Position numbers and translations under genes: made by a program
Source of the DNA: an uncultured Bacteroidota bacterium
GTDB taxonomy: Bacteria > CLD3 > SB21 > JBBIRG01
Assembly (NCBI GenBank): GCA_964609675.1
Contig: CAZSRX010000021.1
Coordinates: 373 to 64,372 of the forward strand
Length of the DNA: 64,000 nt
Direction of reading: 5' to 3'
Shown here: one piece after another, positions 1 to 64,000 of the stretch
Layout: every line of letters starts with the position of its first letter
How positions within the stretch are numbered: position 1 is the first letter of the stretch
Notes under the pieces: model-generated
What the model was told of the DNA's origin: nothing
Seen by the model: only the letters and a program-made list of their open reading frames with translations
Database searches by the model: none

Positions 1-1753
1 TAGCCAGCCATTTTGTGTTCAGTTTAGGCGTCAGCGTAAAACGGAAAAACTTGCATTCCTCCACATTTTTTGTACCAGGCGCGTTTGCAGTAATTTCCAG
101 TTCAAAACAATCTTCCCTTTTAATCGGCATTCCCTCAGGTTCATTAATGGCGCCTGGTCTGAAATATAATTCGATTGTCGTTTTTTCTCCAGGGGCAATA
201 TTGGTGAATGACGGATCATCAGATAATCCGTAGATGTTGTCTCCTTTTGAAATATACATACCTGTCCTGAACAACTCGTCTTTAAACTGATTTCCTGTAG
301 TGTTGTGCCTGAGCCTGAAACAGCCTGATATTTTCTTCGGAAAAATCCTGTTACACCTGTTATGAATATCAAATTCTATCCGGTATTCTGTTTCTTCGTC
401 CCATTCGTAGGCTGGAATTTTTTCAGGAAACCCAACTATTTTCTGCAAATCCTGGTTACTATGGATAATCTCAAGAGAAACGGATGGCTTATATAAAAAG
501 AAAACAACCAGGTAAAGAAACAATAATATTCCTGCAATGATTATGGCCCATATCCACCACGGCATTCCGGGGGGCGGTTCAAAATTCAGTATGGCGTCCC
601 TCTCTGCGGACTGCACGGAGTAATAAAATGTGCCCTTCCAGTATGAATTCGGATTATAAACCATGTCAAATTTAAGAACCAAACCGACGCTCAGGTCCTC
701 TCCCCTGAAAATTGATGAAGAGATGTCGAACGGAGAAATGCTGTACATATTAGGATGGCCCTGAACCGGACGGAAATCAATGTCATAATTTGCTTCTGTT
801 CCCTTGTTCCTTAAATGAAAGGAAATGACCTTTTTCTGAATGTTATCCGGGTTGACGGGTTTCTGCCTGTTCTTTTCGCTGACATACATGCTGAAACTGA
901 AAGGATTCATCTTAAAAACAGACTGCTCCTGGTCCAGGGAAAGACTTTTCCTCTCGATTTCTATCACAGGTACATCCAAAAGGCGCAATACCGATACTTT
1001 AACAAGCATGGGATTAGCCGGATAAATGGGACGTTGTATGACAATTTCATAAACCGGTTCAAGCAGGAAGTTATTGTTGAAAAACTTCACCACTTCATTT
1101 TCGATATAATCAACTTTATTCCTGCTGTTGTCCCGGACAGCCAGTCGGTCGTTAAGCCCGATGCCTCCATCGCCGGAAACAAAGTCGCTGACCTGTATAA
1201 CAATTACCGTATCTGCGGATATTCTCTTATCCGAAAGATATGCGAGTGAAAAAGGGTATACATACCGTATCATCTGAAAATCATATTCCGGAAGTGATTG
1301 AATCCCTTTTAATATATCTGGAATCTCGTCGGCATTTTTTGCTTCCTGAGAGTGACGGAATACCGTATTTGAAAGACTGACAATGAAATCCGGGGAGGAT
1401 TTAGCTTTTGACTCACACAGCTGTATATCCTGTCCATTAATGCCGTGGGTCAGGAAATCCAGGCGGTCGTTCTTTTCTCTGTGATATAACGGCAGGTAAA
1501 GCTTAAAATGATCCATTACGTCCCGGTCTATACGGGCATTCTGGCTGATTTTTAATTCGGAGGATGTAAGCAATTGAATCAGGATGTCGTTAACTTCTCT
1601 ACGCATTTTACGGTCATGAGGCTGAAACTGGTTCCCGGATGAACCGGAAAGGTCATACAGGACAATAATATGCCGGTGAACCTGCTGAATCGGAGTTTGG
1701 GCCTGTAAAGCGCAAACTATGAAAGCGAATATAAGCAAAATGGCTTTCTTCAT
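1..1753 (-). CDS. vWA (von Willebrand factor A) domain protein with N-terminal signal peptide and C-proximal TM helix; start is complete at 1753, 3' end runs off the window
   Basis: Manual translation from the ATG at 1753 gives MKKAILLIFAFIVCALQAQTPIQQVHRHIIVLYDLSGSSGNQF..., i.e. a signal peptide followed by a DxSxS MIDAS motif. A later IQVSDFVSGDGG stretch is vWA-like, and a hydrophobic helix WWIWAIIIAGILLFLYLVVFFLY lies near residues 410-435. The frame is open to position 1. It is absent from the ORF track because there is no stop codon inside the window. Low GC. Confidence 0.6.
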   Translation of the reverse strand, partial: MKKAILLIFAFIVCALQAQTPIQQVHRHIIVLYDLSGSSGNQFQPHDRKMRREVNDILIQLLTSSELKISQNARIDRDVMDHFKLYLPLYHREKNDRLDFLTHGINGQDIQLCESKAKSSPDFIVSLSNTVFRHSQEAKNADEIPDILKGIQSLPEYDFQMIRYVYPFSLAYLSDKRISADTVIVIQVSDFVSGDGGIGLNDRLAVRDNSRNKVDYIENEVVKFFNNNFLLEPVYEIVIQRPIYPANPMLVKVSVLRLLDVPVIEIERKSLSLDQEQSVFKMNPFSFSMYVSEKNRQKPVNPDNIQKKVISFHLRNKGTEANYDIDFRPVQGHPNMYSISPFDISSSIFRGEDLSVGLVLKFDMVYNPNSYWKGTFYYSVQSAERDAILNFEPPPGMPWWIWAIIIAGILLFLYLVVFFLYKPSVSLEIIHSNQDLQKIVGFPEKIPAYEWDEETEYRIEFDIHNRCNRIFPKKISGCFRLRHNTTGNQFKDELFRTGMYISKGDNIYGLSDDPSFTNIAPGEKTTIELYFRPGAINEPEGMPIKREDCFELEITANAPGTKNVEECKFFRFTLTPKLNTKWLA

Positions 1754-1768
1754 TTTAACCTCCGGATT

Positions 1769-2416
1769 TTATCCTACTTTAATTCTTCCGATGGACTGTA
1801 TGGACCATTTATCCCCGTTTTTTCTGCAAAGGGCTGGTTTGATGAGTTGGGTGATTCTCAGGTCATTCTGACTTGACGCTACATCGACTTCAAATGATTT
1901 CTTAAAAACAAATGATGTGTTCTGATCGTAAGGAATGGCCCGTGTCGGCGCCAGCCAGTACAAGTCGTCCCACTGGAACAGAACAAAATAACCGGAAGCA
2001 TCGGCTTCAATCACGGGCTCTGAATCCTGACCGATTTCAGTGTGAAAAGCATCTAATTTAAGCGACACTTTTTTCGCGTCATGGTCAGTAATCCATTTTT
2101 TCAATTTTTCCCGGTCAGAGAGGCTTTGATTGAAAAGCTGAATAACCGAACTGATGTTTTTTTCTTTTTTTCCTTCAGTTTCCGGCAAAATGATTTCCGC
2201 TTTCTGCGCGGGAGATTTCTCATTGTCCGCAAACTTGCGTAATGCGGTTTTTAGTCGGTCTATATCCTCTTCTATCCCGGATAACCGGTCCTGAAAATCG
2301 TTTATTTTGCGGAATAATTGTCTTACTGATTTCCGCATTGAATAAAAAAGCCAGATAAACAAGATAATCATCACCGCATACGCGATAATGGCGATCAGCA
2401 TATTCGTAGTCAGCAT
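1769..2416 (-). CDS. hypothetical membrane-anchored protein: N-terminal TM helix, then a coiled-coil-like charged segment and a C-terminal globular part
   Basis: 215-aa ORF with hydrophobic N-terminus LIAIIAYAVMIILFIWLFY followed by a heptad-like charged region (RLSGIEEDIDRLKTALRKF). 15-nt gap to the downstream gene and 21-nt gap to the upstream gene, same strand. Confidence 0.5.
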   Translation of the reverse strand: MLTTNMLIAIIAYAVMIILFIWLFYSMRKSVRQLFRKINDFQDRLSGIEEDIDRLKTALRKFADNEKSPAQKAEIILPETEGKKEKNISSVIQLFNQSLSDREKLKKWITDHDAKKVSLKLDAFHTEIGQDSEPVIEADASGYFVLFQWDDLYWLAPTRAIPYDQNTSFVFKKSFEVDVASSQNDLRITQLIKPALCRKNGDKWSIQSIGRIKVG

Positions 2417-2437
2417 GGAGGCCCGCTTGTATAGGAT

Positions 2438-5400
2438 TTATGAAAAGGTTTTTCGGTCTTCTTGCATCTTTTTAATTAACGCCCTGGCGCCGATGATAAA
2501 CGGGGACTCCAGCACAATGTCGCTTTCTTTTCCCCTGAAAGCTCCCTGGATGGCGCTAAATACAACATTACGGTCAAATTTCAGAGGGTATATCAGCAAA
2601 TCATCACAGAAATTCAGGAATTCATGTTTGGCCATACCCAATTCGCAAAGTTCATTAAGAAGTTCAAATTTGGATAGGGTAGGATTTATCATATGGGCTT
2701 TATCGAGTAATATATAGTCGTTACGTGCTAGTTCATCCTTGTCCAGCAGGATTCCCGTTTCACCTACAATAACTGCTTTTGAATCTTTTTTAGTTATTTT
2801 AGAGACGGAGAATCCTTCCCTGATTTCATTGCCTATCTCGTTCTTCTGGTCCTTTGTGGATGAGATAGACTTCAGAAATTTGTTGTCTTCATGAATCAAT
2901 AGACCGCGGCATACTTCCTCTTTGGGTTCATCCGAAAGGCATATCGTTATTTGATCGGAACGGAGTTCTTCCCTGTATCCGATAGCGAAAGCCCCCCTGC
3001 CAAGTTTTTCATATACCTTACTGATATCCGGATACAGAAGCTTAAGTAGTTTGGAAGCATTGCCCCCGATGTGAACAGTTACGTTGCTAATTGCCGGATC
3101 CTGTTTGTAAAATAACTGGCCTAAAAAATAAAACATCGAAGCAAAACCCCAGAAGATGACGGAACGGCCGTACTTAACGGGCTCATCCTCCAGATTACCC
3201 GTAAAATAGGAAACAACATTTTCCCCTTTTTGGCTCATAATGTTGTTAATGATTGATCCGTTGTAAATACTGGAATTGGCGAACATATTCTGGATGCGCG
3301 CTGTCTTTACCTTACGCTCGGCCTCATTAGATCCGAAATTGGCGATGCTTACTATTTTTTTCATGAAAACATCAGATTTGCTGAACAAATCTTCAAACAG
3401 CAGAACACCGCCCATTCTGAATGAGAGGTTTTCTTTTATATAATTGCTTCCCTTTTTGCTGTCCCAAATAACCAGGTCTGTCGTTCCGCCCCCGATATCA
3501 ACGGAGACAAAATATTTACCGTTACCGGTTCCTACAATATCATCTTCCCTTTTTTCGGTACAGTACAAGGCGGTTGCGATTCCCTCATCGATGTCTATCT
3601 GTTTATCGTCAATATTTCTGAAATAACTGGTTTTGATATCAACACCGGTCGTTTCATAAACCGATTTTGCTGATTTTTCCCAGGTTGACTTGAAAATCGT
3701 TATCCGGTTTTTTTCAAAAGATAAGGGATAGCTCCATAAAATATGTACCTGCGACTTCTTCAGGTTATATTTAACATGATAAGCTATAAGCAGCATCAAC
3801 TGGGTGATGAACATATCGACCAACGGCATCATTTTCGGATCGGTTGTCCATTTAATCTGTGTGCGGATCTGCGAGGAAAACATTTTAGCGACATCGTCTT
3901 CCATTTTTTCAATATTCTGGAAAGGAATCATGCCATGAATAAACGAAATTCTCTGATTAGCGGCTTCTTTTTTGTAAAGTAAAGCCGTTGTTATCGGAAA
4001 TATGAAAGAATCCGATATGAAATTAGTTGACCGTAATACATTCGCATAAGGCGTGTTGTTGTTAAATACTTCCAGAGGCTTCAGATCATTGATTTCCATC
4101 CGTTTTTTGACCAACTGGCCGTCCAGTAAAAATACATTTGTATTGGAAGTGCCGAAATCGATGCTGACCTCAACAGATGTATTTTCTGTCCTTTCCGCGT
4201 TCGGAGCCTCTATCGCGAATATCCCGAGCGGCTCGCCTTCTCCCTGCAGGGCTTCTTTTTTTCCGTCAGGCAAATCCCTGACCGGAACGGATTGCAGTTC
4301 AATAATGGATGGAAACGATTTCAGACAGTAAACGGACAATTTATCCTCTACTCTGCTGGCAACAACATCAGGTTCATCTTTCATAGAGAAGACCTGAAGC
4401 CGTACATTTGTCTGTATATCTTCCGAATGTGAAAAGAGGCAATAATACCGGTTCCATGCAGGATCATTATATCTCGGCCAGATATCCAGCAGAGGTATAT
4501 TGTCATACTCAATAATATCTTTCGCGTAAAAATCTTTATGCAACGAATAACCGGCACCGCTTTTGTTCAGCTGAATGCGTACTTTAAACCGGTTCCCTGA
4601 ACTGCCCGGATCTTCCAGTTCTTCAATGAAACATTTATCATAATCAATCTCGTATCCCTTTTCTTTCAGGAAACGAAGCCTGACAGGAAAAGTGAATACG
4701 GGTTCCGTCCTGCCGCTTTTCCATTTAAGAGGTTTGATATATTGCGTGTTTATATTTTGGAGCTTGATTAATTTTTCGACAAATACCTGTTTTATGTCTA
4801 TGGGTAATTTGGCTTTTCTGGCGAATGTTGAGTAAAAGGAATTTTCACTTATATTGTTGTAGATAGAAAAAACAGCAGGAGATGCATGAGCAATAATTTT
4901 CTTCTCAATTTCTGCTTTCCATTTTTCTAAAAGCGAACATATTTCATGTCTTTTGTACTCTTTATTATCTGCCGGTTGAAATTGTTTAATTCGGGTTATG
5001 GTTTCATTAATCCAGTTATTTAAGATTGAAAGCATTGTTTCATCGACAGCAAATTTCGGGCATTTTAAAGGATCGGTAAATTTGAATTTTTGTGTTTCTT
5101 CGTTCTTAATGACCCAGGTAAAAGTGTCTGACGGGGCAGGTGCAGCATAGTCAGCCCCCGTAAAAACTAATGTTAAGGGCGAAAAACCGCCAAGAACTCT
5201 TTTCTTTCCTCCGGCAATATGCTTTATTAAATAAAACTCCTCTTCAGGCCAGTATTGATCATTAGGTTTCAGTTTTTTTACTATTCCTGTAAATCCGTCA
5301 TTCGCTAACTTTACTTTTATTATTTCAATTTTTATATCCAATATATCGCTGAAACATAATAATGCCAGAAGTCCTCTCCATTCATCCGTCACAAACTCAT

Positions 5401-5677
5401 GAGCAGGATGCTTAAACCCTTTATTATCCTTCTCAATTGCAAAATACAAAGCCTTATAGAATAGGTATGGACGAGCCCAGACTGTGGGTATTGAGGAAAT
5501 CATATCCGGGGTTTTATCCGTATCATGGATCATGATATCTCTTCCAAGGTTTTCGAGTTGGGAATCTCGGAAACCAACCCACTTACCGGGCTCGGGACTG
5601 TACTGCATACTATTGTTAACACAGACCACTTCCGGTAAAAAGGCTTTAGTCCCTGTCGGTTTTTCATTGTTTGGCAT
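2438..5677 (-). CDS. large (1079 aa) protein with an internal Hsp70/actin-fold (ASKHA) ATPase core
   Basis: Phosphate-1-like motif SIDFGTSNTNVF (compare Hsp70 IDLGTTNS) near residue 505 and phosphate-2-like motif VSVDIGGGTTDLVIWD (compare Hsp70 DLGGGTFD) near residue 735. About 500 aa of N-terminal and 180 aa of C-terminal sequence are unassigned. No signal peptide. Low GC. Confidence 0.6.
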   Translation of the reverse strand: MPNNEKPTGTKAFLPEVVCVNNSMQYSPEPGKWVGFRDSQLENLGRDIMIHDTDKTPDMISSIPTVWARPYLFYKALYFAIEKDNKGFKHPAHEFVTDEWRGLLALLCFSDILDIKIEIIKVKLANDGFTGIVKKLKPNDQYWPEEEFYLIKHIAGGKKRVLGGFSPLTLVFTGADYAAPAPSDTFTWVIKNEETQKFKFTDPLKCPKFAVDETMLSILNNWINETITRIKQFQPADNKEYKRHEICSLLEKWKAEIEKKIIAHASPAVFSIYNNISENSFYSTFARKAKLPIDIKQVFVEKLIKLQNINTQYIKPLKWKSGRTEPVFTFPVRLRFLKEKGYEIDYDKCFIEELEDPGSSGNRFKVRIQLNKSGAGYSLHKDFYAKDIIEYDNIPLLDIWPRYNDPAWNRYYCLFSHSEDIQTNVRLQVFSMKDEPDVVASRVEDKLSVYCLKSFPSIIELQSVPVRDLPDGKKEALQGEGEPLGIFAIEAPNAERTENTSVEVSIDFGTSNTNVFLLDGQLVKKRMEINDLKPLEVFNNNTPYANVLRSTNFISDSFIFPITTALLYKKEAANQRISFIHGMIPFQNIEKMEDDVAKMFSSQIRTQIKWTTDPKMMPLVDMFITQLMLLIAYHVKYNLKKSQVHILWSYPLSFEKNRITIFKSTWEKSAKSVYETTGVDIKTSYFRNIDDKQIDIDEGIATALYCTEKREDDIVGTGNGKYFVSVDIGGGTTDLVIWDSKKGSNYIKENLSFRMGGVLLFEDLFSKSDVFMKKIVSIANFGSNEAERKVKTARIQNMFANSSIYNGSIINNIMSQKGENVVSYFTGNLEDEPVKYGRSVIFWGFASMFYFLGQLFYKQDPAISNVTVHIGGNASKLLKLLYPDISKVYEKLGRGAFAIGYREELRSDQITICLSDEPKEEVCRGLLIHEDNKFLKSISSTKDQKNEIGNEIREGFSVSKITKKDSKAVIVGETGILLDKDELARNDYILLDKAHMINPTLSKFELLNELCELGMAKHEFLNFCDDLLIYPLKFDRNVVFSAIQGAFRGKESDIVLESPFIIGARALIKKMQEDRKTFS

Positions 5678-5696
5678 ATATTTTCTCCGGTATTAA

Positions 5697-7202
5697 CTAA
5701 TTGATGTTATAAACTTTCTGAACAAAATTATAGCTTGCCTGATAGAAAATATTCACTAATTTGGCGGAAGCAGAAGAAAGGCCGCTTTCCACTTTGACTT
5801 TTTTCAGGCATTCAATAAATTTTGTATAATCAGGAGTCAAACCACTCTCATTGAAAAGTACGGATGAAAAATCAGATTCCACATTGCGGCGTGTGTTGAT
5901 AAGTCTGACTACGGGATTGTCAAACCGATGGGTATCCCTCAGCCATTCAAAAAAGGAATAATGTCCTTCCCTCTGGAAAAAATCTCTAACGATAGCCAAA
6001 TATTGTTTTTCCCTGTCAGCTGTTAAATCATCATTTTTCTTGAAGAAATCCCTGATAACTTTCATTTCACCGGGAAATTGAGTAAACTGATTAGTGTTCT
6101 TGTAAAAATAGAGATAGACAGTTCCCATAATAGCTGCTGTCGCCATTTTTATCTTTATTTCGTCCCTTTCAAAGGAGTTTGACGGCATATCGTTCCAGGT
6201 CACCTCATTATTATTTTCACGCCCGCAATAACAATATTCTATTTTGGATTCGCTTCTTTTAGGTAGCGGCTGAGTGTCTTTAAAAAAAGCCATAGCGGAT
6301 AAGGCGGCAATTATTTCAATATAGTGAGGATGATTTGTCTGGCTTTCCCCTCCCACCGCAAATTTTCCAAGTGCCGTATCTTTAATGCTTTTTTCACCAA
6401 GTACATAAATTCTGTTATAAACACCCTTGATAAAAATATCATAATTCATCAGCGCGGCCTTAGTGCTGGAAATAAAATTTTCACTCTTCACAAATAAGCC
6501 GTCAATTTTCTTATCGGGCGTTGAAAAAGTGAAATAAGGCAGCATAATCATACCGCCGATGTAAATATTTTCTCTGTTTTCTGTAATATCAAGGATAAGT
6601 TTGGGTAAATTCGGGAATCCTGCCGCTCCGGTGCCTCCAAAGATGGAACCGCAGATAAATATTCTGATATCTGATGCTTTATTCTCCTTTATCAGTCTCA
6701 TAGTCTGGCCGATAGGGCTCTGTAAAACTTCAGGTTCGGCATTATCATAATCGTTAAAAATTTTAGAGCTTGCCATAACCACAGACCCAATCGCGGGATG
6801 ACCCCGGAAGCCCTGGTTGAGCTTAGTGCATCTCTCATCTTCGGTCAAAAGCAGATTACATAAATCCTGTTCGTCTTCAGACAGCATGTTATATTTTATG
6901 AGATCATGGAGGGATTCATCCCTTTTAACAGGCGACCAGTGCCAGTTGTACTCCTGGTGCTCATCGATTGGACCTTTTATAATAGGAGAGAAAAAAGGGA
7001 CATTCCCATAACCCATACCCCTGCACTTCTGATATAAATTCAGCAGTTTCATGGTCCTGCCAAGATTACCGTTGCCTTTATCCGGGTCAATGAGTAAAAC
7101 GTGCGTCTCATCAGCGCCCAATCCGCAGGCAGATAGATACGCAAAGGCTTCTGTCATTTGAATGCCTCGGCCGCCTATTCCGATCAATATATTGATAGCC
7201 AT
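5697..7202 (-). CDS. tubulin/FtsZ-superfamily GTPase-like protein
   Basis: N-terminal NILIGIGGRGIQ resembles the FtsZ T1 glycine loop (GxGGGGxN). GSIFGGTGAAGFP resembles the tubulin/FtsZ T4 signature GGGTG[ST]G. MNYDIF is a possible T7-like NxDxx element. 501 aa, no signal peptide or TM helix. Low GC. Confidence 0.55.
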   Translation of the reverse strand: MAINILIGIGGRGIQMTEAFAYLSACGLGADETHVLLIDPDKGNGNLGRTMKLLNLYQKCRGMGYGNVPFFSPIIKGPIDEHQEYNWHWSPVKRDESLHDLIKYNMLSEDEQDLCNLLLTEDERCTKLNQGFRGHPAIGSVVMASSKIFNDYDNAEPEVLQSPIGQTMRLIKENKASDIRIFICGSIFGGTGAAGFPNLPKLILDITENRENIYIGGMIMLPYFTFSTPDKKIDGLFVKSENFISSTKAALMNYDIFIKGVYNRIYVLGEKSIKDTALGKFAVGGESQTNHPHYIEIIAALSAMAFFKDTQPLPKRSESKIEYCYCGRENNNEVTWNDMPSNSFERDEIKIKMATAAIMGTVYLYFYKNTNQFTQFPGEMKVIRDFFKKNDDLTADREKQYLAIVRDFFQREGHYSFFEWLRDTHRFDNPVVRLINTRRNVESDFSSVLFNESGLTPDYTKFIECLKKVKVESGLSSASAKLVNIFYQASYNFVQKVYNIN

Positions 7203-7233
7203 AAATAAATGCTCCCTTTATTTATATTAATTT

Positions 7234-7722
7234 CTATCCGATATGTACTTTGCAGGGTATCCTAAGCCAGGGAATTACTTTTGTTGTAAAAGAAGGTCGA
7301 AAGATATGTGACAGTGACCAATAAAGCAAAATATATTCAATTAAGGCTGTATATATCGCATAAAAAGTATTCGGCAGCGTTAATAAAGCCTCAAAACCCA
7401 GGTACTCCTCTATAGCAGGATAAGAATGAGTTGGTAAACTTAAACAACGCAGTAAGACTATAACAGCTATCAATACAATACCAATCAACAAAAAAAGAAA
7501 CCAGCCCTTCAGCGGACGATAAGCCTCCGTTATATCTCTTGGTACTAATTTCTTTTTTACGACATAATACATTACTAGGATAGTGATGATTGCAATAAAA
7601 ATTACTATCAAAAAATTATCAGTCAGAAATTCGGACCATTTCTGGGCGGTATAGTTCATGGGCTGTTTCCCGATACCTATCAACTGCAAGAGTTTATGCA
7701 ACATATCTTTAACTCCTTTCAA
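7234..7722 (-). CDS. small integral membrane protein (2-3 predicted TM helices)
   Basis: 162-aa ORF with hydrophobic segments FLIVIFIAIITILVMYYVV, WFLFLLIGIVLIAVIVLL and AIYTALIEYILLYW. 2-nt gap to the upstream vWA gene. Confidence 0.5.
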   Translation of the reverse strand: MKGVKDMLHKLLQLIGIGKQPMNYTAQKWSEFLTDNFLIVIFIAIITILVMYYVVKKKLVPRDITEAYRPLKGWFLFLLIGIVLIAVIVLLRCLSLPTHSYPAIEEYLGFEALLTLPNTFYAIYTALIEYILLYWSLSHIFRPSFTTKVIPWLRIPCKVHIG

Positions 7723-7724
7723 TA

Positions 7725-8972
7725 TTAATAAATCGCAAGATAAAACCGACCTATGATTTGCGGGTTAATTTCAGCAGACAAAACAAGCAGTTTTTTTGTG
7801 AAATCATATAAATAAGGCGTTTTCGATCCCGGATTTTTCGCGTTATCGGTTGACCATTCTTTTATCCATTCAGGGTATACAACAGTGGGGCTGAATGATG
7901 CCTCACAGTAAAAAGCATACCAGAGTTTTTTCATGATCGGAGCGAGTTGCAGTTTTATCTGTGTTTCAAATTCACCATTTTCATTTATCCTGAATGCTTC
8001 AACCGATTTGATTTTTACAAGCTTGTCTTCTTTTTCTGCCGGTCTGTCAGATTTTATTATTTTTTTTAGAACATTAAGAGATACGTTACAAATCTGGGAA
8101 TCTGTGTTTGTCGTATAAAAAATCTGATAATCTTTAATAAACTTTCCTTTAACCGATACATTCAGATAACCAGTGCTTTGCCCTTCAAATTCAATGATTT
8201 TATAATTCTTAACTCCGGTTTCAGCCGGAACCGTCAATAACGATGAGCTTTCTTTATCGACTTTCAAGACAACTTCCGATTTCTCAACCGCCTCAGAACC
8301 GGAGACAAACAGATATTCGGTTTTCAGGCCGGGAATTGTTCTGGCATCCTCTGTGATGATGTTCACCAGTTTCTGACTATGTGATCGATGGCCGAAAACA
8401 AACATGTAAAATTGCTGGGTTTTTGTCTGAAAACCCAGCAGATAAAAATCATTCTTACTTAGTATCCATTTTGATATTTCCTCAACGACACCCAGTATAT
8501 CTGGTTTAAAATCGATCAAAGGAATGCCGTCGGTTATAATTATATTGATGGAACTGGTATTCAGAGTATCCCCGACAAAGAGGCGCATCACTTTCTTGAT
8601 ATCAGTATCCCCCCTATATTTTACAGGATTTTCTATTTCATCGATCAGGCGGTCATCGGATAAATTCTGTATATCAGCATCAAAACTATGGTATCTTCTT
8701 TGGCATTTGACATAGGATGTTTTAAGAGTCAGCGCGAATTTTGTCATCAAGCTGATATACATTTTATCCCGGGCATAACTGACCATAGAACCTGAACGGT
8801 CAAAATATATGCTTATATCTTCAAGTTCTTTCACAGCCACTGAATTTTTATCAAAAATTTCTTGAACAGTTTTCCATTCCGGAGGATCATCTTTGCATGA
8901 GTTAAAAAAGAAACCGGTCATCATCAAAAATATCACGAAATATTTTATTACTACCTTTTTTGTATTAATCAT
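7725..8972 (-). CDS. vWA domain lipoprotein (first gene of the low-GC operon)
   Basis: Lipoprotein-like N-terminus MINTKKVVIKYFVIFLMMTGFFFNSC (lipobox FNSC). Complete MIDAS triad: DRSGS (DxSxS), GDTDI (T) and IIITDG (D). RBS GGAGAAAGG lies 3 nt upstream. Confidence 0.65.
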   Translation of the reverse strand: MINTKKVVIKYFVIFLMMTGFFFNSCKDDPPEWKTVQEIFDKNSVAVKELEDISIYFDRSGSMVSYARDKMYISLMTKFALTLKTSYVKCQRRYHSFDADIQNLSDDRLIDEIENPVKYRGDTDIKKVMRLFVGDTLNTSSINIIITDGIPLIDFKPDILGVVEEISKWILSKNDFYLLGFQTKTQQFYMFVFGHRSHSQKLVNIITEDARTIPGLKTEYLFVSGSEAVEKSEVVLKVDKESSSLLTVPAETGVKNYKIIEFEGQSTGYLNVSVKGKFIKDYQIFYTTNTDSQICNVSLNVLKKIIKSDRPAEKEDKLVKIKSVEAFRINENGEFETQIKLQLAPIMKKLWYAFYCEASFSPTVVYPEWIKEWSTDNAKNPGSKTPYLYDFTKKLLVLSAEINPQIIGRFYLAIY

Positions 8973-8975
8973 TTA

Positions 8976-8984
8976 CCTTTCTCC
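8976..8984 (-). promoter_or_regulatory. Shine-Dalgarno (GGAGAAAGG) for the vWA lipoprotein gene; the AT-rich 8985-9280 region upstream presumably carries the operon promoter
   Basis: The reverse complement of 8973-8984 reads GGAGAAAGGTAA immediately before the ATG at 8972. Upstream DNA is more than 75% AT with no convincing ORF. Confidence 0.4.
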
Positions 8985-9280
8985 AACAAGATTAAATTTT
9001 CATTAAAAATATTTATTAAAAAAAACCTCTTGATTTTGATATAAAGACATTATTTGATGATTTATATTTAGATATGACTCAATATGCAAAAAAAGAACCC
9101 TTTTTAAATAAAGGCCCCTCTAAAAATTACCTTCTTTTGACAAAAAATAAGCATAAACATTTTAATATTCAAATTATTTTACTCTTCCAACCTCTTTATT
9201 GCGTCTTAATCCGTTCTTTTAGCCGTAAAACGCATATTTTAAGAGAAAAAGCTGATCAAGTATTTCATGACCGGCTCCTA

Positions 9281-9329
9281 TTTAAAAAAAGTTAAAAATC
9301 TCCTGTAGGATACGGTTTATAGGAGATTT
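9281..9329 (-). terminator. rho-independent terminator downstream of sucD
   Basis: Inverted repeat AAATCTCCT...AGGAGATTT at 9296-9329. On the minus strand it is followed by TTAACTTTTTTT (plus-strand A-run 9283-9290), just after the sucD stop at 9353. Confidence 0.4.
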
Positions 9330-9352
9330 ATAATCGGCTTATTTTCTGTGTG

Positions 9353-10333
9353 TTATTTTTTCTTGCTTTTTTTCGTGCTATTTTTTGGGGCGGTCTTTTT
9401 CACGGATTTTTTTGGCGCCGGTTTGTGCGGATACTTTTTTTCGAGTATCTGCTTGACGGTTATGCCGATATCGGCGGGGCTTTTGACTACGTGAATGCCG
9501 GCGGCGGCGAGGGCTTTCATTTTTTCCGCCGCGGTGCCTTTACCACCGCTGATAATCGCGCCGGCGTGGCCCATGCGGCGGCCCGGGGGCGCGGTCTGGC
9601 CGGCGATGAACGCGACGACCGGTTTTTTGAAATGCTTTTTAATCCACGCGGCCGCTTCTTCTTCCGCCGTGCCGCCGATCTCGCCGATCATCACAACCGC
9701 GTCGGTGCCGTCATCTTCGGCAAACAACTGAATGGCGTCAATAAATCGCGTGCCGATTACGGGATCGCCGCCGATACCGATGCAGGTGGACTGCCCGATT
9801 TTCAGCGTCGTCAGCTGATGGACGGCTTCGTACGTCAATGTGCCCGAGCGTGAGATAACGCCCACACGTCCCGGCCGGTGAATGAACGCCGGCATGATGC
9901 CGACTTTGCATTTGCCCGGCGAAATGATCCCCGGACAGTTCGGCCCGATAAGCCGGCAGTTTTTATCTTTTAAGAAATCATACACCTTAACCATGTCCTT
10001 GGTTGGTATCCCCTCGGTGATACAGACAATCAGACTAATGCCGGCTTCAGCGGCCTCTAAAATCGCGTCCGCCCCAAAGGCCGGAGGAACAAAAATCACC
10101 GACGTGTTCGCCCTCGTCGCCTTGATCGCTTCCGCCACCGTGTTAAACACCGGCACGGCATACTTCAGTTTGTCCGTATCATTCCCTTTATACTTCATGC
10201 CGCCCTTGCCGGGTGTAACGCCGCCGACGACATAGTTGCCGTACTGCGTCATCTGGCTGGTGTGGAATGTGCCTTCTTTTCCGGTTATCCCCTGCACAAT
10301 CAGCCGGGTTTTTTTGTCAACAAGAATGCTCAT
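9353..10333 (-). CDS. sucD: succinyl-CoA synthetase (ADP-forming) alpha subunit with an unusual lysine-rich C-terminal tail
   Basis: [28 protein letters not shown]...[26 protein letters not shown]...[14 protein letters not shown] are canonical SucD CoA-binding and ligase motifs. About 35 extra C-terminal residues: [28 protein letters not shown]. Confidence 0.85.
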
Positions 10334-10360
10334 ATAAAACCTCTTACATTAGGAGGGTTA

Positions 10361-10828
10361 TTAAAATCCGTGGCTAAACCAAATAATAAACTGCACAATC
10401 ACATTGCTCAAAATCCCTGCAAACACATCGTCCATCATGATACCCCAGCCGCCCGGCCATTCCTGCGCTTTGTCAATGCCAAACCACTTGGTCATATCGA
10501 GTGTACGGAACAGTATAAACGCCGTTAAAATCCAATACCAGACATTCGGTATCAGGAACAAGGCGATCCACATCCCGGCGATTTCATCAATTACCACGCG
10601 GGAAGGGTCTTCGCCCCACTCCGCTTCTGCTCGGGTACCGGACCAGACGCCCGCAAAAAAAGTCAGCAGGATTATAATAAAAAAAACAAAGGAATTCAAC
10701 AGGGAAGGTGAATCCGGCCATAAAAAAAAATAAGCCGCGGCGGCCACCGCGCTCCCTGCCGTACCCGGCATAACCGGAAAATATCCGGCGCCCAATCCGG
10801 TGGCAAGGCCTTTAACAAAAAAATTCAT
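10361..10828 (-). CDS. pgpA: phosphatidylglycerophosphatase A
   Basis: 155-aa membrane protein with GLATGLGAGYFPVMPGTAGSAVAAAAYF, typical of the PgpA family. Confidence 0.75.
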   Translation of the reverse strand: MNFFVKGLATGLGAGYFPVMPGTAGSAVAAAAYFFLWPDSPSLLNSFVFFIIILLTFFAGVWSGTRAEAEWGEDPSRVVIDEIAGMWIALFLIPNVWYWILTAFILFRTLDMTKWFGIDKAQEWPGGWGIMMDDVFAGILSNVIVQFIIWFSHGF

Positions 10829-10936
10829 GGCTTCAGTCGTATCCGTCGGTGGTCCTGTTGACTAATTCAGGAAGAAGATAGGACTTTTTTATATTTTTAC
10901 AACGACTTTTACAGCGGGACAAAAAATTTTTTTATC

Positions 10937-12385
10937 TCACAAATACGACGGCGGCGTAACCTCATAAATAAAAAACAGACCGTCATATTGATGGATTAAA
11001 ATCATCTGCTCCGCGTTGAGGCCCCAGCTTTTGGCCGTGATTGGATTAAATAACCATGCGTTTCCTTCCGACAGTTTTTTTCTGGATATGTCCAGAAAGC
11101 AAAACCGCCGGTCCGACCGGTAAAAGATGGATTCCAGACTACCTGAGGTTGCCGGCGAAATATCATAAACAACGCGATGGTTCGTCGCTGCCCGGCCGCG
11201 ATAGATATAGAAGCCGACCGTGTACATTTCCGCGCGATGATTGTCGCTCAGCCAATGGCCCATATTCTTGAATGCGTAATCGCTGCCGATGACTTCGTCA
11301 TACCGGTTACATACATGCGCATTGTGAGCCCAGACGATGATTTTCTTGCCGGGAAAAAGCGTATCGATGAGGAAATCAATGTTTTCGGCCATGCTACGGT
11401 CCCTGATAACCGACGCGGCCTGATAGTTCTGCTGGGCTTGAAGGACAAACAGATCCACTGCCGCCGGCGTCATGTGCGCTTCCTGCGTTAAAACGCGGAT
11501 CAGACCGCTCTCCTGCGGATGCAGTGATTGTAGCGCCGTTTTTCCTGTTTCCAGAAACTGATACAGAGTGTCATAAAATTGCTTTATTGTATTCTGGTTG
11601 CTTATCAGATAACCGATATCGGCGCCCTGCGTGAACATGGAATCCTGCCGGTACACGGCGTCGGCATAAACGGCATCGAGCGGCTGAATGATCCGCTTGT
11701 AATCATAGGCCCGCCCGAAGTAGCTGTAGGTGGAGCTCATCTGGATGTCAAAACCGGCAACATCGAGCGGCCGCGACGACGTACGCGTTTCCTTAAGGTA
11801 TTCAAACAGCGGGAGGAGTTCTTCCGTATGCCACACCGGAAACACCGACCGCTTCATGTTCATCAGGGGCGTTTCCTTCAACACGTTGGTATTCGCGCTG
11901 AAACAATCATAAAGGCCGCTCTCAAAAGCGATGACACCGAAATCGCATTGTTCGTGAAGAAATTTTATGAGGCGCACCTTGGCCATGCTGAATTGTGCGA
12001 CACCGTGACCGCTTTCGCCCAGCAGGACGATACGCTTGCCTTGAAAATACGTTTTCAGACAATCCAAATCGTTAAAATGCGAAGAGGTCAGGGAGCGGAC
12101 CGGCGCCGCGTTGGTTTTAATCCACGCGCTCCAGACAGCGTTTTCCGGCGGCGCGCCGGAATCGGGAGGAATCTGAAGTTCCTTATCGGTCAGTAAATCC
12201 GACGGGTAATTGTCGAAGCCATCGGAATGGTTATCGCAGGAACCTGATGACACCATTAAAATGAGCAGGCCTAATTGACGCCAACGACAAAGCGCGGTCA
12301 ATGGCTTTTGCATAACACGAATACGATAATCCATGAACGGTAATCGCTGTATTAAAAAATAACGACGCCAATCAATCTCAGACAT
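10937..12385 (-). CDS. erythromycin esterase-family protein (putative lipoprotein)
   Basis: LLGESGHGVAQF...VIAFESGLYD resembles the Ere family GEATHGT motif region. Hydrophobic leader LGLLILMVSSGSC. The start may be a downstream Met. The annotated ATG overlaps the pgsA stop by 8 nt. Confidence 0.5.
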   Translation of the reverse strand: MSEIDWRRYFLIQRLPFMDYRIRVMQKPLTALCRWRQLGLLILMVSSGSCDNHSDGFDNYPSDLLTDKELQIPPDSGAPPENAVWSAWIKTNAAPVRSLTSSHFNDLDCLKTYFQGKRIVLLGESGHGVAQFSMAKVRLIKFLHEQCDFGVIAFESGLYDCFSANTNVLKETPLMNMKRSVFPVWHTEELLPLFEYLKETRTSSRPLDVAGFDIQMSSTYSYFGRAYDYKRIIQPLDAVYADAVYRQDSMFTQGADIGYLISNQNTIKQFYDTLYQFLETGKTALQSLHPQESGLIRVLTQEAHMTPAAVDLFVLQAQQNYQAASVIRDRSMAENIDFLIDTLFPGKKIIVWAHNAHVCNRYDEVIGSDYAFKNMGHWLSDNHRAEMYTVGFYIYRGRAATNHRVVYDISPATSGSLESIFYRSDRRFCFLDISRKKLSEGNAWLFNPITAKSWGLNAEQMILIHQYDGLFFIYEVTPPSYL

Positions 12386-13031
12386 TCTTGAAAAAAGAAA
12401 ATGTCGCCATCTTACGCACCGCGTCCCAGTTCTGATAGAGATAGAACACGCCGGATAATGCAGTAAAAAACGTAACCAACAGCATGCCGCTGTAAATCAC
12501 GTTGTACGTTGTAAACCAATTAACCGTGTTGGAAATAAAGTTCATGAAATCCACGCCGAAATCCGTCAGCAGGGACTGCAGGGCGATAAAGAGCAATATC
12601 AGCCCGATCATCAGCATCTGAAACGCCGTCTTAAGCTTGGCAAAGAAATTGGTGATAATCGGCTTGCCCTGATGCATCGCGTAGGAGCGCAGGCTGGTAA
12701 CAATCAGGTCCCGCAATACAATCACCATCACCATCCATAGCTTGATCAAGCCGATGTAGACGAACGAAAACAGTGCGGACAGTACCAGCACCTTATCGGC
12801 CAGCGGGTCCAGGAAACGCCCCCAGTCGGAACTGAACCCGTACCGGCGCGCCAGATAACCGTCCAGCCAGTCGGTAACGGAAGCCACCAGAAAAAGCAAA
12901 ACCGCGTAAAACTGCAGATCGCTTTTCAGCACGCAGTAAACAAAAAACGGTGTCAGTACAATCCGGAACACCGTCAGGATATTTGGTATATGCTTCAGCA
13001 TAGCAGAATTTACTTGTTTATGTCCGCTCAA
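12378..13031 (-). CDS. pgsA: CDP-diacylglycerol--glycerol-3-phosphate 3-phosphatidyltransferase (CDP-alcohol phosphatidyltransferase family)
   Basis: DWLDGYLARRYGFSSDWGRFLDPLADKVLV is the CDP-alcohol phosphotransferase signature D-G-x2-A-R-x8-G-x3-D-x3-D. Multiple TM helices. Confidence 0.75.
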   Translation of the reverse strand: MSGHKQVNSAMLKHIPNILTVFRIVLTPFFVYCVLKSDLQFYAVLLFLVASVTDWLDGYLARRYGFSSDWGRFLDPLADKVLVLSALFSFVYIGLIKLWMVMVIVLRDLIVTSLRSYAMHQGKPIITNFFAKLKTAFQMLMIGLILLFIALQSLLTDFGVDFMNFISNTVNWFTTYNVIYSGMLLVTFFTALSGVFYLYQNWDAVRKMATFSFFKNV

Positions 13032-13130
13032 AACACCTATATTAGCGACCTTATTAAGGTAAGTTAAAAAAGGATTTAAGACAAGTATTTTTTTGCAAAC
13101 GCAATTTACTTACGCCTAAACAGGGGCCCT

Positions 13131-13862
13131 ATGATCTGGCAGTTTTTAGACACCGGTTTGCATACCGGAGCGTATAACATGGCGCTGGACGAACAACTGG
13201 CGCGCGAAGTGGGAGCGGGCACGCGCCCGTCCGTACTGCGGTTTTTTCAGTGGCAACCGTACTGCATCTCCCTTGGCAAGCATCAGCGGATGGATGATAT
13301 CGACACCGCGCGGGCGCAAGCGGAAGGTATTGACGTGGTATACCGGCCCACCGGCGGCCGGGCCATCCTGCACGCGGAGGAACTGACGTACAGTGTCGTG
13401 TTTAAAAATGAAATTACCGGTACGGTGGAAGAGACCTACCGGCTTATTAGTGAAGCGCTGGTACAGGGTCTGCGGGCCGTCGGCGTGGATGCGGCTATGA
13501 ATCCCGCTCAGCCGAACTTCCGCCAATGGTATACGCAGCCCGTGTCCAAGCTCTGTTTTTCAAGCTCCGCGCGTCATGAAATTCAGGTTGACGGCCGCAA
13601 ACTGGTCGGCAGCGCCCAGCGACGGCTTTCCGGCGCCGTGCTCCAGCACGGGTCGATCCTGCTGGGATCGTTTCACCGCCGTCTGCCGGAATTCCTCAAC
13701 GTACCCGAACCGGCCAAAATCATCATGCGCCAGATGATGGACGAAAAAACCATCGAAATCGGGCAAATAACTTCCGTGAATCTGGAAACTCTGAAAACCG
13801 CCATACGGCAAGCGTTTGCGGAAGTATTCTCTATTGAATTTCACGAAGCGGAGGCGCCGTAA
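13131..13862 (+). CDS. lipoate-protein ligase / BPL-LPL catalytic domain family protein
   Basis: YNMALDEQLAREV...YRPTGGRAILHAEELTY resembles the LplA/LipB motif RRxSGGGAVxHD. 243 aa. Confidence 0.6.
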   Translation: MIWQFLDTGLHTGAYNMALDEQLAREVGAGTRPSVLRFFQWQPYCISLGKHQRMDDIDTARAQAEGIDVVYRPTGGRAILHAEELTYSVVFKNEITGTVEETYRLISEALVQGLRAVGVDAAMNPAQPNFRQWYTQPVSKLCFSSSARHEIQVDGRKLVGSAQRRLSGAVLQHGSILLGSFHRRLPEFLNVPEPAKIIMRQMMDEKTIEIGQITSVNLETLKTAIRQAFAEVFSIEFHEAEAP

Positions 13863-13866
13863 CCTT

Positions 13867-14322
13867 ATGGACGCTCCGGAAAGACCGCGCTATACCATCT
13901 ATACGGATGGCGCCTGTAAAAGCAATCCCGGACCCGGAGGCTGGGCGGCAATCATTCTCTCCGATTCGTCCCCCATACGCGAGGAATTGCAGATATCCGG
14001 TCATTGCGCATCCACGACCAACAATATCATGGAAATGACGGCCGTTATCCGCGCGCTGGAGAGCCTTCCGCAGCCGGCGCGCGTGGTGGTATACAGCGAC
14101 AGCGCTTATATTGTCAACGCGTTTCGGGAGCGATGGTTCGATCAGTGGATCCGTAACGGTTGGAAAACGAGCGGCCGCAAACCGGTCAAAAACCGCGCTT
14201 TATGGGAAAAGCTTCTGGATTTATGCGCCGTTCACACCGTACAGTTTATCAAAGTGGCCGGACACACCGGAGATCCTTATAATGAGCGGGCCGATCGCCT
14301 GGCCAATCAGGCGATACCATGA
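13867..14322 (+). CDS. rnhA: ribonuclease HI
   Basis: MDAPERPRYTIYTDGACKSNPGPGGWAAII...MELTAVIRALESL...VYSDSAYIVNAF...KVAGHTGDPYNERADRLANQA shows the canonical RNase H catalytic DEDD region. Start chosen at the ATG at 13867 rather than the ORF-track start, which overlaps the previous gene. Confidence 0.85.
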   Translation: MDAPERPRYTIYTDGACKSNPGPGGWAAIILSDSSPIREELQISGHCASTTNNIMEMTAVIRALESLPQPARVVVYSDSAYIVNAFRERWFDQWIRNGWKTSGRKPVKNRALWEKLLDLCAVHTVQFIKVAGHTGDPYNERADRLANQAIP

Positions 14323-15176
14323 AAGCGGTTTCCGTAATACATTATTTCGAATATTTTCTGCTCCGTTTAGTACGTGCCTTTTTGTGGTTTTTCCCGTTGC
14401 GCGTTATCTCGGCAACAGGCGCGTTTGCCGGACTTATCTTTTATACGCTGGGAATTCGTAAAGCCGTCGCCCGTGATAATATTATTCTAGCCGGAATCTG
14501 CAAAGATTCCAGGCATCTTAAACAACTGCTGAAAAGCAACTATAAAAATCTCGGCCGGACATTTACGGAGTTACTGATGAATGACCGCCTACCTATAAAG
14601 GAAGGACGTAATTTCAGGTGGGACATACCTTCCGATTTCCTGACGGTAATAAGGCGCGGCGCTATTTTGATTTCCGGTCACATCGGCAGTTGGGAATTGA
14701 TGGGCCAAGCGCTGGTGCAATATGGCGTTAAACTCGCGGTTGTCGTGCGACGGCAGGCCAATCCGCTCACGGATCGTTACATCAACCGCATCCGCCAACG
14801 TTGCGGCATGGACGTCGTCTATGACGAGGAACTGTTTAAACTGCGGCGACATCTCGCCGACGGGCATGCGATAGCCCTTCTCGCAGACCAGGACTACGGA
14901 AAACCGGGCGAGCCGGTTGTTTTTTTCGGCCGGCCGTGCCGCGCGCCTGCCGGTCCCGGCCGTCTGGCTGTCCGTCTGAAAATTCCGGTCTATTTATGTA
15001 CCTCCTACAGAAAAAATGGAGTTGATTTTACTTTCTCCATTAAACCGGTTCCTTTTTCTGACGAGGCGGATATCGGCGAAATAACCTCCCGGTATACAGC
15101 CATGCTTGAAACCCTCATTCGGAAACATCCGGATCAGTGGCTGTGGCAGCACAAGCGGTGGAAATTAGCGAAATAA
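14319..15176 (+). CDS. lipid A biosynthesis (Kdo2-lipid IVA) acyltransferase, LpxL/HtrB family
   Basis: N-terminal TM helix, then HIGSWELMG (HX4E-like acyltransferase motif) and a late-acyltransferase-like length of 285 aa. ATGA overlap with rnhA. Confidence 0.7.
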   Translation: MKAVSVIHYFEYFLLRLVRAFLWFFPLRVISATGAFAGLIFYTLGIRKAVARDNIILAGICKDSRHLKQLLKSNYKNLGRTFTELLMNDRLPIKEGRNFRWDIPSDFLTVIRRGAILISGHIGSWELMGQALVQYGVKLAVVVRRQANPLTDRYINRIRQRCGMDVVYDEELFKLRRHLADGHAIALLADQDYGKPGEPVVFFGRPCRAPAGPGRLAVRLKIPVYLCTSYRKNGVDFTFSIKPVPFSDEADIGEITSRYTAMLETLIRKHPDQWLWQHKRWKLAK

Positions 15177-15248
15177 ATACTTGAAAATATGTTTTTTTTG
15201 AGATAATTTAATATTTTATAGAGTAATTCTCACCGAATATATAAAGGT

Positions 15249-16532
15249 ATGGACCCCGAAAAACCCAAGGATCCGTTGCTGAGCAACATCGACCAGATTC
15301 TGGAAAACCTGAGAAACCGGCAAGCAGAAATTCTCTGCGTGGACGACGAACCGTCCATGCTGAACGTGCTGGAACGGATATTCTCGGATGATTTCACGGT
15401 TTACAAAGCGGCCAGCGGTGCCGAGGGCCTGGAGATTCTCAAACAGAAACCGGATATTGAGCTAATCATTTCCGATCAACGAATGCCGGTCATGTCGGGA
15501 ACGGAATTCCTTAACCGCTCTCGAGAAATTAATCCCAACTGCATCCGCATCATACTCACCGGTTATACCGACATCAAAGATCTTGTGGATTCCATCAATA
15601 CCGGCAAGGTTTTTCAGTATGTCACCAAACCTTTTGAGCCTGACGAACTGCGGATCGTTATCAAGCGCGGCCTGGATTATTATCGCAAAAACCGGGAAGT
15701 GCAGGTGGCTTATGAGGAATTGCAGAAGGCCTATATTCATCTGCGCGAAACCCAGAACCAGCTCATCCGTTCCGAAAAGATGTCGATGCTCGGCCAGCTG
15801 ATGGCTAACATCGCCCATGAAATCCGCAATCCGATCAGCAATATCAATAACTCATCCAAACTGCTGGCGATGGAATGGCTCGGCGTCAAGCGTTTTCTCG
15901 TTAAAATGGACCAGGCCGAAAGCGTTGAACAGATTGAGGCCATCTTATCCAACGAAGACGACCGCATCGACGTGCCGCAAACGGTTACGGATTTTGACGC
16001 GGCACTCTCGATCATAACCCATAGTTGCGAGTTGGCCGGCGAGATTATCGAAGACCTGCGCGGGTTCTCGCGCCTTGACGACGCGCATTTCGTGGATACC
16101 GACATTAATTTTCAGATCAACCGGGCGCTGAAACTTCTGCAGTCCAAATACAAACATCAGATCGAGTTCCGGAAAGAGCTTCAGGACCTGCCGCTGATCC
16201 CCGGTTTTCCGGGCCCTATCGCCCAAGTATTAATCAACATCATGGACAACGCGGCTCATGCCATGAACGGCAAGGGCGTCGTGGAAATCCGCAGCCGGCA
16301 GGCCGACAGTTACGTGGTGGTGGACATTACCGACCACGGCTCCGGAATCCCTCAGGACATCGTCCATAAAATCTTTGATTACGGTTTTACGACCAAAGGC
16401 GCCAACGAAGGCACCGGATTAGGCCTGGCGATTGCCAGCGAAATCATGAAACGCCATAAGGGCCGAATCGAAGTGACCAGCCAACCGGGCGAAGGCTCTA
16501 CGTTCAGTATTTATTTTCCTGTTAAAAAATAA
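15249..16532 (+). CDS. cytoplasmic hybrid response-regulator receiver / histidine kinase (REC-HisKA-HATPase_c)
   Basis: REC domain ILCVDDEP...IISDQRMPVMSG...ILTGY, then the H-box ANIAHEIRNPIS and the ATPase motifs DNAAHAM, DHGSGI and GTGLGLAIASEIM. No TM helix. Confidence 0.75.
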   Translation: MDPEKPKDPLLSNIDQILENLRNRQAEILCVDDEPSMLNVLERIFSDDFTVYKAASGAEGLEILKQKPDIELIISDQRMPVMSGTEFLNRSREINPNCIRIILTGYTDIKDLVDSINTGKVFQYVTKPFEPDELRIVIKRGLDYYRKNREVQVAYEELQKAYIHLRETQNQLIRSEKMSMLGQLMANIAHEIRNPISNINNSSKLLAMEWLGVKRFLVKMDQAESVEQIEAILSNEDDRIDVPQTVTDFDAALSIITHSCELAGEIIEDLRGFSRLDDAHFVDTDINFQINRALKLLQSKYKHQIEFRKELQDLPLIPGFPGPIAQVLINIMDNAAHAMNGKGVVEIRSRQADSYVVVDITDHGSGIPQDIVHKIFDYGFTTKGANEGTGLGLAIASEIMKRHKGRIEVTSQPGEGSTFSIYFPVKK

Positions 16533-16565
16533 CCCCGACCGGTTTGGGTCAGGGTATTTGAAGCG

Positions 16566-16648
16566 TGCCGAGGAGGGGAGTTGAACCCCTACGCCCTTGC
16601 GAGCACTAGTACCTGAAACTAGCGTGTCTGCCATTTCACCACCTCGGC
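16566..16648 (-). tRNA. tRNA-Leu (anticodon CAG), class II with long variable arm, no encoded CCA
   Basis: The reverse complement reads GCCGAGGTGGTGAAATGGCAGACACGCTAGTTTCAGGTACTAGTGCTCGCAAGGGCGTAGGGGTTCAACTCCCCTCCTCGGCA. Acceptor stem GCCGAGG/CCTCGGC, anticodon stem CTAGT/ACTAG with loop TTCAGGT, T-arm GGGGTTCAACTCCCC. Confidence 0.8.
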
Positions 16649-17376
16649 AGTCAAGGAAGTAAATTATACAAAAAAAATTGAAATAATCAAATGAAATTAT
16701 TTTTGATATAAAAAACGCTGTCTGTTCGCCGAGCCACATTCGCAGGTTACAACGAAAAGCATACTGTAAAGCATGCGCCGTTTCATCAAATAGTTACTTT
16801 TTTATTAAGACTGACACCATCCTACGCAAGTCCGTGGGGCCTCAAAGAAAACACCATCGATAGATGCCTGAACGTTGTACGGTTTCTTTAAAATATAATC
16901 TCTTCGCGCAGTAAAAAAATTAACGCCTTTGAAATATTGACGGCCCTGCTTGCGTAAAATCAAATGCGATTCATTACGGAGGGCTGGCATGCACTTACAA
17001 CGGTTACGTCTGCTCCAGCGATGAAGCGGATTTCCTGGTGTGTTATGAAAAGAAAACCATCGAACAACTGCTGGCCGCGCTTTCGTAACGCCTTTCCGGT
17101 TTTGCTTCTGAATTAGGTATGGAGAACTTTTCTGATGAACAAGGCGCTATCCGCATTAATAATGCCTTTCCGATTAACCTATGCACATGGATATCCGGCT
17201 ATCGTTATAAATATTTGTTATCGTTTGATAAATATTTGGAAACGGCCCATTATTGTCTGCCGTATCTCCATACGGCTCTGCATGTCCGGCTTTAGAAAAA
17301 TTCCCTTCGCGAGCAGGACGCCTTTGATGGTATCCAACTTAAAGAACTGATTGGGCCCAACCGCCGTTTATTTTAT

Positions 17377-18423
17377 TTAAAACAGCTCTTCAATCGCTTT
17401 AATACTGCGGGTCATACGTTCTTCCCAAGGGCCGCCGATCAGTATATGCGGCCAGTGACGCTGGCGGAGTTCTTCTATAAATTTTTGTTTAAATGTTTCC
17501 CGCAAATGCGCGTGATTTCTTTGCGGTTCTTTAAAATACGGCACATCCGTATCCAGAACGATATGCAGATCATAGCGCCGCTCAGCTTCCATCCGTATAA
17601 TAGCCGGGTCGCAATATCCGGTAAACACTTCGCTGAAAAACCGCGTCACCATCAGGTCGGTGTCGCACAAGAGCAGCTTTTCGGCTTGCTGGGCGAGCGT
17701 GTCTTCCAGAAGCTGTTGCCCTTCCGCAATCCTCAGAAAATCCTCACGCCGTAGGGAGCGATCCAGCGCTTCGACATATTGCCGTCCGTATTCCGGGACC
17801 CATAGCGTCCGGAAATGCTCGGCGAGTTTCTGCGCAAGGACGGTTTTTCCGGTAGACTCCGGTCCGGTAATCACCACGCGTTTTACGTAATAGGCCTTGA
17901 CCGGCGGCGGCAGAAAATTCCAGTATGCATACGGATTGCTTCGGATGGCTGTTCCGGAAACCGGTACCGCCCCGCGTTCCTTATCGCAGAGAATATGTTT
18001 CGCGCCGAGGCGTCGCGCCAGCTCATCGCCGTAATCTTCGGATGAAAACACGTAATCGGGCCCCGTGGGACAGCGTTTTCGTATACTGCGTATCCAAATA
18101 TCCCAGAACGCCGGATGCTCTTCCGGATACTGCGGGTTCTCGTCGTCGCAATGCACCACGTTCGCCTGCGGATAAGTCTTTCGGACCCAATCCACCCGTA
18201 ACGGACCGGAAATCGGCTCGCGCTTCAGCGTGCCGACTATGATGGTCAGAAAATCTACGCGGCTCAGCGCATAATCAATCAGGTACTGGTGGCCTTTATG
18301 AAACGGAAGAAACTTGCCGATGATCAAACCTGTAGTCCCCGTCATAATTCTGTAAACTCCGTACGGTTTGGATTTCTGATTTTTTTTCCTTACCATTTTA
18401 TATAAAACCCGGCAACAAAACAA
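17377..18423 (-). CDS. NadR-like bifunctional NMN adenylyltransferase / ribosylnicotinamide kinase (no HTH domain)
   Basis: IIGKFLPFHKGHQYLIDYA is the (H/T)xGH nucleotidyltransferase motif. VITGPESTGKTVLAQKLAE is the Walker A of the C-terminal kinase. The true start is likely the ATG at 18345 (MTGTTGLIIGKF). Confidence 0.7.
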   Translation of the reverse strand: MFCCRVLYKMVRKKNQKSKPYGVYRIMTGTTGLIIGKFLPFHKGHQYLIDYALSRVDFLTIIVGTLKREPISGPLRVDWVRKTYPQANVVHCDDENPQYPEEHPAFWDIWIRSIRKRCPTGPDYVFSSEDYGDELARRLGAKHILCDKERGAVPVSGTAIRSNPYAYWNFLPPPVKAYYVKRVVITGPESTGKTVLAQKLAEHFRTLWVPEYGRQYVEALDRSLRREDFLRIAEGQQLLEDTLAQQAEKLLLCDTDLMVTRFFSEVFTGYCDPAIIRMEAERRYDLHIVLDTDVPYFKEPQRNHAHLRETFKQKFIEELRQRHWPHILIGGPWEERMTRSIKAIEELF

Positions 18424-18442
18424 CTATTTAAAAGGCGTTTAT

Positions 18443-19036
18443 ATGAAACCTGTGTTCGTTTTTTTTCTCGCGGTCATGACTGGCGCCTGCGTTTCTAAGA
18501 GCATTTACTATGCCTTTGAAGAGAATGGTCAATATGGCTATAAGGACAAGAAGGGCGCGACGGTTATCCCGGCGCAGTTTGATTATGCGATTACGGAGGA
18601 AATGGCCGGAGACATTGCGTTTGTAACGAAAGGTAAGGACATTCTTGCCATCGACCGCAACGGTAGGGTTCTATTGACCTGTTATAATTACGACAACGGC
18701 CCCGACCCTCTGGAGGAAGGATTGTTCCGTTTCGTTGAAAAGGATAAAATCGGATTCGCGAATTCGAAGGGTGCAATCGTCATACCCGCGCAGTTTAGCT
18801 TCGTACGGCCGTTTAAAGATGGGATGGCGGCTTTTTACGAAAACTTTACCACGGAGAAAAAAGGCGAATACACGCTGATGAAGGGCGGACAATGGGGATT
18901 TATCAATAAGAAAGGCGAAATCGTGATCCCGGCGGCATACGATGAAGCGGGGGATTTTGAAGACGGGCAAGTATCCGTTTTCAAAAACAGGACCGAGATA
19001 GTGCTGGACAAAAAAGGCCGGCCTGTTAAAAAGTAG
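18443..19036 (+). CDS. WG-repeat (KWG) lipoprotein
   Basis: Signal/lipobox MKPVFVFFLAVMTGAC. Repeated motifs such as YGYKDKKGATVIPAQFDYA, GFANSKGAIVIPAQF and WGFINKKGEIVIPAAYDEAGDF. Confidence 0.6.
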   Translation: MKPVFVFFLAVMTGACVSKSIYYAFEENGQYGYKDKKGATVIPAQFDYAITEEMAGDIAFVTKGKDILAIDRNGRVLLTCYNYDNGPDPLEEGLFRFVEKDKIGFANSKGAIVIPAQFSFVRPFKDGMAAFYENFTTEKKGEYTLMKGGQWGFINKKGEIVIPAAYDEAGDFEDGQVSVFKNRTEIVLDKKGRPVKK

Positions 19037-19058
19037 CGGCAATGCCGAACGCTGAAAA

Positions 19059-20456
19059 TTATAATTTAAAAGGGCTCATATAAGGAATCGCTTTACGGGC
19101 GGAGCCTTCTTCCGCCAATCCTGAAAACTCTATGGTCAGCGACAGTTCCCCGCCGAATAATCGGGTAAGATGGTTCCTGATTTCGCTTTCATAGAGCCGC
19201 AGGCCTTCGTGATCCGGGCGGATTTTCAGTATGCAGGATAAATCATTTGCCTGAATAAATTGATGCTGTACGACAGGAAATCGCCGGATAATTTTGGAAA
19301 TATCAATCGGATTAACCGTCTGGCCGTTGGTTTTTTTAAAAAGAACCGGCCGGCGTCCTTCCAAATCATACAAGCGCGGCATGGGATCGCCGCAATCGCA
19401 GGGTTCAAAGCGGATCCGCGCATAATCGCCGGTGCGGTATCGCAGCAACGGCACAAACGGATTGCGTCCGCCGGTAACCGTAATTTCGCCCCATTCGCCT
19501 TCCTGCAGCGGCTGTCCTTCATCGCCGGTTATTTCAACAAACAAATCGGGAGGAAGAATATGATACGCATCCGGATTCAGCGGACAGGAATAGGCTATCG
19601 GACCGGTATCGTTCAGCGAATAGAAATCAATGACCGGACAATTAAAATGATCCGCTAACACTCTTCTGAAGCCGTTTGTCAGCGCCATCGCGGTGGACAG
19701 CAGCGCCCGGGGTTTGTAATTCTGGAGATCGCTTTTCATCAATTCCGAGAACGCTATCGGGTCGCCGGTTAAGAAAAGCGGGTTCAAATCGCTGATAAAT
19801 TTTGCCGGGCTGTTTTCCCGCGGCCATTCGGACGGTTTCATATTTATTTTCGCATATCCGGCGCCGTTCAGCTGGGAGTGCACGGTACAGTAAGTGATGG
19901 TGTTTTCCTGCGCGCAGATCAGGAAACACGCGGTCATCGTATGGTCATAGACCGGTTTGACGCCATGCCGCTCCAGACAGAACGTAACCATGGGGTCGTA
20001 ACAGCCGATGGCGCGCGGATGGTTGGGAACGCGGATCGCATGGCCGGTGGTTCCGGAGGTGTCGTACAGCACAAGACGATCCAGGGCTATATCCTCCGGC
20101 ACCACTTCATGAAGGCGCACAGCCAGGTCTTCGCGGCTCATCGGCGGTATCGCATGAAAGTCCTTATCCATGCTCAGACCCTGGGTGCGCCGCCGTATAA
20201 TCGCAGAATGTTTTTGAACCTCCAGCGCATAATGAATAAAATCTTCCGAAGGGACGGCGGAGCCTTTTTCGCGGCGATGATACAGACTGTCGCAGAAGGC
20301 GCGGATGAACGGCATATCTTCGGCCATCAGCCGATCGCCGCACCGGGTGTTCCAGCGCGGGGCGTCCGGATGCTCGCGGAGACGGTAATAATTGGGCAGC
20401 CATGCCTCCTGCATCATCGGAATACGTTCGGTTATTTCTCGCGGTATGGTCATCAT
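19059..20456 (-). CDS. phenylacetate-CoA ligase / coenzyme F390 synthetase-family adenylate-forming enzyme
   Basis: LYDTSGTTGHAIRVPNH is the AMP-binding P-loop of the PaaK/CapK family. 465 aa. Confidence 0.65.
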   Translation of the reverse strand: MMTIPREITERIPMMQEAWLPNYYRLREHPDAPRWNTRCGDRLMAEDMPFIRAFCDSLYHRREKGSAVPSEDFIHYALEVQKHSAIIRRRTQGLSMDKDFHAIPPMSREDLAVRLHEVVPEDIALDRLVLYDTSGTTGHAIRVPNHPRAIGCYDPMVTFCLERHGVKPVYDHTMTACFLICAQENTITYCTVHSQLNGAGYAKINMKPSEWPRENSPAKFISDLNPLFLTGDPIAFSELMKSDLQNYKPRALLSTAMALTNGFRRVLADHFNCPVIDFYSLNDTGPIAYSCPLNPDAYHILPPDLFVEITGDEGQPLQEGEWGEITVTGGRNPFVPLLRYRTGDYARIRFEPCDCGDPMPRLYDLEGRRPVLFKKTNGQTVNPIDISKIIRRFPVVQHQFIQANDLSCILKIRPDHEGLRLYESEIRNHLTRLFGGELSLTIEFSGLAEEGSARKAIPYMSPFKL

Positions 20457-20476
20457 GACAAACCGATGGACAAGGG

Positions 20477-22009
20477 TTAGCGGGCGATCAGTCCGGCAAG
20501 CATTTTAAGGGCGTCGTACAGATCCTGGTCCCGGCATTCTTCGCAGACGACTTCTCGGCCTTGCGTCACTTTACCGGACTGCACATCGAGTATCCGGGCG
20601 GAAATGACGTAAATCGAACCGAGTTTGCCGATGCTACCGAGAATCAGATAATCGGCGCTGAGCAACTGGCCGATTTTCAAGCCGCTTTGCTCGGTAAAGT
20701 CTGTCATGGAAAAATCCTGCTCTTTGATGATTTTGTCGATCTGCGCGCGTTCGATGAGCGTCAGGTATTTGACGTTGGCCAGAGAGCCGGACAGCGAATT
20801 CAGGCAAAGGTCGGCCCATTCCGCAGATACGCCTTTGGCCTCGAAACTGACGATGGCCACGCGAGCCGGCGTGTCCTTTTTGAGCGCGGGGTCGGTTCCG
20901 GACGTACTGCGGATGCGGCCCGAAAGCGACGGCAGCGTGCCGCCGGCCATTTCTCCCGATTCGTTGAACTCCATGCTCCACACCTGCGTCTGCCCGTTGT
21001 CCAAACCGGCGGCCAGCCATTCGTTGTTTTCGGATACCGCAAGCTGCCGGATCTTCTGCTCGACATTGAGCGACTGGACCATCTCCCCTTTCCGCAGGTC
21101 AATAATTGCAAACGCTTTATTATCTTCGCAGAAGGCCGCCACATGATCGGCGCCCGGGCCAAGCGCAATCCGGTCCACCCGCCATCCGGTTTTTAAGCGT
21201 TTGATCTCCGCGCCGCTCTGCCAGTCGTACACAATGATTTTATTGTCTCTCAGAAGGCTTTGTCCGCCGGTAGCCAACGCCACTTCCTGCAGGCCGACCA
21301 CAAATACATTCGATGCACGGTTGGTGGCAGCCGCCATCACCACGGACCGGGAACCATACAACTCGTTTCCGCCCAGTGTAACTTCGCGCAGAACGGTCTG
21401 CTTCACGGGACTCCACGCCATGACCTTACCCTTTTTGGAAATCGCAATCAACTGCTGTCCCAAACGGTCGAACCCTAAGAAGAGTACGTCCTCGATTTTA
21501 TTACGCATATCCAGTGAGCCGGCACTCATCATGGCATTCAGATCATAGATTTCAATGCGTTCGCCTTTGGTCTGTACGGCCAGATACTGCTTCCCCGCGT
21601 CGATGCACACTGTCACCGGCTGGGCTTTAAGTTTCATGGGCTGCTGCAATACACCGGCCGGAATATCATAGACGCTGACCGCTCCGCTTTTATCCACAAT
21701 GACCACCGATTGGTCTTTGTGGACAAATGATACGAAATACGCGTCCTTGGCAACTTTGGCATTAAACAAAATCGATTTCGAATTCAGATCCCAGCCAAGG
21801 ATATTCCCACCGGCATCCCCGGTTACCAACCTACTGCCGTCGCCGGAAAAGGCGATGGATTGAACGCTTTTTTTGAATTCGGATGTAAAATTATAATGCG
21901 GCTTTACGTTGAGCGTCTGCGGAGAGAGCACGGCGGCATATACCGAAACGTATACGGTCAGCAAGCAAGTTAATATTGCTTTCATATGGCTCCTTCTAAA
22001 AATAAACAT
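20477..22009 (-). CDS. secreted WD40/beta-propeller protein with a C-terminal CsgG/LpoB-like regulatory domain
   Basis: Signal peptide MKAILTCLLTVYVSVYA (likely start 21985). WD-like repeats (GDAGGNILGWDL, VWSM). The C-terminal region ...LIERAQIDKIIKEQDFSMTDF...IGQLLSADYLILGSIGKLGS resembles the CsgG/LpoB fold. Confidence 0.5.
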   Translation of the reverse strand: MFIFRRSHMKAILTCLLTVYVSVYAAVLSPQTLNVKPHYNFTSEFKKSVQSIAFSGDGSRLVTGDAGGNILGWDLNSKSILFNAKVAKDAYFVSFVHKDQSVVIVDKSGAVSVYDIPAGVLQQPMKLKAQPVTVCIDAGKQYLAVQTKGERIEIYDLNAMMSAGSLDMRNKIEDVLFLGFDRLGQQLIAISKKGKVMAWSPVKQTVLREVTLGGNELYGSRSVVMAAATNRASNVFVVGLQEVALATGGQSLLRDNKIIVYDWQSGAEIKRLKTGWRVDRIALGPGADHVAAFCEDNKAFAIIDLRKGEMVQSLNVEQKIRQLAVSENNEWLAAGLDNGQTQVWSMEFNESGEMAGGTLPSLSGRIRSTSGTDPALKKDTPARVAIVSFEAKGVSAEWADLCLNSLSGSLANVKYLTLIERAQIDKIIKEQDFSMTDFTEQSGLKIGQLLSADYLILGSIGKLGSIYVISARILDVQSGKVTQGREVVCEECRDQDLYDALKMLAGLIAR

Positions 22010-22076
22010 GCTTCACGATAATGAATATCCCCTATTCATTACGCGTAAACGCAACCCGTTTGTAGAAGAGGGCGTC

Positions 22077-22559
22077 TTACCGCCAGATGAAGCCCAGGCC
22101 GGAGCTGATGAGAATCACGCCGCTGCCTTCACTCATGCTGATCAGATAGTTAATGTTGGAGTCAAACGTGACGCGCTCTGTTAGAAAGATTTTAAGGCCA
22201 GCTTGGAGACCTAACGCCGACATATCGAAGTTACCGAAATCCGGCGCCAGAAACTGAGCGCCGACGTAAGGCACTTTCTTGGCGTCGCTCATGAGGAAGG
22301 AATAGGTCCCAAAAACACCGGCGCCAAAAGTTGTTACATCAGGCGTGATGGACAACAGCGGCGATACGCCGCCCTGGATACGGTCGGTGAAATAGTAACC
22401 GTATTTTCCCTGAATGATACCCATGGAATAATCGGCGTCGGGAATGATGATAATCAGCGCCGTCGCGCCCAGTTCCTTGTCGCCTTTTTGCTGCTGCGCG
22501 TTGGCCGGCGTAATCACCACGGCCATTAAAAACATTATGGAAACCCATACACATTTCAT
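22077..22559 (-). CDS. small outer-membrane beta-barrel protein
   Basis: Signal peptide MKCVWVSIMFLMAVVITPANAQQ, alternating amphipathic strands, C-terminal aromatic residue (GLGFIWR). Confidence 0.55.
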   Translation of the reverse strand: MKCVWVSIMFLMAVVITPANAQQQKGDKELGATALIIIIPDADYSMGIIQGKYGYYFTDRIQGGVSPLLSITPDVTTFGAGVFGTYSFLMSDAKKVPYVGAQFLAPDFGNFDMSALGLQAGLKIFLTERVTFDSNINYLISMSEGSGVILISSGLGFIWR

Positions 22560-22724
22560 AAGGCACCTCCGGGATTCATACTGATGATTTTGTGTGTTTT
22601 TTCTGAGAAGCTATTATAAGGTACTTAAATTTTAAATCGAAGTCAAATTGATTTTCAAGGCCGACGTCCAGCAATATCAGGTTGAAGAAATCGCAACGGG
22701 TGAGCGGATGGAACCGGTCTAATC

Positions 22725-23543
22725 TTAGAACCCCTTTTCCACTATCACACGAATGATTGCGTGGAACCATTTAACCGGGATAAGCCTCCGGACGCCAAGC
22801 ATCATACGGCTCTGGAAGCCCGCGGGATAACGGATTCGGAAATTCTTTGAAACGGCGGCTTTGTAAATGACCCGGGCAACAACCTCAGGCCCCGGCGCCT
22901 TTTCGCCTTCTTTCTGCGTATTCGCATAGGTAATTTTTTCATACCGGTCATAATCGTTTAAACCGTCTTTAGCGAATAAATCCTGAGAACGGCTGTAAAA
23001 ATCCGTTTTAATCGCGCCGGGTTCCACGCATTTCACTTTGATACCGAACGGCCGCAGTTCATACGCAAGCGATTCCGAGAAACCTTCCACCGCCCATTTC
23101 GTACCGTGATAAACGCTGTAAATCGGAAACGTGACCAACCCGGCGGTGGATGTGATATTGATAATAGTCCCGTTTCGCTGTTTACGGAAATGCGGCAGAA
23201 CTTCACGGATCACGTTCATGACGCCGAATACATTCGTATCGAATTGTCTCCGGATCTGCTCCGGCGTGGCTTTCTCGAAGACGCCGATCGCGCCGTAACC
23301 TGCATTATTCACGACAACGTCGAGTCCGCCGAAATCACGGATACAAGACGCCAGCGCCGTTCGTATGCTTTCGGGCTGCGTTACATCCAGCGGATACAAA
23401 CGGATATTGGACGCTTTAAGAAATTCTTCCGCGTTTTCCGGCCGGCGCATGGTCGCGGCGACATTCCATCCTTTCCGGGCGAAATATTCGGCGGCGGCTT
23501 TTCCTATTCCGGATGAGGCTCCGGTGATGAACACAGTTTTCAT
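22725..23543 (-). CDS. SDR-family short-chain dehydrogenase/reductase
   Basis: TGASSGIGKAAA (TGxxxGxG), NNAG and YSVYHGTKWAVEG (YxxxK). Confidence 0.8.
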   Translation of the reverse strand: MKTVFITGASSGIGKAAAEYFARKGWNVAATMRRPENAEEFLKASNIRLYPLDVTQPESIRTALASCIRDFGGLDVVVNNAGYGAIGVFEKATPEQIRRQFDTNVFGVMNVIREVLPHFRKQRNGTIINITSTAGLVTFPIYSVYHGTKWAVEGFSESLAYELRPFGIKVKCVEPGAIKTDFYSRSQDLFAKDGLNDYDRYEKITYANTQKEGEKAPGPEVVARVIYKAAVSKNFRIRYPAGFQSRMMLGVRRLIPVKWFHAIIRVIVEKGF

Positions 23544-23635
23544 GATACAGCCTGATGCGGTACATTAGATTTTAGATAGTGTAACATGTTTTCCTTCTTT
23601 AATATTCCATGGATTTTCAGCGTCCGCATAATATA

Positions 23636-24766
23636 TCACTGAATTTTTAATTTATACATTTTAAAGACTTGCTGAAATGCGGGTTTGCCGATATACCAGA
23701 AATGCGAGCCGTCATAAGCGAGTCCGTAAGGCTCCGGTAAACCCTCCCAGGACTGATACGAACTGATGACGGTTCCGCTGAGATTCAGTTTGTATAATTT
23801 ATCAAATGTATAACCATAACCGCTGAGTACCCACAGATTGGTTCCGTCATAAACGATACCGGCGGGCTGTGTGCTCGGCGACTGGAAATCCGTGAGTTTG
23901 GTTCCGCTCTGGTCCAGCTTATACACCAGATAAGCCGATTTATCAACAACCCAGTAGTACGAGCCCTGCGTTGTCAGGTAATCGGCATTCAATGCGGGTT
24001 TGGAAAAATAATTCACCGCGGCCGGGTTGATCCGGTAAATTTTCTGCATGACCTGATCAAACACATACCAATACGGGCCGTTAAACGTTAACCCGTACGG
24101 ATGATCGCCGGGACTTGTGAAGGATGAAAGCACGGAGCCGGATGCGGACAGTTTACAGATACGGGCATTCTCGTTGGTCGCGTCGGCCACCCAGAGATTG
24201 GCGCCGTCAAAAGCCAGATCGTGCATGGAATTGGATGTTCCGGCAAAGGACGTCATGACCGATCCCGTTGTATCCATCTTATAAATCTGATTCGAGCTGC
24301 TTCGTGCGTACCACAAATACGCTCCGTCAAAAGTTAAACCCCCGCTTGAACTGGTTTCCACCGCAAAGGATAAAAGCATGGTGCCCGAATGGTTAAATTT
24401 ATAAATAGCGCTGCTGCCGAAAGACCAGGACGCCACCCAGATGCGTCCTCCGTTGCAGGCCAATCCGCAGACCAACGTACCCGGACAGACAACGGAATCG
24501 ATCGCGGTTCCGGACATCGTGAATTTATAAACGCGTATCTGGCCGGACACTTCCGCGGCACCCCAGAAGCCGGTTCCATCGAATCCGAGACCCTTATAGA
24601 TATGATTTCGGGGTATCTTATGAAGATCAAACGGCTGAAAAATCCAGAGAATCAGACAAGCCGCGGCCGCCGGTCCGATGTGAAAAACATAATTGCTTTT
24701 CCGTTCGCTTTGAAAAGGATACGGCTTTTTTAACAACGAAACGATATGTCCTGACCATGCTGTCAT
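23636..24766 (-). CDS. beta-propeller repeat protein (about six repeats containing G-[AT]-xLWV and IYK-x-N-x-SGT)
   Basis: Recurrent modules about 45-50 aa long, e.g. FDGAYLWYARSSSNQIYKMDTTGSV, FDGANLWVADATNENARICKLSASGSV and YDGTNLWVLSGYG...LYKLNLSGTV. Confidence 0.4.
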   Translation of the reverse strand: MTAWSGHIVSLLKKPYPFQSERKSNYVFHIGPAAAACLILWIFQPFDLHKIPRNHIYKGLGFDGTGFWGAAEVSGQIRVYKFTMSGTAIDSVVCPGTLVCGLACNGGRIWVASWSFGSSAIYKFNHSGTMLLSFAVETSSSGGLTFDGAYLWYARSSSNQIYKMDTTGSVMTSFAGTSNSMHDLAFDGANLWVADATNENARICKLSASGSVLSSFTSPGDHPYGLTFNGPYWYVFDQVMQKIYRINPAAVNYFSKPALNADYLTTQGSYYWVVDKSAYLVYKLDQSGTKLTDFQSPSTQPAGIVYDGTNLWVLSGYGYTFDKLYKLNLSGTVISSYQSWEGLPEPYGLAYDGSHFWYIGKPAFQQVFKMYKLKIQ

Positions 24767-24770
24767 TTCA

Positions 24771-25694
24771 TCAGCTTTCCTGCCGTTTTACCGACCGTGT
24801 ATCCGGGCGCTGAGGCCAGGTGATGATGACCACGGAACCGATAATGATTACCGCGGCGCCCATTACTCGGAGCGTCAGCGCTTCACCTGCCCAGAGCCAA
24901 CCGATCAACACCGCCACCAGCGGATTTACATACGCATAGGTGGCCGCTTTGGCCGGCGTCGTATGTTTTAACAGCCAGATATACGCTGAAAACCCGATCA
25001 GCGAGCCAAAGAGTATCAGATATAGCAGAGATAATCCCGATCTCAGGGTGATCCGATCCGGATACAGGTTGGACCATTCGCCGGTTACCGTTCCAAGAAT
25101 GATTAGCATCAAACCGCCGCACAGCATTTGCATGGCCGCCGCAAGGAACGGCGAACCCGGATGAGGGGCTTTCCGGTTATAGACCGAACCGGCTGACCAG
25201 CATAAGGCCGCGCCTATGAGCACAGCCATTCCAATCCAGTGAACCGGTTCCCCGCCGGTCATTTCTTCCGGTCCCGTCAGGATCCCCAGTCCGACAAATC
25301 CCAGTGCGACACCGGCAAATTCCTTGATTCCGGGCCTTGAACGGCTCGTTTGAAACCAGCTCATGACGCTCATCCACAAGGGCACCGTGGCAACCAGCAG
25401 CGCGGCCAGTCCGGAAGCCACATGCTGTTCCGCCCATGTCACCCCGCCGTTGCCTCCAAGCAGCATTAATAACCCCATGATTGCCGCCGAACGCCAGTGT
25501 TTAACCGAAGGCTTTGGCAACGGCCCCCGCAGTCGCAGAACCATGAGCATCATCAGTCCTGCGGAAAAATGCCTCGTGCCCGCCATAAGAAACGGCGGTA
25601 TGGTTTGCACGCCGAATAATATCGCCAGATACGTGGATCCCCAGAGAATATAGACGGCGGCAAATGCCAGAAACATTTTTATTCTAACAGACAA
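24771..25694 (-). CDS. EamA/DMT-family transporter
   Basis: 10-TM profile with two EamA-like halves. 307 aa. Confidence 0.7.
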   Translation of the reverse strand: MSVRIKMFLAFAAVYILWGSTYLAILFGVQTIPPFLMAGTRHFSAGLMMLMVLRLRGPLPKPSVKHWRSAAIMGLLMLLGGNGGVTWAEQHVASGLAALLVATVPLWMSVMSWFQTSRSRPGIKEFAGVALGFVGLGILTGPEEMTGGEPVHWIGMAVLIGAALCWSAGSVYNRKAPHPGSPFLAAAMQMLCGGLMLIILGTVTGEWSNLYPDRITLRSGLSLLYLILFGSLIGFSAYIWLLKHTTPAKAATYAYVNPLVAVLIGWLWAGEALTLRVMGAAVIIIGSVVIITWPQRPDTRSVKRQES

Positions 25695-25724
25695 GCAGGC
25701 GCTTATTAATATTTCTTCCGGTAT

Positions 25725-26204
25725 TTAGAAATTATTTTGTATTGAAAATTCCCGGTCCTTTTTCAAAAAACTCAATCGATTCTCACGACCGTTATATTGC
25801 CGGATATAATAGGCCGCTTTTTCCATCAGTTCCTTTTGCGCCGGACATACAACGGTAACCTGCTTCCATTCGCCTGGACTAAACCATTGATGCCGGTATC
25901 CGGCTAAATCATCCTGCGGTTGTATGCGGCCGGAGATATATTTTACAAGATACCAGATGCTGATCAACGGGCGGTTTTTTGGGCACCAGAACGTGTGGGC
26001 ATCGATAACATCGATGACCTCAAAGCGGATGGGGCCCAGTTCCTCATGAATTTCCCGCCGAATCCCTTCAACGGGCGTCTCGCGTTCCAGCCAGCCGGAT
26101 ACGCATTGATAACGCATCGCACCCGGCTTTGACAACAGCAAAATCCTGCCTGTTCGGTTATAGATGATGGCTGATACAGCGCAGAAATGTTTTATTCTTC
26201 CCAT
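25725..26204 (-). CDS. NUDIX hydrolase
   Basis: Nudix box GWLERETPVEGIRREIHEELG, matching GX5EX7REUXEEXGU. Confidence 0.7.
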   Translation of the reverse strand: MGRIKHFCAVSAIIYNRTGRILLLSKPGAMRYQCVSGWLERETPVEGIRREIHEELGPIRFEVIDVIDAHTFWCPKNRPLISIWYLVKYISGRIQPQDDLAGYRHQWFSPGEWKQVTVVCPAQKELMEKAAYYIRQYNGRENRLSFLKKDREFSIQNNF

Positions 26205-26269
26205 GATTTCTTAAGCGATCCGTGTATGGTTACAGTCATTTCGTGACCTTTTTTTATTCTGGCGCCATG

Positions 26270-27013
26270 CTATTCTGAAAGCGGGTATACGATACTGTCG
26301 CCGTCATTCCAGGGGCTTTTATAATAAAAGAGCAGTTTTCTGAATCCGGACCGGTACCGGTGCGTTCGTACGGAGGCTGTCAGCGGCTGTACATCCCCGC
26401 TATGCGCAACGATAAGCAGGTAACAGGCGTGGCAATGCAACAGGTATCTTTCAAGAAACGCGTTTTTACGGTCAATCGTCATCTGAATTTCGGCGGCGTT
26501 CACATGATACAAAGCTTCCCGGGCCGAACACCATAGCATTTGATGGGGCAATGGGCAGAAATGGATCCGCGAAAGGCAATCGCTCAGATCGTAGCGTTCC
26601 AGAATGTCCGGATCAAGAAATCCTTCCGCGCCATTATGACGGGCCACGGCGACCGCAAGGTTGTCTGAAAATACGTCCGAATTGACCATCGTGGCGCTTT
26701 CCTTCCAGTAAACCAGGACGCGGCCGCATTGCCGGGTCATCTGCCTATATAATTTCAGCGCCTGCGCCAGTACCCGATCCCGCTCTTTCGGTTCCGTAAA
26801 GTTGTTTCCTGAGGAATTATCCCGGAGCGGAAAGGTAGTCAGTTCGATGCCGATGATTGCCTCATGTGTGTAAAGAATAAAATCGGGGCTTTCGCGAACC
26901 TCGGCATTCATAACGCCGGACGGAAAGGCATCCGATAAGGCAATCGCCTCGAGTAGAAGCTGTCGTTCATAATGTTTTTTTGATTGAAAGCTCTGATTCA
27001 TACGCGCACACAC
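26270..27013 (-). CDS. hypothetical protein
   Basis: 247-aa ORF with host-like GC and no recognisable motif. Confidence 0.4.
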   Translation of the reverse strand: MCARMNQSFQSKKHYERQLLLEAIALSDAFPSGVMNAEVRESPDFILYTHEAIIGIELTTFPLRDNSSGNNFTEPKERDRVLAQALKLYRQMTRQCGRVLVYWKESATMVNSDVFSDNLAVAVARHNGAEGFLDPDILERYDLSDCLSRIHFCPLPHQMLWCSAREALYHVNAAEIQMTIDRKNAFLERYLLHCHACYLLIVAHSGDVQPLTASVRTHRYRSGFRKLLFYYKSPWNDGDSIVYPLSE

Positions 27014-27129
27014 GCACGGTAGCGAATGATTTTTTTTCTGCGGGATAATGCATTCATAAAAAAAATCAAGAGGCTGTCGTTTCGGGACAACCTCTTGTGT
27101 CGTTTTATCGTCGTAAGGAAGGTATCCGG

Positions 27130-28134
27130 TTAATAGCCCTTATCATTGGAACCGAGTACGTTAATAATCTTGTGTTTGTAAAGTTCCTTCAGGGCATCAC
27201 GCGCCGGACCCAGATACTTGCGGGGATCAAATTCTTCAGGTTTTTCCTTGAAAACTTTCCGGATGATAGCCGTAAAAGCCAGGCGGCCGTCGGAATCGAT
27301 GTTAATCTTGCAAACGGCGGATTTAGCCGCGCGGCGCAGTTGCTCTTCGGGAATGCCGACGGTGTCTTTCATCGCACCGCCGTTCTCATTGATGATTTTG
27401 ACAAGATCGGCGGGTACGGACGACGCGCCGTGGAGTACAATCGGGAATCCCGGGATGCGTTTCTCAATTTCTTCGAGGATGTCGAAACGCAGCGGCGGTG
27501 GAATCAGGATGCCGTCCGGCGTGCGGGTACACTGGCTGGGCTTAAACTTGGCGGCGCCGTGGGAGGTGCCGATGGATATGGCCAGCGAATCCACGCCGGT
27601 CTTGGTCACAAAATCCACAACGTCGTCGGGCTGGGTATATACCGATTTCGCGGCAACCACATCGTCTTCGATGCCGGCGAGCACGCCCAGTTCGCCTTCC
27701 ACGGATACGTCGTACTTACGGGCAAATTCCACCACCTGTTTGGTTAGTTCCACATTTTTCTCGTACGGATGGTGCGAGCCGTCGATCATCACTGACGAAA
27801 AGCCCATTTCGATACAGCTTTTGCACAGCTCAAACGTGTCGCCGTGATCCAGATGCAGGACGATGGGTATGCCTTTACCATTACTGAGTTCCTTGGCAAA
27901 CTCCACGGCGCCCTGGGCCATGTAGCGCAGCAGGGTTTGATTGGCGTACTTTCGGGCCCCGGACGAAACTTGAAGAATCACCGGAGAATTTGTTTCCACG
28001 CAGGCCTGCAGTATCGCCTGCAGCTGCTCCATATTATTGAAGTTAAACGCCGGTATGGCGTAGCCGCCGTTAACCGCTTTACGAAATAATTCTTTTGAAT
28101 TGACTAATCCCAGCTCTTTATAACTTACAGGCAT
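27130..28134 (-). CDS. fba: fructose-bisphosphate aldolase class II
   Basis: MPVSYKELGLVNSKELFRKAVNGGYAIPAFNFNNMEQ...HLDHG...GELG are class II FBA signatures. Confidence 0.85.
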   Translation of the reverse strand: MPVSYKELGLVNSKELFRKAVNGGYAIPAFNFNNMEQLQAILQACVETNSPVILQVSSGARKYANQTLLRYMAQGAVEFAKELSNGKGIPIVLHLDHGDTFELCKSCIEMGFSSVMIDGSHHPYEKNVELTKQVVEFARKYDVSVEGELGVLAGIEDDVVAAKSVYTQPDDVVDFVTKTGVDSLAISIGTSHGAAKFKPSQCTRTPDGILIPPPLRFDILEEIEKRIPGFPIVLHGASSVPADLVKIINENGGAMKDTVGIPEEQLRRAAKSAVCKINIDSDGRLAFTAIIRKVFKEKPEEFDPRKYLGPARDALKELYKHKIINVLGSNDKGY

Positions 28135-28207
28135 GGCGCAACTCCTTTCTTGATTGAATGAATCATTTTGAGTATACGTTAAAATTTTTTTAAATAAAAC
28201 AGTTATA

Positions 28208-28984
28208 TTATTTTTTCAAAAGCCGTTGCCGTCGGATTTCAAAAAAAAGGACTCCGGCCGCCACCGAAGCGTTGAGCGACTGGATGTGGCCGTGCATGGG
28301 AATTTTGATGAGAAAATCACAGTGATCCGCCACCAGCGGGCGCAGGCCTTTACCCTCACTGCCGATAACAATCCCGGTCGGGCCGCTCCAGTCAATATCA
28401 TAATAATTCTTCTCGCCCCGGAGAGACGTTCCGAAAAACCACAAACCGCGTTCTTTCAGGTGATCAATGGTCTGCACGATATTGGTAACCATGACAATTT
28501 TGCAGTAGGCCGTGGCCCCCGCCGAAGTTTTAACGACCGTCGCATTGACCCCGGCGGCATTATGACGCGGTATGATTAGGCCATGCACACCCGCGCATTC
28601 GGCGCTTCGGATAATGGCGCCAAGATTGTGCGGATCGGTAATCTGATCGAGTAAAGCGATTACATGAGGTTCGTTTCTTTCCTGCGCCAGATTCAGGATC
28701 TCGTCCAGGTCGGCATAATGGAATTCACTCCCGCGCACGGTGGCCATCACGCCCTGATGATTGAGTTTGCCGGCGATTTTTTCCATCTGAGCGGCGGTAA
28801 TCCGTTTGACTTTAACGTGATTACTGCGCGCCAGGGAGATGATTTCTTCCACCACCCATCCATGCGTGTGTTCCTGGATATGAATCTCTTCGATGGACTC
28901 CTGCGCTTTCAGGGCTTCCAGTACCGGTTTCCGGCCGTATATCAGGGTATCACTCATAAGAATCCTTTGGTTTACGGGATACAA
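28208..28984 (-). CDS. rlmB: 23S rRNA (guanosine-2'-O)-methyltransferase, SpoU/TrmH family (RlmB-like)
   Basis: N-terminal L30e-like domain plus SpoU motifs ...ALLDQITDPHNLGAIIRSA...IPMHGHIQSLNASVAAGVLFFE. Confidence 0.7.
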   Translation of the reverse strand: MYPVNQRILMSDTLIYGRKPVLEALKAQESIEEIHIQEHTHGWVVEEIISLARSNHVKVKRITAAQMEKIAGKLNHQGVMATVRGSEFHYADLDEILNLAQERNEPHVIALLDQITDPHNLGAIIRSAECAGVHGLIIPRHNAAGVNATVVKTSAGATAYCKIVMVTNIVQTIDHLKERGLWFFGTSLRGEKNYYDIDWSGPTGIVIGSEGKGLRPLVADHCDFLIKIPMHGHIQSLNASVAAGVLFFEIRRQRLLKK

Positions 28985-30563
28985 GGCGTTTCAGGGGATA
29001 AATGGTACGTTCGGCGAGCGGAATAAACAGGTGATCCAGGCCCAAGGTTCTTTCTGAAGCGGTCTGGTAAGTCAGAATGATACCGACAATACCGAGGACA
29101 ATGTTGGGAAACCACATGGCAAAAAACGGATTGAGCAGCTGGCGATCGCCGTAGTCCTCGCCCAGCACCAGGCAGAAGTAATAGGCGATGAAGAAAAACA
29201 AACTGATACCGCCGGCGATACCGAGATTGCCGCGGCGGGCCTTGACGCCGATAGGCGCGCCGAGCAGTACAAAAATAATACAGGCCGCCGGGATAGAATA
29301 TTTTTTATTCACTTCAATCATCAACTGATCTATCATTTTCTGGTAGTTCGTGGCGGCGGTTATATTGGCTATCAGCGGCTGGGTCAGCGTCAGGAGCGCC
29401 TGCCGTGCTGAATCCTGGCGGACGCGCGCGTTTTCCCGACCGACGAATTCTTTCGGTAGCGGAATGATGTTCATTTGGGTATCAATGCCACTGGGTGCAG
29501 TCGGGCGCAACCGCCCCATCCAACCCTGCATACTGAACGGGGTTGTTATCCCTGTTTCCGAAGCGGAAGCCGCCGTGCTGTCTTCGCGATTTTTCAGATG
29601 GTGCCACATAATAAAATCGCTGAGGCGGTCCCACCACGACAGCCGTATTACCTGCCGTTCCAGCATCTCCCGGTGTTTCGGTTCAAGCGCTTCCAGTACA
29701 TCCGGATTTTTTTCGATGATTTTCTGTATGCTTTCCATCCGCTGGCGTTTTTCTTCCAGACGGTGGCGCACCTCGTCCATCAGCTGGGCGATGTTTTTTT
29801 CCCTATCGTTGTAATAACTTTCATCGGTTTTTTTCAGCGTCATGTTCTCCACCGGTATCGTAACCCGGTAGGAATGAAACCGAACAAGCTGGTAGTCATT
29901 GATTTTCCGGAGATTGACTTCATGAATCTCGCCCTCTTCCAGATGCACAATCATGGCTTCCTGGAATTCATCCACTGTAATGGCGCCGCGGGCGGCAGTG
30001 ATGGTTCGTACCGCATCGCGGTTAGAGCGGTCAAAGATCGTTACACCGTATATCGCGCCGCTCCATTCGTCTTTGTTTTCGACAATCATGCTGAAATTCT
30101 CGATACCATCCAGAAAGACTCCGGGCTGGAGCGTCAGCGTGGGGCGTTTTGTCTGGATGTTTTTCTTCAGGACGCGGGCTTTGTGGTTGGCCACCGGAAG
30201 CACCTTGTCATTAAACTCAATCAACCCGTAGGTGAGCACCGCGGCGACCAGCAGTACCGGGGTTATCAGCCGGTAAAAACTGATACCGCCGGCCTTGAGC
30301 GCCGTGATTTCGTTGTCGGAGGCCAGCCGCCCGAACGCCATGATCGCCGCCACCAGTACCGACATCGGCACGACCAGCACCATGATCCATGCCAGATTGT
30401 AAACAATGAACTCGGCGATGACGTCCAGCCCGATACCTTTACCGATGATGTAGCGCATGGCTTGCAGCACAAAATTCAGCACCAGCATGGATGTGATAAT
30501 GGTTATCGAAAACAGAAAGGGACCGACATGTTCACGCAGAATATATCGGGCAACAATAAACAT
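28950..30563 (-). CDS. LptF/LptG-family LPS export permease (YjgP/YjgQ) with a large internal insertion
   Basis: MFIVARYILREHVGPFLFSITIITSMLVL (N-terminus of YjgP/YjgQ). 537 aa versus about 360 typical. A roughly 170-aa charged insert sits in the periplasmic domain. Confidence 0.6.
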   Translation of the reverse strand: MFIVARYILREHVGPFLFSITIITSMLVLNFVLQAMRYIIGKGIGLDVIAEFIVYNLAWIMVLVVPMSVLVAAIMAFGRLASDNEITALKAGGISFYRLITPVLLVAAVLTYGLIEFNDKVLPVANHKARVLKKNIQTKRPTLTLQPGVFLDGIENFSMIVENKDEWSGAIYGVTIFDRSNRDAVRTITAARGAITVDEFQEAMIVHLEEGEIHEVNLRKINDYQLVRFHSYRVTIPVENMTLKKTDESYYNDREKNIAQLMDEVRHRLEEKRQRMESIQKIIEKNPDVLEALEPKHREMLERQVIRLSWWDRLSDFIMWHHLKNREDSTAASASETGITTPFSMQGWMGRLRPTAPSGIDTQMNIIPLPKEFVGRENARVRQDSARQALLTLTQPLIANITAATNYQKMIDQLMIEVNKKYSIPAACIIFVLLGAPIGVKARRGNLGIAGGISLFFFIAYYFCLVLGEDYGDRQLLNPFFAMWFPNIVLGIVGIILTYQTASERTLGLDHLFIPLAERTIYPLKRLVSRKPKDSYE

Positions 30564-30598
30564 GGAATCGTATCGGTCAAAAAGGCGAATAGGCTGGT

Positions 30599-31198
30599 TC
30601 AGGTTTTTCGGGCCGCTTTGAGCATAGAAATCTGATCGCGCAGGCGAGCCGCGGCTTCATAATCTTCCGATTCCACGGCCTGCTGAAGCTCTTGCTCCAG
30701 TTTATTGAGAAGCAGGGTGGTTTCATCGCCGCTATCGGTATGAGCGGCCGTCAATGGCTGGGCTTTGACGAAATGACCGGTTTGCGCGTCTATCTCGAGA
30801 CCGGCCGTATCCATAACTTCTTCGTTGACAAAAATAGGCGCGCCGACCCGGATGGCAATGGCGATGGCGTCCGAAGGACGGGAATCGATGATCTGTTCGC
30901 CGGTGCTGATATTATCCAAGTAAATGGAAGCATAAAAAGTGTTTTTGTTCAGTTCCGTAATAACCACTCGTTTGACTTCCGTATCAAGCGCTTCGAGAAT
31001 CTGCACGGTCAGGTCATGGGTAAAAGGACGGAACGGCTTGATGCCCTGAAGTTCCAGCGCAATGGCGTGGGCCTCGGGCGCTCCGATAACAACGGGAAGA
31101 ATACGACTCCGCTCCGCGTTGACTTCCATCAGCTGGAGCACATAGCCGTTGGTCTGTTCGTCTTCAATAATCCACTTGATTTCAACCTGTATTTCCAT
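30599..31198 (-). CDS. bifunctional nuclease (BFN/DUF151) family protein with C-terminal UVR motif
   Basis: GYVLQLMEVNAERSRILPVVIGAPEAHAIALEL...THDL is the BFN core. The C-terminus EDYEAAARLRDQISMLK is a UvrB/UvrC-type UVR helix. Confidence 0.6.
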   Translation of the reverse strand: MEIQVEIKWIIEDEQTNGYVLQLMEVNAERSRILPVVIGAPEAHAIALELQGIKPFRPFTHDLTVQILEALDTEVKRVVITELNKNTFYASIYLDNISTGEQIIDSRPSDAIAIAIRVGAPIFVNEEVMDTAGLEIDAQTGHFVKAQPLTAAHTDSGDETTLLLNKLEQELQQAVESEDYEAAARLRDQISMLKAARKT

Positions 31199-31311
31199 GA
31201 CCCTTGCTTTCTTGATACAGGACTTCTCTCTGTATTAGTTTAGGAAACCTGAAGCTTAAAATCAAATCAAATTTACGGCTTCAGCCGTTCGGCGGTTAGC
31301 CGGCAGATACA

Positions 31312-32151
31312 TTAGGATGGAAAATGCAGGTCCGGTATTTCCTGAATCAGCCCGTAATAATAACAGTAAGTCAGGTATTCCCGGATGCTGTCCAATGCTG
31401 GGGGATTAAGTTCATACGTCAGGGATTGGGAGAGATGATTTTCGAGCACGCCAGCCGATAATTCCTGAATCGGATTTAGCTGAAGATACTCCTGAACCAG
31501 CGCGGGCACATGATGAATCCCTTCATCGCGCGCCTGCTGAAACAATGCGACATCCTGCGGCTTGAGTATGCCAACTCCGGCGACCCAGAAAGCAGACACC
31601 ATGGGCAGGCCATCCGTCAGGTCGTACCATTCCTCGCCAAGATCCAGATAATTATCGCACCGGTCATATTCCCGAAGCGCCTCTACCCCGCTGATCAGGA
31701 CCGCATCCTGATGGATAAGAAGTTCCCCGGCCGATGTTTGGCCCACCGTCAGGATTTCCGGAGTCAGGTCATATTTTTCTTTCAGAAGAATCTGCATCAG
31801 AGGAATGTGTTCGGCGCTTTGCGCGGTTACCGCCACGCGACGAATGCGTTCCAGCCCACGGTTGAACATCAGCAACACGCCGCTGTGAGAATCCTTAACG
31901 ACCACGCCGATGTCAGGAATGATTTCGACGCCGCGATGCGCCCGTATCAGAGAATATTGTATAACGGGAACCAGGCCCGCGTCGAGCTCACGCACGGCCA
32001 ATCCCCTTACAATTTCGGAATAAGAACGTGGAATGCACTGTACGCGCTTATGGTATGGCGGTTGGGATAAGGAAACCGTAAGCGGCAGAGCGTCCGTATT
32101 TCCGGGTATGCCGGCCCGGATAACCTTTTCATCCTGCGGTAGCGCGGACAC
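31312..32151 (-). CDS. MqnA/MqnD-family protein (possible chorismate dehydratase of the futalosine menaquinone pathway)
   Basis: SYSEIVRGLAVRELDAGLVPVIQY resembles the MqnA motif PSxLNxxLxxGELDxAxIPSIEY. Length 279 aa fits. Confidence 0.45.
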   Translation of the reverse strand: MSALPQDEKVIRAGIPGNTDALPLTVSLSQPPYHKRVQCIPRSYSEIVRGLAVRELDAGLVPVIQYSLIRAHRGVEIIPDIGVVVKDSHSGVLLMFNRGLERIRRVAVTAQSAEHIPLMQILLKEKYDLTPEILTVGQTSAGELLIHQDAVLISGVEALREYDRCDNYLDLGEEWYDLTDGLPMVSAFWVAGVGILKPQDVALFQQARDEGIHHVPALVQEYLQLNPIQELSAGVLENHLSQSLTYELNPPALDSIREYLTYCYYYGLIQEIPDLHFPS

Positions 32152-32480
32152 TATGAATCCTCTTCATCCTCATCCAGATCCTCGTCTTCGTCTTCCTCCG
32201 CACCGGATTCCCATTCGCCGACCTCATCGTCATCTTCGGATAGTTCGTTATCCGGCATTTCCAGGTCTTTGATGGCTTCTTTCGCTTTGGCTAATTGATC
32301 CTCAGGAACCAGAATCTTGATTTCAGAGAGGTCGCCGACAAAAACGACGTTCACATGGTCTTTTTGCGAAAACACCGTGCAATCAATACCGCAGGACTCC
32401 AGCTGGTCGCGGATGATTTCGGCCTGATGTTCGTAGTTAACGGTTTCCAGGACAACCCATCCTTCGATTTTTTCCGTCAT
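32151..32480 (-). CDS. small DUF2007-like protein with a poly-acidic C-terminal tail
   Basis: 109 aa. C-terminus ELSEDDDEVGEWESGAEEDEDEDLDEDEEDS. Confidence 0.4.
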   Translation of the reverse strand: MTEKIEGWVVLETVNYEHQAEIIRDQLESCGIDCTVFSQKDHVNVVFVGDLSEIKILVPEDQLAKAKEAIKDLEMPDNELSEDDDEVGEWESGAEEDEDEDLDEDEEDS

Positions 32481-32590
32481 GATGACACTCCCTTTGGTGG
32501 TTAAAAAAAACGTTATCCGCAGGACGGTGCATCCATCTTACGGATAACGCCTTTTATAGGTGGTATCAGCCGTTGGAACGGCGTTTCCGT

Positions 32591-33505
32591 TTATTTCCCT
32601 GACAAGCTCTTTATCCAGTATTCCGCGGATTCTCTCCAACGGCGGCTGGTCTTAGAGGCTTCGTAATATTTCAAGGCTTCTTGCTTGTTGTATAATTTGC
32701 GGTAAGCGTCGCCCAGTTCAAAATTCAGCGCCGCCGTGGTCTCAGCGTCTCTGGATGCTTTCAGCCCGTTCAATCCGTGCTTTATCGCTTCCTGATAATC
32801 GCCCGTAATATTCATCGCACTGGTTAATTCCAGAAGGGCCTTGGCATTATTCACATTTTTCTCCACCGCATCCTTCAATACGACAATCGCTTCCTTCAGC
32901 TGGCCAAGCCCGTCTTTAAGGACTTTCCCTTTGAGATATAAAATATCGTCATCGGTCGGATTATCTTTCAGATAGGCATCCATGGTTTCGATGGCTTTTT
33001 TATACTCCTTGGTATCCACATACAGGTTGGCTTTGTAGCTGATAGCCAAGGAAGCGGCTTCCTTGTCGCCGTCCTTCATGGTAATCGCTTTGTCATAATT
33101 GGCCAGAGCGCTGGCGTTATCGCCAATGCGGCGGTAAGATAATCCCAGATTGATATAGGCTTTCTGGTAATTAGGATCCAGTTTCACGGCTTCCTGAAAT
33201 TCCTTGATGGCCTGCATGTAGTTGCCCTGTTTGTAATAATCCGTGCCGGCTTTGAACTTCGCTTTGGCCTGCTGCTGGGCTCCCATCGAGGCCAGTTTTT
33301 CCTGGTTTTGTCGTTCGATGGCTTCTTTCTGCTTTTTCCATTCTTCCAGTTTTTTCTGGTATTCTTCGTCCTGGTTCTCCTGAGCCACGACGGCCATAGC
33401 CATGCAAATACCGATGGCCAGTGACAAGCCAAAACACAAGAAACGTTTGTTCATGGTAAACACCTCCGCGGAATTGGGTTTAAAAAAAATCTTTTTATAA
33501 TACAT
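32591..33505 (-). CDS. secreted TPR-repeat protein
   Basis: Signal peptide (likely start MNKRFLCFGLSLAIGICMAMAVVAQ near 33454) followed by several 34-aa TPR-like repeats (AxxNLGLSYRRIGD..., ALANYDKAI...). Confidence 0.65.
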   Translation of the reverse strand: MYYKKIFFKPNSAEVFTMNKRFLCFGLSLAIGICMAMAVVAQENQDEEYQKKLEEWKKQKEAIERQNQEKLASMGAQQQAKAKFKAGTDYYKQGNYMQAIKEFQEAVKLDPNYQKAYINLGLSYRRIGDNASALANYDKAITMKDGDKEAASLAISYKANLYVDTKEYKKAIETMDAYLKDNPTDDDILYLKGKVLKDGLGQLKEAIVVLKDAVEKNVNNAKALLELTSAMNITGDYQEAIKHGLNGLKASRDAETTAALNFELGDAYRKLYNKQEALKYYEASKTSRRWRESAEYWIKSLSGK

Positions 33506-33545
33506 ACCTCAACGTGTATACCGGTAAATAAGAAATGAGACTTTG

Positions 33546-33627
33546 TGCCGAAGGCGGGATTTGAACCCGCACGCTGTTACGCGCCACCCCCTCAAGATGG
33601 TGTGTCTGCCAATTTCACCACTTCGGC
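33546..33627 (-). tRNA. tRNA-Leu (anticodon GAG), class II, no encoded CCA
   Basis: The reverse complement reads GCCGAAGTGGTGAAATTGGCAGACACACCATCTTGAGGGGGTGGCGCGTAACAGCGTGCGGGTTCAAATCCCGCCTTCGGCA. Anticodon stem CCATC/GGTGG with loop TTGAGGG. Confidence 0.75.
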
Positions 33628-33695
33628 AAAACAAGGAAATTTTTCTTAGTTTTAATTTAAGGAAAATTTCCGATTATTCCAATATTTTTTTTCGG

Positions 33696-34004
33696 CTATT
33701 CCTGAGCCGGCAAAGCCGGGGCGCCGCCGCTCTGTTCGAGTTCCGTTTCGATAATGCCTTTTTCGGTTCCGGTATCATGAATTCCGCGGATATTCAGGGC
33801 AATGCTGAGCAAGGCAAATAAAATGGAAAGAAATACCGTGGCTTTAACCAGAGTATCCACCGCCTGCCGTCCGCTGAGGAACGGCGTGGAGGCGCCGCCG
33901 CCGATACCGGCCAAACCGCCGCCTTTGCTGGCCTGCAGAAGGATAGCAATCATCAGCAGGACACTCACGATGATGTGAACCACAACAAGAATCGTAAATA
34001 ACAT
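33696..34004 (-). CDS. secG: preprotein translocase subunit SecG
   Basis: MLFTILVVVHIIVSVLLMIAILLQASKGGGLAGIGGG is a typical SecG N-terminus. Confidence 0.8.
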   Translation of the reverse strand: MLFTILVVVHIIVSVLLMIAILLQASKGGGLAGIGGGASTPFLSGRQAVDTLVKATVFLSILFALLSIALNIRGIHDTGTEKGIIETELEQSGGAPALPAQE

Positions 34005-34034
34005 TCGTCACTCCGTTAGTATATGAATATTCAG

Positions 34035-34799
34035 TTAACTTACCGTTTCGGCCGCGCGCACGATGGCGGCAAAGGAATCGGCGTCGAGGCTGGCGCCGCC
34101 GACCAGAGCCCCGTCGATATTTTCCGATCCCAGCAGGGCCTGAGCGTTGTCGGGTTTGACGCTGCCGCCGTATTGAATGATCAGTTCCGCCGCCAGGCCG
34201 GCGCCATACATTTTTTCAGTGAGCGCCCGGATTTGTCTGTGGACGTCGTCGGCCTGCTGAACGGTGGCGTTGCGGCCCGTGCCGATAGCCCACACCGGTT
34301 CATAGGCAATGACCAGCCGACGCACCTGCGAATCGGTCAGGTCTTTCATGGCGCCGGTGAACTGTTTTTCAATCACCGCTTCGGTCCGGCCGTTTTCGCG
34401 CTCTTCGAGCGTCTCGCCGATGCACACGATCGGGCGCAGGTTTTCGGCCAGCGCGATTTGTATTTTTTGGTTCACCGATGTGTCCGTCTCGCCGAAAAAC
34501 TGCCGCCGCTCCGAATGACCGATAATCACGAGCTCACAGCCGGCATCCTTGATCATGGCAGCGGAAATTTCTCCGGTAAACGCGCCGGATTTCTGGAAAT
34601 ACAGATTCTGGGCGCCCATCAGGATTTTAGTGCCTCTTAAAATTTCCGTAACGGCGGGAATCGCGATAAACGGCGGGCACACGCCCATTTCCGTTTTCTT
34701 GATATCGGTCAGCTTGATCTTCAGCGCCCGGGCCAGCGCCATCGCCTCCGACGGCGTTTTATTCATCTTCCAGTTGCCGACAATAAATTTTTTTCTCAT
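34035..34799 (-). CDS. tpiA: triosephosphate isomerase
   Basis: MRKKFIVGNWKMNKT...IGHSERR...AYEPVWAIGTG are canonical TIM motifs. Confidence 0.9.
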   Translation of the reverse strand: MRKKFIVGNWKMNKTPSEAMALARALKIKLTDIKKTEMGVCPPFIAIPAVTEILRGTKILMGAQNLYFQKSGAFTGEISAAMIKDAGCELVIIGHSERRQFFGETDTSVNQKIQIALAENLRPIVCIGETLEERENGRTEAVIEKQFTGAMKDLTDSQVRRLVIAYEPVWAIGTGRNATVQQADDVHRQIRALTEKMYGAGLAAELIIQYGGSVKPDNAQALLGSENIDGALVGGASLDADSFAAIVRAAETVS

Positions 34800-34808
34800 A
34801 ACAGCCTC

Positions 34809-36005
34809 TTATGCGTTGGTTAAAGCTTCCACGCCGGGCAGAAGTTTGCCTTCCATAAATTCAAGGGAGGCGCCGCCGCCGGTGGATACGTGAGAAACCA
34901 ATTTAGACATTCCCATGTCCGTGATGGCCGCCGTGGAGTCGCCGCCGCCGACAATCGTCACACCGCCGTTGTTTGTGCATTCCACGAGCGCTTCCGCGAT
35001 GGCGCGCGTCCCGCCTGAAAAGTTTTCCATTTCAAATACGCCCATCGGCCCGTTCCAGACCGCGGTTTTGGCTTTCGTGATTTCTTTTTTGAAAAGCTCT
35101 ACGGTGGCCGGCCCGATATCCATACCAATCCAGCCGGGCGGCATAGCGTCCATCGGCACGGTCTTGAACTCGGTATCGTTCTTAAACTCTTTGGCAATCA
35201 CCACATCCACGGGGAACAGGATGGTCTTATTCATGGAGCGGGCTTTTTCAATGATGGCTTTCGCAAGGTCCGCTTTTTCGGCTTCGAACAGCGACTGCCC
35301 GATTTCTTTGCCCATAACTTTGGCGAAGGTAAACATCATGCCGCCGCCGATAAGGATGGAGTCCACTTTGCCCAGCAGGTTTTCGATGACGTCAATCTTT
35401 CCGGAAACTTTCGCGCCGCCGATAATCGCCGTAAACGGCCGCTGGGGATTGTTCAGATGCGCGCCGAGGTACTTCAACTCCTGCTGCATCAGATAGCCGG
35501 CGATATTTTGTTTGAAATAGCGCGTAACGCCCTCGGTGGAGGCGTGCGCGCGATGCGCCGTGGCAAACGCGTCGTTGACGTAAATATCGCCGTACGACGC
35601 CAGCGTTTTAGCAAAATTCTCGTCGTTATTTTCTTCCTCGTTGTAATAACGCAGGTTCTCAAGCAACAGGACTTCGCCGGCGGCAAGGCTTTTGACCATC
35701 GCTTCCGTTTCCGGCCCGATGCAATCCGGCGCCATCTTCACGGGCTTATCTAACAGTTCGGAAAGCCGCACGGCGCAAGGCTTCAGAGACATCGAGGGGT
35801 TTTTCTTGCCTTTGGGCCTGCCCAAATGGCTCATAATCACGCACCGGCCGCCGTCGTGAAGGATTTTCTTGATGGTCGGCACCGACTCGCGGATGCGCGT
35901 GTCATCGGTAATATTCAGCTTATCGTCCAGAGGCACATTGAAATCCACGCGCAACAGCACGCGCTTATCCTTAAAATTGACTTTATCAACGGTTAATTTA
36001 TGCAT
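34809..36005 (-). CDS. pgk: phosphoglycerate kinase
   Basis: MHKLTVDKVNFKDKRVLLRVDFNVPLDD...SHLGRP...GGGASLE. Start placed at the internal ATG at 36005, not the upstream ORF-track Met. Confidence 0.9.
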   Translation of the reverse strand: MHKLTVDKVNFKDKRVLLRVDFNVPLDDKLNITDDTRIRESVPTIKKILHDGGRCVIMSHLGRPKGKKNPSMSLKPCAVRLSELLDKPVKMAPDCIGPETEAMVKSLAAGEVLLLENLRYYNEEENNDENFAKTLASYGDIYVNDAFATAHRAHASTEGVTRYFKQNIAGYLMQQELKYLGAHLNNPQRPFTAIIGGAKVSGKIDVIENLLGKVDSILIGGGMMFTFAKVMGKEIGQSLFEAEKADLAKAIIEKARSMNKTILFPVDVVIAKEFKNDTEFKTVPMDAMPPGWIGMDIGPATVELFKKEITKAKTAVWNGPMGVFEMENFSGGTRAIAEALVECTNNGGVTIVGGGDSTAAITDMGMSKLVSHVSTGGGASLEFMEGKLLPGVEALTNA

Positions 36006-36037
36006 GGCTGTATCTCCAACCTGATTTAACGCCGGGT

Positions 36038-37159
<1,122 letters not shown>

Positions 37160-37241
37160 TTATAATATAATAACATTTAAAAAAAAGTCAATTAAAATTG
37201 CTTAAACCCGCTGCAACCGTAGTCTTATAAAGTTTCACCGA

Positions 37242-39635
37242 TTATTTATGCGTCATGGTAAACACGCCATCCCAGTCGGCTCCCGGAGGATTGGCTTTGA
37301 ACGCTTCACACCGCTTAAGGTATTCGAGAGAAGGCCCGTCGTCGGCTTTGTGGCGTAGGGCCGTTTTGAAATAGACTATCGCCTCATCCCATCGCTGCTG
37401 CCGGTAAGCCAGAAGGCCCTGCTCATAGGATTCCATCACTTTTTTCATGGTGCTTGAGAGGCCGGTGGATTTTCGAGCCATCACGTTGAACACCTTAACC
37501 GGTTTCTCTTTTCCTTTCACCCGGATGAGGTCTAATTCCCGCCCGATAATCTGGTCTTTAACCAAATCGAACGTCCACTCGGTGCACATGATGTCCGTAC
37601 CGTATTCTTTATTGGCGCCTTCGAGACGCGAGGCGAGGTTGACGTTATCGCCCATGACGGTGTAGTCGAACACGGAATCCGAACCCATGTTGCCGAGTAC
37701 GACTTCGCCGCTGTTAATACCGGCGCGCATAAACAATTCCGGCCGGCCTTCTTTGCGCCATTTGACGCGCATTTCCACGAGTTTTTCCTGCATCTCCAGC
37801 GCGGCGCAGCAGGCCTTCAGCGCGTGGTCTTCATCGGGCAGGGGCGCGCCGAACTCCGCCATAATCGCGTCGCCTTCGTATTTGTCGATGATGCCGTCGT
37901 ATTTGGAAATGATGTCCGTCATCGCGGTCAGGTATTCGTTCAAAAGGGCGACAAGTTCCACAGGTGTCAGTTTCTCGCTGAGCGTGGTAAAACCCGCTAC
38001 GTCGGTAAACATCACGCTCAGGAAGCGCACTTCCCCGCCGAGCTTGAGCAGGCCGGGATTGGCAATCAACTGATCCACCACTTTTTCCGGCAGGTAGCGC
38101 CCGAAGGCGTTGCGGATAGTGGCTTTTTCGCGCCGTTCGCCGAGATACTGGAACAGCACGTTGCCCACGTAAGTGAATCCCACCGCCATAATCGGCGTTA
38201 CAATCTGCATGTGCACGTTGCTGCTGACGAAAAGATAGAACGACATGGCCATGATGCCAAGCACTACAATAATGAATATCGGCAAGGCCAGCAGAGGTTT
38301 CTGCAGGCGGCTCACGACAAAGAACACCAGAAAAGACATTAAGGTCACGATAATGACGCGCCATACGTCGCTCTGCATGGTGATATAATTGTCTTGCATG
38401 ATGGTGTATATGGCGTTGGCGTGGATCTCCACCCCGGGCATCAGCGTTTCCCGTTTTTTACCTTCTATGTCGCGCACCTGACTGAGCGGTACGGAGAACA
38501 CGTCGTGCAGTTCCTCCATCGTCGCGCCGAGCAGAACAATTTTGTCCTTGAAAAACCCCGATTGCAGCAAACCGCCGGGTATGCCCAGCACGGTATCCGG
38601 TTCCTGATCGAATGAATCCAAATCGAACTGCGGCTTCAATTCGAATTCACTGTCGTCCACCACGTCCGCGAAGGATTTGTATGGAAACGTTTTAAAGGGC
38701 CCGACAAAATTAATCAGGTACGAATAGGGTTTATACTTGCGAATTACCTTATCGCCGAAGACGAAGAAATTTTCGTCATTCTGAAATTGGACGCTGTCCG
38801 GGATATTGTAATATTTGCGCAGCACTTCGATACCGAAGGAGTAGAACATTTCGGGATTTTCTTCCGAGCCCATGACCTCTTCCAGAAGATACTGGCGCCA
38901 GAATCCGTCGATGTCGTTGGTCACGCCGACGAAACCCCAGGTGCCGCCGGCCTCGAGAAACTTGTTCAGCGGCTGTACCCGCAGGTCGTATTGGCCCTGA
39001 CCGCCGCCGACTTCGGCCTTGACGACTTTCCCCGCCAGCACCACATTGCCGGCTTCACGGATCGCCTCGGCCATGTCGTCGTCTTTTTCGGTACCGTTGT
39101 AATCCGGCGCATCGAACACCACGTCGATACCGACCACCTTAGCACCGGCTTTTTTCATGTTGCGGATGAAATGCGCGTAATAGTTTCGCGGCCACGGCCA
39201 CCGGTCTTTCACGACTTCCGCGGCCTGATCGCCGATATCCACAATAATAATCGGCGATTCCTCGGGCTTGATTTTCTTTTCATGGTCAAAATATTCATAC
39301 CGGAACGCGAAGCGCTGGTCCAGCATCTTCAGCTCCAGCGTCTCAATCGCCTTGACGCCAATCAGAAAACTGCCCAGCCAGACCGCCAGCAACGTGATGA
39401 AAATTCCTGACAGTGTCTTATTTTTAAATCCGGCGAAATAGATTCCAAGAATGGCCGCCAGCAAGGACAGCGCAGTCAGACCTATATGGATTACATAAAA
39501 CATAAATACAGACTCGCCGATATCCGGCAAAAGTTTGGTGACCAGATTCGGAATGAACATCAACAGCGCGATAATCAGACATATCAAAGCCATGGTGTTT
39601 TGTCTGAGCGATTTCCAGAATTCTCCTTTAGCCAT
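37242..39635 (-). CDS. CHASE2 sensor domain-containing class III adenylate/guanylate cyclase
   Basis: N-terminal TM helices and a CHASE2-like periplasmic region, further TM helices, then the cyclase core LSVMFTDVAGFTTLSE...GDAIMAEFG...NLASRLE. Confidence 0.75.
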   Translation of the reverse strand: MAKGEFWKSLRQNTMALICLIIALLMFIPNLVTKLLPDIGESVFMFYVIHIGLTALSLLAAILGIYFAGFKNKTLSGIFITLLAVWLGSFLIGVKAIETLELKMLDQRFAFRYEYFDHEKKIKPEESPIIIVDIGDQAAEVVKDRWPWPRNYYAHFIRNMKKAGAKVVGIDVVFDAPDYNGTEKDDDMAEAIREAGNVVLAGKVVKAEVGGGQGQYDLRVQPLNKFLEAGGTWGFVGVTNDIDGFWRQYLLEEVMGSEENPEMFYSFGIEVLRKYYNIPDSVQFQNDENFFVFGDKVIRKYKPYSYLINFVGPFKTFPYKSFADVVDDSEFELKPQFDLDSFDQEPDTVLGIPGGLLQSGFFKDKIVLLGATMEELHDVFSVPLSQVRDIEGKKRETLMPGVEIHANAIYTIMQDNYITMQSDVWRVIIVTLMSFLVFFVVSRLQKPLLALPIFIIVVLGIMAMSFYLFVSSNVHMQIVTPIMAVGFTYVGNVLFQYLGERREKATIRNAFGRYLPEKVVDQLIANPGLLKLGGEVRFLSVMFTDVAGFTTLSEKLTPVELVALLNEYLTAMTDIISKYDGIIDKYEGDAIMAEFGAPLPDEDHALKACCAALEMQEKLVEMRVKWRKEGRPELFMRAGINSGEVVLGNMGSDSVFDYTVMGDNVNLASRLEGANKEYGTDIMCTEWTFDLVKDQIIGRELDLIRVKGKEKPVKVFNVMARKSTGLSSTMKKVMESYEQGLLAYRQQRWDEAIVYFKTALRHKADDGPSLEYLKRCEAFKANPPGADWDGVFTMTHK

Positions 39636-39748
39636 ATTTTATTCCTCGCAGAATATTAAGTTTGATGCCGCAATATAATGAAATATAAAAATAAAAACCT
39701 AACTTAAATTTCTCTAAGTTAGGTTTTTATCCGTAGGTGTTTCATCAT

Positions 39749-42442
39749 TTAGAAGACAAACTCATAGCGCGCGGTAAATACGCGGTTCACCACGTCTTTC
39801 TTGCCGGTAACCGTTCCGCTCGCATCCCGTTTGGGAATTTCCAGGCCCGCGGTCAGACTCAGGTCCAGAAAAACCGTATGCCGGGTGTAGAAATTAAACC
39901 GCTGTCCGAGATTGAAGTTGGTCAGGGTGACGGGATCCACGCCGGTGAGCTTATACGATGTAAGGCCGGCGCCACCGTAAATGCTGAGCTTAAAATCCTT
40001 CTCACGGATTGGCATATATTCCGCCGAAGCATTGTAGGAGGCGGCCGACGGGGAAGACTTAATCAGAGAGACCGCGCTGGCGGTGTCCTGTGACAGGGAA
40101 TAAACCTTGCCGCTGGTCATGCTGAACGCCACGCTGGTGCGAAGCGGAATTTTCCACTCCGTAGTTAAACCCAGAGCGAAGGTGTTGCTGGAAGAATTGC
40201 CTAACGCGTTGTAACGGTAATTCCGGATGGAATCCACGTAAAGGAGATCATCGGTTTTATCTTTCTTGGAACTGGTGTTGAAACTCAACGAGGCGTTGTG
40301 GCGCAAATCAAACAGGAAGAACGAGTAAGAGGACGAGACCGAATAGATGTTGGTTGTGTTCTTTTCCGGACGCGCGTTGCCGTCCACCTGACGGAAAAAT
40401 TTGGACGCGGTGGTATCGGTGGTAAATCCGTTGTCGCGGTTCAGCGTGGTAAAGCCAAACGTCAGCGTCGGCAGGTCATGCGGCAGAAACACGGCAAACT
40501 GGAAGCCAAGGTTGTCCGTCTTTAGGGTATTCACGTTGCGTTTGGCCAGATTATTTTTGGTTGTCATATACGATACGGAAACATACGCGCGGTTATCCCA
40601 GAAGCGGTACCGGTCGGAAATCTCAAAACTTTGAATGTCGCGGACAATCGAACTGCCGAAGGACTGGAAATATCCGCCGTGGTGACGATAACGGGTATTA
40701 AAATTATTATTGAACATATTGACGGCGCCGCCGAAGGTATAGGCAAACAGGTTATTATCTTTCCACCCGTTGATAGGAATTGGATTAAGATTCGTATTGA
40801 CGGTAATAAAATCCTTGAGCATGTTAATTTTATCCTCGTTCATATCGCCAAAACCGTAATCCGAGAAAACGGAAGCGTCAAGATTGCCGCCCGTGATATC
40901 TTCGTTGGTGATGCCGGCGGCCCCGCTGGCGTCAAAGTGCACGCGCCGGTCGAAAAGATCCATATTGAAATCCGCGCCGAACACCACGTTTTCCTTCGGT
41001 TTGATGCCGCTGAAGGCGATGGACTTGGCCTGGTTGTAGCTCAGGGAACCCTGTGCGTCTTTGGCTTTTACGTAACTGAGGCCAAACTGAAATTCTCTGG
41101 GCCCCACGCTCGCGCGCATGCCGAACAGGTCGCGGCGGAACGTACCGGTAAAGGATTTTTTATAAAGCGCGTTGCCGGGATCGTTCAGCGCGCTTAGAAT
41201 CACCGAGTCCGGGTTCGAGTTAATATACGCCCGATAGAGACTGTCCACCTTACTCTGGATTCGTTCATCGCTCTTGGACAATACTTTCCGGTTCACTTCG
41301 CCGCGAACCAGCTGAAAATTGAATATCCCCAGAAACACGCCGGTGCTGACGCCGCGTACGCGCGTGCCGTAAAGCGTGACAGGGCTGAACACGGGATACG
41401 TGTCGCCGTAATCCAGGAGAAGAATATTATCTAAATTGCCGCTGATTAAATACCGGCTCAGCGCCTGGTTTTTGCGGGGATCATCCTGCGAGTCGAAGTC
41501 GAACGTGCCGGCCACCTTGAACCATTTTTTCTCGTAAGAAAGATCCGCTCCGACGCGCCCATAATCGATTTCTTCGCCGAGGTTTTTCTGCGCTTTATAT
41601 TCCGTACGGAAATTGGCCCGGAACCGGCTATCGTCGAACTGCGGTTTGTAGGCCATCTGAGCGCCTCCGGCCGTCACGCCGCTGAAGCCTTTGCCGGAAA
41701 ATATTTCCTCGCCGCCGGTCTGCACAATGGTGAACGACCATTCGGCCAGCTTGTAGATTTCATTGCTCGCGAGGATGTATTCCACGCGCGCGGTATGGGG
41801 ACCTTCGTTGAGGTCTTTGGTGGTGTACGTCACCAGTTCCGCCGTCACGTCGGATTTACGGGTAACGTCGTTACCGTCCAGACGAACGATGATGTTCTTG
41901 ACGTTTACTTCCGTTTCAGAAAACAACGAAACCGCGAGCATGAAATCCGTTCGGGATACGGTTTGGTCGGGCTCGGGCGAGAGAATCACCGCCTCCACTT
42001 CGCTCTGCATCATAACCGGTTTGGCGCCGGTTACGATGATCGGGTTCATCTCGGCGTTGAATTCCGGATAGGTAATCACATCGCCGGCGTCAGTCTCCGC
42101 GGCAATATAATATTCCACGGTCTGGCCGCGTTCCAGACGGACCCGGTCAATGAGGGCGCCGAATTTGCCGTTAACGCGCTCGGTCATTTCCACCTCAATA
42201 AACGCCGGATCGCCCGGATAGCGGTAAAACACCGAGGCGCGGAGGATGCGGGCCGTGAAGCCGATTTCAATATTCAGCGGCTGTCGTTCCGGCCACTGCG
42301 TTACCGGCGTGTGCATGATATAGCCCGTGGCGGGGTTTATTGCCGCCGCCGGCTCCGGATTACCCGCCGTCAGCCACAGCAGGCCGATGAGACCCGCCCA
42401 TAGCGCTCTCTTTGGAAATATGGTACCGCTAAACCAATTCAT
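39749..42442 (-). CDS. large (897 aa) secreted outer-membrane beta-barrel-type protein, hypothetical
   Basis: Signal peptide MNWFSGTIFPKRALWAGLIGLLWLTAGNPEPAAA. Long beta-rich sequence. C-terminal ...ARYEFVF ends in an aromatic residue, as in OM barrels. Confidence 0.5.
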   Translation of the reverse strand: MNWFSGTIFPKRALWAGLIGLLWLTAGNPEPAAAINPATGYIMHTPVTQWPERQPLNIEIGFTARILRASVFYRYPGDPAFIEVEMTERVNGKFGALIDRVRLERGQTVEYYIAAETDAGDVITYPEFNAEMNPIIVTGAKPVMMQSEVEAVILSPEPDQTVSRTDFMLAVSLFSETEVNVKNIIVRLDGNDVTRKSDVTAELVTYTTKDLNEGPHTARVEYILASNEIYKLAEWSFTIVQTGGEEIFSGKGFSGVTAGGAQMAYKPQFDDSRFRANFRTEYKAQKNLGEEIDYGRVGADLSYEKKWFKVAGTFDFDSQDDPRKNQALSRYLISGNLDNILLLDYGDTYPVFSPVTLYGTRVRGVSTGVFLGIFNFQLVRGEVNRKVLSKSDERIQSKVDSLYRAYINSNPDSVILSALNDPGNALYKKSFTGTFRRDLFGMRASVGPREFQFGLSYVKAKDAQGSLSYNQAKSIAFSGIKPKENVVFGADFNMDLFDRRVHFDASGAAGITNEDITGGNLDASVFSDYGFGDMNEDKINMLKDFITVNTNLNPIPINGWKDNNLFAYTFGGAVNMFNNNFNTRYRHHGGYFQSFGSSIVRDIQSFEISDRYRFWDNRAYVSVSYMTTKNNLAKRNVNTLKTDNLGFQFAVFLPHDLPTLTFGFTTLNRDNGFTTDTTASKFFRQVDGNARPEKNTTNIYSVSSSYSFFLFDLRHNASLSFNTSSKKDKTDDLLYVDSIRNYRYNALGNSSSNTFALGLTTEWKIPLRTSVAFSMTSGKVYSLSQDTASAVSLIKSSPSAASYNASAEYMPIREKDFKLSIYGGAGLTSYKLTGVDPVTLTNFNLGQRFNFYTRHTVFLDLSLTAGLEIPKRDASGTVTGKKDVVNRVFTARYEFVF

Positions 42443-42569
42443 AATAACCTCCTTTTTTACATTTTATATCAAACCTTGCTTATCCAATTAATCTTACTCT
42501 GCTTTCAGAAGTAAACCGGACTTTACCTGACCCTAAAGGAAAAAACAATTTTTAACTTCAACGGCTGTT

Positions 42570-42803
42570 TTATGTCAGGTTGTATTTTTTTCGTATTAAT
42601 GCCTGCACTTCGCCTTCTTCGGGAAAGCGGTCCAGTTTCCGCTTTGAAAAAACCAGCGAGCCGTCCACGGTTATTTCAAACACGCCACCGGAAGATTCTT
42701 TCATCTGAACCTCGGCTCCCAAAGCGCTCTTCAGCTCGTCCGCCAGACCGGCGGCCCGGGGGTAATAGTTTCATATAACGCAGTATTCGATGGAAATTTT
42801 CAT
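42570..42803 (-). CDS. SelW/Rdx-family selenoprotein with in-frame UGA (Sec) at the CxxU motif
   Basis: Manual translation gives MKISIEYCVI-U(TGA at 42771-42773)-NYYPRAAGLADELKSALGAEVQMKESSGGVFEITVDGSLVFSKRKLDRFPEEGEVQALIRKKYNLT*. This matches the Rdx/SelW pattern across the whole length (IEYC, RA..LA.EL, GGVFEV.VDG.L.FSK, RFPE). Not in the ORF track because of the internal TGA. Confidence 0.7.
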
Positions 42804-42991
42804 CAGGTGCCTTTCGCTGTATGCAGTTAACGGATATTGAATACAAGTTAATGAAAAATACCTGTTTATTGCAAATGATTTTTCCAAAAAAGTTTACGAC
42901 GCGGTTATTCCAATCTCGCACACCCGTAATCCCGAGTCGCTTTTCAGCCGTTCCGTGTTAACAAGCTTCTGTAATGGCAGTACCGGCGGTA

Positions 42992-44068
42992 TTATTTTTT
43001 GTTTACGGCCGCTTTTCGAAGTTTATCCAGCTTCTCGCGGGCTTTGAGATGGGCGTAATGGGTTTCCGTGAATATATGCCGGCCTGTGCCGTCGGCGACC
43101 ATATATAAATAACGGACATTTGCCGGATACAACGCCGCGAGGATGGAGGCCTTGCCGGGATTGTTTATCGGCCCCGGCGGAAGCCCCTTATACTTGTAAG
43201 TATTGTATGGACTGTCGATTTCAAGGTCTTTATGATATAACCGGCGTGGTGATTCCTGAAGAATGAACTGGATAGTCGGATCGGCCTGGAGCGGCATTTT
43301 CTTTTTAAGCCGGTTATGATACACCGCGGAAACGAGGTAGCGCTCGTCGTCATCGGCCGTTTCGCCCTCGATGATGGAAGCCAGCGTCACCACCTCCCGT
43401 TTGCTCATCCGCAGCTGGCGCATCCGCGCCGTCAGGTTTTCGTCAAAGACGGCGTCTAATTGTTTGAGCATTGTGGTAATGATTTCGCGTTCGGTCGTTC
43501 CCGGGTCAAAATCATAGGTGTTCGGCATCAGGTATCCGCTCAGGTTCCGGTCATCAATACCGAACGAACGGGCGAGCGCCGTATCTTTTAAAACCGCATA
43601 AAAACTGTCGCGGCTGATTGGCAACTGCTTATGGATAATTTCATACACGGCCGCGGTACGTTTGCCTTCCGGAATGGTAATGCGGATGCTCTGCGGTACG
43701 GCGCTGTATAGGATTTTCAGAACCTGATGATTCGGCGCCTGTGTCGGAAGGAGGTATTTTCCCGCTTTTAGCTGTTTTTCCGCTCCCATATATCGGGCGG
43801 CCCAGATGAAGGTCCGTTTATTCTCGATCACGTTACTTTCCTCAAGTATCAACGCGATGTCGCTCAGCGTGGAACCCTTCGGCACGGTAATGAGTATTTT
43901 TCTGTCCACCGTCAGCGCATCCACGTCGACCATGGGCAGATTGTACAAAACGACATTGTAAAAAAGTACGACGGCTAATCCGCCGGTTATAGCTAAAAAC
44001 AGCAAGAATGAGGCGGCAATTTTTAGCCAGACGCCTGGGCCGGACTTCTTCATATTTTCTTCGATCAA
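42992..44068 (-). CDS. mltG: endolytic murein transglycosylase MltG (YceG family)
   Basis: N-terminal TM anchor, then the YceG-like domain (...NPGKASILAALYPANVRYLYMVADGTGRHIFTETHYAH). Confidence 0.75.
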   Translation of the reverse strand: MIEENMKKSGPGVWLKIAASFLLFLAITGGLAVVLFYNVVLYNLPMVDVDALTVDRKILITVPKGSTLSDIALILEESNVIENKRTFIWAARYMGAEKQLKAGKYLLPTQAPNHQVLKILYSAVPQSIRITIPEGKRTAAVYEIIHKQLPISRDSFYAVLKDTALARSFGIDDRNLSGYLMPNTYDFDPGTTEREIITTMLKQLDAVFDENLTARMRQLRMSKREVVTLASIIEGETADDDERYLVSAVYHNRLKKKMPLQADPTIQFILQESPRRLYHKDLEIDSPYNTYKYKGLPPGPINNPGKASILAALYPANVRYLYMVADGTGRHIFTETHYAHLKAREKLDKLRKAAVNKK

Positions 44069-44577
44069 TAAATGCTGCCTCGGTGGTAACGGTTATCCGT
44101 GATAATTAATTCAATGCCTGCGCTATAAAAAACGCGGTCAGTATATTAAATATTTCCCTTGAAATCAACAGCAACCTTCTTTTCAGCATCGCTTCTTAAA
44201 TAGGCTTTTCATTATTCGTCAAAAAACCATAAGACTTGACCGGACATTATACTTAACCGGCGGAGCCTAAATTCAGGCCTAACCGCCTATCCGCCTGACG
44301 AAGCCGGGCACATCGAAAATTTTTTGCACCTATATCAACAAGAATCCCGCGTTCGCCTTTATATGTGCGGTTAATTTAACCAAAAAACGCTGAGGGTGCC
44401 GGAATGGCGTTTCAAAACGTGCCGGAATGATTATTCGGATTCGTGGCACCAGCGCGTAGGGCCTGGCGTGCGAGAAAAACGGCAAATAATTCACTTATTG
44501 GCCATAGCATTTTGCTCTTGATTCTGATTAAAGGTTTCAGATATTTACCATGCCCTATAACCAAACGGAGAAGTATT

Positions 44578-45069
44578 ATGGATACAATCCAGGCAGGCAT
44601 CGTCATGGGAAGCGAAAGCGACTGGGAGATCATGCGGCATGCGGCGACGGTATTGCGCCAGTTCGGTGTGTCGTTTGAAACCAAGGTGGTATCCGCGCAT
44701 CGTACGCCGGATCTGCTTTTTAAGTATGCGGAAACCGCCAAGGAACGCGGGCTGATGTGTATCATTGCGGGAGCGGGCGGCGCGGCGCATCTGCCGGGCA
44801 TGCTGGCTTCCAAGTCAGTGGTACCCGTACTCGGCGTGCCGGTGCCTTCCAAATACCTCAAAGGTATGGACTCGCTGCTGTCCATCGTACAGATGCCGAA
44901 GGGCGTGCCGGTAGCGACCTTTGCGATCGGCGAGTCCGGAGCGATTAACGCCGCGCTGTTTGCCGTAGCGCTTTTGGCGACCCATGATGCCGCTTTATAT
45001 GCCAAACTGCAGAAATTCCGCAAGGAGCAGGAACAGGCCGTTCTTAAAACGCAACTCAAATCCGAATGA
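44578..45069 (+). CDS. purE: N5-carboxyaminoimidazole ribonucleotide mutase
   Basis: [19 protein letters not shown]...[17 protein letters not shown]...VLGVPV. RBS GGAG 8 nt upstream. Start chosen at 44578, not the ORF-track 44443. Confidence 0.85.
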
Positions 45070-46193
45070 TTCTGCCGGGCACATGCATAGGCGTTTTGGG
45101 CGGCGGCCAGCTGGGACGCATGTTTGCGGTCGCGGCCATGACAATGGGCTACGACGTGGCGGTGCTGGATCCCGACCCGTACAGCCCGGCCGGCCGGATC
45201 GCGCGTTATCATCTGCAGAAGCCTTACCGCGATGAAGAGGCCCTGCTGGAACTGAGCCGGCTCTGCCAAGGCGTAACGACCGAGTTTGAAAACGTACCCG
45301 CCGATACGATGGCCTTTCTCGCTTCGCATACGCTTGTCCGGCCGTCGGCTGACGCCGTGGCCGTCGCGCAAGACCGCCGTAAGGAAAAAACGTTTCTTGA
45401 CCGGTTCGGCATCCCTACCAACAAGTTTTATATTGTCAACGCTTCGGAGGATATCATGCCCGGCCTGGACCACACCGGAACGCCGGCCGTACTCAAACGC
45501 GCCCAGCTGGGTTACGACGGCAAGGGCCAGTATATCGTCACAAACGAAAAGGAAGCGCGCGAAGCCTTTCTTGAGATGAACGGCGTGCCGTGCCTTCTCG
45601 AGGAAAAGCTGGATTTCCGTCTTGAAATTTCCGCGCTCATCGTTCGGGGACATGACGGCACGGTAGCGCATTACCCACCGGCCGAAAATATCCACGAAAA
45701 AGGGATTCTCGATATGTCCATTGTACCGGCCCGCATCGGTGCCGACCTGGCAGAAAAGGCCTGCACAATCGGTGAAGCGGTAGCCGCGCACCTGGATTAC
45801 ATCGGCGTTCTGGCGGTGGAAATGTTCGTCATGCCCGACGGACGGATTCTGGTAAATGAAATGGCCCCGCGCCCTCACAACAGCGGCCACTATACGATGG
45901 ACGCCTGCGTCACCAATCAGTTTCAGCAACAAGTGCGCGCGTTGTGCGGCCTTCCTTTAGGCGATGTGACATTGTTGTCCCCCGCCGTTATGGTCAATTT
46001 GCTTGGGGATATCTGGAATCCGGTGCCGCGTTGGGAGGCCATACTGAAATATCCAAATGTTCATTTGCACCTTTACGGTAAAAAAGAACCGCGACCCGGA
46101 AGGAAAATGGGCCATTTTACCTGTGTGGATTCCGATTTGTTCCGTACGATTGAAACGGCCATGGAAATCAAACGATTGTTGCGGGGCCAGTAA
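45066..46193 (+). CDS. purK: N5-carboxyaminoimidazole ribonucleotide synthase
   Basis: [21 protein letters not shown] is the ATP-grasp N-terminus of PurK. ATGA overlap with purE. Confidence 0.85.
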
Positions 46194-46231
46194 CGTACCG
46201 GCGTAAAGTGTAAAAACTTCTTACGGATTTT

Positions 46232-47581
46232 TTATCCTTTTCTTCGCTTCTTCCAGAGGCGCTCCAGCCGCTCTTTAAATTTTTTCTCCGTACCCAGTTC
46301 GGTCGGACGGTAGTAGATTTTATGCCGAAGTGGCGGCGGCAGGTAATCCTGCTCGGCAAAATGCTCCTCGCCCTGATCGCTGTAATCATGCGCGTATTTA
46401 TAATTTTTACCGTAATCCATGGTTTTCATCAGTTTGGTCACGGCGTTGCGCAGATGCAGGGGAACGGGATACAACGCTTCTTCGCGCACGTCAGCGGCGG
46501 CTTGTTCGAGCGCCATGTACGACGCATTGCTTTTAGGACAACTGGCAAGGTACGTCGCGCACTGCGCCAGGATGATGCGGGCCTCGGGCATGCCGATAAC
46601 ATCCACGGCCTGGAAAGTCGAAACGGCGAGCGTAAGGGCATACACATCCGCGTTGCCGACGTCTTCCGAAGCGAGAATCACCATACGGCGCGCGATGAAC
46701 TTGGGATCCTCGCCGCCCTCGAGCATGCGGGCCATCCAGTATAAGGCCGCGTCAGGGTCGCTGCCGCGGAGACTTTTGATGAACGCGCTGATGGTATCAT
46801 AATGATATTCTCCGGCCCAGTCATACATAATATTTTTTTGCTGATAGGCCTCTTCAATCACGCTCTTTGTAATATGATAGACGCCGTCGGCATCCGGTTG
46901 AGCCAGATGTACGGCGAGTTCCAATGAATTCAGCAAATTGCGCGCATCGCCGCCGGCATAAAAAATCAGGCTCTCGCGGTCGGCAATGTCAATCTTCAAA
47001 TGGTTCAGCGTTTCATCTTCTTCCAGCGCGTGATCCAGAATCCGGCTCAGGTCATGTTCGGTGAGGGCCTCCAATTTATACACCTTGCACCGCGACAGCA
47101 GCGCGTTGATGACTTCGAAGGACGGATTTTCGGTAGTCGCGCCGATTAATATCATCGTGCCTTCCTCAACGGAATGCAGCAAAGCGTCCTGCTGGGCTTT
47201 GTTGAAACGGTGAATCTCGTCGATAAACAGGAGCAACTGTTCGCCGGTTTGTTTTTTAAGCGCCTGGGCATCCTGAATAACTTTGCGGACTTCCACCACG
47301 CCCGAATCTACGGCGCTGAGCGCCACAAATTTCGAACGGGTTTCTCGTGCAATAATCCGGGCAAGAGTGGTTTTACCCGTACCCGGCGGACCCCAGAATA
47401 TCATGGATACCAGCGGCCCTGATTCGATCTGCACCCGCAGGGATTTACCCTGACCGAGAAGATGCTCCTGCCCGACAAATTCGGCAAGCCGTTTCGGGCG
47501 CACCCGCTCGGCCAGAGGCGCTTTGCCGTCATGAAGTTTAGAAGCCGGCGTTTCCGGACTATTATCATCAAAGAGCGTCAT
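46232..47581 (-). CDS. rarA: replication-associated recombination protein A (AAA+ ATPase, MgsA/RarA)
   Basis: [19 protein letters not shown] (Walker A) and [15 protein letters not shown] (Walker B and sensor). Confidence 0.85.
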
Positions 47582-47653
47582 GAGAAATACTGCGCTTAAA
47601 AAAAACCGGGCACCAAACTATTGACAGTTCGGCGCCCGTGGATGGAGATGAAA

Positions 47654-50056
47654 TTAAAGGTTACCGGCTTTCTGGCGTGCCTCAATCCACTTCGCGTATT
47701 CGAGGATGGCGTCGAGTTGGCCTTTGGCATGAATGCCGGCTTCCTCAAGCACCTTAGCGCCGGAACCGCTTCCGAGATAGTGACCTTTCCGGAACGGATG
47801 GAGGGTGCGCCGGACGCCTTCGCCGGAATGAATCCACTTGTATAAAGTCGGCAGGGTGAAATCCGTGATGCCCATCGCATGCCGCTTCAGATCCTCGCCG
47901 AAAATGGTCTGTTGTTCCTCTTCCGGCAGGAGCTCGTACATTTCCGCGCTGGTCACGTAAAATACGTTCATGCGCAATCCCTGCGCGTCGAGTTTTTGAA
48001 GAACTTCATTGACAAATATTGTGGCGACGGCGTTGCCCTGCAGCACCAGCGTGCCGTGATACGGTTTGGCTTTCGGATCCGCCCGACGGAATGCATACAC
48101 GCCTTTTACGGCGGCTGAGGGATCGGGCAGGTGGAGTGCGGCGCGGTCCACAACGATATCTTCCGGTCTGGAGACAAACGGCGCCAGGATTGCCGGACGG
48201 CGCTTCAATGCGGCGACGATGAGCGGCCACACTTCCTGAGCGCACCAGGGCGTCAGCGTAATGATTTTTCCTTTCGGGAAATTTTCCTGCAGCAATTGGA
48301 GCGCCTGCGGATCGGCGTGAGTCGGCCCGTCCTCGCCGGTCTTAGGTCCGGCATGCCCGTTGATCATGATCCACGTCATGAACGGATCGCCGGTCATTTC
48401 CCAGAACGTCTGCTGGGCAATCCCGTGACAGCGGGCGGCGGTGTGTTCCATGGCGGCGATGAACGCCGAATAGGAAGACGAGATGCCGATGTGGTTCCGG
48501 TAACTGGAGAGACCGTACATAAACGCCCCCATCGCGTCTTCACAGATGCCGCCTACCGGCAGAAGACGCGCGCCGGGATTATTCACGGCATTATACCACC
48601 CTTGCGGAAAATCCTTGTTCAGTCCGCTCAAACTGGTGGAGCCGAACAGGTCAGCCGCGGAACCAATCAAAGCGCCGCCGGTTTCTTTGTTAAGATAATT
48701 AAGCACGCCGGCTAACTGCGCGCGGATTGTGATGGATGTTCCGGGTTTAAGCACGAGGGCCTCCGGCGTGGTTGCGGCTGAAATATTATCCGTGTAGATT
48801 TTTTTATAATCCGGCGCGTCGGCCCGTTTTTTTAAATTCCTTTTTTCAAACCGCTGTTTGGCCCGGGCAATTTTTGACGCCGCTTCCGCCGCGATTTCCT
48901 TGCGGCTTTCAATCACCTCGCGGATTACAGTGAGCGTTTCCCAGAAATTCTTTTCGATATTCGCCGGAGTTTTATCTCCGGAAAATTTCGGGAACTGAAC
49001 CTTATAATACGATTCAAAAATATTGATAAATTTGTAGTATTCTTCGGAACAAAATTTATGCCCGGCGCCGTGCGAACCTTTGCCGGTAATTCCATACGTC
49101 CACCCTTTGACGGTACGATACACCACGGCTGTAGGCAGTTTGGCGTCTAACGACAGCGCGAGTTTCTGCGCGGCAAACACCTGTTTGTAATTATGGCCGT
49201 CCGGCACATAGATAACATTCCAGTCGTGCACGTGTAAAAGCTCCGGCGGCGTCCACTGCACATAATCGCCGGGCTTGCCGTTTTCGGCGGTGACGCGGTC
49301 TGAATCGATGGACGACTGATTCCAGTCGACGTGCAGGATGATGTTGTACAACTGCGCGGTGGATGCGGCCGCGAGCGCTTCATGGACGCGGCCCGGCGTC
49401 ATGCCGCCTTCGCCCTCGATAATATGTACCATCGGCGGGTCGTCCGGGAACATATCCAGCGCGCCCAGAGCCATACCGCAGGCCGCCGGTACGCCGATGC
49501 CGCTGGGACCGGTCGCCGTGCGCACAAACGGCACCACGCAGGATGGATGCCCGTCTAACGCTTTGGAATGAAATTGCTTAAACAGCGGCGTATCCTGGGT
49601 CGGGTTGCGGCGGAACCCGAGCAGATCTTCCAGCCGCAGTTGCCGCTTTTCCGGAGCAAGCAGGGAGGGCTCGCCGACACGAATCAGTTCGTTACGCAGC
49701 GCCCACATCGCGTACAATCCCATGGCCTTGTGGCCGGCGGCGTAAACAATCATGTCGTTTTCCGATAAATCCGGCCTGGAAAAATCATAATCCATGTGGT
49801 TGTACAATAAGCCTTCCACGATGCGGCCGGAGGACAAACTACCGCCGGGATGACCGGAATTCGGCACAAAATTGAACAGCACGCCGCAAAGCGTACGATA
49901 AATCACATCCACGGACTCAAAGAAACGGATTTCATCATCGCTTACGGCCGCAGCCGGCTGCCGCACGATTTCCGAAATGTCATAATATACGCCGCGCCGG
50001 GTATTCAGCTGAAATGGCGCCGGCCGGGTCTCAGGAAAATGTATTCGTGATCGCAT
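47654..50056 (-). CDS. tkt: transketolase-family protein (long, 800 aa form)
   Basis: NSGHPGGSLSSG...AAGHKAMGLYAMWAL...FHSKALDGHPS...TGPSGIGVPAACGMALG...GEGGMTPGRVHEALAAA...HVDWNQSSIDS parallels the E. coli TktA TPP-binding motifs. Confidence 0.7.
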   Translation of the reverse strand: MRSRIHFPETRPAPFQLNTRRGVYYDISEIVRQPAAAVSDDEIRFFESVDVIYRTLCGVLFNFVPNSGHPGGSLSSGRIVEGLLYNHMDYDFSRPDLSENDMIVYAAGHKAMGLYAMWALRNELIRVGEPSLLAPEKRQLRLEDLLGFRRNPTQDTPLFKQFHSKALDGHPSCVVPFVRTATGPSGIGVPAACGMALGALDMFPDDPPMVHIIEGEGGMTPGRVHEALAAASTAQLYNIILHVDWNQSSIDSDRVTAENGKPGDYVQWTPPELLHVHDWNVIYVPDGHNYKQVFAAQKLALSLDAKLPTAVVYRTVKGWTYGITGKGSHGAGHKFCSEEYYKFINIFESYYKVQFPKFSGDKTPANIEKNFWETLTVIREVIESRKEIAAEAASKIARAKQRFEKRNLKKRADAPDYKKIYTDNISAATTPEALVLKPGTSITIRAQLAGVLNYLNKETGGALIGSAADLFGSTSLSGLNKDFPQGWYNAVNNPGARLLPVGGICEDAMGAFMYGLSSYRNHIGISSSYSAFIAAMEHTAARCHGIAQQTFWEMTGDPFMTWIMINGHAGPKTGEDGPTHADPQALQLLQENFPKGKIITLTPWCAQEVWPLIVAALKRRPAILAPFVSRPEDIVVDRAALHLPDPSAAVKGVYAFRRADPKAKPYHGTLVLQGNAVATIFVNEVLQKLDAQGLRMNVFYVTSAEMYELLPEEEQQTIFGEDLKRHAMGITDFTLPTLYKWIHSGEGVRRTLHPFRKGHYLGSGSGAKVLEEAGIHAKGQLDAILEYAKWIEARQKAGNL

Positions 50057-50081
50057 GGAATTCTCCCATTGTTTTGCGGTA

Positions 50082-50687
50082 CTATATAGTAATGGTTTGG
50101 GGCTTTCCGAACAGTTCGGCCTCGGTCAGTTCGCAGATCAGATGTCCCATCAGGATATGTATTTCCTGAATGCGCGGCGTATCGGCGGACGGCGCATTAA
50201 GAAGGTACCGGCACAACGGTTTCATTTTGCCGCCGGTGGCGCCCGTCATGCCAACCGTAATCATACCAAGGGCATTGCCGCGTTCCACCGCCTTCACAAT
50301 ATTCGGCGAGTTGCCCGATGTGGAAATCGCAATCAGCAGGTCGCCCGGCCGGCCTTTGGCGTCCACTAACCGTGAAAAGATATCATCGAAGGCATAATCA
50401 TTCGCGACGGCCGTAAGATGCGACGTATTGGCATGCAAGGCTTCGGCATCCAGCGGTTTGCGGTCGAAATAGAACCGTCCGGTCAGCTCGGCCGCGAGAT
50501 GCTGGGCGTCCGCCGCACTCCCTCCGTTACCGCATAACAGCACTTTATGCCCGCTGCGGTAAGCGGTAACCATAGCCGACACCACCTGCCCGAGCGTTTC
50601 CTGCAAGGCCGTGTCCGCCAGTAGGGCTTCTTTTACGGCAATAGATTTCTTAATCACCGCCTGAATTGTACCGGAATAATCTGACAT
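50082..50687 (-). CDS. gmhA: SIS-domain phosphoheptose isomerase (GmhA) or a DiaA-like paralogue
   Basis: MSDYSGTIQAVIKKSIAVKEAL...LLCGNGGSAADAQHLAAELTGRF. Start at the ATG at 50687. Confidence 0.65.
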   Translation of the reverse strand: MSDYSGTIQAVIKKSIAVKEALLADTALQETLGQVVSAMVTAYRSGHKVLLCGNGGSAADAQHLAAELTGRFYFDRKPLDAEALHANTSHLTAVANDYAFDDIFSRLVDAKGRPGDLLIAISTSGNSPNIVKAVERGNALGMITVGMTGATGGKMKPLCRYLLNAPSADTPRIQEIHILMGHLICELTEAELFGKPQTITI

Positions 50688-50782
50688 GGTTGTTTCTTTT
50701 TTTTTTTTGAATGCAATATAGGTAATTTGTTTATGATGAGCAACGCCAATTTCGCGCACCTAATTAAGTACTGCAATCCGTT

Positions 50783-52441
50783 TCATGAAGAAGTGTTTTT
50801 GTTAATTACCGTTAAAAGATACCAGCCGTTCGGGTCCACAACCGGTTCATCGGAAGAAATCAGAATAACCGGTTTTTCGGATAGCAGCACCCTTTCGACA
50901 CCTGCGGAAGTGCGGATCTCGACCGGCAGTTCGAAATCCGGACGGGTCAGACGCAGCGCATATTGATTATCCCCGCGCCGTACTACCTCGATAACGGGAT
51001 AATCGGTTGTATACAAAAACACATCCATAAACGGTTTCAGGTTTTTCCCCGATGCCCGGTTTATTTCCGCAATGAAATCATCGGTATTTATGAAATGCGT
51101 ATAGGTATAACGGGGGTTTTCGGCCAGGGATTTCAGAAACGGGAAAAATATTGAGTCGCCTGTCAGAAAACGCAGACTATGCATGAGATAGGCGCCTTTA
51201 AAATAAATATCGTTATTGTAGCTTTCCGACGTCGTGGCGTTGCGTTTCGGCACCAAAGGATTCCGGTTGCCAATGCGTTTCCTTACGGTGGCCATATAAC
51301 GGTGATAACCGGCTTCGCCGGTCTTTTCGCGGTGATACAGACCTTCGCCGTATGTACAGATGCCCTCATGAATCCAAAAGTCCGCCCAGTCGCCGGCCGT
51401 GACTTTATTGCCCCACCATTCATGGCCCATTTCGTGAAGCATGAGCTGGTCGAAAGTATGACCGTTCAGCGTCTCAAAACGATAGCCGTTGCCGTAAGCA
51501 TTCAACGTCTGGTGTTCCATGCCGAGATAGTCGTTTTCGGCCAGCCCGAATTTTTCCTTGGCAAAGGGATATTCCCCGTAATATTTCCTATAAGTGTAAA
51601 GCATATCGACGGCCATGTCAATCAGGCAGTCCGGCCGCGCGCCTTCCCGCGGAATATAATAAAAAACGACCGGCATGGTGTCGCGGCTTAGCGTTATGTA
51701 GGGACGCTGCAGAATGGCATACCGGGCAATACTGATGTTGATGTTGTAATTGTTAATCGGGTAGCGTGTCAGCCAGTGAAATGTGCTGAGTGCCCCGGTT
51801 GTATCTATACCCTGCAGAAGCCCGTTCGACGCGCAATAATAACCCTTGGGCACGGTGATGTGCAGCGCGGCGCTGTCCGGCTCGTCCGACGGATGATCCT
51901 TGCACGGAAACCATACTTTGGCTCCCTCGCCCTGACACGACACGCCGATCCAATAATCCCCGCGGTCGTCTTTGGACCAATTGAAACCCCCGCGCCACGG
52001 CGGTAGAACCGCTTTGGTCGGTTCTCCATGATAATACACGGTAACCCATGACGTTGCCTGCTTTCGTAATGGACTCAATAAATGGATATAGAGTTTATAA
52101 GGCTCTCGCCTGAACTCCAGGGACTGGCCGCCGCTGTTTTGGACTTCCGTGACTTCAATATCGTCCACTAAATCCAGTTCCAGTTCCGACAACCCGTCAT
52201 ACAGACTTTTATAATAAACAGCCGTACTGCCACTGATGGTCTTATTTTCAGGGTTTATCGTAAGACGGATATCATAGAACTGCACATCAAATCGGGACTG
52301 ATTATCCGAAAGCGGCCCTCCGGAAGGAATGGACCCAAACGTGAAAAAATAATATGCAAGAAAACCTAAACTCACGGCTATACAAAAAACCGAAATCAGC
52401 ATCCCTATAAACAACAGTGAAATTAATATGGACCGGTTCAT
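50783..52441 (-). CDS. M1-family zinc metallopeptidase (aminopeptidase N-like), membrane-anchored
   Basis: HEMGHEWWGN plus a downstream E (HEXXHX18E). N-terminal TM helix. Confidence 0.8.
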   Translation of the reverse strand: MNRSILISLLFIGMLISVFCIAVSLGFLAYYFFTFGSIPSGGPLSDNQSRFDVQFYDIRLTINPENKTISGSTAVYYKSLYDGLSELELDLVDDIEVTEVQNSGGQSLEFRREPYKLYIHLLSPLRKQATSWVTVYYHGEPTKAVLPPWRGGFNWSKDDRGDYWIGVSCQGEGAKVWFPCKDHPSDEPDSAALHITVPKGYYCASNGLLQGIDTTGALSTFHWLTRYPINNYNINISIARYAILQRPYITLSRDTMPVVFYYIPREGARPDCLIDMAVDMLYTYRKYYGEYPFAKEKFGLAENDYLGMEHQTLNAYGNGYRFETLNGHTFDQLMLHEMGHEWWGNKVTAGDWADFWIHEGICTYGEGLYHREKTGEAGYHRYMATVRKRIGNRNPLVPKRNATTSESYNNDIYFKGAYLMHSLRFLTGDSIFFPFLKSLAENPRYTYTHFINTDDFIAEINRASGKNLKPFMDVFLYTTDYPVIEVVRRGDNQYALRLTRPDFELPVEIRTSAGVERVLLSEKPVILISSDEPVVDPNGWYLLTVINKNTSS

Positions 52442-52603
52442 ATAAGGTTTAATGCGTATTTAATTTTAATTTTCTGTAATTGTTATTCTATGGCTTTTTT
52501 TAATAATATTCAATTCCTTTTGCAATCCATGCGATTTCCGTTGATTTTTTTTTAATCATTTTATTATTTTTATCAAAAAAATGATAATACACGAAAGCGT
52601 TTC

Positions 52604-53380
52604 ATGAGATCATCACTTCTTCTTTTGCTTCTGGGATGGATGTGGCTGACACCGTTCCTCTGCCGGGCGCAGGTTAACATCGAAAGCATGAGAAAATCAG
52701 AAGGCCGCGGCTTCCAGAGCAACCTGGCATTTAATCTGGGCTACATCAGCGGCAATTCAGAAATATTCAATATGAAAACGAATCTGCGGTCAGATCTTTT
52801 TCTTGAAAATTATAACTTCTTCATTATCGGCAATTACCAACGGGCGACCAGCAAAAACAAATTATCTTTGAATAAGGGATTTGTCCACGTCCGCGGTCTG
52901 CGGTCGCTGAACCGTTTCATTAAGGTCGAGGTATTTACTCAGAAAGAATTCAATGATTTTCTCCTAATAAAAAACCGCGATTTACTGGGTTCCGGTCTTA
53001 GATTTGAATATAAAAACTGGGATACGGTGAGCCGGCCCGCTTCCAAGCTGACCGTCAACCTGGGCACAGGCGTCATGTGGGAAAGAGAATTATTCAATAA
53101 AAAAGATATCCAGGACACGCGCATTATACGCTCCACGAACTATCTTTCACTTAAATACGTGTGGGAAGAACGTCTGACATTTCAGGCGATCAGTTATTAT
53201 CAGGTCAACACAAAGCGCCGGAACGATTACCGGATATTATCGGACGGCAGTCTTGGCATCACCATAACCAAACAGGTTATGATCACTACGGGACTGAATT
53301 TCCGCTACGACAACGAACCGCCGATTGCTGTTAAAAAATATGACATGGAACTCACCAACGGGTTATTAATCAGCTTCTGA
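52604..53380 (+). CDS. DUF481-family outer-membrane beta-barrel protein
   Basis: Signal peptide MRSSLLLLLLGWMWLTPFLCRAQ, alternating beta-strand pattern, C-terminal ...LLISF. Confidence 0.55.
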   Translation: MRSSLLLLLLGWMWLTPFLCRAQVNIESMRKSEGRGFQSNLAFNLGYISGNSEIFNMKTNLRSDLFLENYNFFIIGNYQRATSKNKLSLNKGFVHVRGLRSLNRFIKVEVFTQKEFNDFLLIKNRDLLGSGLRFEYKNWDTVSRPASKLTVNLGTGVMWERELFNKKDIQDTRIIRSTNYLSLKYVWEERLTFQAISYYQVNTKRRNDYRILSDGSLGITITKQVMITTGLNFRYDNEPPIAVKKYDMELTNGLLISF

Positions 53381-56300
53381 GAAAGTCCCGGAGCGATCGG
53401 CGTTGAGCGGTAATATTACCGTAATCGTGGTGCCCCGGCCCGGTTCGCTACGCAAATCAATGTGTCCCTGGTGTTTTCGGACAATACCGTACGCTTCCGT
53501 AAGCCCCAGCCCGCGGCCCGTTCCGATATCCCTCGTAGTGAAGAACGGATCGAAGACGTGCTTCAACTGTTCGGCGGGAATGCCAATGCCGTTGTCGGTT
53601 ACGCTCAGCCCTATAGCCGGTTCGGGTTCCGCAACGAACTCGCTCTCAATCAGAATTTTACCTTCTCCGGTGGTTATTTGACCGGCGGATGCGGCGTCCT
53701 GGATCGCCTGAACGGCGTTAATCAGTATGTTGCGGAAGCACTGACCCAGTTCGGACGCATTGCCCTGCACGACTACATCCGGCGGGAGACTGTTGATAAC
53801 CAACACATCGTGATACTGGCGGATAAACAAATCAACCACGGTATGGATGATCTCGTAGAGATTGACCGGTTTGAAGTCGGACTCATTGAGATTTGAAAAT
53901 TTAATCAGATTCGTCACCACATCACGGACCCGGTGCGTACTGATCGCGCAAGCCTGCAGGGCTTCCACCGCATCCAGGAAGTGCGCTTCGTTAAAAACGG
54001 TTTTATCGGTTATCACGTTATTTTTCAGATAATCCAGGTTCGCATAAATTACCGATAACGGATTATTCAGTTCGTGCGCGATACCGGCGACTAATTGTCC
54101 CAGCGAGGCCATTTTCTCGGAGTGAATCAACTGCGCCTGCGTGGCGCGCAGCTGGCGGGTGCGCGCCTCGACCTTTTTTTCCAGTTCCTCGTTTCTTTTC
54201 TTCAGCCAGCGAACCCGGATTCGTATGATCATGATAACGGTTAACGTGCCGGCGGTCAGATAGAAAACCCACGCATACCATGCCGTCCAGGGCGCAGGTA
54301 AAATTTCAAACGCTAGGACTTCTGTACGGCTGATTTGACCGGCATAATTTTTTCCCGTAACCGCAAACTGATAAACGCCCGGTGCCAGATTGGTATAACT
54401 GACTTTGTTATCCGAAGTCCAGAGGCTGGCCTTATGCTCCAGCCCTATCAGACGGGTCTGATAAGCGGTTTCGTTTTCCCGGAAATAAGACAATAATACG
54501 AATTCAAATGTCAGCCGGTTTTGGTCATATCGCAGCCGGGCGCCGTTCGTAACTGTCTGACTGTTATTCTCGGAAACGGATTTAATGATTTGCAACGCGG
54601 GAACCGTTTCATCCCGAGACGCGTCCTCCGGATTCAGCATCACCAGACCTTTGACCGTGCCCGCCCATATTCTTCCAAAGCCATCCCGCCATGCTTGGCG
54701 GCCGTTACATTCCCGGGTGGGCAGGCCGTCTTCGGCGCCGTACGTGAGAAGACGGTAGGCGCCGTTTCCTGACGGCGAGCGTTCAATCCGCGCCGCGCCT
54801 TTATTGGTAAACACATAGAGCCGCCCGTAGCGATCCTGCGCCATCTGATGGATCACATTATTCGGCAGGGCGGGTTGGGTGCTTTCGGTGAACGTTATCC
54901 ATCCGGCGGTATCTCCCAGCGGCAATCGCGTAACGCCGCCCAGCGTACCCGCCCATATGGAAGGATGGCCGCTTACGGATGAATCCGCCAACAGACAGCG
55001 GACGCGGTTGTCGGCCAACCCGTCATTTACGGTATACACGGTAAAACGGTTCTGCGTATAACGGGTCAAACCGCCGTCCGTGCCCAGCCATAATTCCGTA
55101 CGCTTGTCGGGAAGCTTCAGCGGAAGAATACAGTACACGGAATTGTCCCCCAGACCGTCGTTACGGGTAAATAACGTCCAGGTATTGTTAGACAGACGCA
55201 GAAGCCCCGATGACGAAGCAAACCACATGACCGGGCCTTCCGGACTGTCGGTTTCGGCGATATCATAAATCCATGCATAATATAAAGAATCGGGCATCGG
55301 GACGCGCGCCCAACGCGTTCCTTCCAGCCGGTTCAGCCCGTTGTCGGTACCTGCCCAGAGGACGCTTTTTCCGCCGCCTGAAGATTCATACAGCGACAGA
55401 ACGCGGTTATTGGCCAGTCCGTGCCGCCGCTCGAAAACCGTCTGCCGTCCGTTATCGTATTTCCAAATCCCGTTGTTCGTCCCGACATAGAATACCTGCG
55501 AACCCTCGTTCCCGGCGGTAATAAGCAAACTCACCACACTGGCATGCGGCATACGGGCGCGCATATCTAACGTCTGCCAGCCGCCCGACTTCAGGCGGCA
55601 AAGTCCGGCATTGGCCGTACCAACCCAAAGCGTATAGACCGATGCGCTTTCCTGCACAGCCAACAAACTGAATATGTAGTTATCCGCAAAACCGCTGGCA
55701 GTATTAAAATATTTCCATTGCGCGCCATCGTATCGCAGCAGTCCCAGACCAATGGTTCCCATCCACAGAATATTTTTGTTTTTTTCACGCGTAACGGCGA
55801 GGGAGGTTATAATAACATTCCTCGGGCTGCCGTTTACCGGTTTCCATGTATTATGTATCAGAGTCCACAGCCCGTCCGAGGTTGCGGCGTATAATCCGCT
55901 ACCGCCTGAATCCGTTTTTGTTTCTAAAAGAAAATAAACATTTTCCCTGGTCAGCGAAACTCTGGAATCCGGCGTATGCCACGCGCCGTCCTGCATATAG
56001 GACAGCCCGCGCATGGTTCCTGCCCATAATGTTTGTCTGCCCTGATAAGATGTCTCAAGGAGGCAGAATACATGATTATCGCTCAGACCGTTGGCGCTTG
56101 TATAGTGCGTCCACTGTCCTTCTTCCAGCCGTGAAACGCCGCCGCCAAATGTGGCAACCCATATAACCGGTCGGCCGGAATCGCCGGAAGTTTCCAGAAT
56201 GTAGTTCACCCGGTCATCCCTCAAGCCGTTGCCGGCGGTAAACGTCGTCCACTCGCCGTTGCGGAGACGCGACAAGCCGCCGCCGCGCGTACCGAACCAC

Positions 56301-56599
56301 AGACTGCCGTCCGAAGCCGCGCATAATGCGTTCTGGTTGATGAAATTGGAAACTTTTTTATTCGGCATATCCCGGACGGTCCAGGTGCGGCCGTTATACA
56401 CCGCGACGCCGTCCTGCGTGCCGACCCATAGAAATCCCATGGAATCTAAACCTACCGCCCGGATGGTGTTCTGAGGCAGGCCATCGTTGTCGGTATAAGT
56501 TTTGAAATACGGCATGGCCAGGGAACCGATATCCTGAGCTTGGGCGTACGGTAAAAGAATAAACGACAGCACCGTGTATATGTAAAGACGTTTTCTCAA
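53366..56599 (-). CDS. sensor histidine kinase with periplasmic two-component-regulator beta-propeller repeats (no receiver or DNA-binding domain)
   Basis: Signal peptide. About 14 repeats of the type LWVGTxxGL / WxGTxxGLxRL. One TM helix (WVFYLTAGTLTVIMII). Then a coiled coil, the HisKA H-box AGIAHELNNPLS and the HATPase motifs DNGIGI and GTGRGLGL. Confidence 0.75.
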   Translation of the reverse strand: MRKRLYIYTVLSFILLPYAQAQDIGSLAMPYFKTYTDNDGLPQNTIRAVGLDSMGFLWVGTQDGVAVYNGRTWTVRDMPNKKVSNFINQNALCAASDGSLWFGTRGGGLSRLRNGEWTTFTAGNGLRDDRVNYILETSGDSGRPVIWVATFGGGVSRLEEGQWTHYTSANGLSDNHVFCLLETSYQGRQTLWAGTMRGLSYMQDGAWHTPDSRVSLTRENVYFLLETKTDSGGSGLYAATSDGLWTLIHNTWKPVNGSPRNVIITSLAVTREKNKNILWMGTIGLGLLRYDGAQWKYFNTASGFADNYIFSLLAVQESASVYTLWVGTANAGLCRLKSGGWQTLDMRARMPHASVVSLLITAGNEGSQVFYVGTNNGIWKYDNGRQTVFERRHGLANNRVLSLYESSGGGKSVLWAGTDNGLNRLEGTRWARVPMPDSLYYAWIYDIAETDSPEGPVMWFASSSGLLRLSNNTWTLFTRNDGLGDNSVYCILPLKLPDKRTELWLGTDGGLTRYTQNRFTVYTVNDGLADNRVRCLLADSSVSGHPSIWAGTLGGVTRLPLGDTAGWITFTESTQPALPNNVIHQMAQDRYGRLYVFTNKGAARIERSPSGNGAYRLLTYGAEDGLPTRECNGRQAWRDGFGRIWAGTVKGLVMLNPEDASRDETVPALQIIKSVSENNSQTVTNGARLRYDQNRLTFEFVLLSYFRENETAYQTRLIGLEHKASLWTSDNKVSYTNLAPGVYQFAVTGKNYAGQISRTEVLAFEILPAPWTAWYAWVFYLTAGTLTVIMIIRIRVRWLKKRNEELEKKVEARTRQLRATQAQLIHSEKMASLGQLVAGIAHELNNPLSVIYANLDYLKNNVITDKTVFNEAHFLDAVEALQACAISTHRVRDVVTNLIKFSNLNESDFKPVNLYEIIHTVVDLFIRQYHDVLVINSLPPDVVVQGNASELGQCFRNILINAVQAIQDAASAGQITTGEGKILIESEFVAEPEPAIGLSVTDNGIGIPAEQLKHVFDPFFTTRDIGTGRGLGLTEAYGIVRKHQGHIDLRSEPGRGTTITVILPLNADRSGTFSEAD

Positions 56600-56617
56600 T
56601 GGGACATCGATTATTTT

Positions 56618-58225
56618 CTATTCCGAAAAACGGTCAATTTTTGGCCGCTTGCCGCGGTTGGCCAGTTCCATAACCAGATTGTAATTAAACTGCGCTACGT
56701 TTCGCAGTTTATCCCAGTTTATACGGTCGGCGTCGTCCGTCGTTTTATGATAATCTTCCACCATACCGTCAAAATAGAAAACGACCGGCACGCCTTCCTT
56801 GGCGTAATGATAATGATCGCTCCGGTAGTAGTAATAATTCGGATCGTCCGCCCGGTCAAAGTAATAATCCAGATGGAAGAGTTGGGCTTTACGGTTCACG
56901 GACTCCTGAATGGACTTAAGTTCCGAGCTGATCCGTCCGGCGCCGATAACGTACAGACTGTCGGTATGTCCGCGCCCGACCATATCGATATTAATCATGG
57001 TAACCAACTGCGTCAGGTGGAACGGCCGCATTGTTTCCGGCTGCGTCAGGTAATCCGACCCGATCAGTCCTTTTTCCTCCGCGCCGTGAAACACAAAGAG
57101 CACCGAACGTTTCGGCCGTTTCCCGACGCTCACCGCCCGCGCGATTTCCAGCACGGCAGCCACCCCGGAGGCGTTATCATCGGCGCCGTTGTAAACCTCG
57201 CCGGATTCCGAAATGCCCAGATGGTCGTAATGTGCGCAAACGCCCACGTATTCATGCCGCAGCGTTTCGTCCGCGCCTTCCAGCACGCCGATAAGGTTTG
57301 CCGTTTCAATGAGGGTGCGCTGCAGGCTGATGGTCAGTTCCATAGTCATAGATGGCAGCATCGTACGAGGAAAAGGCCGGCGGGTTTTGGCGCCGGATTC
57401 GATCGAATCCAGATTCAGGCCGGCGCGGCTCAGTATTTTGCGGAAGAAAAATTCGTTGGCCATCAGGTAGGGTATCCGGTCTTCTACGGACCGGCTGACG
57501 CCGATTTCCTTATCAAAGGTCAGATGGGCGGACTTGAAGTAATCCACATAATCGGACCACTTCCGGCGCAGAGCTTCCGGCGCCATCACGATAATGCCCG
57601 CGGCGCCCAGTTCCTTCGCGCGGTGCCGTTTGTAAAATAACGCGCTGGCGTAGGAACTCGGTATTTCGCCGTAAAAATAATTCTCGTCGTCGGATGGCGG
57701 CTCGTCGTCCAGAACAAGAACGATTTTACCTTTCACGTCCAAACCGGCGTAATCGTCGTAATCAAATTCCGGCGCGGTGATGCCGTACCCCGCAAACACG
57801 ACGGGCGCTGTCACGGAACAGTTAAACAGATAACCGTGAAAATTGCCGAAATCGTTGCCGTAATAAAACGGCATCCGTTGCCCGTCGGCGTCGCGCAGGA
57901 TGATGCCCGAACCGGACATAACGCGAATTTTGGCCGCTTCGACGCTCTGAATGTACGTCAGGGAATCCAGAATACTCCCGCCGTTCCGATAGGCATATGG
58001 CTGCACACCGTAAGATTCCAGTTGACGCACAATGTAATCCTGAGCCATCCGTTCATACATCGTGCCGGCTTCCCTTCCCCCCAGCGAATCGGATGCCAGT
58101 ATCCGGACGTGCGTGCGCAACCGGTCGGATTCTATGACATCGCCGTGGTAAACCCTCACAGACGAAGCGCAGGATATCAGCGCTCCGAATAACATAACAA
58201 TGATAATTTTACTTTTATCGGCCAT
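56618..58225 (-). CDS. M28-family peptidase with PA domain (secreted aminopeptidase)
   Basis: HYDHLG...NGADDNASG...EEKGLIGS...NIDMVG are M28 zinc ligands. Signal peptide from the ATG at 58225 (MADKSKIIIVMLFGALISCASS). Confidence 0.75.
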   Translation of the reverse strand: MADKSKIIIVMLFGALISCASSVRVYHGDVIESDRLRTHVRILASDSLGGREAGTMYERMAQDYIVRQLESYGVQPYAYRNGGSILDSLTYIQSVEAAKIRVMSGSGIILRDADGQRMPFYYGNDFGNFHGYLFNCSVTAPVVFAGYGITAPEFDYDDYAGLDVKGKIVLVLDDEPPSDDENYFYGEIPSSYASALFYKRHRAKELGAAGIIVMAPEALRRKWSDYVDYFKSAHLTFDKEIGVSRSVEDRIPYLMANEFFFRKILSRAGLNLDSIESGAKTRRPFPRTMLPSMTMELTISLQRTLIETANLIGVLEGADETLRHEYVGVCAHYDHLGISESGEVYNGADDNASGVAAVLEIARAVSVGKRPKRSVLFVFHGAEEKGLIGSDYLTQPETMRPFHLTQLVTMINIDMVGRGHTDSLYVIGAGRISSELKSIQESVNRKAQLFHLDYYFDRADDPNYYYYRSDHYHYAKEGVPVVFYFDGMVEDYHKTTDDADRINWDKLRNVAQFNYNLVMELANRGKRPKIDRFSE

Positions 58226-58560
58226 GCGAACGTATCCTTTTGTTAAGCAATGGTAATAATAAAGAATTGGTATGTCAATAAAAATATCGCGCTTCGCTCT
58301 GTCGAAGCGAATCATTCCTCCGAATAAACTTCGGGTTCGGGTCCGCGTTCGAATTTTGTCGGCGTCATTGTCGTCTAAATTCTAGCTGAAATGACCGATT
58401 GGTATGATAATTTTTCTAAGTGGATTCATTAGCCCGATGTTTTTTACTTGTATAAAGTAAAAATTATCACCATATTTTTGTGTGATTTTTGCAACCGAAT
58501 CACATTTTTTACGTATAACAACCATTCTTCATATTAATGCCGGCCTGAAAGGAGGTCATC

Positions 58561-59634
58561 ATGGACATACGAATCACCCGAATCCAGGACCATCAGAAAA
58601 AACCAAAACCCGCCGATGAATCCAAACTCGGTTTCGGCAAGTATTTCACCGATCACTTTTTTCATATAAAATACACTGACGGCAAAGGCTGGCATGAACC
58701 GGTTATTGAACCGTACCGTGCCCTCCAACTGGATCCGGCCGCCAATGTGCTTCATTATGCGCAGGAAATATTTGAAGGCCTCAAAGCTTACCGCGGCCGG
58801 GATAATCATGTCTATCTTTTCAGGGCCAAAGACAACCTGAAACGGCTGAACCGTTCGGCGCAGCGGCTGTGCATGCCGGAAGTGGACATCGATTTCATTC
58901 ACCGCGCCATGAAAGAACTGGTCCTCATTGACAAGGACTGGATCCCGAAATCACGCGGTTCGTCATTATATATCCGTCCGGCCATGATCGGCACCGAAGC
59001 GTCGGTGGGCGTCAAAGTGTCCTCCGAATATTTATTTTTTATTATCGTGGGTCCGGCCGGCCCGTATTATCCGGAAGGGTTTAATCCGATCCGGATTTTT
59101 GTATCCGACAAGTACATCCGCGCGGTGCGGGGCGGTCTCGGCGAAGCCAAGACCGGCGCCAATTACGCCGCCAGCCTTCTACCGGCGCGGGAAGCCAAGG
59201 AAAAAGGCTGCGCGCAGGTGCTCTGGCTGGACGCGCTGGAACTCCGTTACGTCGAGGAAGTCGGCACGATGAACATGTTCTTCCGTTTCGACGACGAAAT
59301 CGCCACCAGCCCGCTGACCGGAACCATATTGCCCGGTATCACGCGCGATTCGGTGCTGAAACTGCTGAAAGACTGGGGCCTGAAATGTTCCGAACGGCCC
59401 ATCCCGATTGACGAGGTCATCGACGGCGCTAAAAGCGGACGCCTGAAAGAAGCGTTCGGCACGGGCACGGCGGCAATTATTTCCCCGGTCGGCGAACTGC
59501 TGTTTAAAAACGAAATCTATACCGTGAATCATAAAAAAACCGGCGAGATTTCCCAAAAATTGTATGACGAAATCCTGTCCATGCAATACGGCGAGAAAAC
59601 CGACCCGCACGGCTGGGTCGAAAAAATTGACTGA
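58561..59634 (+). CDS. ilvE: branched-chain amino acid aminotransferase
   Basis: Class IV PLP fold. 357 aa with ...GLGEAKTGANYAASL...GTGTAA. Confidence 0.85.
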   Translation: MDIRITRIQDHQKKPKPADESKLGFGKYFTDHFFHIKYTDGKGWHEPVIEPYRALQLDPAANVLHYAQEIFEGLKAYRGRDNHVYLFRAKDNLKRLNRSAQRLCMPEVDIDFIHRAMKELVLIDKDWIPKSRGSSLYIRPAMIGTEASVGVKVSSEYLFFIIVGPAGPYYPEGFNPIRIFVSDKYIRAVRGGLGEAKTGANYAASLLPAREAKEKGCAQVLWLDALELRYVEEVGTMNMFFRFDDEIATSPLTGTILPGITRDSVLKLLKDWGLKCSERPIPIDEVIDGAKSGRLKEAFGTGTAAIISPVGELLFKNEIYTVNHKKTGEISQKLYDEILSMQYGEKTDPHGWVEKID

Positions 59635-59662
59635 CCCCTATCACTAATTTAAAGGAATAAAC

Positions 59663-61573
59663 ATGAAGCAACACCTGTTATGGATGATTATGATTACCGC
59701 ATTACTGACGCTCGATAATTCCGTTTTCGCGCAGAAGCCGCGTTCGGAAATAGCCGATACGGACAAATGGAATCTGGCGGATTTGTATCCCTCCGACAAC
59801 GCCTGGAAACAGGCCAAAGACAAGCTCAGCGCCGACATTCCCAAACTGCAGGCCTATCAGGGCAAACTCGGTGAATCGGCAAAACAACTGCTGGAATGCC
59901 TGGAAACAAACTCCAACTTCGGAAAAACGTACGCCCGTCTGGTCAGCTACGCCTCGATGGCTTCAGACCAGGATACGCGCGATTCCAAATACATGAGCAT
60001 GAAACAGGAAATCTTTCAGATGGGATCGGCTCTGGGCGCGGCGAGCGCGTTTATCGAACCCGAAATCCTGAAAATCGACCAATCCCGGATCGAGGCCTTT
60101 ATCCGGTCGGAAAAAGGGCTCGAAGTTTACCGGTTTTATCTCAACGATATTCAGCGGCGCAAAGCGCACACCGGCACCGAGGGTGAAGAAAAGATTATCG
60201 CCGACGCCGGGTTGATGGCCGATGCCGCGCAGTCCATATTCAGTATTTTCTCTAATGCCGATTTCCCTTATCCCGAAGTGACGCTCGCCGACGGTAAAAC
60301 GGTCAAACTCAACCAGGCCGGTTTCAGCGCCGCCCGTATCCTGCCGAACCGCGAGGACCGGGAAAAAGTTTTCGCGACATTTTTCGGAAAGATCAACGAT
60401 TTCCGCCGGACTTTCGGCATGCAGCTTTACGGCGAACTTAAAACGCACATGTTCTACCGCAACGCGAGAAATTACACCTCCTGCCTCGAAAGTTCTCTGG
60501 ACGCCAACAACATTCCCGTGGAAGTCTATCATAAACACATCGCCAATGTCAACGCAAACTTGCCGGTATTTCATCGGTATTTAAAATTACGCCAACGGAT
60601 GATGGGCGTGGATCAGCTCCATTACTATGACCTTTACGCGCCTTTAGTCCGCGGCGTGACTCTGGAATATTCCGTGGACGAAGCTAAAAAGCACATCCTC
60701 GCTTCCCTGGCACCTCTGGGCAAGGAATATGTCGATGTAATCGACCGGGCGTTTAAAGAGCGCTGGATTGATATGTATCCTACCGAGGGCAAACGTACCG
60801 GCGCCTATTCCAACGGATCGGCATACGATGTGCATCCCTACATGCTGATGAATTATCAGAACCAGTACAACGACATGACCACTCTCACCCACGAACTCGG
60901 TCATTCCATGCAGAGCTACCTCTCCAACAAGCATCAGCCGTATCCGCTGGCCAATTATCCGATATTTGTGGCTGAGGTCGCGTCCACGTTCAATGAAGCC
61001 CTGCTGATTGACTATATGCTCAAGACTATCAAAGACGACGAGATACGGCTTTCCCTGCTCGGCAATTTCCTTGAAAACCTGAAAGGCACGGTCTTCCGCC
61101 AGACGCAGTTTGCCGAATTTGAGCTCAAAATCCACGAACTGGCGGAAAAGGGCGAAGCGCTCACCGGCGACCGGTTTAATGAGATTTATTACGAAATCAC
61201 TAAAAAATATTACGGTCATGATCAGGGCGTCTGTATTGTTGATGATGCAATCAAGGCTGAATGGGCCTATATTCCGCATTTCTATTATAACTTTTATGTT
61301 TATCAGTACGCCACGTCCTTTACCGCGTCGGCGGCTCTGTCTGAAAAAGTCCTGTCCGGCGATAAAAAAGCCGTCAAAAGTTATATCGAATTCCTTTCCG
61401 CAGGCGGATCCGATTACCCCATTAATCTCCTCAAAACCGCCGGCGTGGACATGATGACCTCCCAGCCCATGGAACTGACCATGAAAAAAATGAGCCGCGT
61501 TATTGACGAGATGGAAAAGATTCTCGATAAAAAAGAGAAAAACGATACGGTTAAAAAAGACAATAAAAAATAA
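59663..61573 (+). CDS. pepF: M3-family oligoendopeptidase (PepF-like), secreted
   Basis: Signal peptide MKQHLLWMIMITALLTLDNSVFA. HELGHSMQSY (HEXXH) in an M3B-like context. Confidence 0.75.
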   Translation: MKQHLLWMIMITALLTLDNSVFAQKPRSEIADTDKWNLADLYPSDNAWKQAKDKLSADIPKLQAYQGKLGESAKQLLECLETNSNFGKTYARLVSYASMASDQDTRDSKYMSMKQEIFQMGSALGAASAFIEPEILKIDQSRIEAFIRSEKGLEVYRFYLNDIQRRKAHTGTEGEEKIIADAGLMADAAQSIFSIFSNADFPYPEVTLADGKTVKLNQAGFSAARILPNREDREKVFATFFGKINDFRRTFGMQLYGELKTHMFYRNARNYTSCLESSLDANNIPVEVYHKHIANVNANLPVFHRYLKLRQRMMGVDQLHYYDLYAPLVRGVTLEYSVDEAKKHILASLAPLGKEYVDVIDRAFKERWIDMYPTEGKRTGAYSNGSAYDVHPYMLMNYQNQYNDMTTLTHELGHSMQSYLSNKHQPYPLANYPIFVAEVASTFNEALLIDYMLKTIKDDEIRLSLLGNFLENLKGTVFRQTQFAEFELKIHELAEKGEALTGDRFNEIYYEITKKYYGHDQGVCIVDDAIKAEWAYIPHFYYNFYVYQYATSFTASAALSEKVLSGDKKAVKSYIEFLSAGGSDYPINLLKTAGVDMMTSQPMELTMKKMSRVIDEMEKILDKKEKNDTVKKDNKK

Positions 61574-61596
61574 ATACCAGAAAATTCAGAATTCAA

Positions 61597-61629
61597 CGGA
61601 TAACAACGACAGTTGTTATCCGTTTTTTT
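61597..61629 (+). terminator. rho-independent terminator after pepF
   Basis: CGGATAACAAC-GACA-GTTGTTATCCG hairpin followed by TTTTTTT. Confidence 0.6.
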
Positions 61630-61772
61630 ATTGTTCATTGTTACTGAAATCTTTCAGAAAAAAATTTGACTTTAATTATATATATGTATATTTTCGGGCT
61701 CTTAATTTTTTAAGTTGATTTTATTGTAATTTTGTAATTTACACTTATCAAAAACGTTCCGGAGAAAATTCC

Positions 61773-63869
61773 ATGGCAGAAATAACATCAGGCGGTAGTT
61801 CCAAACGCTATCAGCCCTATGTCGGTGCGGATGTAACCATGAAAGAATTCACCATCCGCGCCCTGATTATCGGTTTGTTCATGAGCATCGTTTTAGGCGC
61901 GGCTAATGCCTATTTAGGACTTAAAGCCGGCATGACGATTGCTGCAACCTATCCGGCCGCCGTCATTGGCATGGCATTACTGCGAATCATGAAAGGCAAT
62001 ATCCTTGAAGAAAATTTTGCCCGTACGGTCGGCTCTATCGGCGAATCGGTGGCGGCGGGAGCTATCTTTACGCTTCCGGCTTTTTTTGTCGCCGGATTAT
62101 GGGACCCGTTTTTCACACCCGGCAATTATCTGACCTCCACGCTGATTCTGATCGCCGGGGGCGTATTGGGCATTATGTTTGTCGCTTTACTGCGCCGCGT
62201 CATGGTAGAAGACGTGGAACTGCCGTTTCCGGAATCCACGGCAGCGGCCGAAATTCACAAAGCCGGACAAAAGAGCGGCGGCGGGTCGAAATTTCTTTTC
62301 GGCGCGATGGGTGTCGGCGCGCTGGTTCAGGCATTGGGACAATCGAAATTTTTCAATATCAGTTACGACCGCTTCATTGAGTTGAAAACGCAGTTTATTT
62401 CCAGCACGGCCATCAAAGTCAAAGGTGGGGCCATCATCAGCGCGCCGGCCATCAGTCCCGCTTATATGGGTGTGGGCTATATCATCGGCCCGAAACTGGC
62501 GTCGCTGAATTTCAGCGGCGGCCTGCTGGCCTGGGGATTGCTGACGCCGGCGATTTATTACTTCCTTGCGCCGTATATTGACGCCGATTTTATCAGCGCC
62601 TGGGCTGCCGAATTCGTCCGCACCTATCCGAACTTCACGATGGACGAAGCCGTGCGCCGGGTTTCCTCGCCGTCGTTCCATTTAGATCAGATCTGGCGGC
62701 TGATTGTCCGCCCCATCGCCATCGGCGGTATGCTGATGGGTGCCGGATACACCCTCTACCGTATGCGCAATAGCCTGTTGACCGGCATTGCCCGCTCCAT
62801 CAGCGATGTTAAAAAAGCGGCCAGCGGCGCCGCGGTTACCGAACGAACGGAAAAAGATATCCGGTTTACCTGGATCATGCTTGGCCTGATTGGCGTCGCC
62901 GCGATCACGTTTGTAATTACCTATTTTATTTTCCATACTTCCGTGCTGGTAGCCGCCGTATCGGCGACGATTTTGCTGATCGTGGCCTTTTTCCTCGCCG
63001 CGATTTCCGGGTATCTCGTTGGGACAATCGGTTCCAGCAATAATCCGATTAGCGGTCTGACCGTTACGGCTCTGGTCATCACGGCGTTGATTCTGGTGGC
63101 CATTGGCGTCAGTTCGGATACCGGCGGCGTGGCGGCAGTGCTTGGCGTCGCCGCGATTGTCTGCGTGGCCGCTGCCGTGGCCGGCGAGATGCTCCAGGAC
63201 CTCAAGGCCGGCCATATCCTCGGCGGTACGCCGTGGAAAATGCAGATCGGTGACATCCTGGGCGTGGCGCTGGCCGGAGCCATTATGTTCTTTGTGCTGA
63301 ATTTTCTCAATGAAGCCGATATCGCCCAGGGCAACCAGAGCGGCTATATCGGCGGTTTCGGAAGTAAGAACCTCGCCGCACCCCAGGCCGGTTTGATGGC
63401 GATGCTGTCCAAGGGCATCGTCGGAGGCGGAATGACCTGGCCGCTGATTGTCTTCGGCATGGTGATGGGTTTCGCGCTGATCCTGATGCAGGTGAAAAGC
63501 CCGATGCTCATCAGCGTCGGTATGTATTTACCGCTGGAAACCACTTTTGCGATATGCCTCGGGGGCCTTACCAAAGGCATTGTGGACATGTACCATACCC
63601 GGCGCCAGCATAACGACGCGCAGAAAGCGCGCGTGGAAAACATCGGCGTGCTCATCGCCGCCGGCCTGATTGCCGGGGAAGCGCTCACCGGTCTGGCGTA
63701 CGCGCCGTTCCGCATCGCCGGCATCGACGTCGCCCAGCATTTCTATGACACGCCGCCGTTCGCGCTCGGCATCATGATCCTGGCGCTAATCGCCTTCGGG
63801 CTGATCGCGATTCCTCTTAAAAATGCCGGCAAGGCTGATGAGCCCGCGCCGCCTTCCGCGGTGATGTAA
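61773..63869 (+). CDS. OPT-family oligopeptide transporter
   Basis: 698 aa, about 16 TM helices. N-terminus ...YVGADVTMKEFTIRALIIGLFMSIVLGAANAYLGLKAGMTIAATYPAAVIGMALL is typical of the OPT family. Confidence 0.8.
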   Translation: MAEITSGGSSKRYQPYVGADVTMKEFTIRALIIGLFMSIVLGAANAYLGLKAGMTIAATYPAAVIGMALLRIMKGNILEENFARTVGSIGESVAAGAIFTLPAFFVAGLWDPFFTPGNYLTSTLILIAGGVLGIMFVALLRRVMVEDVELPFPESTAAAEIHKAGQKSGGGSKFLFGAMGVGALVQALGQSKFFNISYDRFIELKTQFISSTAIKVKGGAIISAPAISPAYMGVGYIIGPKLASLNFSGGLLAWGLLTPAIYYFLAPYIDADFISAWAAEFVRTYPNFTMDEAVRRVSSPSFHLDQIWRLIVRPIAIGGMLMGAGYTLYRMRNSLLTGIARSISDVKKAASGAAVTERTEKDIRFTWIMLGLIGVAAITFVITYFIFHTSVLVAAVSATILLIVAFFLAAISGYLVGTIGSSNNPISGLTVTALVITALILVAIGVSSDTGGVAAVLGVAAIVCVAAAVAGEMLQDLKAGHILGGTPWKMQIGDILGVALAGAIMFFVLNFLNEADIAQGNQSGYIGGFGSKNLAAPQAGLMAMLSKGIVGGGMTWPLIVFGMVMGFALILMQVKSPMLISVGMYLPLETTFAICLGGLTKGIVDMYHTRRQHNDAQKARVENIGVLIAAGLIAGEALTGLAYAPFRIAGIDVAQHFYDTPPFALGIMILALIAFGLIAIPLKNAGKADEPAPPSAVM

Positions 63870-63886
63870 TCTGCCGGGAGCGTAAC

Positions 63887-64000
63887 GATGAAAAGTCCGA
63901 CCCCTAACGACCTATTCCAGTCCGTTCCGGTGCGTAATCTCGAATGGGAAAGCGCCGAGAACAATCTGGTTATTCTGCTTGTGCCGAAATTCAGAAACCG
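63887..64000 (+). CDS. hypothetical protein, 5' end only (runs off window)
   Basis: ATG at 63887 follows OPT by 17 nt. MKSPTPNDLFQSVPVRNLEWESAENNLVILLVPKFRN with no stop in the window. Confidence 0.35.

Follow-up and report, generated by a model that had tools for sequence, protein, structure and literature searches.

A mobile gene cassette that pairs a tubulin-like GTPase with a giant actin-fold ATPase and envelope proteins in a low-GC island of a Bacteroidota bacterium

What is encoded by the AT-rich segment at one end of a 64,000-nt stretch of DNA from an uncultured Bacteroidota bacterium (the whole stretch is called the window below), and what might its genes do together? The initial annotation described a low-GC island carrying a single operon of six genes, probably acquired horizontally. 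Calculated over 500-nt windows, the GC content is 0.32-0.44 at positions 1-9500, 0.59 at 9501-10000 and ~0.46-0.57 (about 0.50) in the remainder, which upholds the compositional contrast proposed for 1-9350 and places the island ~10 points under host GC. Its right edge is at ~9350, adjoining a sucD-like gene (9353-10333). The six minus-strand ORFs are as originally described, with gaps of 2, 31, 19, 21, and 14 nt, and form a single co-directional operon (Table 1). The ribosome-binding site of the lead gene is also confirmed, with a GGAG Shine-Dalgarno sequence 6-9 nt 5' of the first ATG of g1. The AT-rich promoter zone proposed upstream of g1, on the other hand, corresponds to AT-richness only, because a scan for sigma-70 promoters and terminators found no more sites than in shuffled sequence.

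Table 1. Features of the island and its right border (positions in the window)
Feature	Position	Strand	Description
g1	7725-8972	-	415 aa, predicted lipoprotein with MIDAS-like motif
g2	7234-7722	-	small polytopic membrane protein with hydrophobic segments; 162 aa (TTG start) or 156 aa (ATG at 7704)
g3	5697-7202	-	501 aa, divergent tubulin/FtsZ-like GTPase; N-terminal GTP-binding domain
g4	2438-5677	-	1079 aa, cytoplasmic; C-terminal ~580 aa form an ASKHA ATPase
g5	1769-2416	-	215 aa; TM residues 1-19, coiled coil, novel ~90-aa C-terminal domain (g5C)
g6	<1-1754	-	first 584 of 1141 codons, cut by window edge
AT-rich leader/intergenic region	8973..9352	-	between sucD terminator hairpin and g1; GC 0.32
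sucD internal piece, 105 nt	9617..9721	-	direct repeat, 100% identical, on contig L112 (exact-match mapping)

The island extends to the left of the window and is larger than initially described. Metagenome contigs with 100% identity to the window over 9300 nt carry the remaining part of g6 and four more co-directional genes, giving an operon of at least ten genes, all of them low-GC, that reaches at least 17 kb. The further members (g7-g10) are membrane or coiled-coil proteins, and no integrase domain was found among g1-g10. A protein with a Fib_succ_major domain is encoded in the same island. The second copy of the 105-nt sucD piece lies 373 nt past the tenth island gene on contig L112 and is a candidate attachment-site repeat; it may be longer, because the contig ends there. 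The best explanation is that the window captures the promoter-proximal end of an island of at least 17 kb that was acquired horizontally and encodes one variant of an unnamed family of mobile cassettes.

The assignment of g3 to the tubulin/FtsZ-like proteins stands, both by an above-threshold Pfam match and by structure-based confirmation. It has the Rossmann-like GTPase-domain fold common to tubulin, FtsZ, CetZ, and TubZ, and scores 29.1 bits against Pfam Tubulin_2 (PF13809; cut-off 27), the match covering only positions 148-210 of the 356 in the profile. Many g3 homologues, which are mostly ~460-540 aa long (120 homologues listed), have a precomputed PF13809 match. Motifs of the T1, T3, T4, and T5 type are conserved; in the loops GIGGRG (residues 8-13) and SIFGGTGAAG (residues 186-195), G10, G11, G13, and S186-G195 vary little or not at all across 28 homologues. 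The C-terminal half is helical and non-canonical, with no long coiled coil in the model, and neither a canonical C-terminal activation domain nor its T7 loop is recognisable. In tubulin/FtsZ filaments, it is the T7 loop of this domain that completes the active site of the neighbouring subunit. Polymerisation of g3 is therefore not assured.

The initial description of g4 as an Hsp70/actin-fold ATPase was right about the fold, which lies in the C-terminal half of the protein, and wrong where it specified Hsp70. The three motifs of the ASKHA (actin/MreB/FtsA/Hsp70) fold are intact, i.e. DFGTSNT (phosphate-1), DIGGGTTD (phosphate-2), and GGNAS (adenosine), and g4 displays the duplicated RNase-H-like fold. 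MreB, FtsA, and actin-like filament proteins match it best, and sub-threshold matches of g4 and its homologues are to MreB, FtsA, Ppx, and EutA. Membership of the Hsp70 family was rejected, since the HSP70 profile (PF00012) matches neither g4 nor any of its nine homologues. The N-terminal ~500 aa are conserved and match nothing. This ASKHA partner is represented by 3312 sequences at 50% identity. The Pfam scores of both g3 and g4 of the window are marginal, and the confirmation of their folds by structure is independent of Pfam.

The remaining products are exported or membrane proteins, two of which, g1 and g6, had been called vWA proteins. In g1, the DRSGS (residues 58-62) and IIITDG (residues 144-149) sequences have a vWA-like spacing, a likeness at motif level only, and Cys26, D58, S62, M63, and D148 are invariant in an alignment of 37 family members. 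Beyond the DxSxS and TDG motifs, every search came back negative: Pfam VWA matches none of the 37 members, the family profile finds nothing among PDB sequences up to E=10, hhalign of the family with the CMG2 vWA domain (identical to PDB 1SHU) gives a 0.2% probability, and g1-like genes in four further loci have no precomputed Pfam match. The vWA call for g6 likewise goes back to a motif, DLSGS (residues 34-38): Pfam VWA does not match the protein, and hhalign, with only two sequences of the region to compare, does not link it to the g1 family. The membrane topology predicted for the small proteins is supported by their hydrophobic segments. The g2 protein is the positional equivalent of a ~155-aa four-helix membrane protein whose gene immediately precedes that of the tubulin-like protein in most loci; the two families of such upstream proteins are mutually homologous (hhalign, 96% probability), and g2 matches them at 70%.

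The g5C domain is without a match in Pfam or PDB. It occurs in 97 ORFs in 38 loci, including cyanobacterial arrays of 2-7 copies; such diversified paralogue arrays fit a variable sensor or adaptor layer. The g6 protein, present in full (1141 aa) on contigs L001 and L112, consists of a signal peptide, an external region, a TM helix (residues ~395-420), and a cytoplasmic tail. Past the window edge, this tail is an Hsp70 nucleotide-binding domain (NBD, residues 584-957), with E-values of 9.1e-22 against Pfam HSP70 (PF00012, profile positions 3-351 of 599) and 2.9e-14 against the DnaK NBD in PDB. The match is limited to the NBD part of the HSP70 profile, and no substrate-binding domain was found.

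Is this gene set a local accident? Recurrence of the block elsewhere, the point on which the initial annotation had staked its own refutation, was found in strength, with a conserved gene order in dozens of loci. Relatives of g3 occur in the genomes of at least 539 species. A g4 gene is directly downstream of g3 in 52 of 61 informative loci, and a small membrane protein is encoded immediately before g3 in at least 52 of 69. Of the 69 loci that reach far enough upstream, 49 have a homologue of the g1 lipoprotein. Across at least six phyla, the genes follow one another in the same succession (lipoprotein, small membrane protein, tubulin-like protein, 1100-aa ASKHA protein), the groups covered being Bacteroidota, Ignavibacteria, Cyanobacteria, Negativicutes, Acidobacteria, Poribacteria, and Gemmatimonadota. 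In one Bacteroidota MAG, g1-g7 are collinear at 29-37% identity. The invariant core of the family comprises the g1 lipoprotein, the g2 membrane protein, g3, the ~1100-aa g4, and at least one membrane-anchored g5C coiled-coil protein, to which the variant in the window adds g6, with its external MIDAS-like region and Hsp70 NBD, and g7-g10. Chance juxtaposition or spurious folds, for which the marginal Pfam values might be invoked, have a practically nil probability and are refuted by this synteny, kept in several phyla, together with the confirmation of both folds by structure.

The cassette is also mobile. It is found on a mobilizable 47.5-kb cyanobacterial plasmid and, in gut contigs, immediately behind genes for a relaxase and a tyrosine integrase; together with the sucD direct repeat, these findings bear out the horizontal acquisition suspected from composition. 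Deviating GC is not a general property of the family: of 41 loci, 15 have a core with lower GC than the flank and 8 a core with higher GC. Most copies are chromosomal, sequenced phage genomes yielded no relatives, and the cassette, which is common in filamentous cyanobacteria, looks long-resident in many of them. A reduced form in Selenomonadaceae, with the membrane protein and the tubulin-like gene and without g4, is found in LytR-CpsA-Psr cell-envelope loci.

It is a reasonable inference, as the initial annotation had it, that the products form an envelope-spanning assembly. As to its role, the company that the cassette keeps is suggestive. Pairs of ZorA/ZorB-like genes end the operon in 5 of 81 loci, and also in locus L087, which is adjoined by a BamHI restriction-modification system, and in two cyanobacteria g3 and g4 are separated by an inserted iSTAND-MoxR-vWA(CoxE) module. 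By raw counts, the ZorAB and MoxR-vWA links concern a minority of loci. None of the six core proteins matches a PADLOC defence model, and no nuclease, toxin, protease, or other recognisable effector was found in the cassette. These associations suggest, without proving it, a defence role at the cell envelope. From the observed folds, motifs, topology, gene order, mobility, and conflict-module linkage, we infer how it might work: the exported parts would register an event at the envelope, e.g. attack by a phage or another invading element, the membrane proteins would pass the signal inward, and g3 and g4, as a pair resembling FtsZ-FtsA, would assemble in a nucleotide-dependent manner at the inner face of the membrane, where the assembly may block, contain, or abort the invasion, or remodel the membrane. 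A mobile envelope cassette in which sensing is relayed to a g3/g4 assembly directed against invasion is, as a whole, the best explanation that we can offer, and we hold it with a little less than even confidence.

Its main competitor, which we consider unlikely yet far from negligible, is an accessory machine for membrane remodelling or envelope biogenesis, which is how Makarova & Koonin interpreted the FtsZl1-vWA operons. Membrane, vesicles, or sites of cell-wall synthesis would be shaped or moved by the NTPases, and a link of the machine to peptidoglycan or the outer membrane would be provided by the lipoprotein and the OmpA/MotAB-like partners. Every component other than the NTPases is indeed a membrane or exported protein, several lineages have OmpA/MotB-like and MotA/ExbB-like partners as FtsZl1 operons do, and SH3_3 and TonB_C domains occur in accessory proteins. 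The frequency of the cassette in filamentous cyanobacteria agrees with such a role, and the location of the g2-g3 pair in Selenomonadaceae, next to LytR-CpsA-Psr genes, speaks more for envelope biogenesis than for defence. However, the patchy distribution, plasmid carriage, integrase and relaxase neighbours, strong GC deviation in the window, inserted iSTAND-MoxR-vWA module, and variable paralogue arrays are found more typically in conflict systems than in housekeeping machinery.

It is improbable that the cassette is a secretion, adhesion, or surface device whose cytoplasmic NTPases power the export or display of MIDAS-like proteins. Although there are exported proteins with metal-site-like motifs, the Fib_succ_major-domain protein of the island, and in g6 an Hsp70 domain fused to a transmembrane protein, we found no secretin, channel-forming component, or secretion-type ATPase, and the exported parts have no verified adhesin fold. 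In addition, it is the cytoplasmic pair that is constant, whereas the accessory genes differ widely between lineages. We regard as very improbable a module for maintenance of mobile elements, in which the tubulin-like and actin-like proteins would act in segregation or positioning in the manner of TubZRC or ParMRC. Neither a small DNA-binding adaptor of the TubR/ParR type nor centromere-like repeats are associated with the cassette, exported or membrane proteins account for half of its conserved genes, and g4, which has a conserved extra domain, is about three times as large as ParM. The prevalence of chromosomal copies and the lack of relatives in sequenced phage genomes weigh against it as well.

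If the defence reading is correct, the cassette may even be the founding example of an undescribed class of cytoskeleton-based systems in prokaryotes, a possibility on the doubtful side: an envelope-wired, on-demand immune or exclusion device built on g3 and g4 and carried by mobile elements, with modular Hsp70, ZorAB-like, and MoxR-vWA-iSTAND add-ons and two domains without relatives. The family is large, spanning many phyla and mobile elements that include those of gut Bacteroidales, and its compact five-gene core can be moved into a model host to test 'cytoskeletal' NTPases as immune effectors. The two conserved domains without relatives, the N-terminal half of g4 and g5C, are candidates for new folds or activities.

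How does the cassette compare with known systems? No paper describing it was found in the literature searched. Among the closest descriptions are the FtsZl1-vWA operons, which are predicted to function in membrane remodelling (Makarova & Koonin 2010, PMC2875224). Like these operons, the cassette encodes a divergent Tubulin_2 GTPase lacking the canonical C-terminal domain, exported or membrane partners, and, in some lineages, MotA/ExbB-like and OmpA-like partners. FtsZl1 proteins, however, are ~900-1200 aa long, with an FtsZ-like domain, a long coiled coil, and an alpha-helical C-terminal domain, and their partner is a vWA protein recognisable by Pfam/COG, which g1 is not. The ~1100-aa ASKHA protein, the four-helix membrane protein, and g5C are absent from the families listed for FtsZl1 operons. 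In Trichodesmium, FtsZl1 (Tery_1707, at 2.60 Mb) and a copy of the cassette (at 1.85-1.87 Mb) are different loci. The size of g3, its lack of a coiled coil, and this separate locus led us to reject it as an FtsZl1 in the sense of these authors.

The other close description is that of the DO-GTPase/GAP1-N2 conflict systems with tubulin or HSP70 components, whose 'cytoskeletal' NTPases are predicted to be conflict or immune components (Kaur, Burroughs, Iyer & Aravind 2020, PMC7159879). Tubulin- and HSP70-family NTPases, putative vWA and membrane proteins, and predicted nucleotide-dependent assemblies near the membrane are common to both. These systems, however, are defined by one or two TRAFAC P-loop GTPases and GAP1, whereas g1-g7 contain no Walker A motif and have no GTPase-family match. 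Moreover, their tubulin and HSP70 themes are described as non-overlapping and limited to Firmicutes and Actinobacteria, whereas here both types of NTPase occur together, in other phyla. These systems, and a DnaK-like gene beside FtsZl1 and vWA genes in Magnetospirillum (PMC2875224, Additional file 5), also qualify the statement in the initial annotation that pointed to no reported pairing with a large Hsp70-fold protein. The cassette thus fails the defining features of both the FtsZl1-vWA and the tubulin/HSP70 GTPase systems.

Likeness to Zorya resides in relatives from Acidobacteria, Poribacteria, and one JGI contig, which end with ZorA-like (MotA/ExbB plus long coiled-coil tail) and ZorB-like OmpA proteins. 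The ZorA match in these relatives falls largely in the coiled-coil tail. Unlike Zorya, the window has neither ZorA nor ZorB as assessed by PADLOC, and no ZorC/D/E-type effector was found anywhere. Similarly, the two cyanobacterial relatives have a complete module, with its CoxE-type vWA, of the iSTAND-MoxR-vWA ternary systems (Kaur et al. 2020), whereas the window and 79 of 81 loci lack it; no adaptor domain is common to the iSTAND protein and the extended g4. Finally, in the cassette as in FtsZ-FtsA, a tubulin-fold GTPase is encoded next to an actin-fold ATPase, both of which would act at the cytoplasmic membrane, and FtsA is among the best structural matches of g4. Unlike FtsZ-FtsA, the pair has no membership of these families at sequence level, the FtsZ C-terminal domain is missing from g3, g4 is three times as large and has an N-terminal half of unknown fold, and the cassette is accessory and mobile, outside any division cluster. 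If our reading holds, a tubulin-like/actin-like pair outside division and plasmid segregation would represent a new use of the bacterial cytoskeleton.

The initial annotation had described an AT-rich island beside a GC-richer flank, made up of six minus-strand ORFs separated by gaps of 2-31 nt, and both parts of this description hold. As assessed by sliding-window analysis, GC content is 0.32-0.44 at positions 1-9500, 0.59 at 9501-10000, and ∼0.46-0.57 across the remaining 54 kb. ORF calls gave six genes, named g1 to g6 in transcription order, with successive intergenic gaps of 2, 31, 19, 21, and 14 nt. The ribosome-binding site ascribed to the lead gene was recovered (a GGAG site upstream of the g1 ATG), but its AT-rich promoter zone was not, since a scan for sigma-70 promoters and terminators returned no more sites than expected from shuffled sequence. 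Rfam and tRNA scans identified nothing but a pair of distant tRNA-Leu genes, leaving the island boundary without a tRNA, and a megablast search of the segment against E. coli genomes gave no match.

Island genes, their neighbor, and two recurrent locus types (L numbers denote loci or contigs carrying relatives or identical copies)
Feature	Position	Strand	Length or content
g1	7725-8972	minus	415 aa
g2	7234-7722	minus	162 aa
g3	5697-7202	minus	501 aa
g4	2438-5677	minus	1079 aa
g5	1769-2416	minus	215 aa
g6	<1-1754	minus	cut by window edge
g7	after g6	co-directional	700 aa: signal peptide, TM helix, coiled coil
g8	after g7	co-directional	322 aa: zinc ribbon, coiled coil, Fib_succ_major domain
g9	after g8	co-directional	317 aa: zinc-ribbon N terminus same as g8
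g10	after g9	co-directional	504 aa
sucD-like gene	9353-10333		succinyl-CoA ligase alpha subunit; island's neighbor
ZorAB-like operon ends	L060, L067, L069, L076, L082, about 15.5-18.7 kb; L087, 18556-21470		
Reduced Selenomonadaceae loci	L046, L049, L050, L053, L054, L056, L059, L063, L065, around 9.5-11.4 kb		

Extension of the contig to the left of the window edge, which the initial annotation had proposed, yielded further members. The same genes occur on three metagenome contigs, the longest of which is identical to the window across all 9300 nt compared. The identical contig completes g6, which is 1141 aa long, and four more genes follow (g7-g10), all low in GC. On L112, a 17,180-nt JGI contig carrying the island out to g10, g8 and g9 (13126-15166) have a near-identical ∼90-aa N-terminal zinc-ribbon region (MILDCPICKSRIK...CPSCDNELSF) and part ways at the C terminus, where g8 has a Fib_succ_major domain and g9 a TM/helical region. 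The last 105 nt of this contig (17076-17180), starting 373 nt past g10, are 100% identical to window positions 9721-9617, which lie inside sucD, and stand in direct orientation to them. Because the contig ends in an exact internal sucD piece, this suggests either that a direct repeat derived from the 3' part of sucD flanks the island or that the contig is a circular form with a sucD piece. A flanking repeat of the 3' part would suggest integration into the 3' end of the gene, after which such a repeat is expected; searches of g1-g10 gave no integrase domain. The sucD-like product has an unusual lysine-rich C-terminal tail, and a terminator with a clean hairpin follows it at about 9290-9330. 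Just outside the island, a 482-aa ORF (10937-12385) shows a weak match to the erythromycin esterase family (EreD, 5.7e-13), with a score well under the curated cut-off.

Relatives of g3, the tubulin/FtsZ-like GTPase, were sought by scanning one genome per species, and 80 loci were fetched and analyzed by ORF clustering and iterated profiles. At this sampling, at least 539 genomes encode a g3 relative. Of the 61 loci with sufficient sequence, 52 have, immediately downstream of g3, a ∼1100-aa homologue of g4, the ASKHA (actin/MreB/FtsA/Hsp70-fold) ATPase. Immediately upstream of g3, at least 52 of 69 loci encode a ∼155-aa four-helix membrane protein, and 49 of the 69 have a g1-type lipoprotein. 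The upstream membrane proteins form two sequence families that are homologous to each other (96% hhalign probability), and g2 aligns with these families at 70%. Hosts of this cassette, i.e. the recurring g1-g2-g3-g4(-g5) set, include Chitinophagaceae and other Bacteroidota, Ignavibacteria, many cyanobacteria, Selenomonadaceae, Pyrinomonadaceae, Poribacteria, and Longimicrobium. In one Bacteroidota MAG (L004), g1-g7 are collinear with the window at 29-37% identity, and upstream of its cassette there is a homologue of g8. The neighborhoods of g3 relatives thus bear out the recurrence of the gene block across phyla.

Two side observations concern the g3 family. Antisense ORFs of 90-130 aa inside g3 cluster across 28-33 loci (L005-L083; e.g. 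L005 10300-10731), and are most likely a by-product of strong sense-frame conservation rather than genes. Close g3 homologues are attributed by their labels to MAGs of Thermoplasmata and of Promethearchaeota (P0112), which may reflect a binning error or transfer into archaea; the cassette of the Thermoplasmata-labelled protein, on an 8.4-kb Logan contig (L086), is of the Chitinophagaceae type, with the order g1-g2-g3-g4-Hsp70.

The original fold calls for the two NTPases, tubulin-like for g3 and actin/Hsp70-like for g4, were judged to be right. Single-sequence searches of both proteins against the PDB gave nothing significant. Because the structure prediction for g4 reached a pLDDT of only 54.6, its N-terminal half was left uninterpreted. 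A genuine Hsp70 nucleotide-binding domain lies past the window edge, at residues 584-957 of g6 (Pfam, 9.1e-22; DnaK, 2.9e-14), cytoplasmic to a TM helix at ∼395-420.

The calling of g1 and g6 as von Willebrand A (vWA) proteins is, by comparison, unproven: motifs are present and every similarity test was negative. g1 displays DRSGS at residues 58-62 and IIITDG at 144-149, and its lipobox Cys26 as well as D58, S62, M63, and D148 are invariant in 37 homologues, a motif spacing that fits a MIDAS site. None of the 37 family members matched Pfam VWA models, the family profile had no match in the PDB, and hhalign gave 0.2% probability for g1 against the vWA domain of CMG2, a reference first verified to be identical to PDB 1SHU. 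Precomputed Pfam annotations held nothing on g1-like genes in other loci, and a search of all fetched loci for a canonical vWA protein that could seed a profile was negative. The external region of g6 contains only DLSGS and lacks profile support, and the g6 N-terminal region did not match g1 by hhalign.

Downstream of the core, gene content varies by lineage. Cyanobacteria, Negativicutes, Acidobacteria, and Poribacteria encode one to several proteins per locus ending in g5C, the ∼90-aa C-terminal domain of g5. This domain occurs in 97 ORFs from 38 loci, with as many as seven copies in one locus, alongside zinc ribbons, coiled coils, and TM helices, and has no match in Pfam or the PDB. Cyanobacterial loci also show tandem arrays of two to six paralogues (L019 14913-21284, L040 14941-21305, L045 14812-17758), carrying g5C at the end or as internal repeats with variable zinc-ribbon, coiled-coil, low-complexity, and TM parts. 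In Chitinophagaceae, Ignavibacteria, and Calditrichaceae loci, Hsp70 is a protein of its own (∼515 aa; 1e-82), accompanied by a large protein that has TM helices at its C terminus and in some cases SH3_3 or TonB_C domains. In seven to nine Selenomonadaceae loci, the cassette is reduced to the membrane protein and a 460-aa tubulin-like gene, the ASKHA partner being absent, and several of these loci adjoin LytR-CpsA-Psr cell-envelope genes. In L027, a 635-aa ORF downstream of the cassette (16834-18741) duplicates part of the ASKHA gene, with 71% identity to residues 280-703 of g4 from the same locus.

Conserved and mobile, the cassette forms a system of several components. tblastn placed the family on six plasmid records, among them a mobilizable 47.5-kb Gloeothece plasmid encoding g1, g2, a "tubulin-like domain-containing protein," an 1118-aa protein, and two g5C proteins, all annotated as hypothetical apart from the tubulin-like one. 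Sequenced phage genomes contained no cassette relatives. In IMG/VR, 23 contigs carry the family, with g4 directly downstream in 19. Both contigs examined (L090 2932-5946, L095 4630-5856) encode a MobA/VirD2 relaxase and a Bacteroidetes-type tyrosine integrase directly before the cassette, by which these two "viral" contigs look like integrative mobilizable elements rather than phages. Among 41 loci, the core has a lower GC than its flank in 15 and a higher GC in 8; because there is no general deviation, low GC is a property of the copy in the window genome, not of the family, and this lack was counted against a mobility or conflict context.

Several loci carry or adjoin modules akin to conflict systems. 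A ZorA-like and ZorB-like pair closes the operon in 5 of 81 loci (Pyrinomonadaceae and Poribacteria) and on one JGI contig (L087), the former protein consisting of MotA/ExbB with a long coiled-coil tail (PADLOC ZorA3, 7e-17) and the latter being an OmpA protein (9.5e-17). A BamHI restriction-modification system also adjoins L087. In Phormidium sp. OSCR (L055 11575-15544) and Westiellopsis (L012 12276-14790), an iSTAND-MoxR-vWA(CoxE) module, whose MoxR is an AAA_5 protein, is inserted between g3 and g4. g4 in both loci has a conserved extra N-terminal region of ∼250 aa without detected relatives, and a search for an adaptor domain that this lengthened g4 shares with the iSTAND protein found none. 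The iSTAND gene of the Westiellopsis insertion looks degraded. No PADLOC model was matched by the core proteins, which counts against a conflict link, and NCBIfam gave nothing usable on the six window proteins. On this genomic context, we tentatively rank first an envelope-linked conflict or exclusion function, which is somewhat short of an even bet; envelope remodelling, ranked second on context too, appears rather unlikely.

Membrane remodelling was proposed for FtsZl1, ∼1000-aa tubulin-like proteins with coiled coils whose genes adjoin vWA, GTPase, kinase, and OmpA genes (Makarova & Koonin 2010, PMC2875224). In contrast, the g3 family is half that size and lacks a coiled coil, and in Trichodesmium its locus differs from the listed FtsZl1 locus. 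Conflict functions were predicted for DO-GTPase/GAP1 systems of Firmicutes and Actinobacteria, which include tubulin with two vWA genes, or HSP70 with GrpE, as non-overlapping themes (Kaur et al. 2020, PMC7159879), whereas the window operon has no P-loop GTPase and joins both NTPase types. The Tubulin_2 group was set aside as divergent "FtsZ-like" by Santana-Molina et al. 2023. The literature searched contained no description of the g1-g5 cassette and no anti-phage tubulin-like/actin-like system. Taken together, the cassette is best placed in the loose group of membrane-associated NTPase systems with tubulin-like, vWA, and Hsp70 components, within which its own marks are its defining core and two domains without known relatives.

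Follow-up and report, generated by a model that had tools for sequence, protein, structure and literature searches.

A family of large proteins with an internal actin/Hsp70-type core, encoded beside a tubulin-like GTPase in five bacterial phyla: a candidate two-NTPase module at the cell envelope

In a 64,000-nucleotide stretch of contig CAZSRX010000021.1 from an uncultured Bacteroidota bacterium (hereafter the window), an open reading frame (ORF) on the minus strand with an ATG start (positions 2438-5677) encodes a 1079-amino acid (aa) protein that contains an internal core of the ASKHA fold, within the actin/Hsp70 branch, and is an obligate neighbor of a divergent tubulin-like GTPase. This protein, denoted here the ASKHA giant, belongs to a large, previously uncharacterized family. 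On balance, we infer that the two proteins form an FtsA/FtsZ-like two-NTPase module of an envelope-surveillance system, probably with an anti-phage or membrane-remodeling function. The ASKHA giant is predicted to be cytoplasmic, is free of transmembrane (TM) helices, and consists of the following parts:

4193-5677, minus strand: N-terminal region (aa 1-495), partly alpha/beta and partly beta-rich
2888-4180, minus strand: predicted ATPase core of the ASKHA (actin/Hsp70) fold, aa ~500-930
4139-4159, minus strand: phosphate-1 motif DFGTSNT, residues 507-513
3851-3853, minus strand: invariant K609
3584-3586, minus strand: catalytic-type E698
3476-3499, minus strand: phosphate-2 motif DIGGGTTD, residues 727-734
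3050-3067, minus strand: adenosine motif GGNASK, residues 871-876
2438-2887, minus strand: C-terminal region (aa 931-1079 and stop codon), helical in the model secondary structure

The first-pass annotation of this DNA had reported a 1079-aa ORF with both phosphate motifs, starting near residue 500; this is confirmed, with the strand now specified, and the distance between the motifs measures 220 aa, not the 'about 230 aa' given there. The phosphate-1, phosphate-2 and adenosine motifs are conserved and follow the order expected for the ASKHA superfamily, and in an alignment of 162 family members the key residues of the nucleotide site are 98-100 % conserved (D507 and G509, 100 %; D727, G729 and D734, 100 %; G872, 98 %). 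In an hhalign comparison, E698 aligns with the glutamate of the NEPTAAA motif (DnaK E171); the position of K609 is comparable to that of Hsp70 K70/K71 (DnaK K70), the hhalign block covering only the segment from E698 to phosphate-2. Profile and fold searches agree that the motifs lie in a genuine ASKHA fold, that is, a duplicated RNase-H-like fold with the nucleotide site between two lobes. The family profile matched MreB in the PDB (E=2.5e-9) across both phosphate motifs; sequence profiles place MreB, actin-family and FtsA proteins on top, and by fold scores the actin-like group is level with Hsp70/Hsp110. Judging by the invariant catalytic-type residues, the core is likely to be a nucleotide-hydrolyzing domain that would bind and hydrolyze ATP.

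The best matches of the single sequence in Pfam, NCBIfam and PDB are to Ppx-GppA/exopolyphosphatase (E=1.8e-4, 2.7e-3 and 0.15, respectively), and glucokinases are found among the fold matches, as would be expected of a small-molecule kinase or phosphatase (a sugar kinase, a Ppx/GppA exopolyphosphatase or a (p)ppGpp hydrolase) embedded in a scaffold and making or destroying a nucleotide or polyphosphate signal. However, the single-sequence matches are below threshold and were overturned by the family profiles, so the Ppx/GppA assignment was rejected, and an enzyme of this kind appears highly improbable. Kinship with SrfB (PF07520), the ~990-aa 'virulence factor' of the SrfABC toxin operon, was also rejected: the size is similar, but the weak match spans 16 residues at DIGGGT (E=0.088), and the partners of SrfB, the kinase-like TM protein SrfA and SrfC, differ from those found here.

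Hsp70/DnaK proteins are composed of an N-terminal nucleotide-binding domain (NBD), a linker, a beta-sandwich substrate-binding domain (SBD) and a helical lid, with an EEVD tail in the cytosolic eukaryotic forms. Compared with Hsp70/DnaK and Hsp110 (PF00012), the NBD of the ASKHA giant is internal, beginning at residue ~500; linker, SBD-beta, lid and EEVD are lacking, the C-terminus being ...QEDRKTFS, and an SBD was found by none of the Pfam, PDB profile and fold searches. The Pfam HSP70 model does not match the ASKHA giant even at E<=1, and this test is sensitive because the same model matches a neighboring 1141-aa protein (E=9e-22) and a 538-aa protein of the related locus L005 (E=4e-70). The canonical DnaK layout, which the first-pass annotation had already described as absent, is thus lacking by sequence and by fold alike. 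A true Hsp70-like chaperone or unfoldase, with the tubulin-like polymer or exported or vWA-like proteins as clients and the N-terminal beta-rich region binding substrate, therefore seems unlikely; the ranking of MreB, actin-family and FtsA over Hsp70 in the sequence profiles, the lack of an assignable fold in the N-terminal region, and the lack of DnaJ/GrpE-like (J-domain/GrpE) co-chaperones in the examined operons all speak against it.

The ~495-aa N-terminal and ~150-aa C-terminal flanks yielded no assignable fold or family in Pfam, PDB profile and fold searches, and no Pfam or PDB profile match falls outside the core, in keeping with their initial description as unassigned. The N-terminal region contains the conserved motifs S-I-P-D-V-W-A-R-P (aa 62-70), H-P (aa 90-91) and E-W-R-G-L-L (aa 99-104), and the C-terminal region carries a conserved E-P-x-F-I (aa 1057-1061; E1057 87 % and F1060 94 % in the family alignment). 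The unusual position of the motifs, and nothing else, would favor an artefact, either a fragmented, chimeric or misassembled dnaK paralog, as considered in the first-pass annotation, or a spurious long ORF. This explanation is refuted: the identical 1079-aa protein is encoded by three independent assemblies (JGI, Logan and NCBI), the end-to-end architecture is common to more than 1,300 diverged clusters, motifs are conserved at both ends of the protein, and the operon context is kept across phyla.

An exhaustive HMM search retrieved 3,312 relatives, including 1,327 clusters (50 % identity) below E=1e-30, nearly all of them 1,050-1,200 aa in length and mostly with full-length matches; the impression of a very rare family, with 10-14 proteins detected in a word-indexed search, was an artefact of sensitivity and was discarded. 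The examined loci come from Bacteroidota, Alphaproteobacteria, Cyanobacteria, Gemmatimonadota and Firmicutes, and the distribution across phyla is patchy. The cassette is also carried by cyanobacterial plasmids, one of them mobilizable; in the two plasmid records examined, RefSeq labels the ASKHA giant 'hypothetical protein'. No model for the family exists in Pfam, NCBIfam or PADLOC, no relatives were found in the phage collection, and in literature searches on tubulin with Hsp70 and vWA, Zorya with tubulin, 'Zorya-like', and ASKHA with tubulin-like proteins the family is undescribed.

Across loci, the cassette has a conserved gene order, namely lipoprotein, 3-TM protein, tubulin-like GTPase and ASKHA giant, followed by variable modules. 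In the window, the genes around the ASKHA giant are:

7725-8972, minus strand: predicted lipoprotein, 415 aa, first cassette gene, with a signal peptide ending ...FFNSC
7234-7722, minus strand: small 3-TM membrane protein, 162 aa (TTG start), or 156 aa with the ATG at 7704 as start
5697-7202, minus strand: divergent tubulin/FtsZ-superfamily GTPase, 501 aa, Tubulin_2/FtsZl1-like (PF13809, borderline)
1769-2416, minus strand: 215-aa protein, with a TM helix at the N-terminus, a coiled coil, and a globular part at the C-terminus
1-1753, minus strand: first 584 codons of a gene for a 1141-aa protein, cut by the window edge

The 501-aa protein passes the Pfam Tubulin_2 model (PF13809; E=7.6e-7, scoring 29.1 bits where the cut-off is 27) over the T4 region only, and its Belnapia counterpart reaches 33.1 bits. 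It has a T1-like loop, GIGGRG, and a T4 signature, SIFGGTGAAGFP; the family alignment shows invariant GG.G and S.FGG.G..G.P, and one homolog is named 'tubulin-like domain-containing protein' in RefSeq. Because this score lies so close to the cut-off and the PDB search gave only weak CetZ/FtsZ matches at T4 (E~0.02), the tubulin-like assignment is borderline and polymerization is not assured.

In 25 of the 25 assessable loci, spanning the five phyla, the gene directly upstream of the ASKHA giant codes for a tubulin-like protein of ~500 aa. The first-pass annotation called the two genes translationally coupled; in the window they do not overlap but are separated by 19 nt that include a GGAG motif, although in homologous loci they overlap or are 1-3 nt apart. 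In one lineage, represented by three independent assemblies, the two proteins are naturally fused: in the 1560-aa protein P0014, the tubulin-like HMM is covered in full by aa 1-444, and the ASKHA HMM is matched by aa 532-1554. The ASKHA fold, the full-length family, the universal link to the tubulin-like gene and the fusion together favor a dedicated partner over a general chaperone, as had been proposed from the single sequence; the ASKHA giant may act as an assembly or remodeling factor. The fusion is of the Rosetta-stone type and so makes a physical interaction between the two proteins a concrete, testable prediction.

The pairing of an actin-fold ASKHA tether with a tubulin-fold GTPase recalls FtsA-FtsZ (and also MreB, ParM and BeeR). 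The ASKHA giant, at three times the size of FtsA, has ~650 additional residues with no assignable fold, and no membrane-targeting helix was identified in it. The gene order is reversed, with the tubulin gene first, and the partner is of the divergent Tubulin_2/FtsZl1 type rather than FtsZ. Direct binding and polymerization are putative here.

The remaining genes of the cassette point to the envelope. The 415-aa lipoprotein contains a vWA/MIDAS-like motif (YFDRSGSM ... ITDG), of which DxSxS...ITD is conserved in the lipoprotein family. In 23 distinct loci, HMM mapping places a homolog upstream of the tubulin-like gene. We regard the lipoprotein as vWA-like at the motif level (D-x-S-G-S ... ITD), as Pfam and PDB profiles do not support a vWA domain. 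Adjacency of the ASKHA giant to both tubulin-like and vWA genes, as raised at first reading, thus holds in full for the former, fusion included, and at the motif level for the latter. At other loci, a multi-TM ORF of 127-172 aa occupies the position between the lipoprotein and tubulin-like genes.

About two thirds of the loci encode a ZorA/ZorB-like (MotA/MotB-type) stator, with the highest similarity to ZorA1/ZorB1 rather than to the Mot, Tol or Exb models (in Belnapia, ZorA1 E=2.7e-35 and ZorB1 E=2.1e-66) and with the MotB motif 'YADLMT'; ZorB-like proteins are also found in L008 and L015. No ZorAB-like genes are present in the window, its operon included, or in L001. Published accounts of Zorya (PMC11946911, PMC11890865) distinguish only three subtypes, in which the ZorAB stator is combined with ZorC/D, ZorE or ZorF/G. 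The relatives share with Zorya a ZorA1-/ZorB1-like, peptidoglycan-anchored motor of the 5:2 type accompanied by cytoplasmic partners, but here a GTPase (tubulin-like) and an ATPase (ASKHA) are the partners: in the window, L008, L015 and L003, PADLOC matched none of the cassette proteins to ZorC/ZorD, ZorE or ZorF/ZorG.

Operons combining FtsZl1 with vWA, MotA and OmpA proteins were described by Makarova and Koonin (2010; PMC2875224), who predicted a role in membrane remodeling and reported the links to OmpA-family and MotA/TolQ/ExbB proteins as frequent, not universal. The present operons resemble them in combining a Tubulin_2-type GTPase with small membrane proteins and with an exported or membrane protein, of vWA type there and vWA-like by its motif here; components of the MotA/TolQ/ExbB and OmpA families are a further point in common, and the gene order in Deinococcus (478 aa, 109 aa, FtsZl1, MotA, OmpA) is as found here. 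The operon of the window differs in lacking the OmpA-family and MotA/TolQ/ExbB proteins, which 17 of the related loci possess. Whereas classical FtsZl1 proteins measure ~1,000-1,200 aa and end in a coiled coil, the present cassettes encode a ~500-aa tubulin-like protein and a separate ~1,100-aa ASKHA protein; Hsp70 is never mentioned in the text of that study and no associated family listed there is called actin- or Hsp70-like. The predicted DO-GTPase/GAP1-N2 conflict systems of Kaur et al. (2020; PMC7159879) also include members of the tubulin family, TM-containing vWA proteins and proteins with an HSP70 NBD only, and NTP-dependent assemblies have been proposed for them. However, their hallmark is the presence of TRAFAC DO-GTPases together with GAP1, whereas no Walker A motif was detected in 50 operon proteins from six loci here, and their tubulin-plus-vWA and HSP70-plus-GrpE themes are reported to be non-overlapping and confined to Firmicutes and Actinobacteria.

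Under the scheme that we favor, the tubulin-like and ASKHA proteins would act as one assembly module of two NTPases on the inner side of the membrane, comparable to FtsZ with its actin-like tether FtsA. The cassette's lipoprotein, which is exported, and its 3-TM protein, together with the peptidoglycan-anchored, proton-driven stator where present, might report an envelope event across the membrane; ATP binding and hydrolysis by the ASKHA giant could then nucleate, tether or recycle a GTP-dependent assembly of the tubulin-like protein, with its large extra domains supplying contacts. The most likely role appears to be envelope surveillance in anti-phage or conflict defense of the Zorya kind, with membrane remodeling as a close alternative. 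Points against this scheme are the failure of any PADLOC model to match the ASKHA or tubulin-like proteins, the mixed gene content of the flanks, the stator-less operon of the window, the borderline score of the tubulin-like protein and the motif-level vWA assignment of the lipoprotein.

That alternative posits a housekeeping function in membrane remodeling or in the biogenesis of vesicles or envelope structures, whereby the tubulin-like and ASKHA proteins shape or constrict the membrane and the MotAB-like unit powers or anchors them. It echoes the proposal for the FtsZl1 operons (PMC2875224) and fits the membrane association of every partner, the lack of PADLOC models matching the ASKHA or tubulin-like proteins, and the many flanks with housekeeping genes (e.g., ribosomal S2/EF-Ts in L007, TonB receptors). 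Nevertheless, the patchiness across phyla, the plasmid and low-GC-island locations, the variable downstream modules (the fusion locus adds a protease and a nuclease) and the Zorya-type stator form a pattern of accessory conflict systems, not core cell biology, and we consider the housekeeping function the less likely of the two. An accessory or mobile character of the cassette is indicated by the low-GC island that harbors the window cassette, by the cyanobacterial plasmids and by some flanking defense genes. Among 107 flanking proteins, matches to Type I R-M, MADS, Mokosh and PD-T4-6 occur amid housekeeping genes and form no consistent defense island; because of this mixture, the defense-island test is not decisive. 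No tRNA was found at the island boundary, and scans for promoters and terminators are uninformative because the counts are at shuffle level.

A bolder version, which we put forward tentatively, is an unrecognized, inducible tubulin-like/ASKHA 'mini-cytoskeleton' at the inner membrane in at least five phyla, controlled or powered by an envelope-spanning sensor (a lipoprotein at the surface or in the periplasm, the 3-TM protein and, mostly, a proton-driven rotary stator of the Zorya type) and serving in anti-phage defense or envelope repair; it would be a fourth Zorya-like kind in which the effector is not a nuclease. If our interpretation is correct, a widespread family so far without a model brings together in a single dedicated module the tubulin and actin/Hsp70 folds, both of them ancient and cytoskeletal. 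It would also link three unconnected strands of the literature, the 2010 FtsZl1 operons, the tubulin/HSP70 conflict themes and the mechanistically solved ZorAB motor, and raise the question of what a ZorAB-type motor does with NTP-driven assembly proteins, rather than nucleases, as partners. Tractable hosts include Flavobacterium, Pedobacter, Hymenobacter, Bacteroides luti, and the plasmids of Picosynechococcus or Gloeothece.

Finally, the two genes downstream of the ASKHA giant in the window deserve mention. The 215-aa protein is specific to this operon variant, being absent from the other loci, and its database matches are weak and of the coiled-coil type. The full gene for the 1141-aa protein is present on the identical contigs L001 and L002; in the protein, a signal peptide is followed by a vWA/MIDAS-like motif (DxSGS), then by a TM helix and finally by a canonical HSP70 NBD (PF00012, E=9.1e-22 over aa 584-957) with no SBD, and paralogy between its ectodomain and the 415-aa lipoprotein is undetectable. 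It occupies the slot held by the ZorAB-like stator in most relatives. Together with that stator and the 3-TM protein, this HSP70-domain protein at the window edge extends the system beyond the genes considered in the first-pass annotation.

Gene context is the key result of our analysis. With one HMM per operon component applied to all fetched loci, plus annotated plasmid loci and called-gene tables, a gene for a tubulin-like protein (~460-560 aa) was found directly upstream of the gene for the ASKHA (acetate/sugar kinase, Hsc70, actin superfamily) giant, on the same strand, in all 25 distinct loci with upstream sequence; two further loci begin within the ASKHA gene and lie outside this count. 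The adjacency noted for the window in the first-pass annotation thus holds for the homologs as well. The translational coupling proposed for this pair is, in the window, a 19-nt gap with a GGAG motif rather than an overlap, although in homologous loci the genes often overlap or lie 1-3 nt apart. The loci represent Bacteroidota (Prevotella, Bacteroides luti, Flavobacterium, Pedobacter, Hymenobacter, Solirubrum, Gillisia, Roseivirga, Rikenellaceae), Alphaproteobacteria (Belnapia), Cyanobacteria (Picosynechococcus and Gloeothece plasmids), Gemmatimonadota and Firmicutes. The operon of the window comprises:

7725-8972, minus strand: exported lipoprotein, 415 aa
7234-7722, minus strand: protein with three transmembrane (TM) segments
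5697-7202, minus strand: tubulin-like GTPase
2438-5677, minus strand: ASKHA giant, ATG start, 1079 aa
downstream of the ASKHA gene: TM and coiled-coil protein, 215 aa
1-1753, minus strand (full gene at 7520-10945 of L001, a locus carrying the same operon in an identical contig): 1141-aa protein with a signal peptide, a DxSGS (MIDAS-like) motif, a TM helix and an HSP70 nucleotide-binding domain (NBD)

In one lineage (locus L029) the two genes are fused: in the 1560-aa protein P0014 (L029 3336-8018), the tubulin-like HMM is spanned in full by residues 1-444, and the ASKHA HMM is covered by residues 532-1554; BLASTP E-values against the window's proteins are 5e-33 and 1e-14. The fusion is present in three independent assemblies with an unchanged operon context. 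Linkage of the ASKHA giant to the tubulin-like GTPase is obligate, and their occasional fusion is classical Rosetta-stone evidence that the two are probably physical or functional partners.

The ORF with phosphate-1 and phosphate-2 motifs reported at first pass does exist, with DFGTSNT at residues 507-513 and DIGGGTTD at 727-734, although the motifs are spaced by 220 aa rather than the ~230 claimed; an adenosine-type motif, GGNASK, lies at 871-876. The C-terminus reads ...QEDRKTFS and, as had been observed, lacks an EEVD tail. In the single-sequence Pfam search, the HSP70 model gave no match, and hits were limited to a sub-threshold Ppx-GppA match that stays under the gathering score (E=1.8e-4) and a SrfB match of only 16 residues. 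A 14-sequence family profile matched MreB at E=1e-8, and a 62-sequence profile matched MreB (2.5e-9), an actin-family filament protein (2e-7) and FtsA (9e-4), with both phosphate motifs aligned. The AlphaFold2 model (mean pLDDT 63.6; core mostly 70-86) matched Hsp70 NBDs in Foldseek (E~2e-6, probability 1.0). Furthermore, hhalign placed the invariant block tESvAAa...DIGGGTTD on NEPTAAALAF...DLGGGTFD of Hsp70, which makes E698 the putative counterpart of the catalytic Glu. Among 162 diverse family members, conservation is 100% at the ATPase-motif residues D507, G509, D727, G729 and D734 and also at K609, E698 and S752, and 98% at G872. Given this profile, model-fold, alignment and conservation evidence, the core has an actin/Hsp70 fold and is a predicted ATPase with an intact catalytic site, and its nucleotide-hydrolyzing site is very likely active. 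The core is compatible with both an 'Hsp70-like' and an 'MreB/FtsA-like' assignment, which the data do not separate; the regions flanking it are family-specific and matched no known fold or family, and the N-terminal one carries the conserved motifs SIPDVWARP and EWRGLL. That the gene might be a misassembled dnaK paralog is contradicted by its recurrence, as the identical protein, in independent assemblies from JGI, Logan and NCBI, and hence the giant is not a misassembly. Two opposite-strand ORFs that overlap the ASKHA gene, at 2388-2717 (+, 109 aa) and 4053-4331 (+, 92 aa), are without homology support and most likely spurious.

The family is large and uniform. Whereas a word-indexed search returned only 10-14 relatives, an exhaustive HMM search of 1.84 billion representatives yielded 3,312 matches (2,674 below 1e-10 and 1,327 below 1e-30); most of the best 150 of these match end to end, the usual length being 1,050-1,200 aa. 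No carrier was found in the phage collection. The plasmid-borne giants examined are named 'hypothetical protein' in RefSeq, and a Belnapia entry appears as 'acetate and sugar kinases/Hsc70/actin family protein'. Neither the ~1,100-aa family nor its tubulin-like pairing has a model in Pfam, NCBIfam or PADLOC, and we found no description of this family and its obligate pairing in the searchable literature. The novelty lies in these two features, ASKHA ATPases, FtsZl1 operons and ZorAB-type stators being of known kinds.

The tubulin-like partner passed the PF13809 (Tubulin_2) cut-off of 27 bits narrowly, the window protein scoring 29.1 bits and its Belnapia counterpart 33.1 bits; this Pfam family corresponds to FtsZl1 of Makarova and Koonin (PMC9871819). 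The family alignment contains an invariant T1-type loop, GG.G, and the T4 signature S-I-F-G-G-T-G-A-x-G-x-P, and matches to the PDB were weak, at E~0.02-0.05 for CetZ and FtsZ. Q288, N290 and E296 are candidate residues for a T7-type catalytic loop. Classical FtsZl1 proteins reach ~1,000-1,200 aa, and the present cassette has parallels in their operons, such as that of Deinococcus (478 aa, 109 aa, FtsZl1 of 1070 aa, MotA/TolQ/ExbB, OmpA; Makarova and Koonin 2010, PMC2875224). That paper describes no ASKHA partner, the sole Hsp70 trace being a COG0443 gene in one Magnetospirillum neighborhood table (PMC2875224).

Upstream of the tubulin-like gene, a 3-TM protein (127-172 aa) and an exported lipoprotein (~410-570 aa) recur across loci and join the tubulin-like and ASKHA genes in a membrane-spanning cassette. 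In the lipoprotein of the window, K-D-D directly follows the lipobox Cys (…FFNSCKDDPPE). This sequence resembles the K-(D/E)2 signal by which Bacteroidota export lipoproteins to the surface, reportedly described by Lauber and colleagues in 2016; if a signal of this kind applies, the protein would be on the cell surface.

A low-GC island that extends over at least 19 kb contains the cassette (window 1-9300, and L001 1-16835; GC 0.34-0.42 vs ~0.51 in the remaining window, 9350-64000). Its boundary falls between the lipoprotein gene (end 8972) and sucD (9353-10333, minus strand), and no tRNA lies there, the only window tRNAs being tRNA-Leu at 16565 and 33545. The SucD-like succinyl-CoA synthetase alpha subunit has an unusual Lys-rich C-terminal tail. 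Relatives are carried by cyanobacterial plasmids, one of them mobilizable. Among 107 flanking proteins of 19 loci, PADLOC detected Type I R-M, MADS (mad2, 3, 6, 8), Mokosh MkoA and PD-T4-6, and many flanking genes are housekeeping; the defense-island evidence is suggestive only. Anti-phage or conflict defense ranks as the most likely role, a tentative assignment, with membrane remodeling rather than defense a close rival. Pooled over the scanned loci (L017, L018, L020 and others), TPM_phosphatase-domain (6) and LemA (2) proteins recur in the flanks.

The modules downstream differ between loci. A MotB/OmpA-like gene, usually preceded by a MotA/ExbB-like gene, lies downstream in 17 loci, and association with a stator resembling ZorAB is frequent. 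The Belnapia genes match most of the ZorA1 profile (E=2.7e-35) and ZorB1 over its full length (E=2.1e-66), and ZorB-like matches occur in L008 and L015. The proton-Asp motif YADLMT is kept in the MotB-like proteins of L015 (14660-15274) and L009 (15629-16285). In that of Bacteroides luti (L026 13179-13832) the proton-binding Asp is missing (…FWPAFVGLLTIM…), and this stator may be inactive or use another residue. ZorAB of Zorya is a 5:2 rotary motor anchored to peptidoglycan; it senses attack by phage, upon which soluble effectors are recruited, as is shown for ZorC/D. Three subtypes are described, none with tubulin- or actin-like partners (PMC11890865, PMC11946911). We found no mention of 'Zorya-like' modules in the literature searched.

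Stator genes are absent from the window's own operon, where the spot is occupied by the 1141-aa protein, a candidate membrane-spanning protein with a canonical HSP70 NBD (PF00012, E=9e-22) and without the substrate-binding domain; the window edge cuts it, leaving the first 584 codons inside. In L005 this position is taken by a plain HSP70 of 538 aa. The last genes of the L029 fusion operon (12279-13393) encode two possible effectors, a retropepsin-like aspartyl protease and an SNase-type nuclease. DO-GTPase/GAP1 systems likewise recruit tubulin, vWA and HSP70-NBD proteins (Kaur et al. 2020, PMC7159879), but the cassettes are not such systems because none of 50 operon proteins from six loci has a Walker A motif.

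Our confidence in the structural and contextual statements is high. The explanation combining them, which we favor by a modest measure, is a two-NTPase assembly module engaged in envelope surveillance: the tubulin-like GTPase and ASKHA ATPase would form an FtsZ/FtsA-like module on the cytoplasmic face of an envelope sensor or motor, with ATP cycles of the giant serving to nucleate, tether or recycle assemblies of the tubulin-like protein. A new Zorya-like class, with the tubulin/actin pair as effector, appears rather unlikely.

TM2-domain proteins, of which one has a zinc ribbon, adjoin the cassette (L005 5322-5750, L006 465-893, L028 14711-15958), their genes occurring in an uncultured lineage and on a Picosynechococcus plasmid. 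Finally, the Sericytochromatia contig L025 carries two paralogous ASKHA-giant genes (2-2539 and 5650-6375) in a single operon, and between them lie three genes matching the ~270-aa downstream component.

Follow-up and report, generated by a model that had tools for sequence, protein, structure and literature searches.

Does an in-frame TGA near the start of a short minus-strand reading frame end translation, or is it read as selenocysteine (Sec)? The question was raised by a locus in a 64-kb stretch of DNA from an uncultured bacterium, which was analyzed at its full length and is called the window below. The reading frame resembles genes for SelW-like proteins of the Rdx family and is interrupted at codon 11. 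We consider it very probable that the TGA codes for Sec in a SelW-like redox protein of 77 residues. The interest of the gene lies mainly in annotation; the family is a very common and long-known one among bacterial selenoproteins, and novelty is limited to its being an uncalled copy in an uncultured organism. In each testable family feature, the locus conforms.

Sequence and annotation of the interrupted reading frame

On the minus strand, the window letters between 42803 and 42570 and their translation give MKISIEYCVI, a TGA, a stretch running from NYYPR to NLT, and a TAA. The 5' end of the frame is ATG AAA ATT TCC ATC GAA TAC TGC GTT ATA TGA AAC TAT TAC, and the translation reads MKISIEYCVI, the TGA, NYYPRAAGLADELKSALGAEVQMKESSGGVFEITVDGSLVFSKRKLDRFPEEGEVQALIRKKYNLT and the terminal stop. 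The features of the gene are as follows.

42570..42803, minus strand: complete gene, very probably for a SelW-like (Rdx family) selenoprotein; 77 codons including Sec11, plus TAA; matches to PF10262, NF041051 and TIGR02174
42810..42815, minus strand: Shine-Dalgarno-like GAAAGG, 6 nt 5' of the ATG, presumed to function as such; 66 of 80 relatives have an SD-like core ahead of the start codon
42801..42803, minus strand: ATG start codon; aligned with ATG in 66 of 80 relatives, and followed by a conserved MKISIEYC N-terminus
42780..42782, minus strand: TGC for Cys8, with which the CxxU redox motif begins; invariant in the family alignment and counterpart of the first CxxC cysteine of 3DEX and 2FA8
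42771..42773, minus strand: in-frame TGA, codon 11, very probably read as Sec; TGA in 80 of 80 loci, alignment with PDB homologues, four assemblies
42570..42704, minus strand: 44-aa fragment from Met34, the sole public gene call for this gene; 100% identical record in NCBI, JGI and Logan
42570-42572, minus strand: TAA stop, from the window sequence

The first-pass annotation had proposed this minus-strand translation, and it was reproduced letter for letter, with the ATG, the TGA as codon 11 and the TAA. It had also predicted that automated annotation would truncate or miss the gene, which was borne out by the public record, a fragment that begins at Met34. A plain list of open reading frames contained just the 50-aa piece 3' of the TGA, and on all four contigs that carry the gene it had been called as a 44-aa Rdx gene. 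Its close relatives are on record either in truncated form or with a Trp in place of Sec, an illustration of how routinely gene callers miss or mistranslate the small selenoproteins of metagenomes.

The same 234 nt, TGA included, were present in four independent assemblies (one from JGI and three from Logan/SRA), and this identity excludes a sequencing error. Disruption of the frame in independent reads, named by the first-pass annotation as a sign of a pseudogene, was seen in none of the four. An erroneous TGA in place of TGC or TGT, whether from sequencing or from assembly, draws on the general possibility of such errors alone; it is refuted by the four identical copies together with the TGA found in 80 of 80 relatives (see below), and the chance that it is correct is negligible.

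Membership in the Rdx/SelW family

For profile scoring of the 77-aa product the TGA was replaced by Cys. The product matched the Pfam Rdx profile PF10262 over its entire length (positions 1-74 of 74; 74.9 bits against a gathering threshold of 22.6; E = 6e-21), well beyond any chance level, and it scored above the cut-offs of two NCBIfam models, NF041051, named 'SelT/SelW/SelH family (seleno)protein' (96.8 bits; cut-off 88), and TIGR02174 (61.7 bits; cut-off 34.2). All invariant residues of the family alignment were kept in the window gene. Matches in the PDB were to human C17orf37 and to six bacterial SelW-like proteins of the Cys type. 3DEX_A (E = 1.7e-10) and 2FA8_A (3.1e-10) ranked highest, both spanning residues 2-73, and the window protein is predicted from this homology to have a thioredoxin-like alpha/beta fold. 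The CTQC motif of 3DEX and 2FA8 aligned to C8 and the TGA codon, the classical Sec/Cys pair, and in all six bacterial PDB homologues the second Cys of CxxC fell on the TGA. The redox motif C8-V-I-U11 is thereby placed right after the first beta-strand at the N-terminus. Two claims of the first-pass annotation, that the frame is a full-length member of the Rdx/SelW family and that its TGA occupies the site of the second Cys or Sec of CxxC/CxxU, were thus upheld, the former by the full-profile match and the two NCBIfam scores, among them the TIGR02174 comparison that it had proposed, and the latter by the second Cys of 3DEX and 2FA8.

Bacterial SelW-like selenoproteins have been described by Zhang, Fomenko and Gladyshev (2005) and by Zhang et al. 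(2006, 2008). The CxxU family has been known in bacteria since 2005 and is the most abundant one in marine selenoproteome surveys; in the Global Ocean Sampling data, 427 Sec-containing and 56 Cys-containing SelW-like sequences are given in PMC2398784. According to PMC1794560, SelW-like selenoproteins occur in Desulfotalea, Geobacter, Alkaliphilus, Desulfotomaculum and Symbiobacterium, and Sec is maybe the ancestral form. A table in a 2026 review carries the entry 'SELENOW-like, PF10262, CxxU' (PMC13188914). A redox role of the bacterial proteins has been proposed from their motif.

Compared with these bacterial proteins (PF10262, formerly PF05169; TIGR02174; NF041051), in which Sec forms prevail and Cys forms are few, the window protein has the same size of about 75 aa and the same N-terminal beta-strand followed by CxxU, and its gene has the same arrangement of a TGA-encoded Sec with a hairpin inside the reading frame directly downstream. 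No substantive difference was apparent, and none of the relatives found exceeded 69% identity to the window copy. This copy differs from the relatives in its source, an uncultured organism of a methanogenic bioreactor metagenome, and in its gene neighborhood, which is not shared. The locus-tag prefix of the JGI sample is cited for such a metagenome, that of Nobu et al. (2015), in bioRxiv 10.1101/322537. The solved Cys-containing proteins 3DEX (SAV_2001), 2FA8 (Atu0228), 2OKA, 2OBK, 2OJL and 2P0G are homologous to residues 2-73 (E from 1.7e-10 to 6.5e-5) and carry the IEYCxxC motif at the same place, but they have CxxC instead of CxxU, are longer by ∼25-30 residues owing to N- and C-terminal extensions, and are encoded by genes that have neither the TGA nor a SECIS element. 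The eukaryotic SELENOW/Rdx proteins (SelT, SelH, SelV and Rdx12/C17orf37) belong to the same Pfam family and share the CxxU/CxxC motif, with 2LJK matching at E = 3.6e-7; as set out in PMC13188914, selenoprotein genes of eukaryotes have a SECIS element with a kink-turn core in the 3'-UTR together with SBP2/eEFSec, in place of a SelB-bound hairpin within the reading frame.

Conservation of the TGA codon among relatives

One genome per species was scanned for full-length relatives, which resulted in 80 loci with 49-69% identity. They came from Desulfobulbales/Desulfocapsaceae, Acidobacteriota/Thermoanaerobaculia, Planctomycetota, Gemmatimonadales, KSB1, Cloacimonetes, Chitinivibrionales, Myxococcota, Poribacteria and others. 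The aligned codon was TGA in all 80. As tblastn penalizes a stop aligned with Cys, the ranking of the relatives is, if anything, biased against loci that contain TGA. In the collection of protein sequences, the seven full-length homologues retrieved all had W at the Sec site (CVVW, CSKW, etc.), and the remaining homologues retrieved were C-terminal fragments of 44-58 aa. The W evidently stems from gene callers that read TGA by translation table 4 on short contigs.

The N-terminal MKISIEYC was present in 46 loci, which spelled it in 36 different ways at the DNA level. Codon positions 1, 2 and 3 had variabilities of 0.19, 0.14 and 0.46 before the TGA and of 0.24, 0.18 and 0.45 after it; the patterns on both flanks are those of coding sequence in a single frame. 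This selection on either side of a codon that is TGA in every relative backs the proposal of the first-pass annotation that read-through restores the conserved domain.

These data also bear on a reading of the TGA as Trp, Gly or Cys, either by translation table 4 or 25 or by near-cognate read-through, which would turn the motif into CxxW, CxxG or CxxC. The public full-length homologues translated with W are in keeping with it, but the relatives belong to phyla with the standard code, the TGA occurs solely at the redox Cys site and is followed by a conserved hairpin, and a Trp at residue 11 would break the motif that defines the family, CxxC/CxxU. Within the window, TGA terminated 13 of 50 long non-overlapping reading frames (one of the 13 being an antisense shadow frame), among them ilvE, which covers positions 9-357 of 358 of its NCBIfam profile, and an M1 peptidase gene; the long frames of the window were intact under table 11. 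As TGA serves as a normal stop codon in the rest of the window, an alternative code is excluded and the TGA of the SelW-like gene is a case of local recoding. We regard a standard amino acid at this site as very improbable.

A covarying hairpin downstream of the TGA

The 60 nt from the TGA onward were aligned without gaps for the window and its 80 relatives (81 sequences), and the alignment columns are numbered accordingly. A hairpin of the bacterial SECIS type was located as follows.

42740..42754, minus strand: putative bacterial SECIS core hairpin, stem CCGCC(G)/(U)GGCGG, within codons 17-22 (A-A-G-L-A-D); columns 20-25/29-34; covariation
42745..42749, minus strand: apical loop GGUCU; G42748 is invariant in 81 of 81 sequences, and G42749 and U42745 are able to close as G·U
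42737..42758, minus strand: possible extension of the lower SECIS stem, columns C16-G37 and G17-C36; weakly supported

Within the stem, pair 21-33 was CG in 51 sequences, UA in 20, GC in 4, UG in 3 and AU in 1; pair 22-32 was GC in 35, UG in 24, UA in 18 and CG in 2; and pair 25-29 was G·U in 44 and A-U in 35. Further down, pair 16-37 was CG in 66 of the 81 sequences, and pair 17-36 was GC in 31, GU in 23 and unpaired in 24. The stem cells were paired in 92.7% of cases, compared with at most 50.6% when the 3' arm was slid by 1-3 columns. None of 500 shuffles reached the covariation score, and RNAalifold recovered the same helix independently. Columns 21 and 33 are both wobble positions of codons, so their covariation does not arise from selection on the protein; changes in columns 22 and 32 alter residues jointly (A…A, S…G, S…E), from which it follows that the protein sequence is constrained by the RNA structure. 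The loop was GGUCU in 34 sequences, AGUCU in 14 and AGUUU in 10, with other variants in the remainder, and the hairpin of the window, GCCGCC-GGUCU-GGCGG, is the commonest variant of the family.

The bSECIS model (Zhang and Gladyshev, 2005), as summarized in Figure 2 of PMC13188914, has a loop of 3-9 nt, an upper stem of 4-16 bp, a G in loop position 1 or 2 (typically N1-G-[G|U]-N-N2 with N1 and N2 paired), a spacing of 16-37 nt between UGA and loop, and a free energy of at most -7.5 kcal/mol. The window hairpin is within these limits in size, with a loop of 5 nt (3 nt if G25·U29 is paired) and a stem of 5-6 bp, and in spacing, which is 21 nt (columns 4-24) and ungapped in 81 of 81 sequences. 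The loop pattern fits 76 of the 81 sequences, that of the window included. In the conserved register, the window hairpin has a free energy of -9.2 kcal/mol, again within the limit; 62 of the 81 sequences are at or below -7.5 kcal/mol, and the median is -8.4.

Folding of the window sequence by itself gave a different picture. For the 64 nt 3' of the TGA, the single-sequence fold was not better than shuffles (z = 0.60), and the minimum-energy fold was in a shifted register with the loop GCC (-13.0 kcal/mol); the hairpin was brought out by the comparison of sequences alone. The Rfam SECIS models gave no match at gathering thresholds, nor at E values up to 10 on 42500-42900, a result that bears on those curated models and not on the bSECIS consensus. 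Rfam gave two other matches. PYLIS_3 at 42532-42616 (minus strand) reached 19 bits against a gathering threshold of 38 (E = 0.087) on A/U-rich sequence of the gene end and spacer and was judged to be a chance match; the second match was to a snoRNA.

In comparison with the SECIS element of E. coli fdhF, both hairpins lie within the reading frame 3' of the UGA and have a small apical loop with a G followed by a U, and we take the loop sequence GGUC(U) to be literally shared by the two. The conserved stem of the window hairpin (5-6 bp) is shorter than that of fdhF, and no conserved equivalent of the bulged U17 of fdhF was evident in it. The essential loop bases of fdhF are G23 and U24 (PMC8659212), and their counterparts in the window, G26 and U27, are one codon farther from the UGA.

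The first-pass annotation had favored Sec insertion as the reading of the TGA and had suggested a SECIS search immediately downstream. The covarying hairpin within the four bSECIS limits agrees with that reading, as do the TGA in 80 of 80 relatives and the alignment with a Sec/Cys site. Translation would arrive at the UGA at codon 11 of the SelW-like frame, where SelB carrying Sec-tRNA(Sec) would bind the hairpin within the coding sequence, and the UGA would be decoded as Sec instead of causing termination. The product would be a 77-residue cytoplasmic thioredoxin-fold protein with the motif Cys8-Val-Ile-Sec11, which presumably cycles between selenol/thiol and selenenylsulfide states in a thiol-redox reaction.

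Search for selenocysteine machinery and for a second selenoprotein

Genes for selA, selB and selD were found neither in the 64-kb window nor in further contig sequence of the same organism (∼8 kb and ∼13 kb), as judged by NCBIfam scans of ten reading frames of compatible size and by precomputed Pfam calls for the remaining contig. With ARAGORN, a tRNA-Sec gene was predicted neither in the window and the extra contigs nor in any of the 80 related loci; the tRNA genes of the window were two tRNA-Leu only. A screen of the 64-kb window for TGA-interrupted frames with a redox motif revealed no credible second selenoprotein gene. Five other TGA-interrupted candidates in the window turned out to be plain stop read-through into spacers or a tRNA gene.

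The lack of Sec machinery in the window and extra contigs would fit a relic gene in an organism that no longer decodes Sec, where translation would stop at codon 11 and yield nothing functional, or at most a C-terminal fragment of 44-50 aa. SelW-like selenoproteins have been lost from sister lineages (PMC1794560, Table 4), and the gene callers saw only the 44-aa fragment. The gene itself shows no decay, however: every invariant residue is present, its NF041051 score lies above the equivalog cut-off, and its SECIS-type hairpin is the commonest variant of the family. Moreover, 64 kb are only part of a genome, so sel genes missing there weigh little. A relic is improbable on this evidence. That selA, selB, selC and selD are present in the organism, as the first-pass annotation had proposed, is a strong inference, because the invariant residues, the equivalog score and the common hairpin variant do not look like decay. 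With Sec as the preferred reading of the TGA, the gene would mark its lineage as a Sec user once that lineage is pinned down.

Gene neighborhood

The SelW-like gene is preceded by a YceG/MltG gene (42992-44068) and followed, 127 nt downstream and on the same strand, by a gene for an 897-aa protein (39749-42442, minus strand). The 897-aa protein had no Pfam match; its hydrophobic N-terminus and its C-terminal ...RYEFVF suggest that it may be secreted or an outer-membrane beta-barrel. The 897-aa gene has a strong ribosome-binding site, AAGGAGG. As no terminator was predicted between the SelW-like and the 897-aa genes, the two may be co-transcribed. That the gene is the first sign of Sec decoding in this bacterium, and perhaps co-transcribed with the 897-aa protein, is a tentative and rather unlikely proposal; if true, co-transcription would be the first link between a SelW-like redox protein and a particular partner.

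For 12 neighboring window proteins, orthologues were absent from the surroundings of the SelW-like gene in all 80 related loci. A recurrent set of neighbors was present in 23-37 of the 80 (Desulfobulbales and related lineages) and absent beside the window gene. It consists of a divergent gene for an HD-domain phosphohydrolase upstream, a convergent gene for a DtxR-type iron-dependent repressor immediately downstream and, further on, genes for a RecN/SMC-like ATPase, a ThiI-domain protein and Dus. These neighbors look like housekeeping genes. Since there is no conserved operon, the neighborhood gives no hint of a partner or substrate; it is not conserved across phyla, and the locus thus gives no new handle on the role of bacterial SelW-like proteins.

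Other observations in the window

A 506-aa reading frame at 44412-45932 (minus strand) was rejected as a G+C-rich shadow frame antisense to purE-purK (44578-46193, plus strand), both of which are supported by JGI calls and Pfam.

The first part of the window, 1-9600, has a G+C content of 39-42%, compared with ∼50% in the remainder, and contains five or six minus-strand genes (415, 162, 501, 1079 and 215 aa) that have no Pfam matches on record. In the JGI sample this region lies on a separate contig of 17,180 bp, where it is followed by genes for a 1141-aa HSP70-domain protein, for a 700-aa protein and for one with a Fib_succ_major domain; the last of these hints at a bacterium of the FCB group. 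Breaks near 9.2-9.6 kb of the window occur in three assemblies. The boundary could be the edge of a genomic island, a repeat or a mis-join in the window record.

At 16649-17376, ∼730 nt beside the tRNA-Leu(CAG) gene contain no reading frame of at least 100 aa, and the one gene called by JGI within them encodes 56 aa; no other part of the window is devoid of a long reading frame over a greater length.
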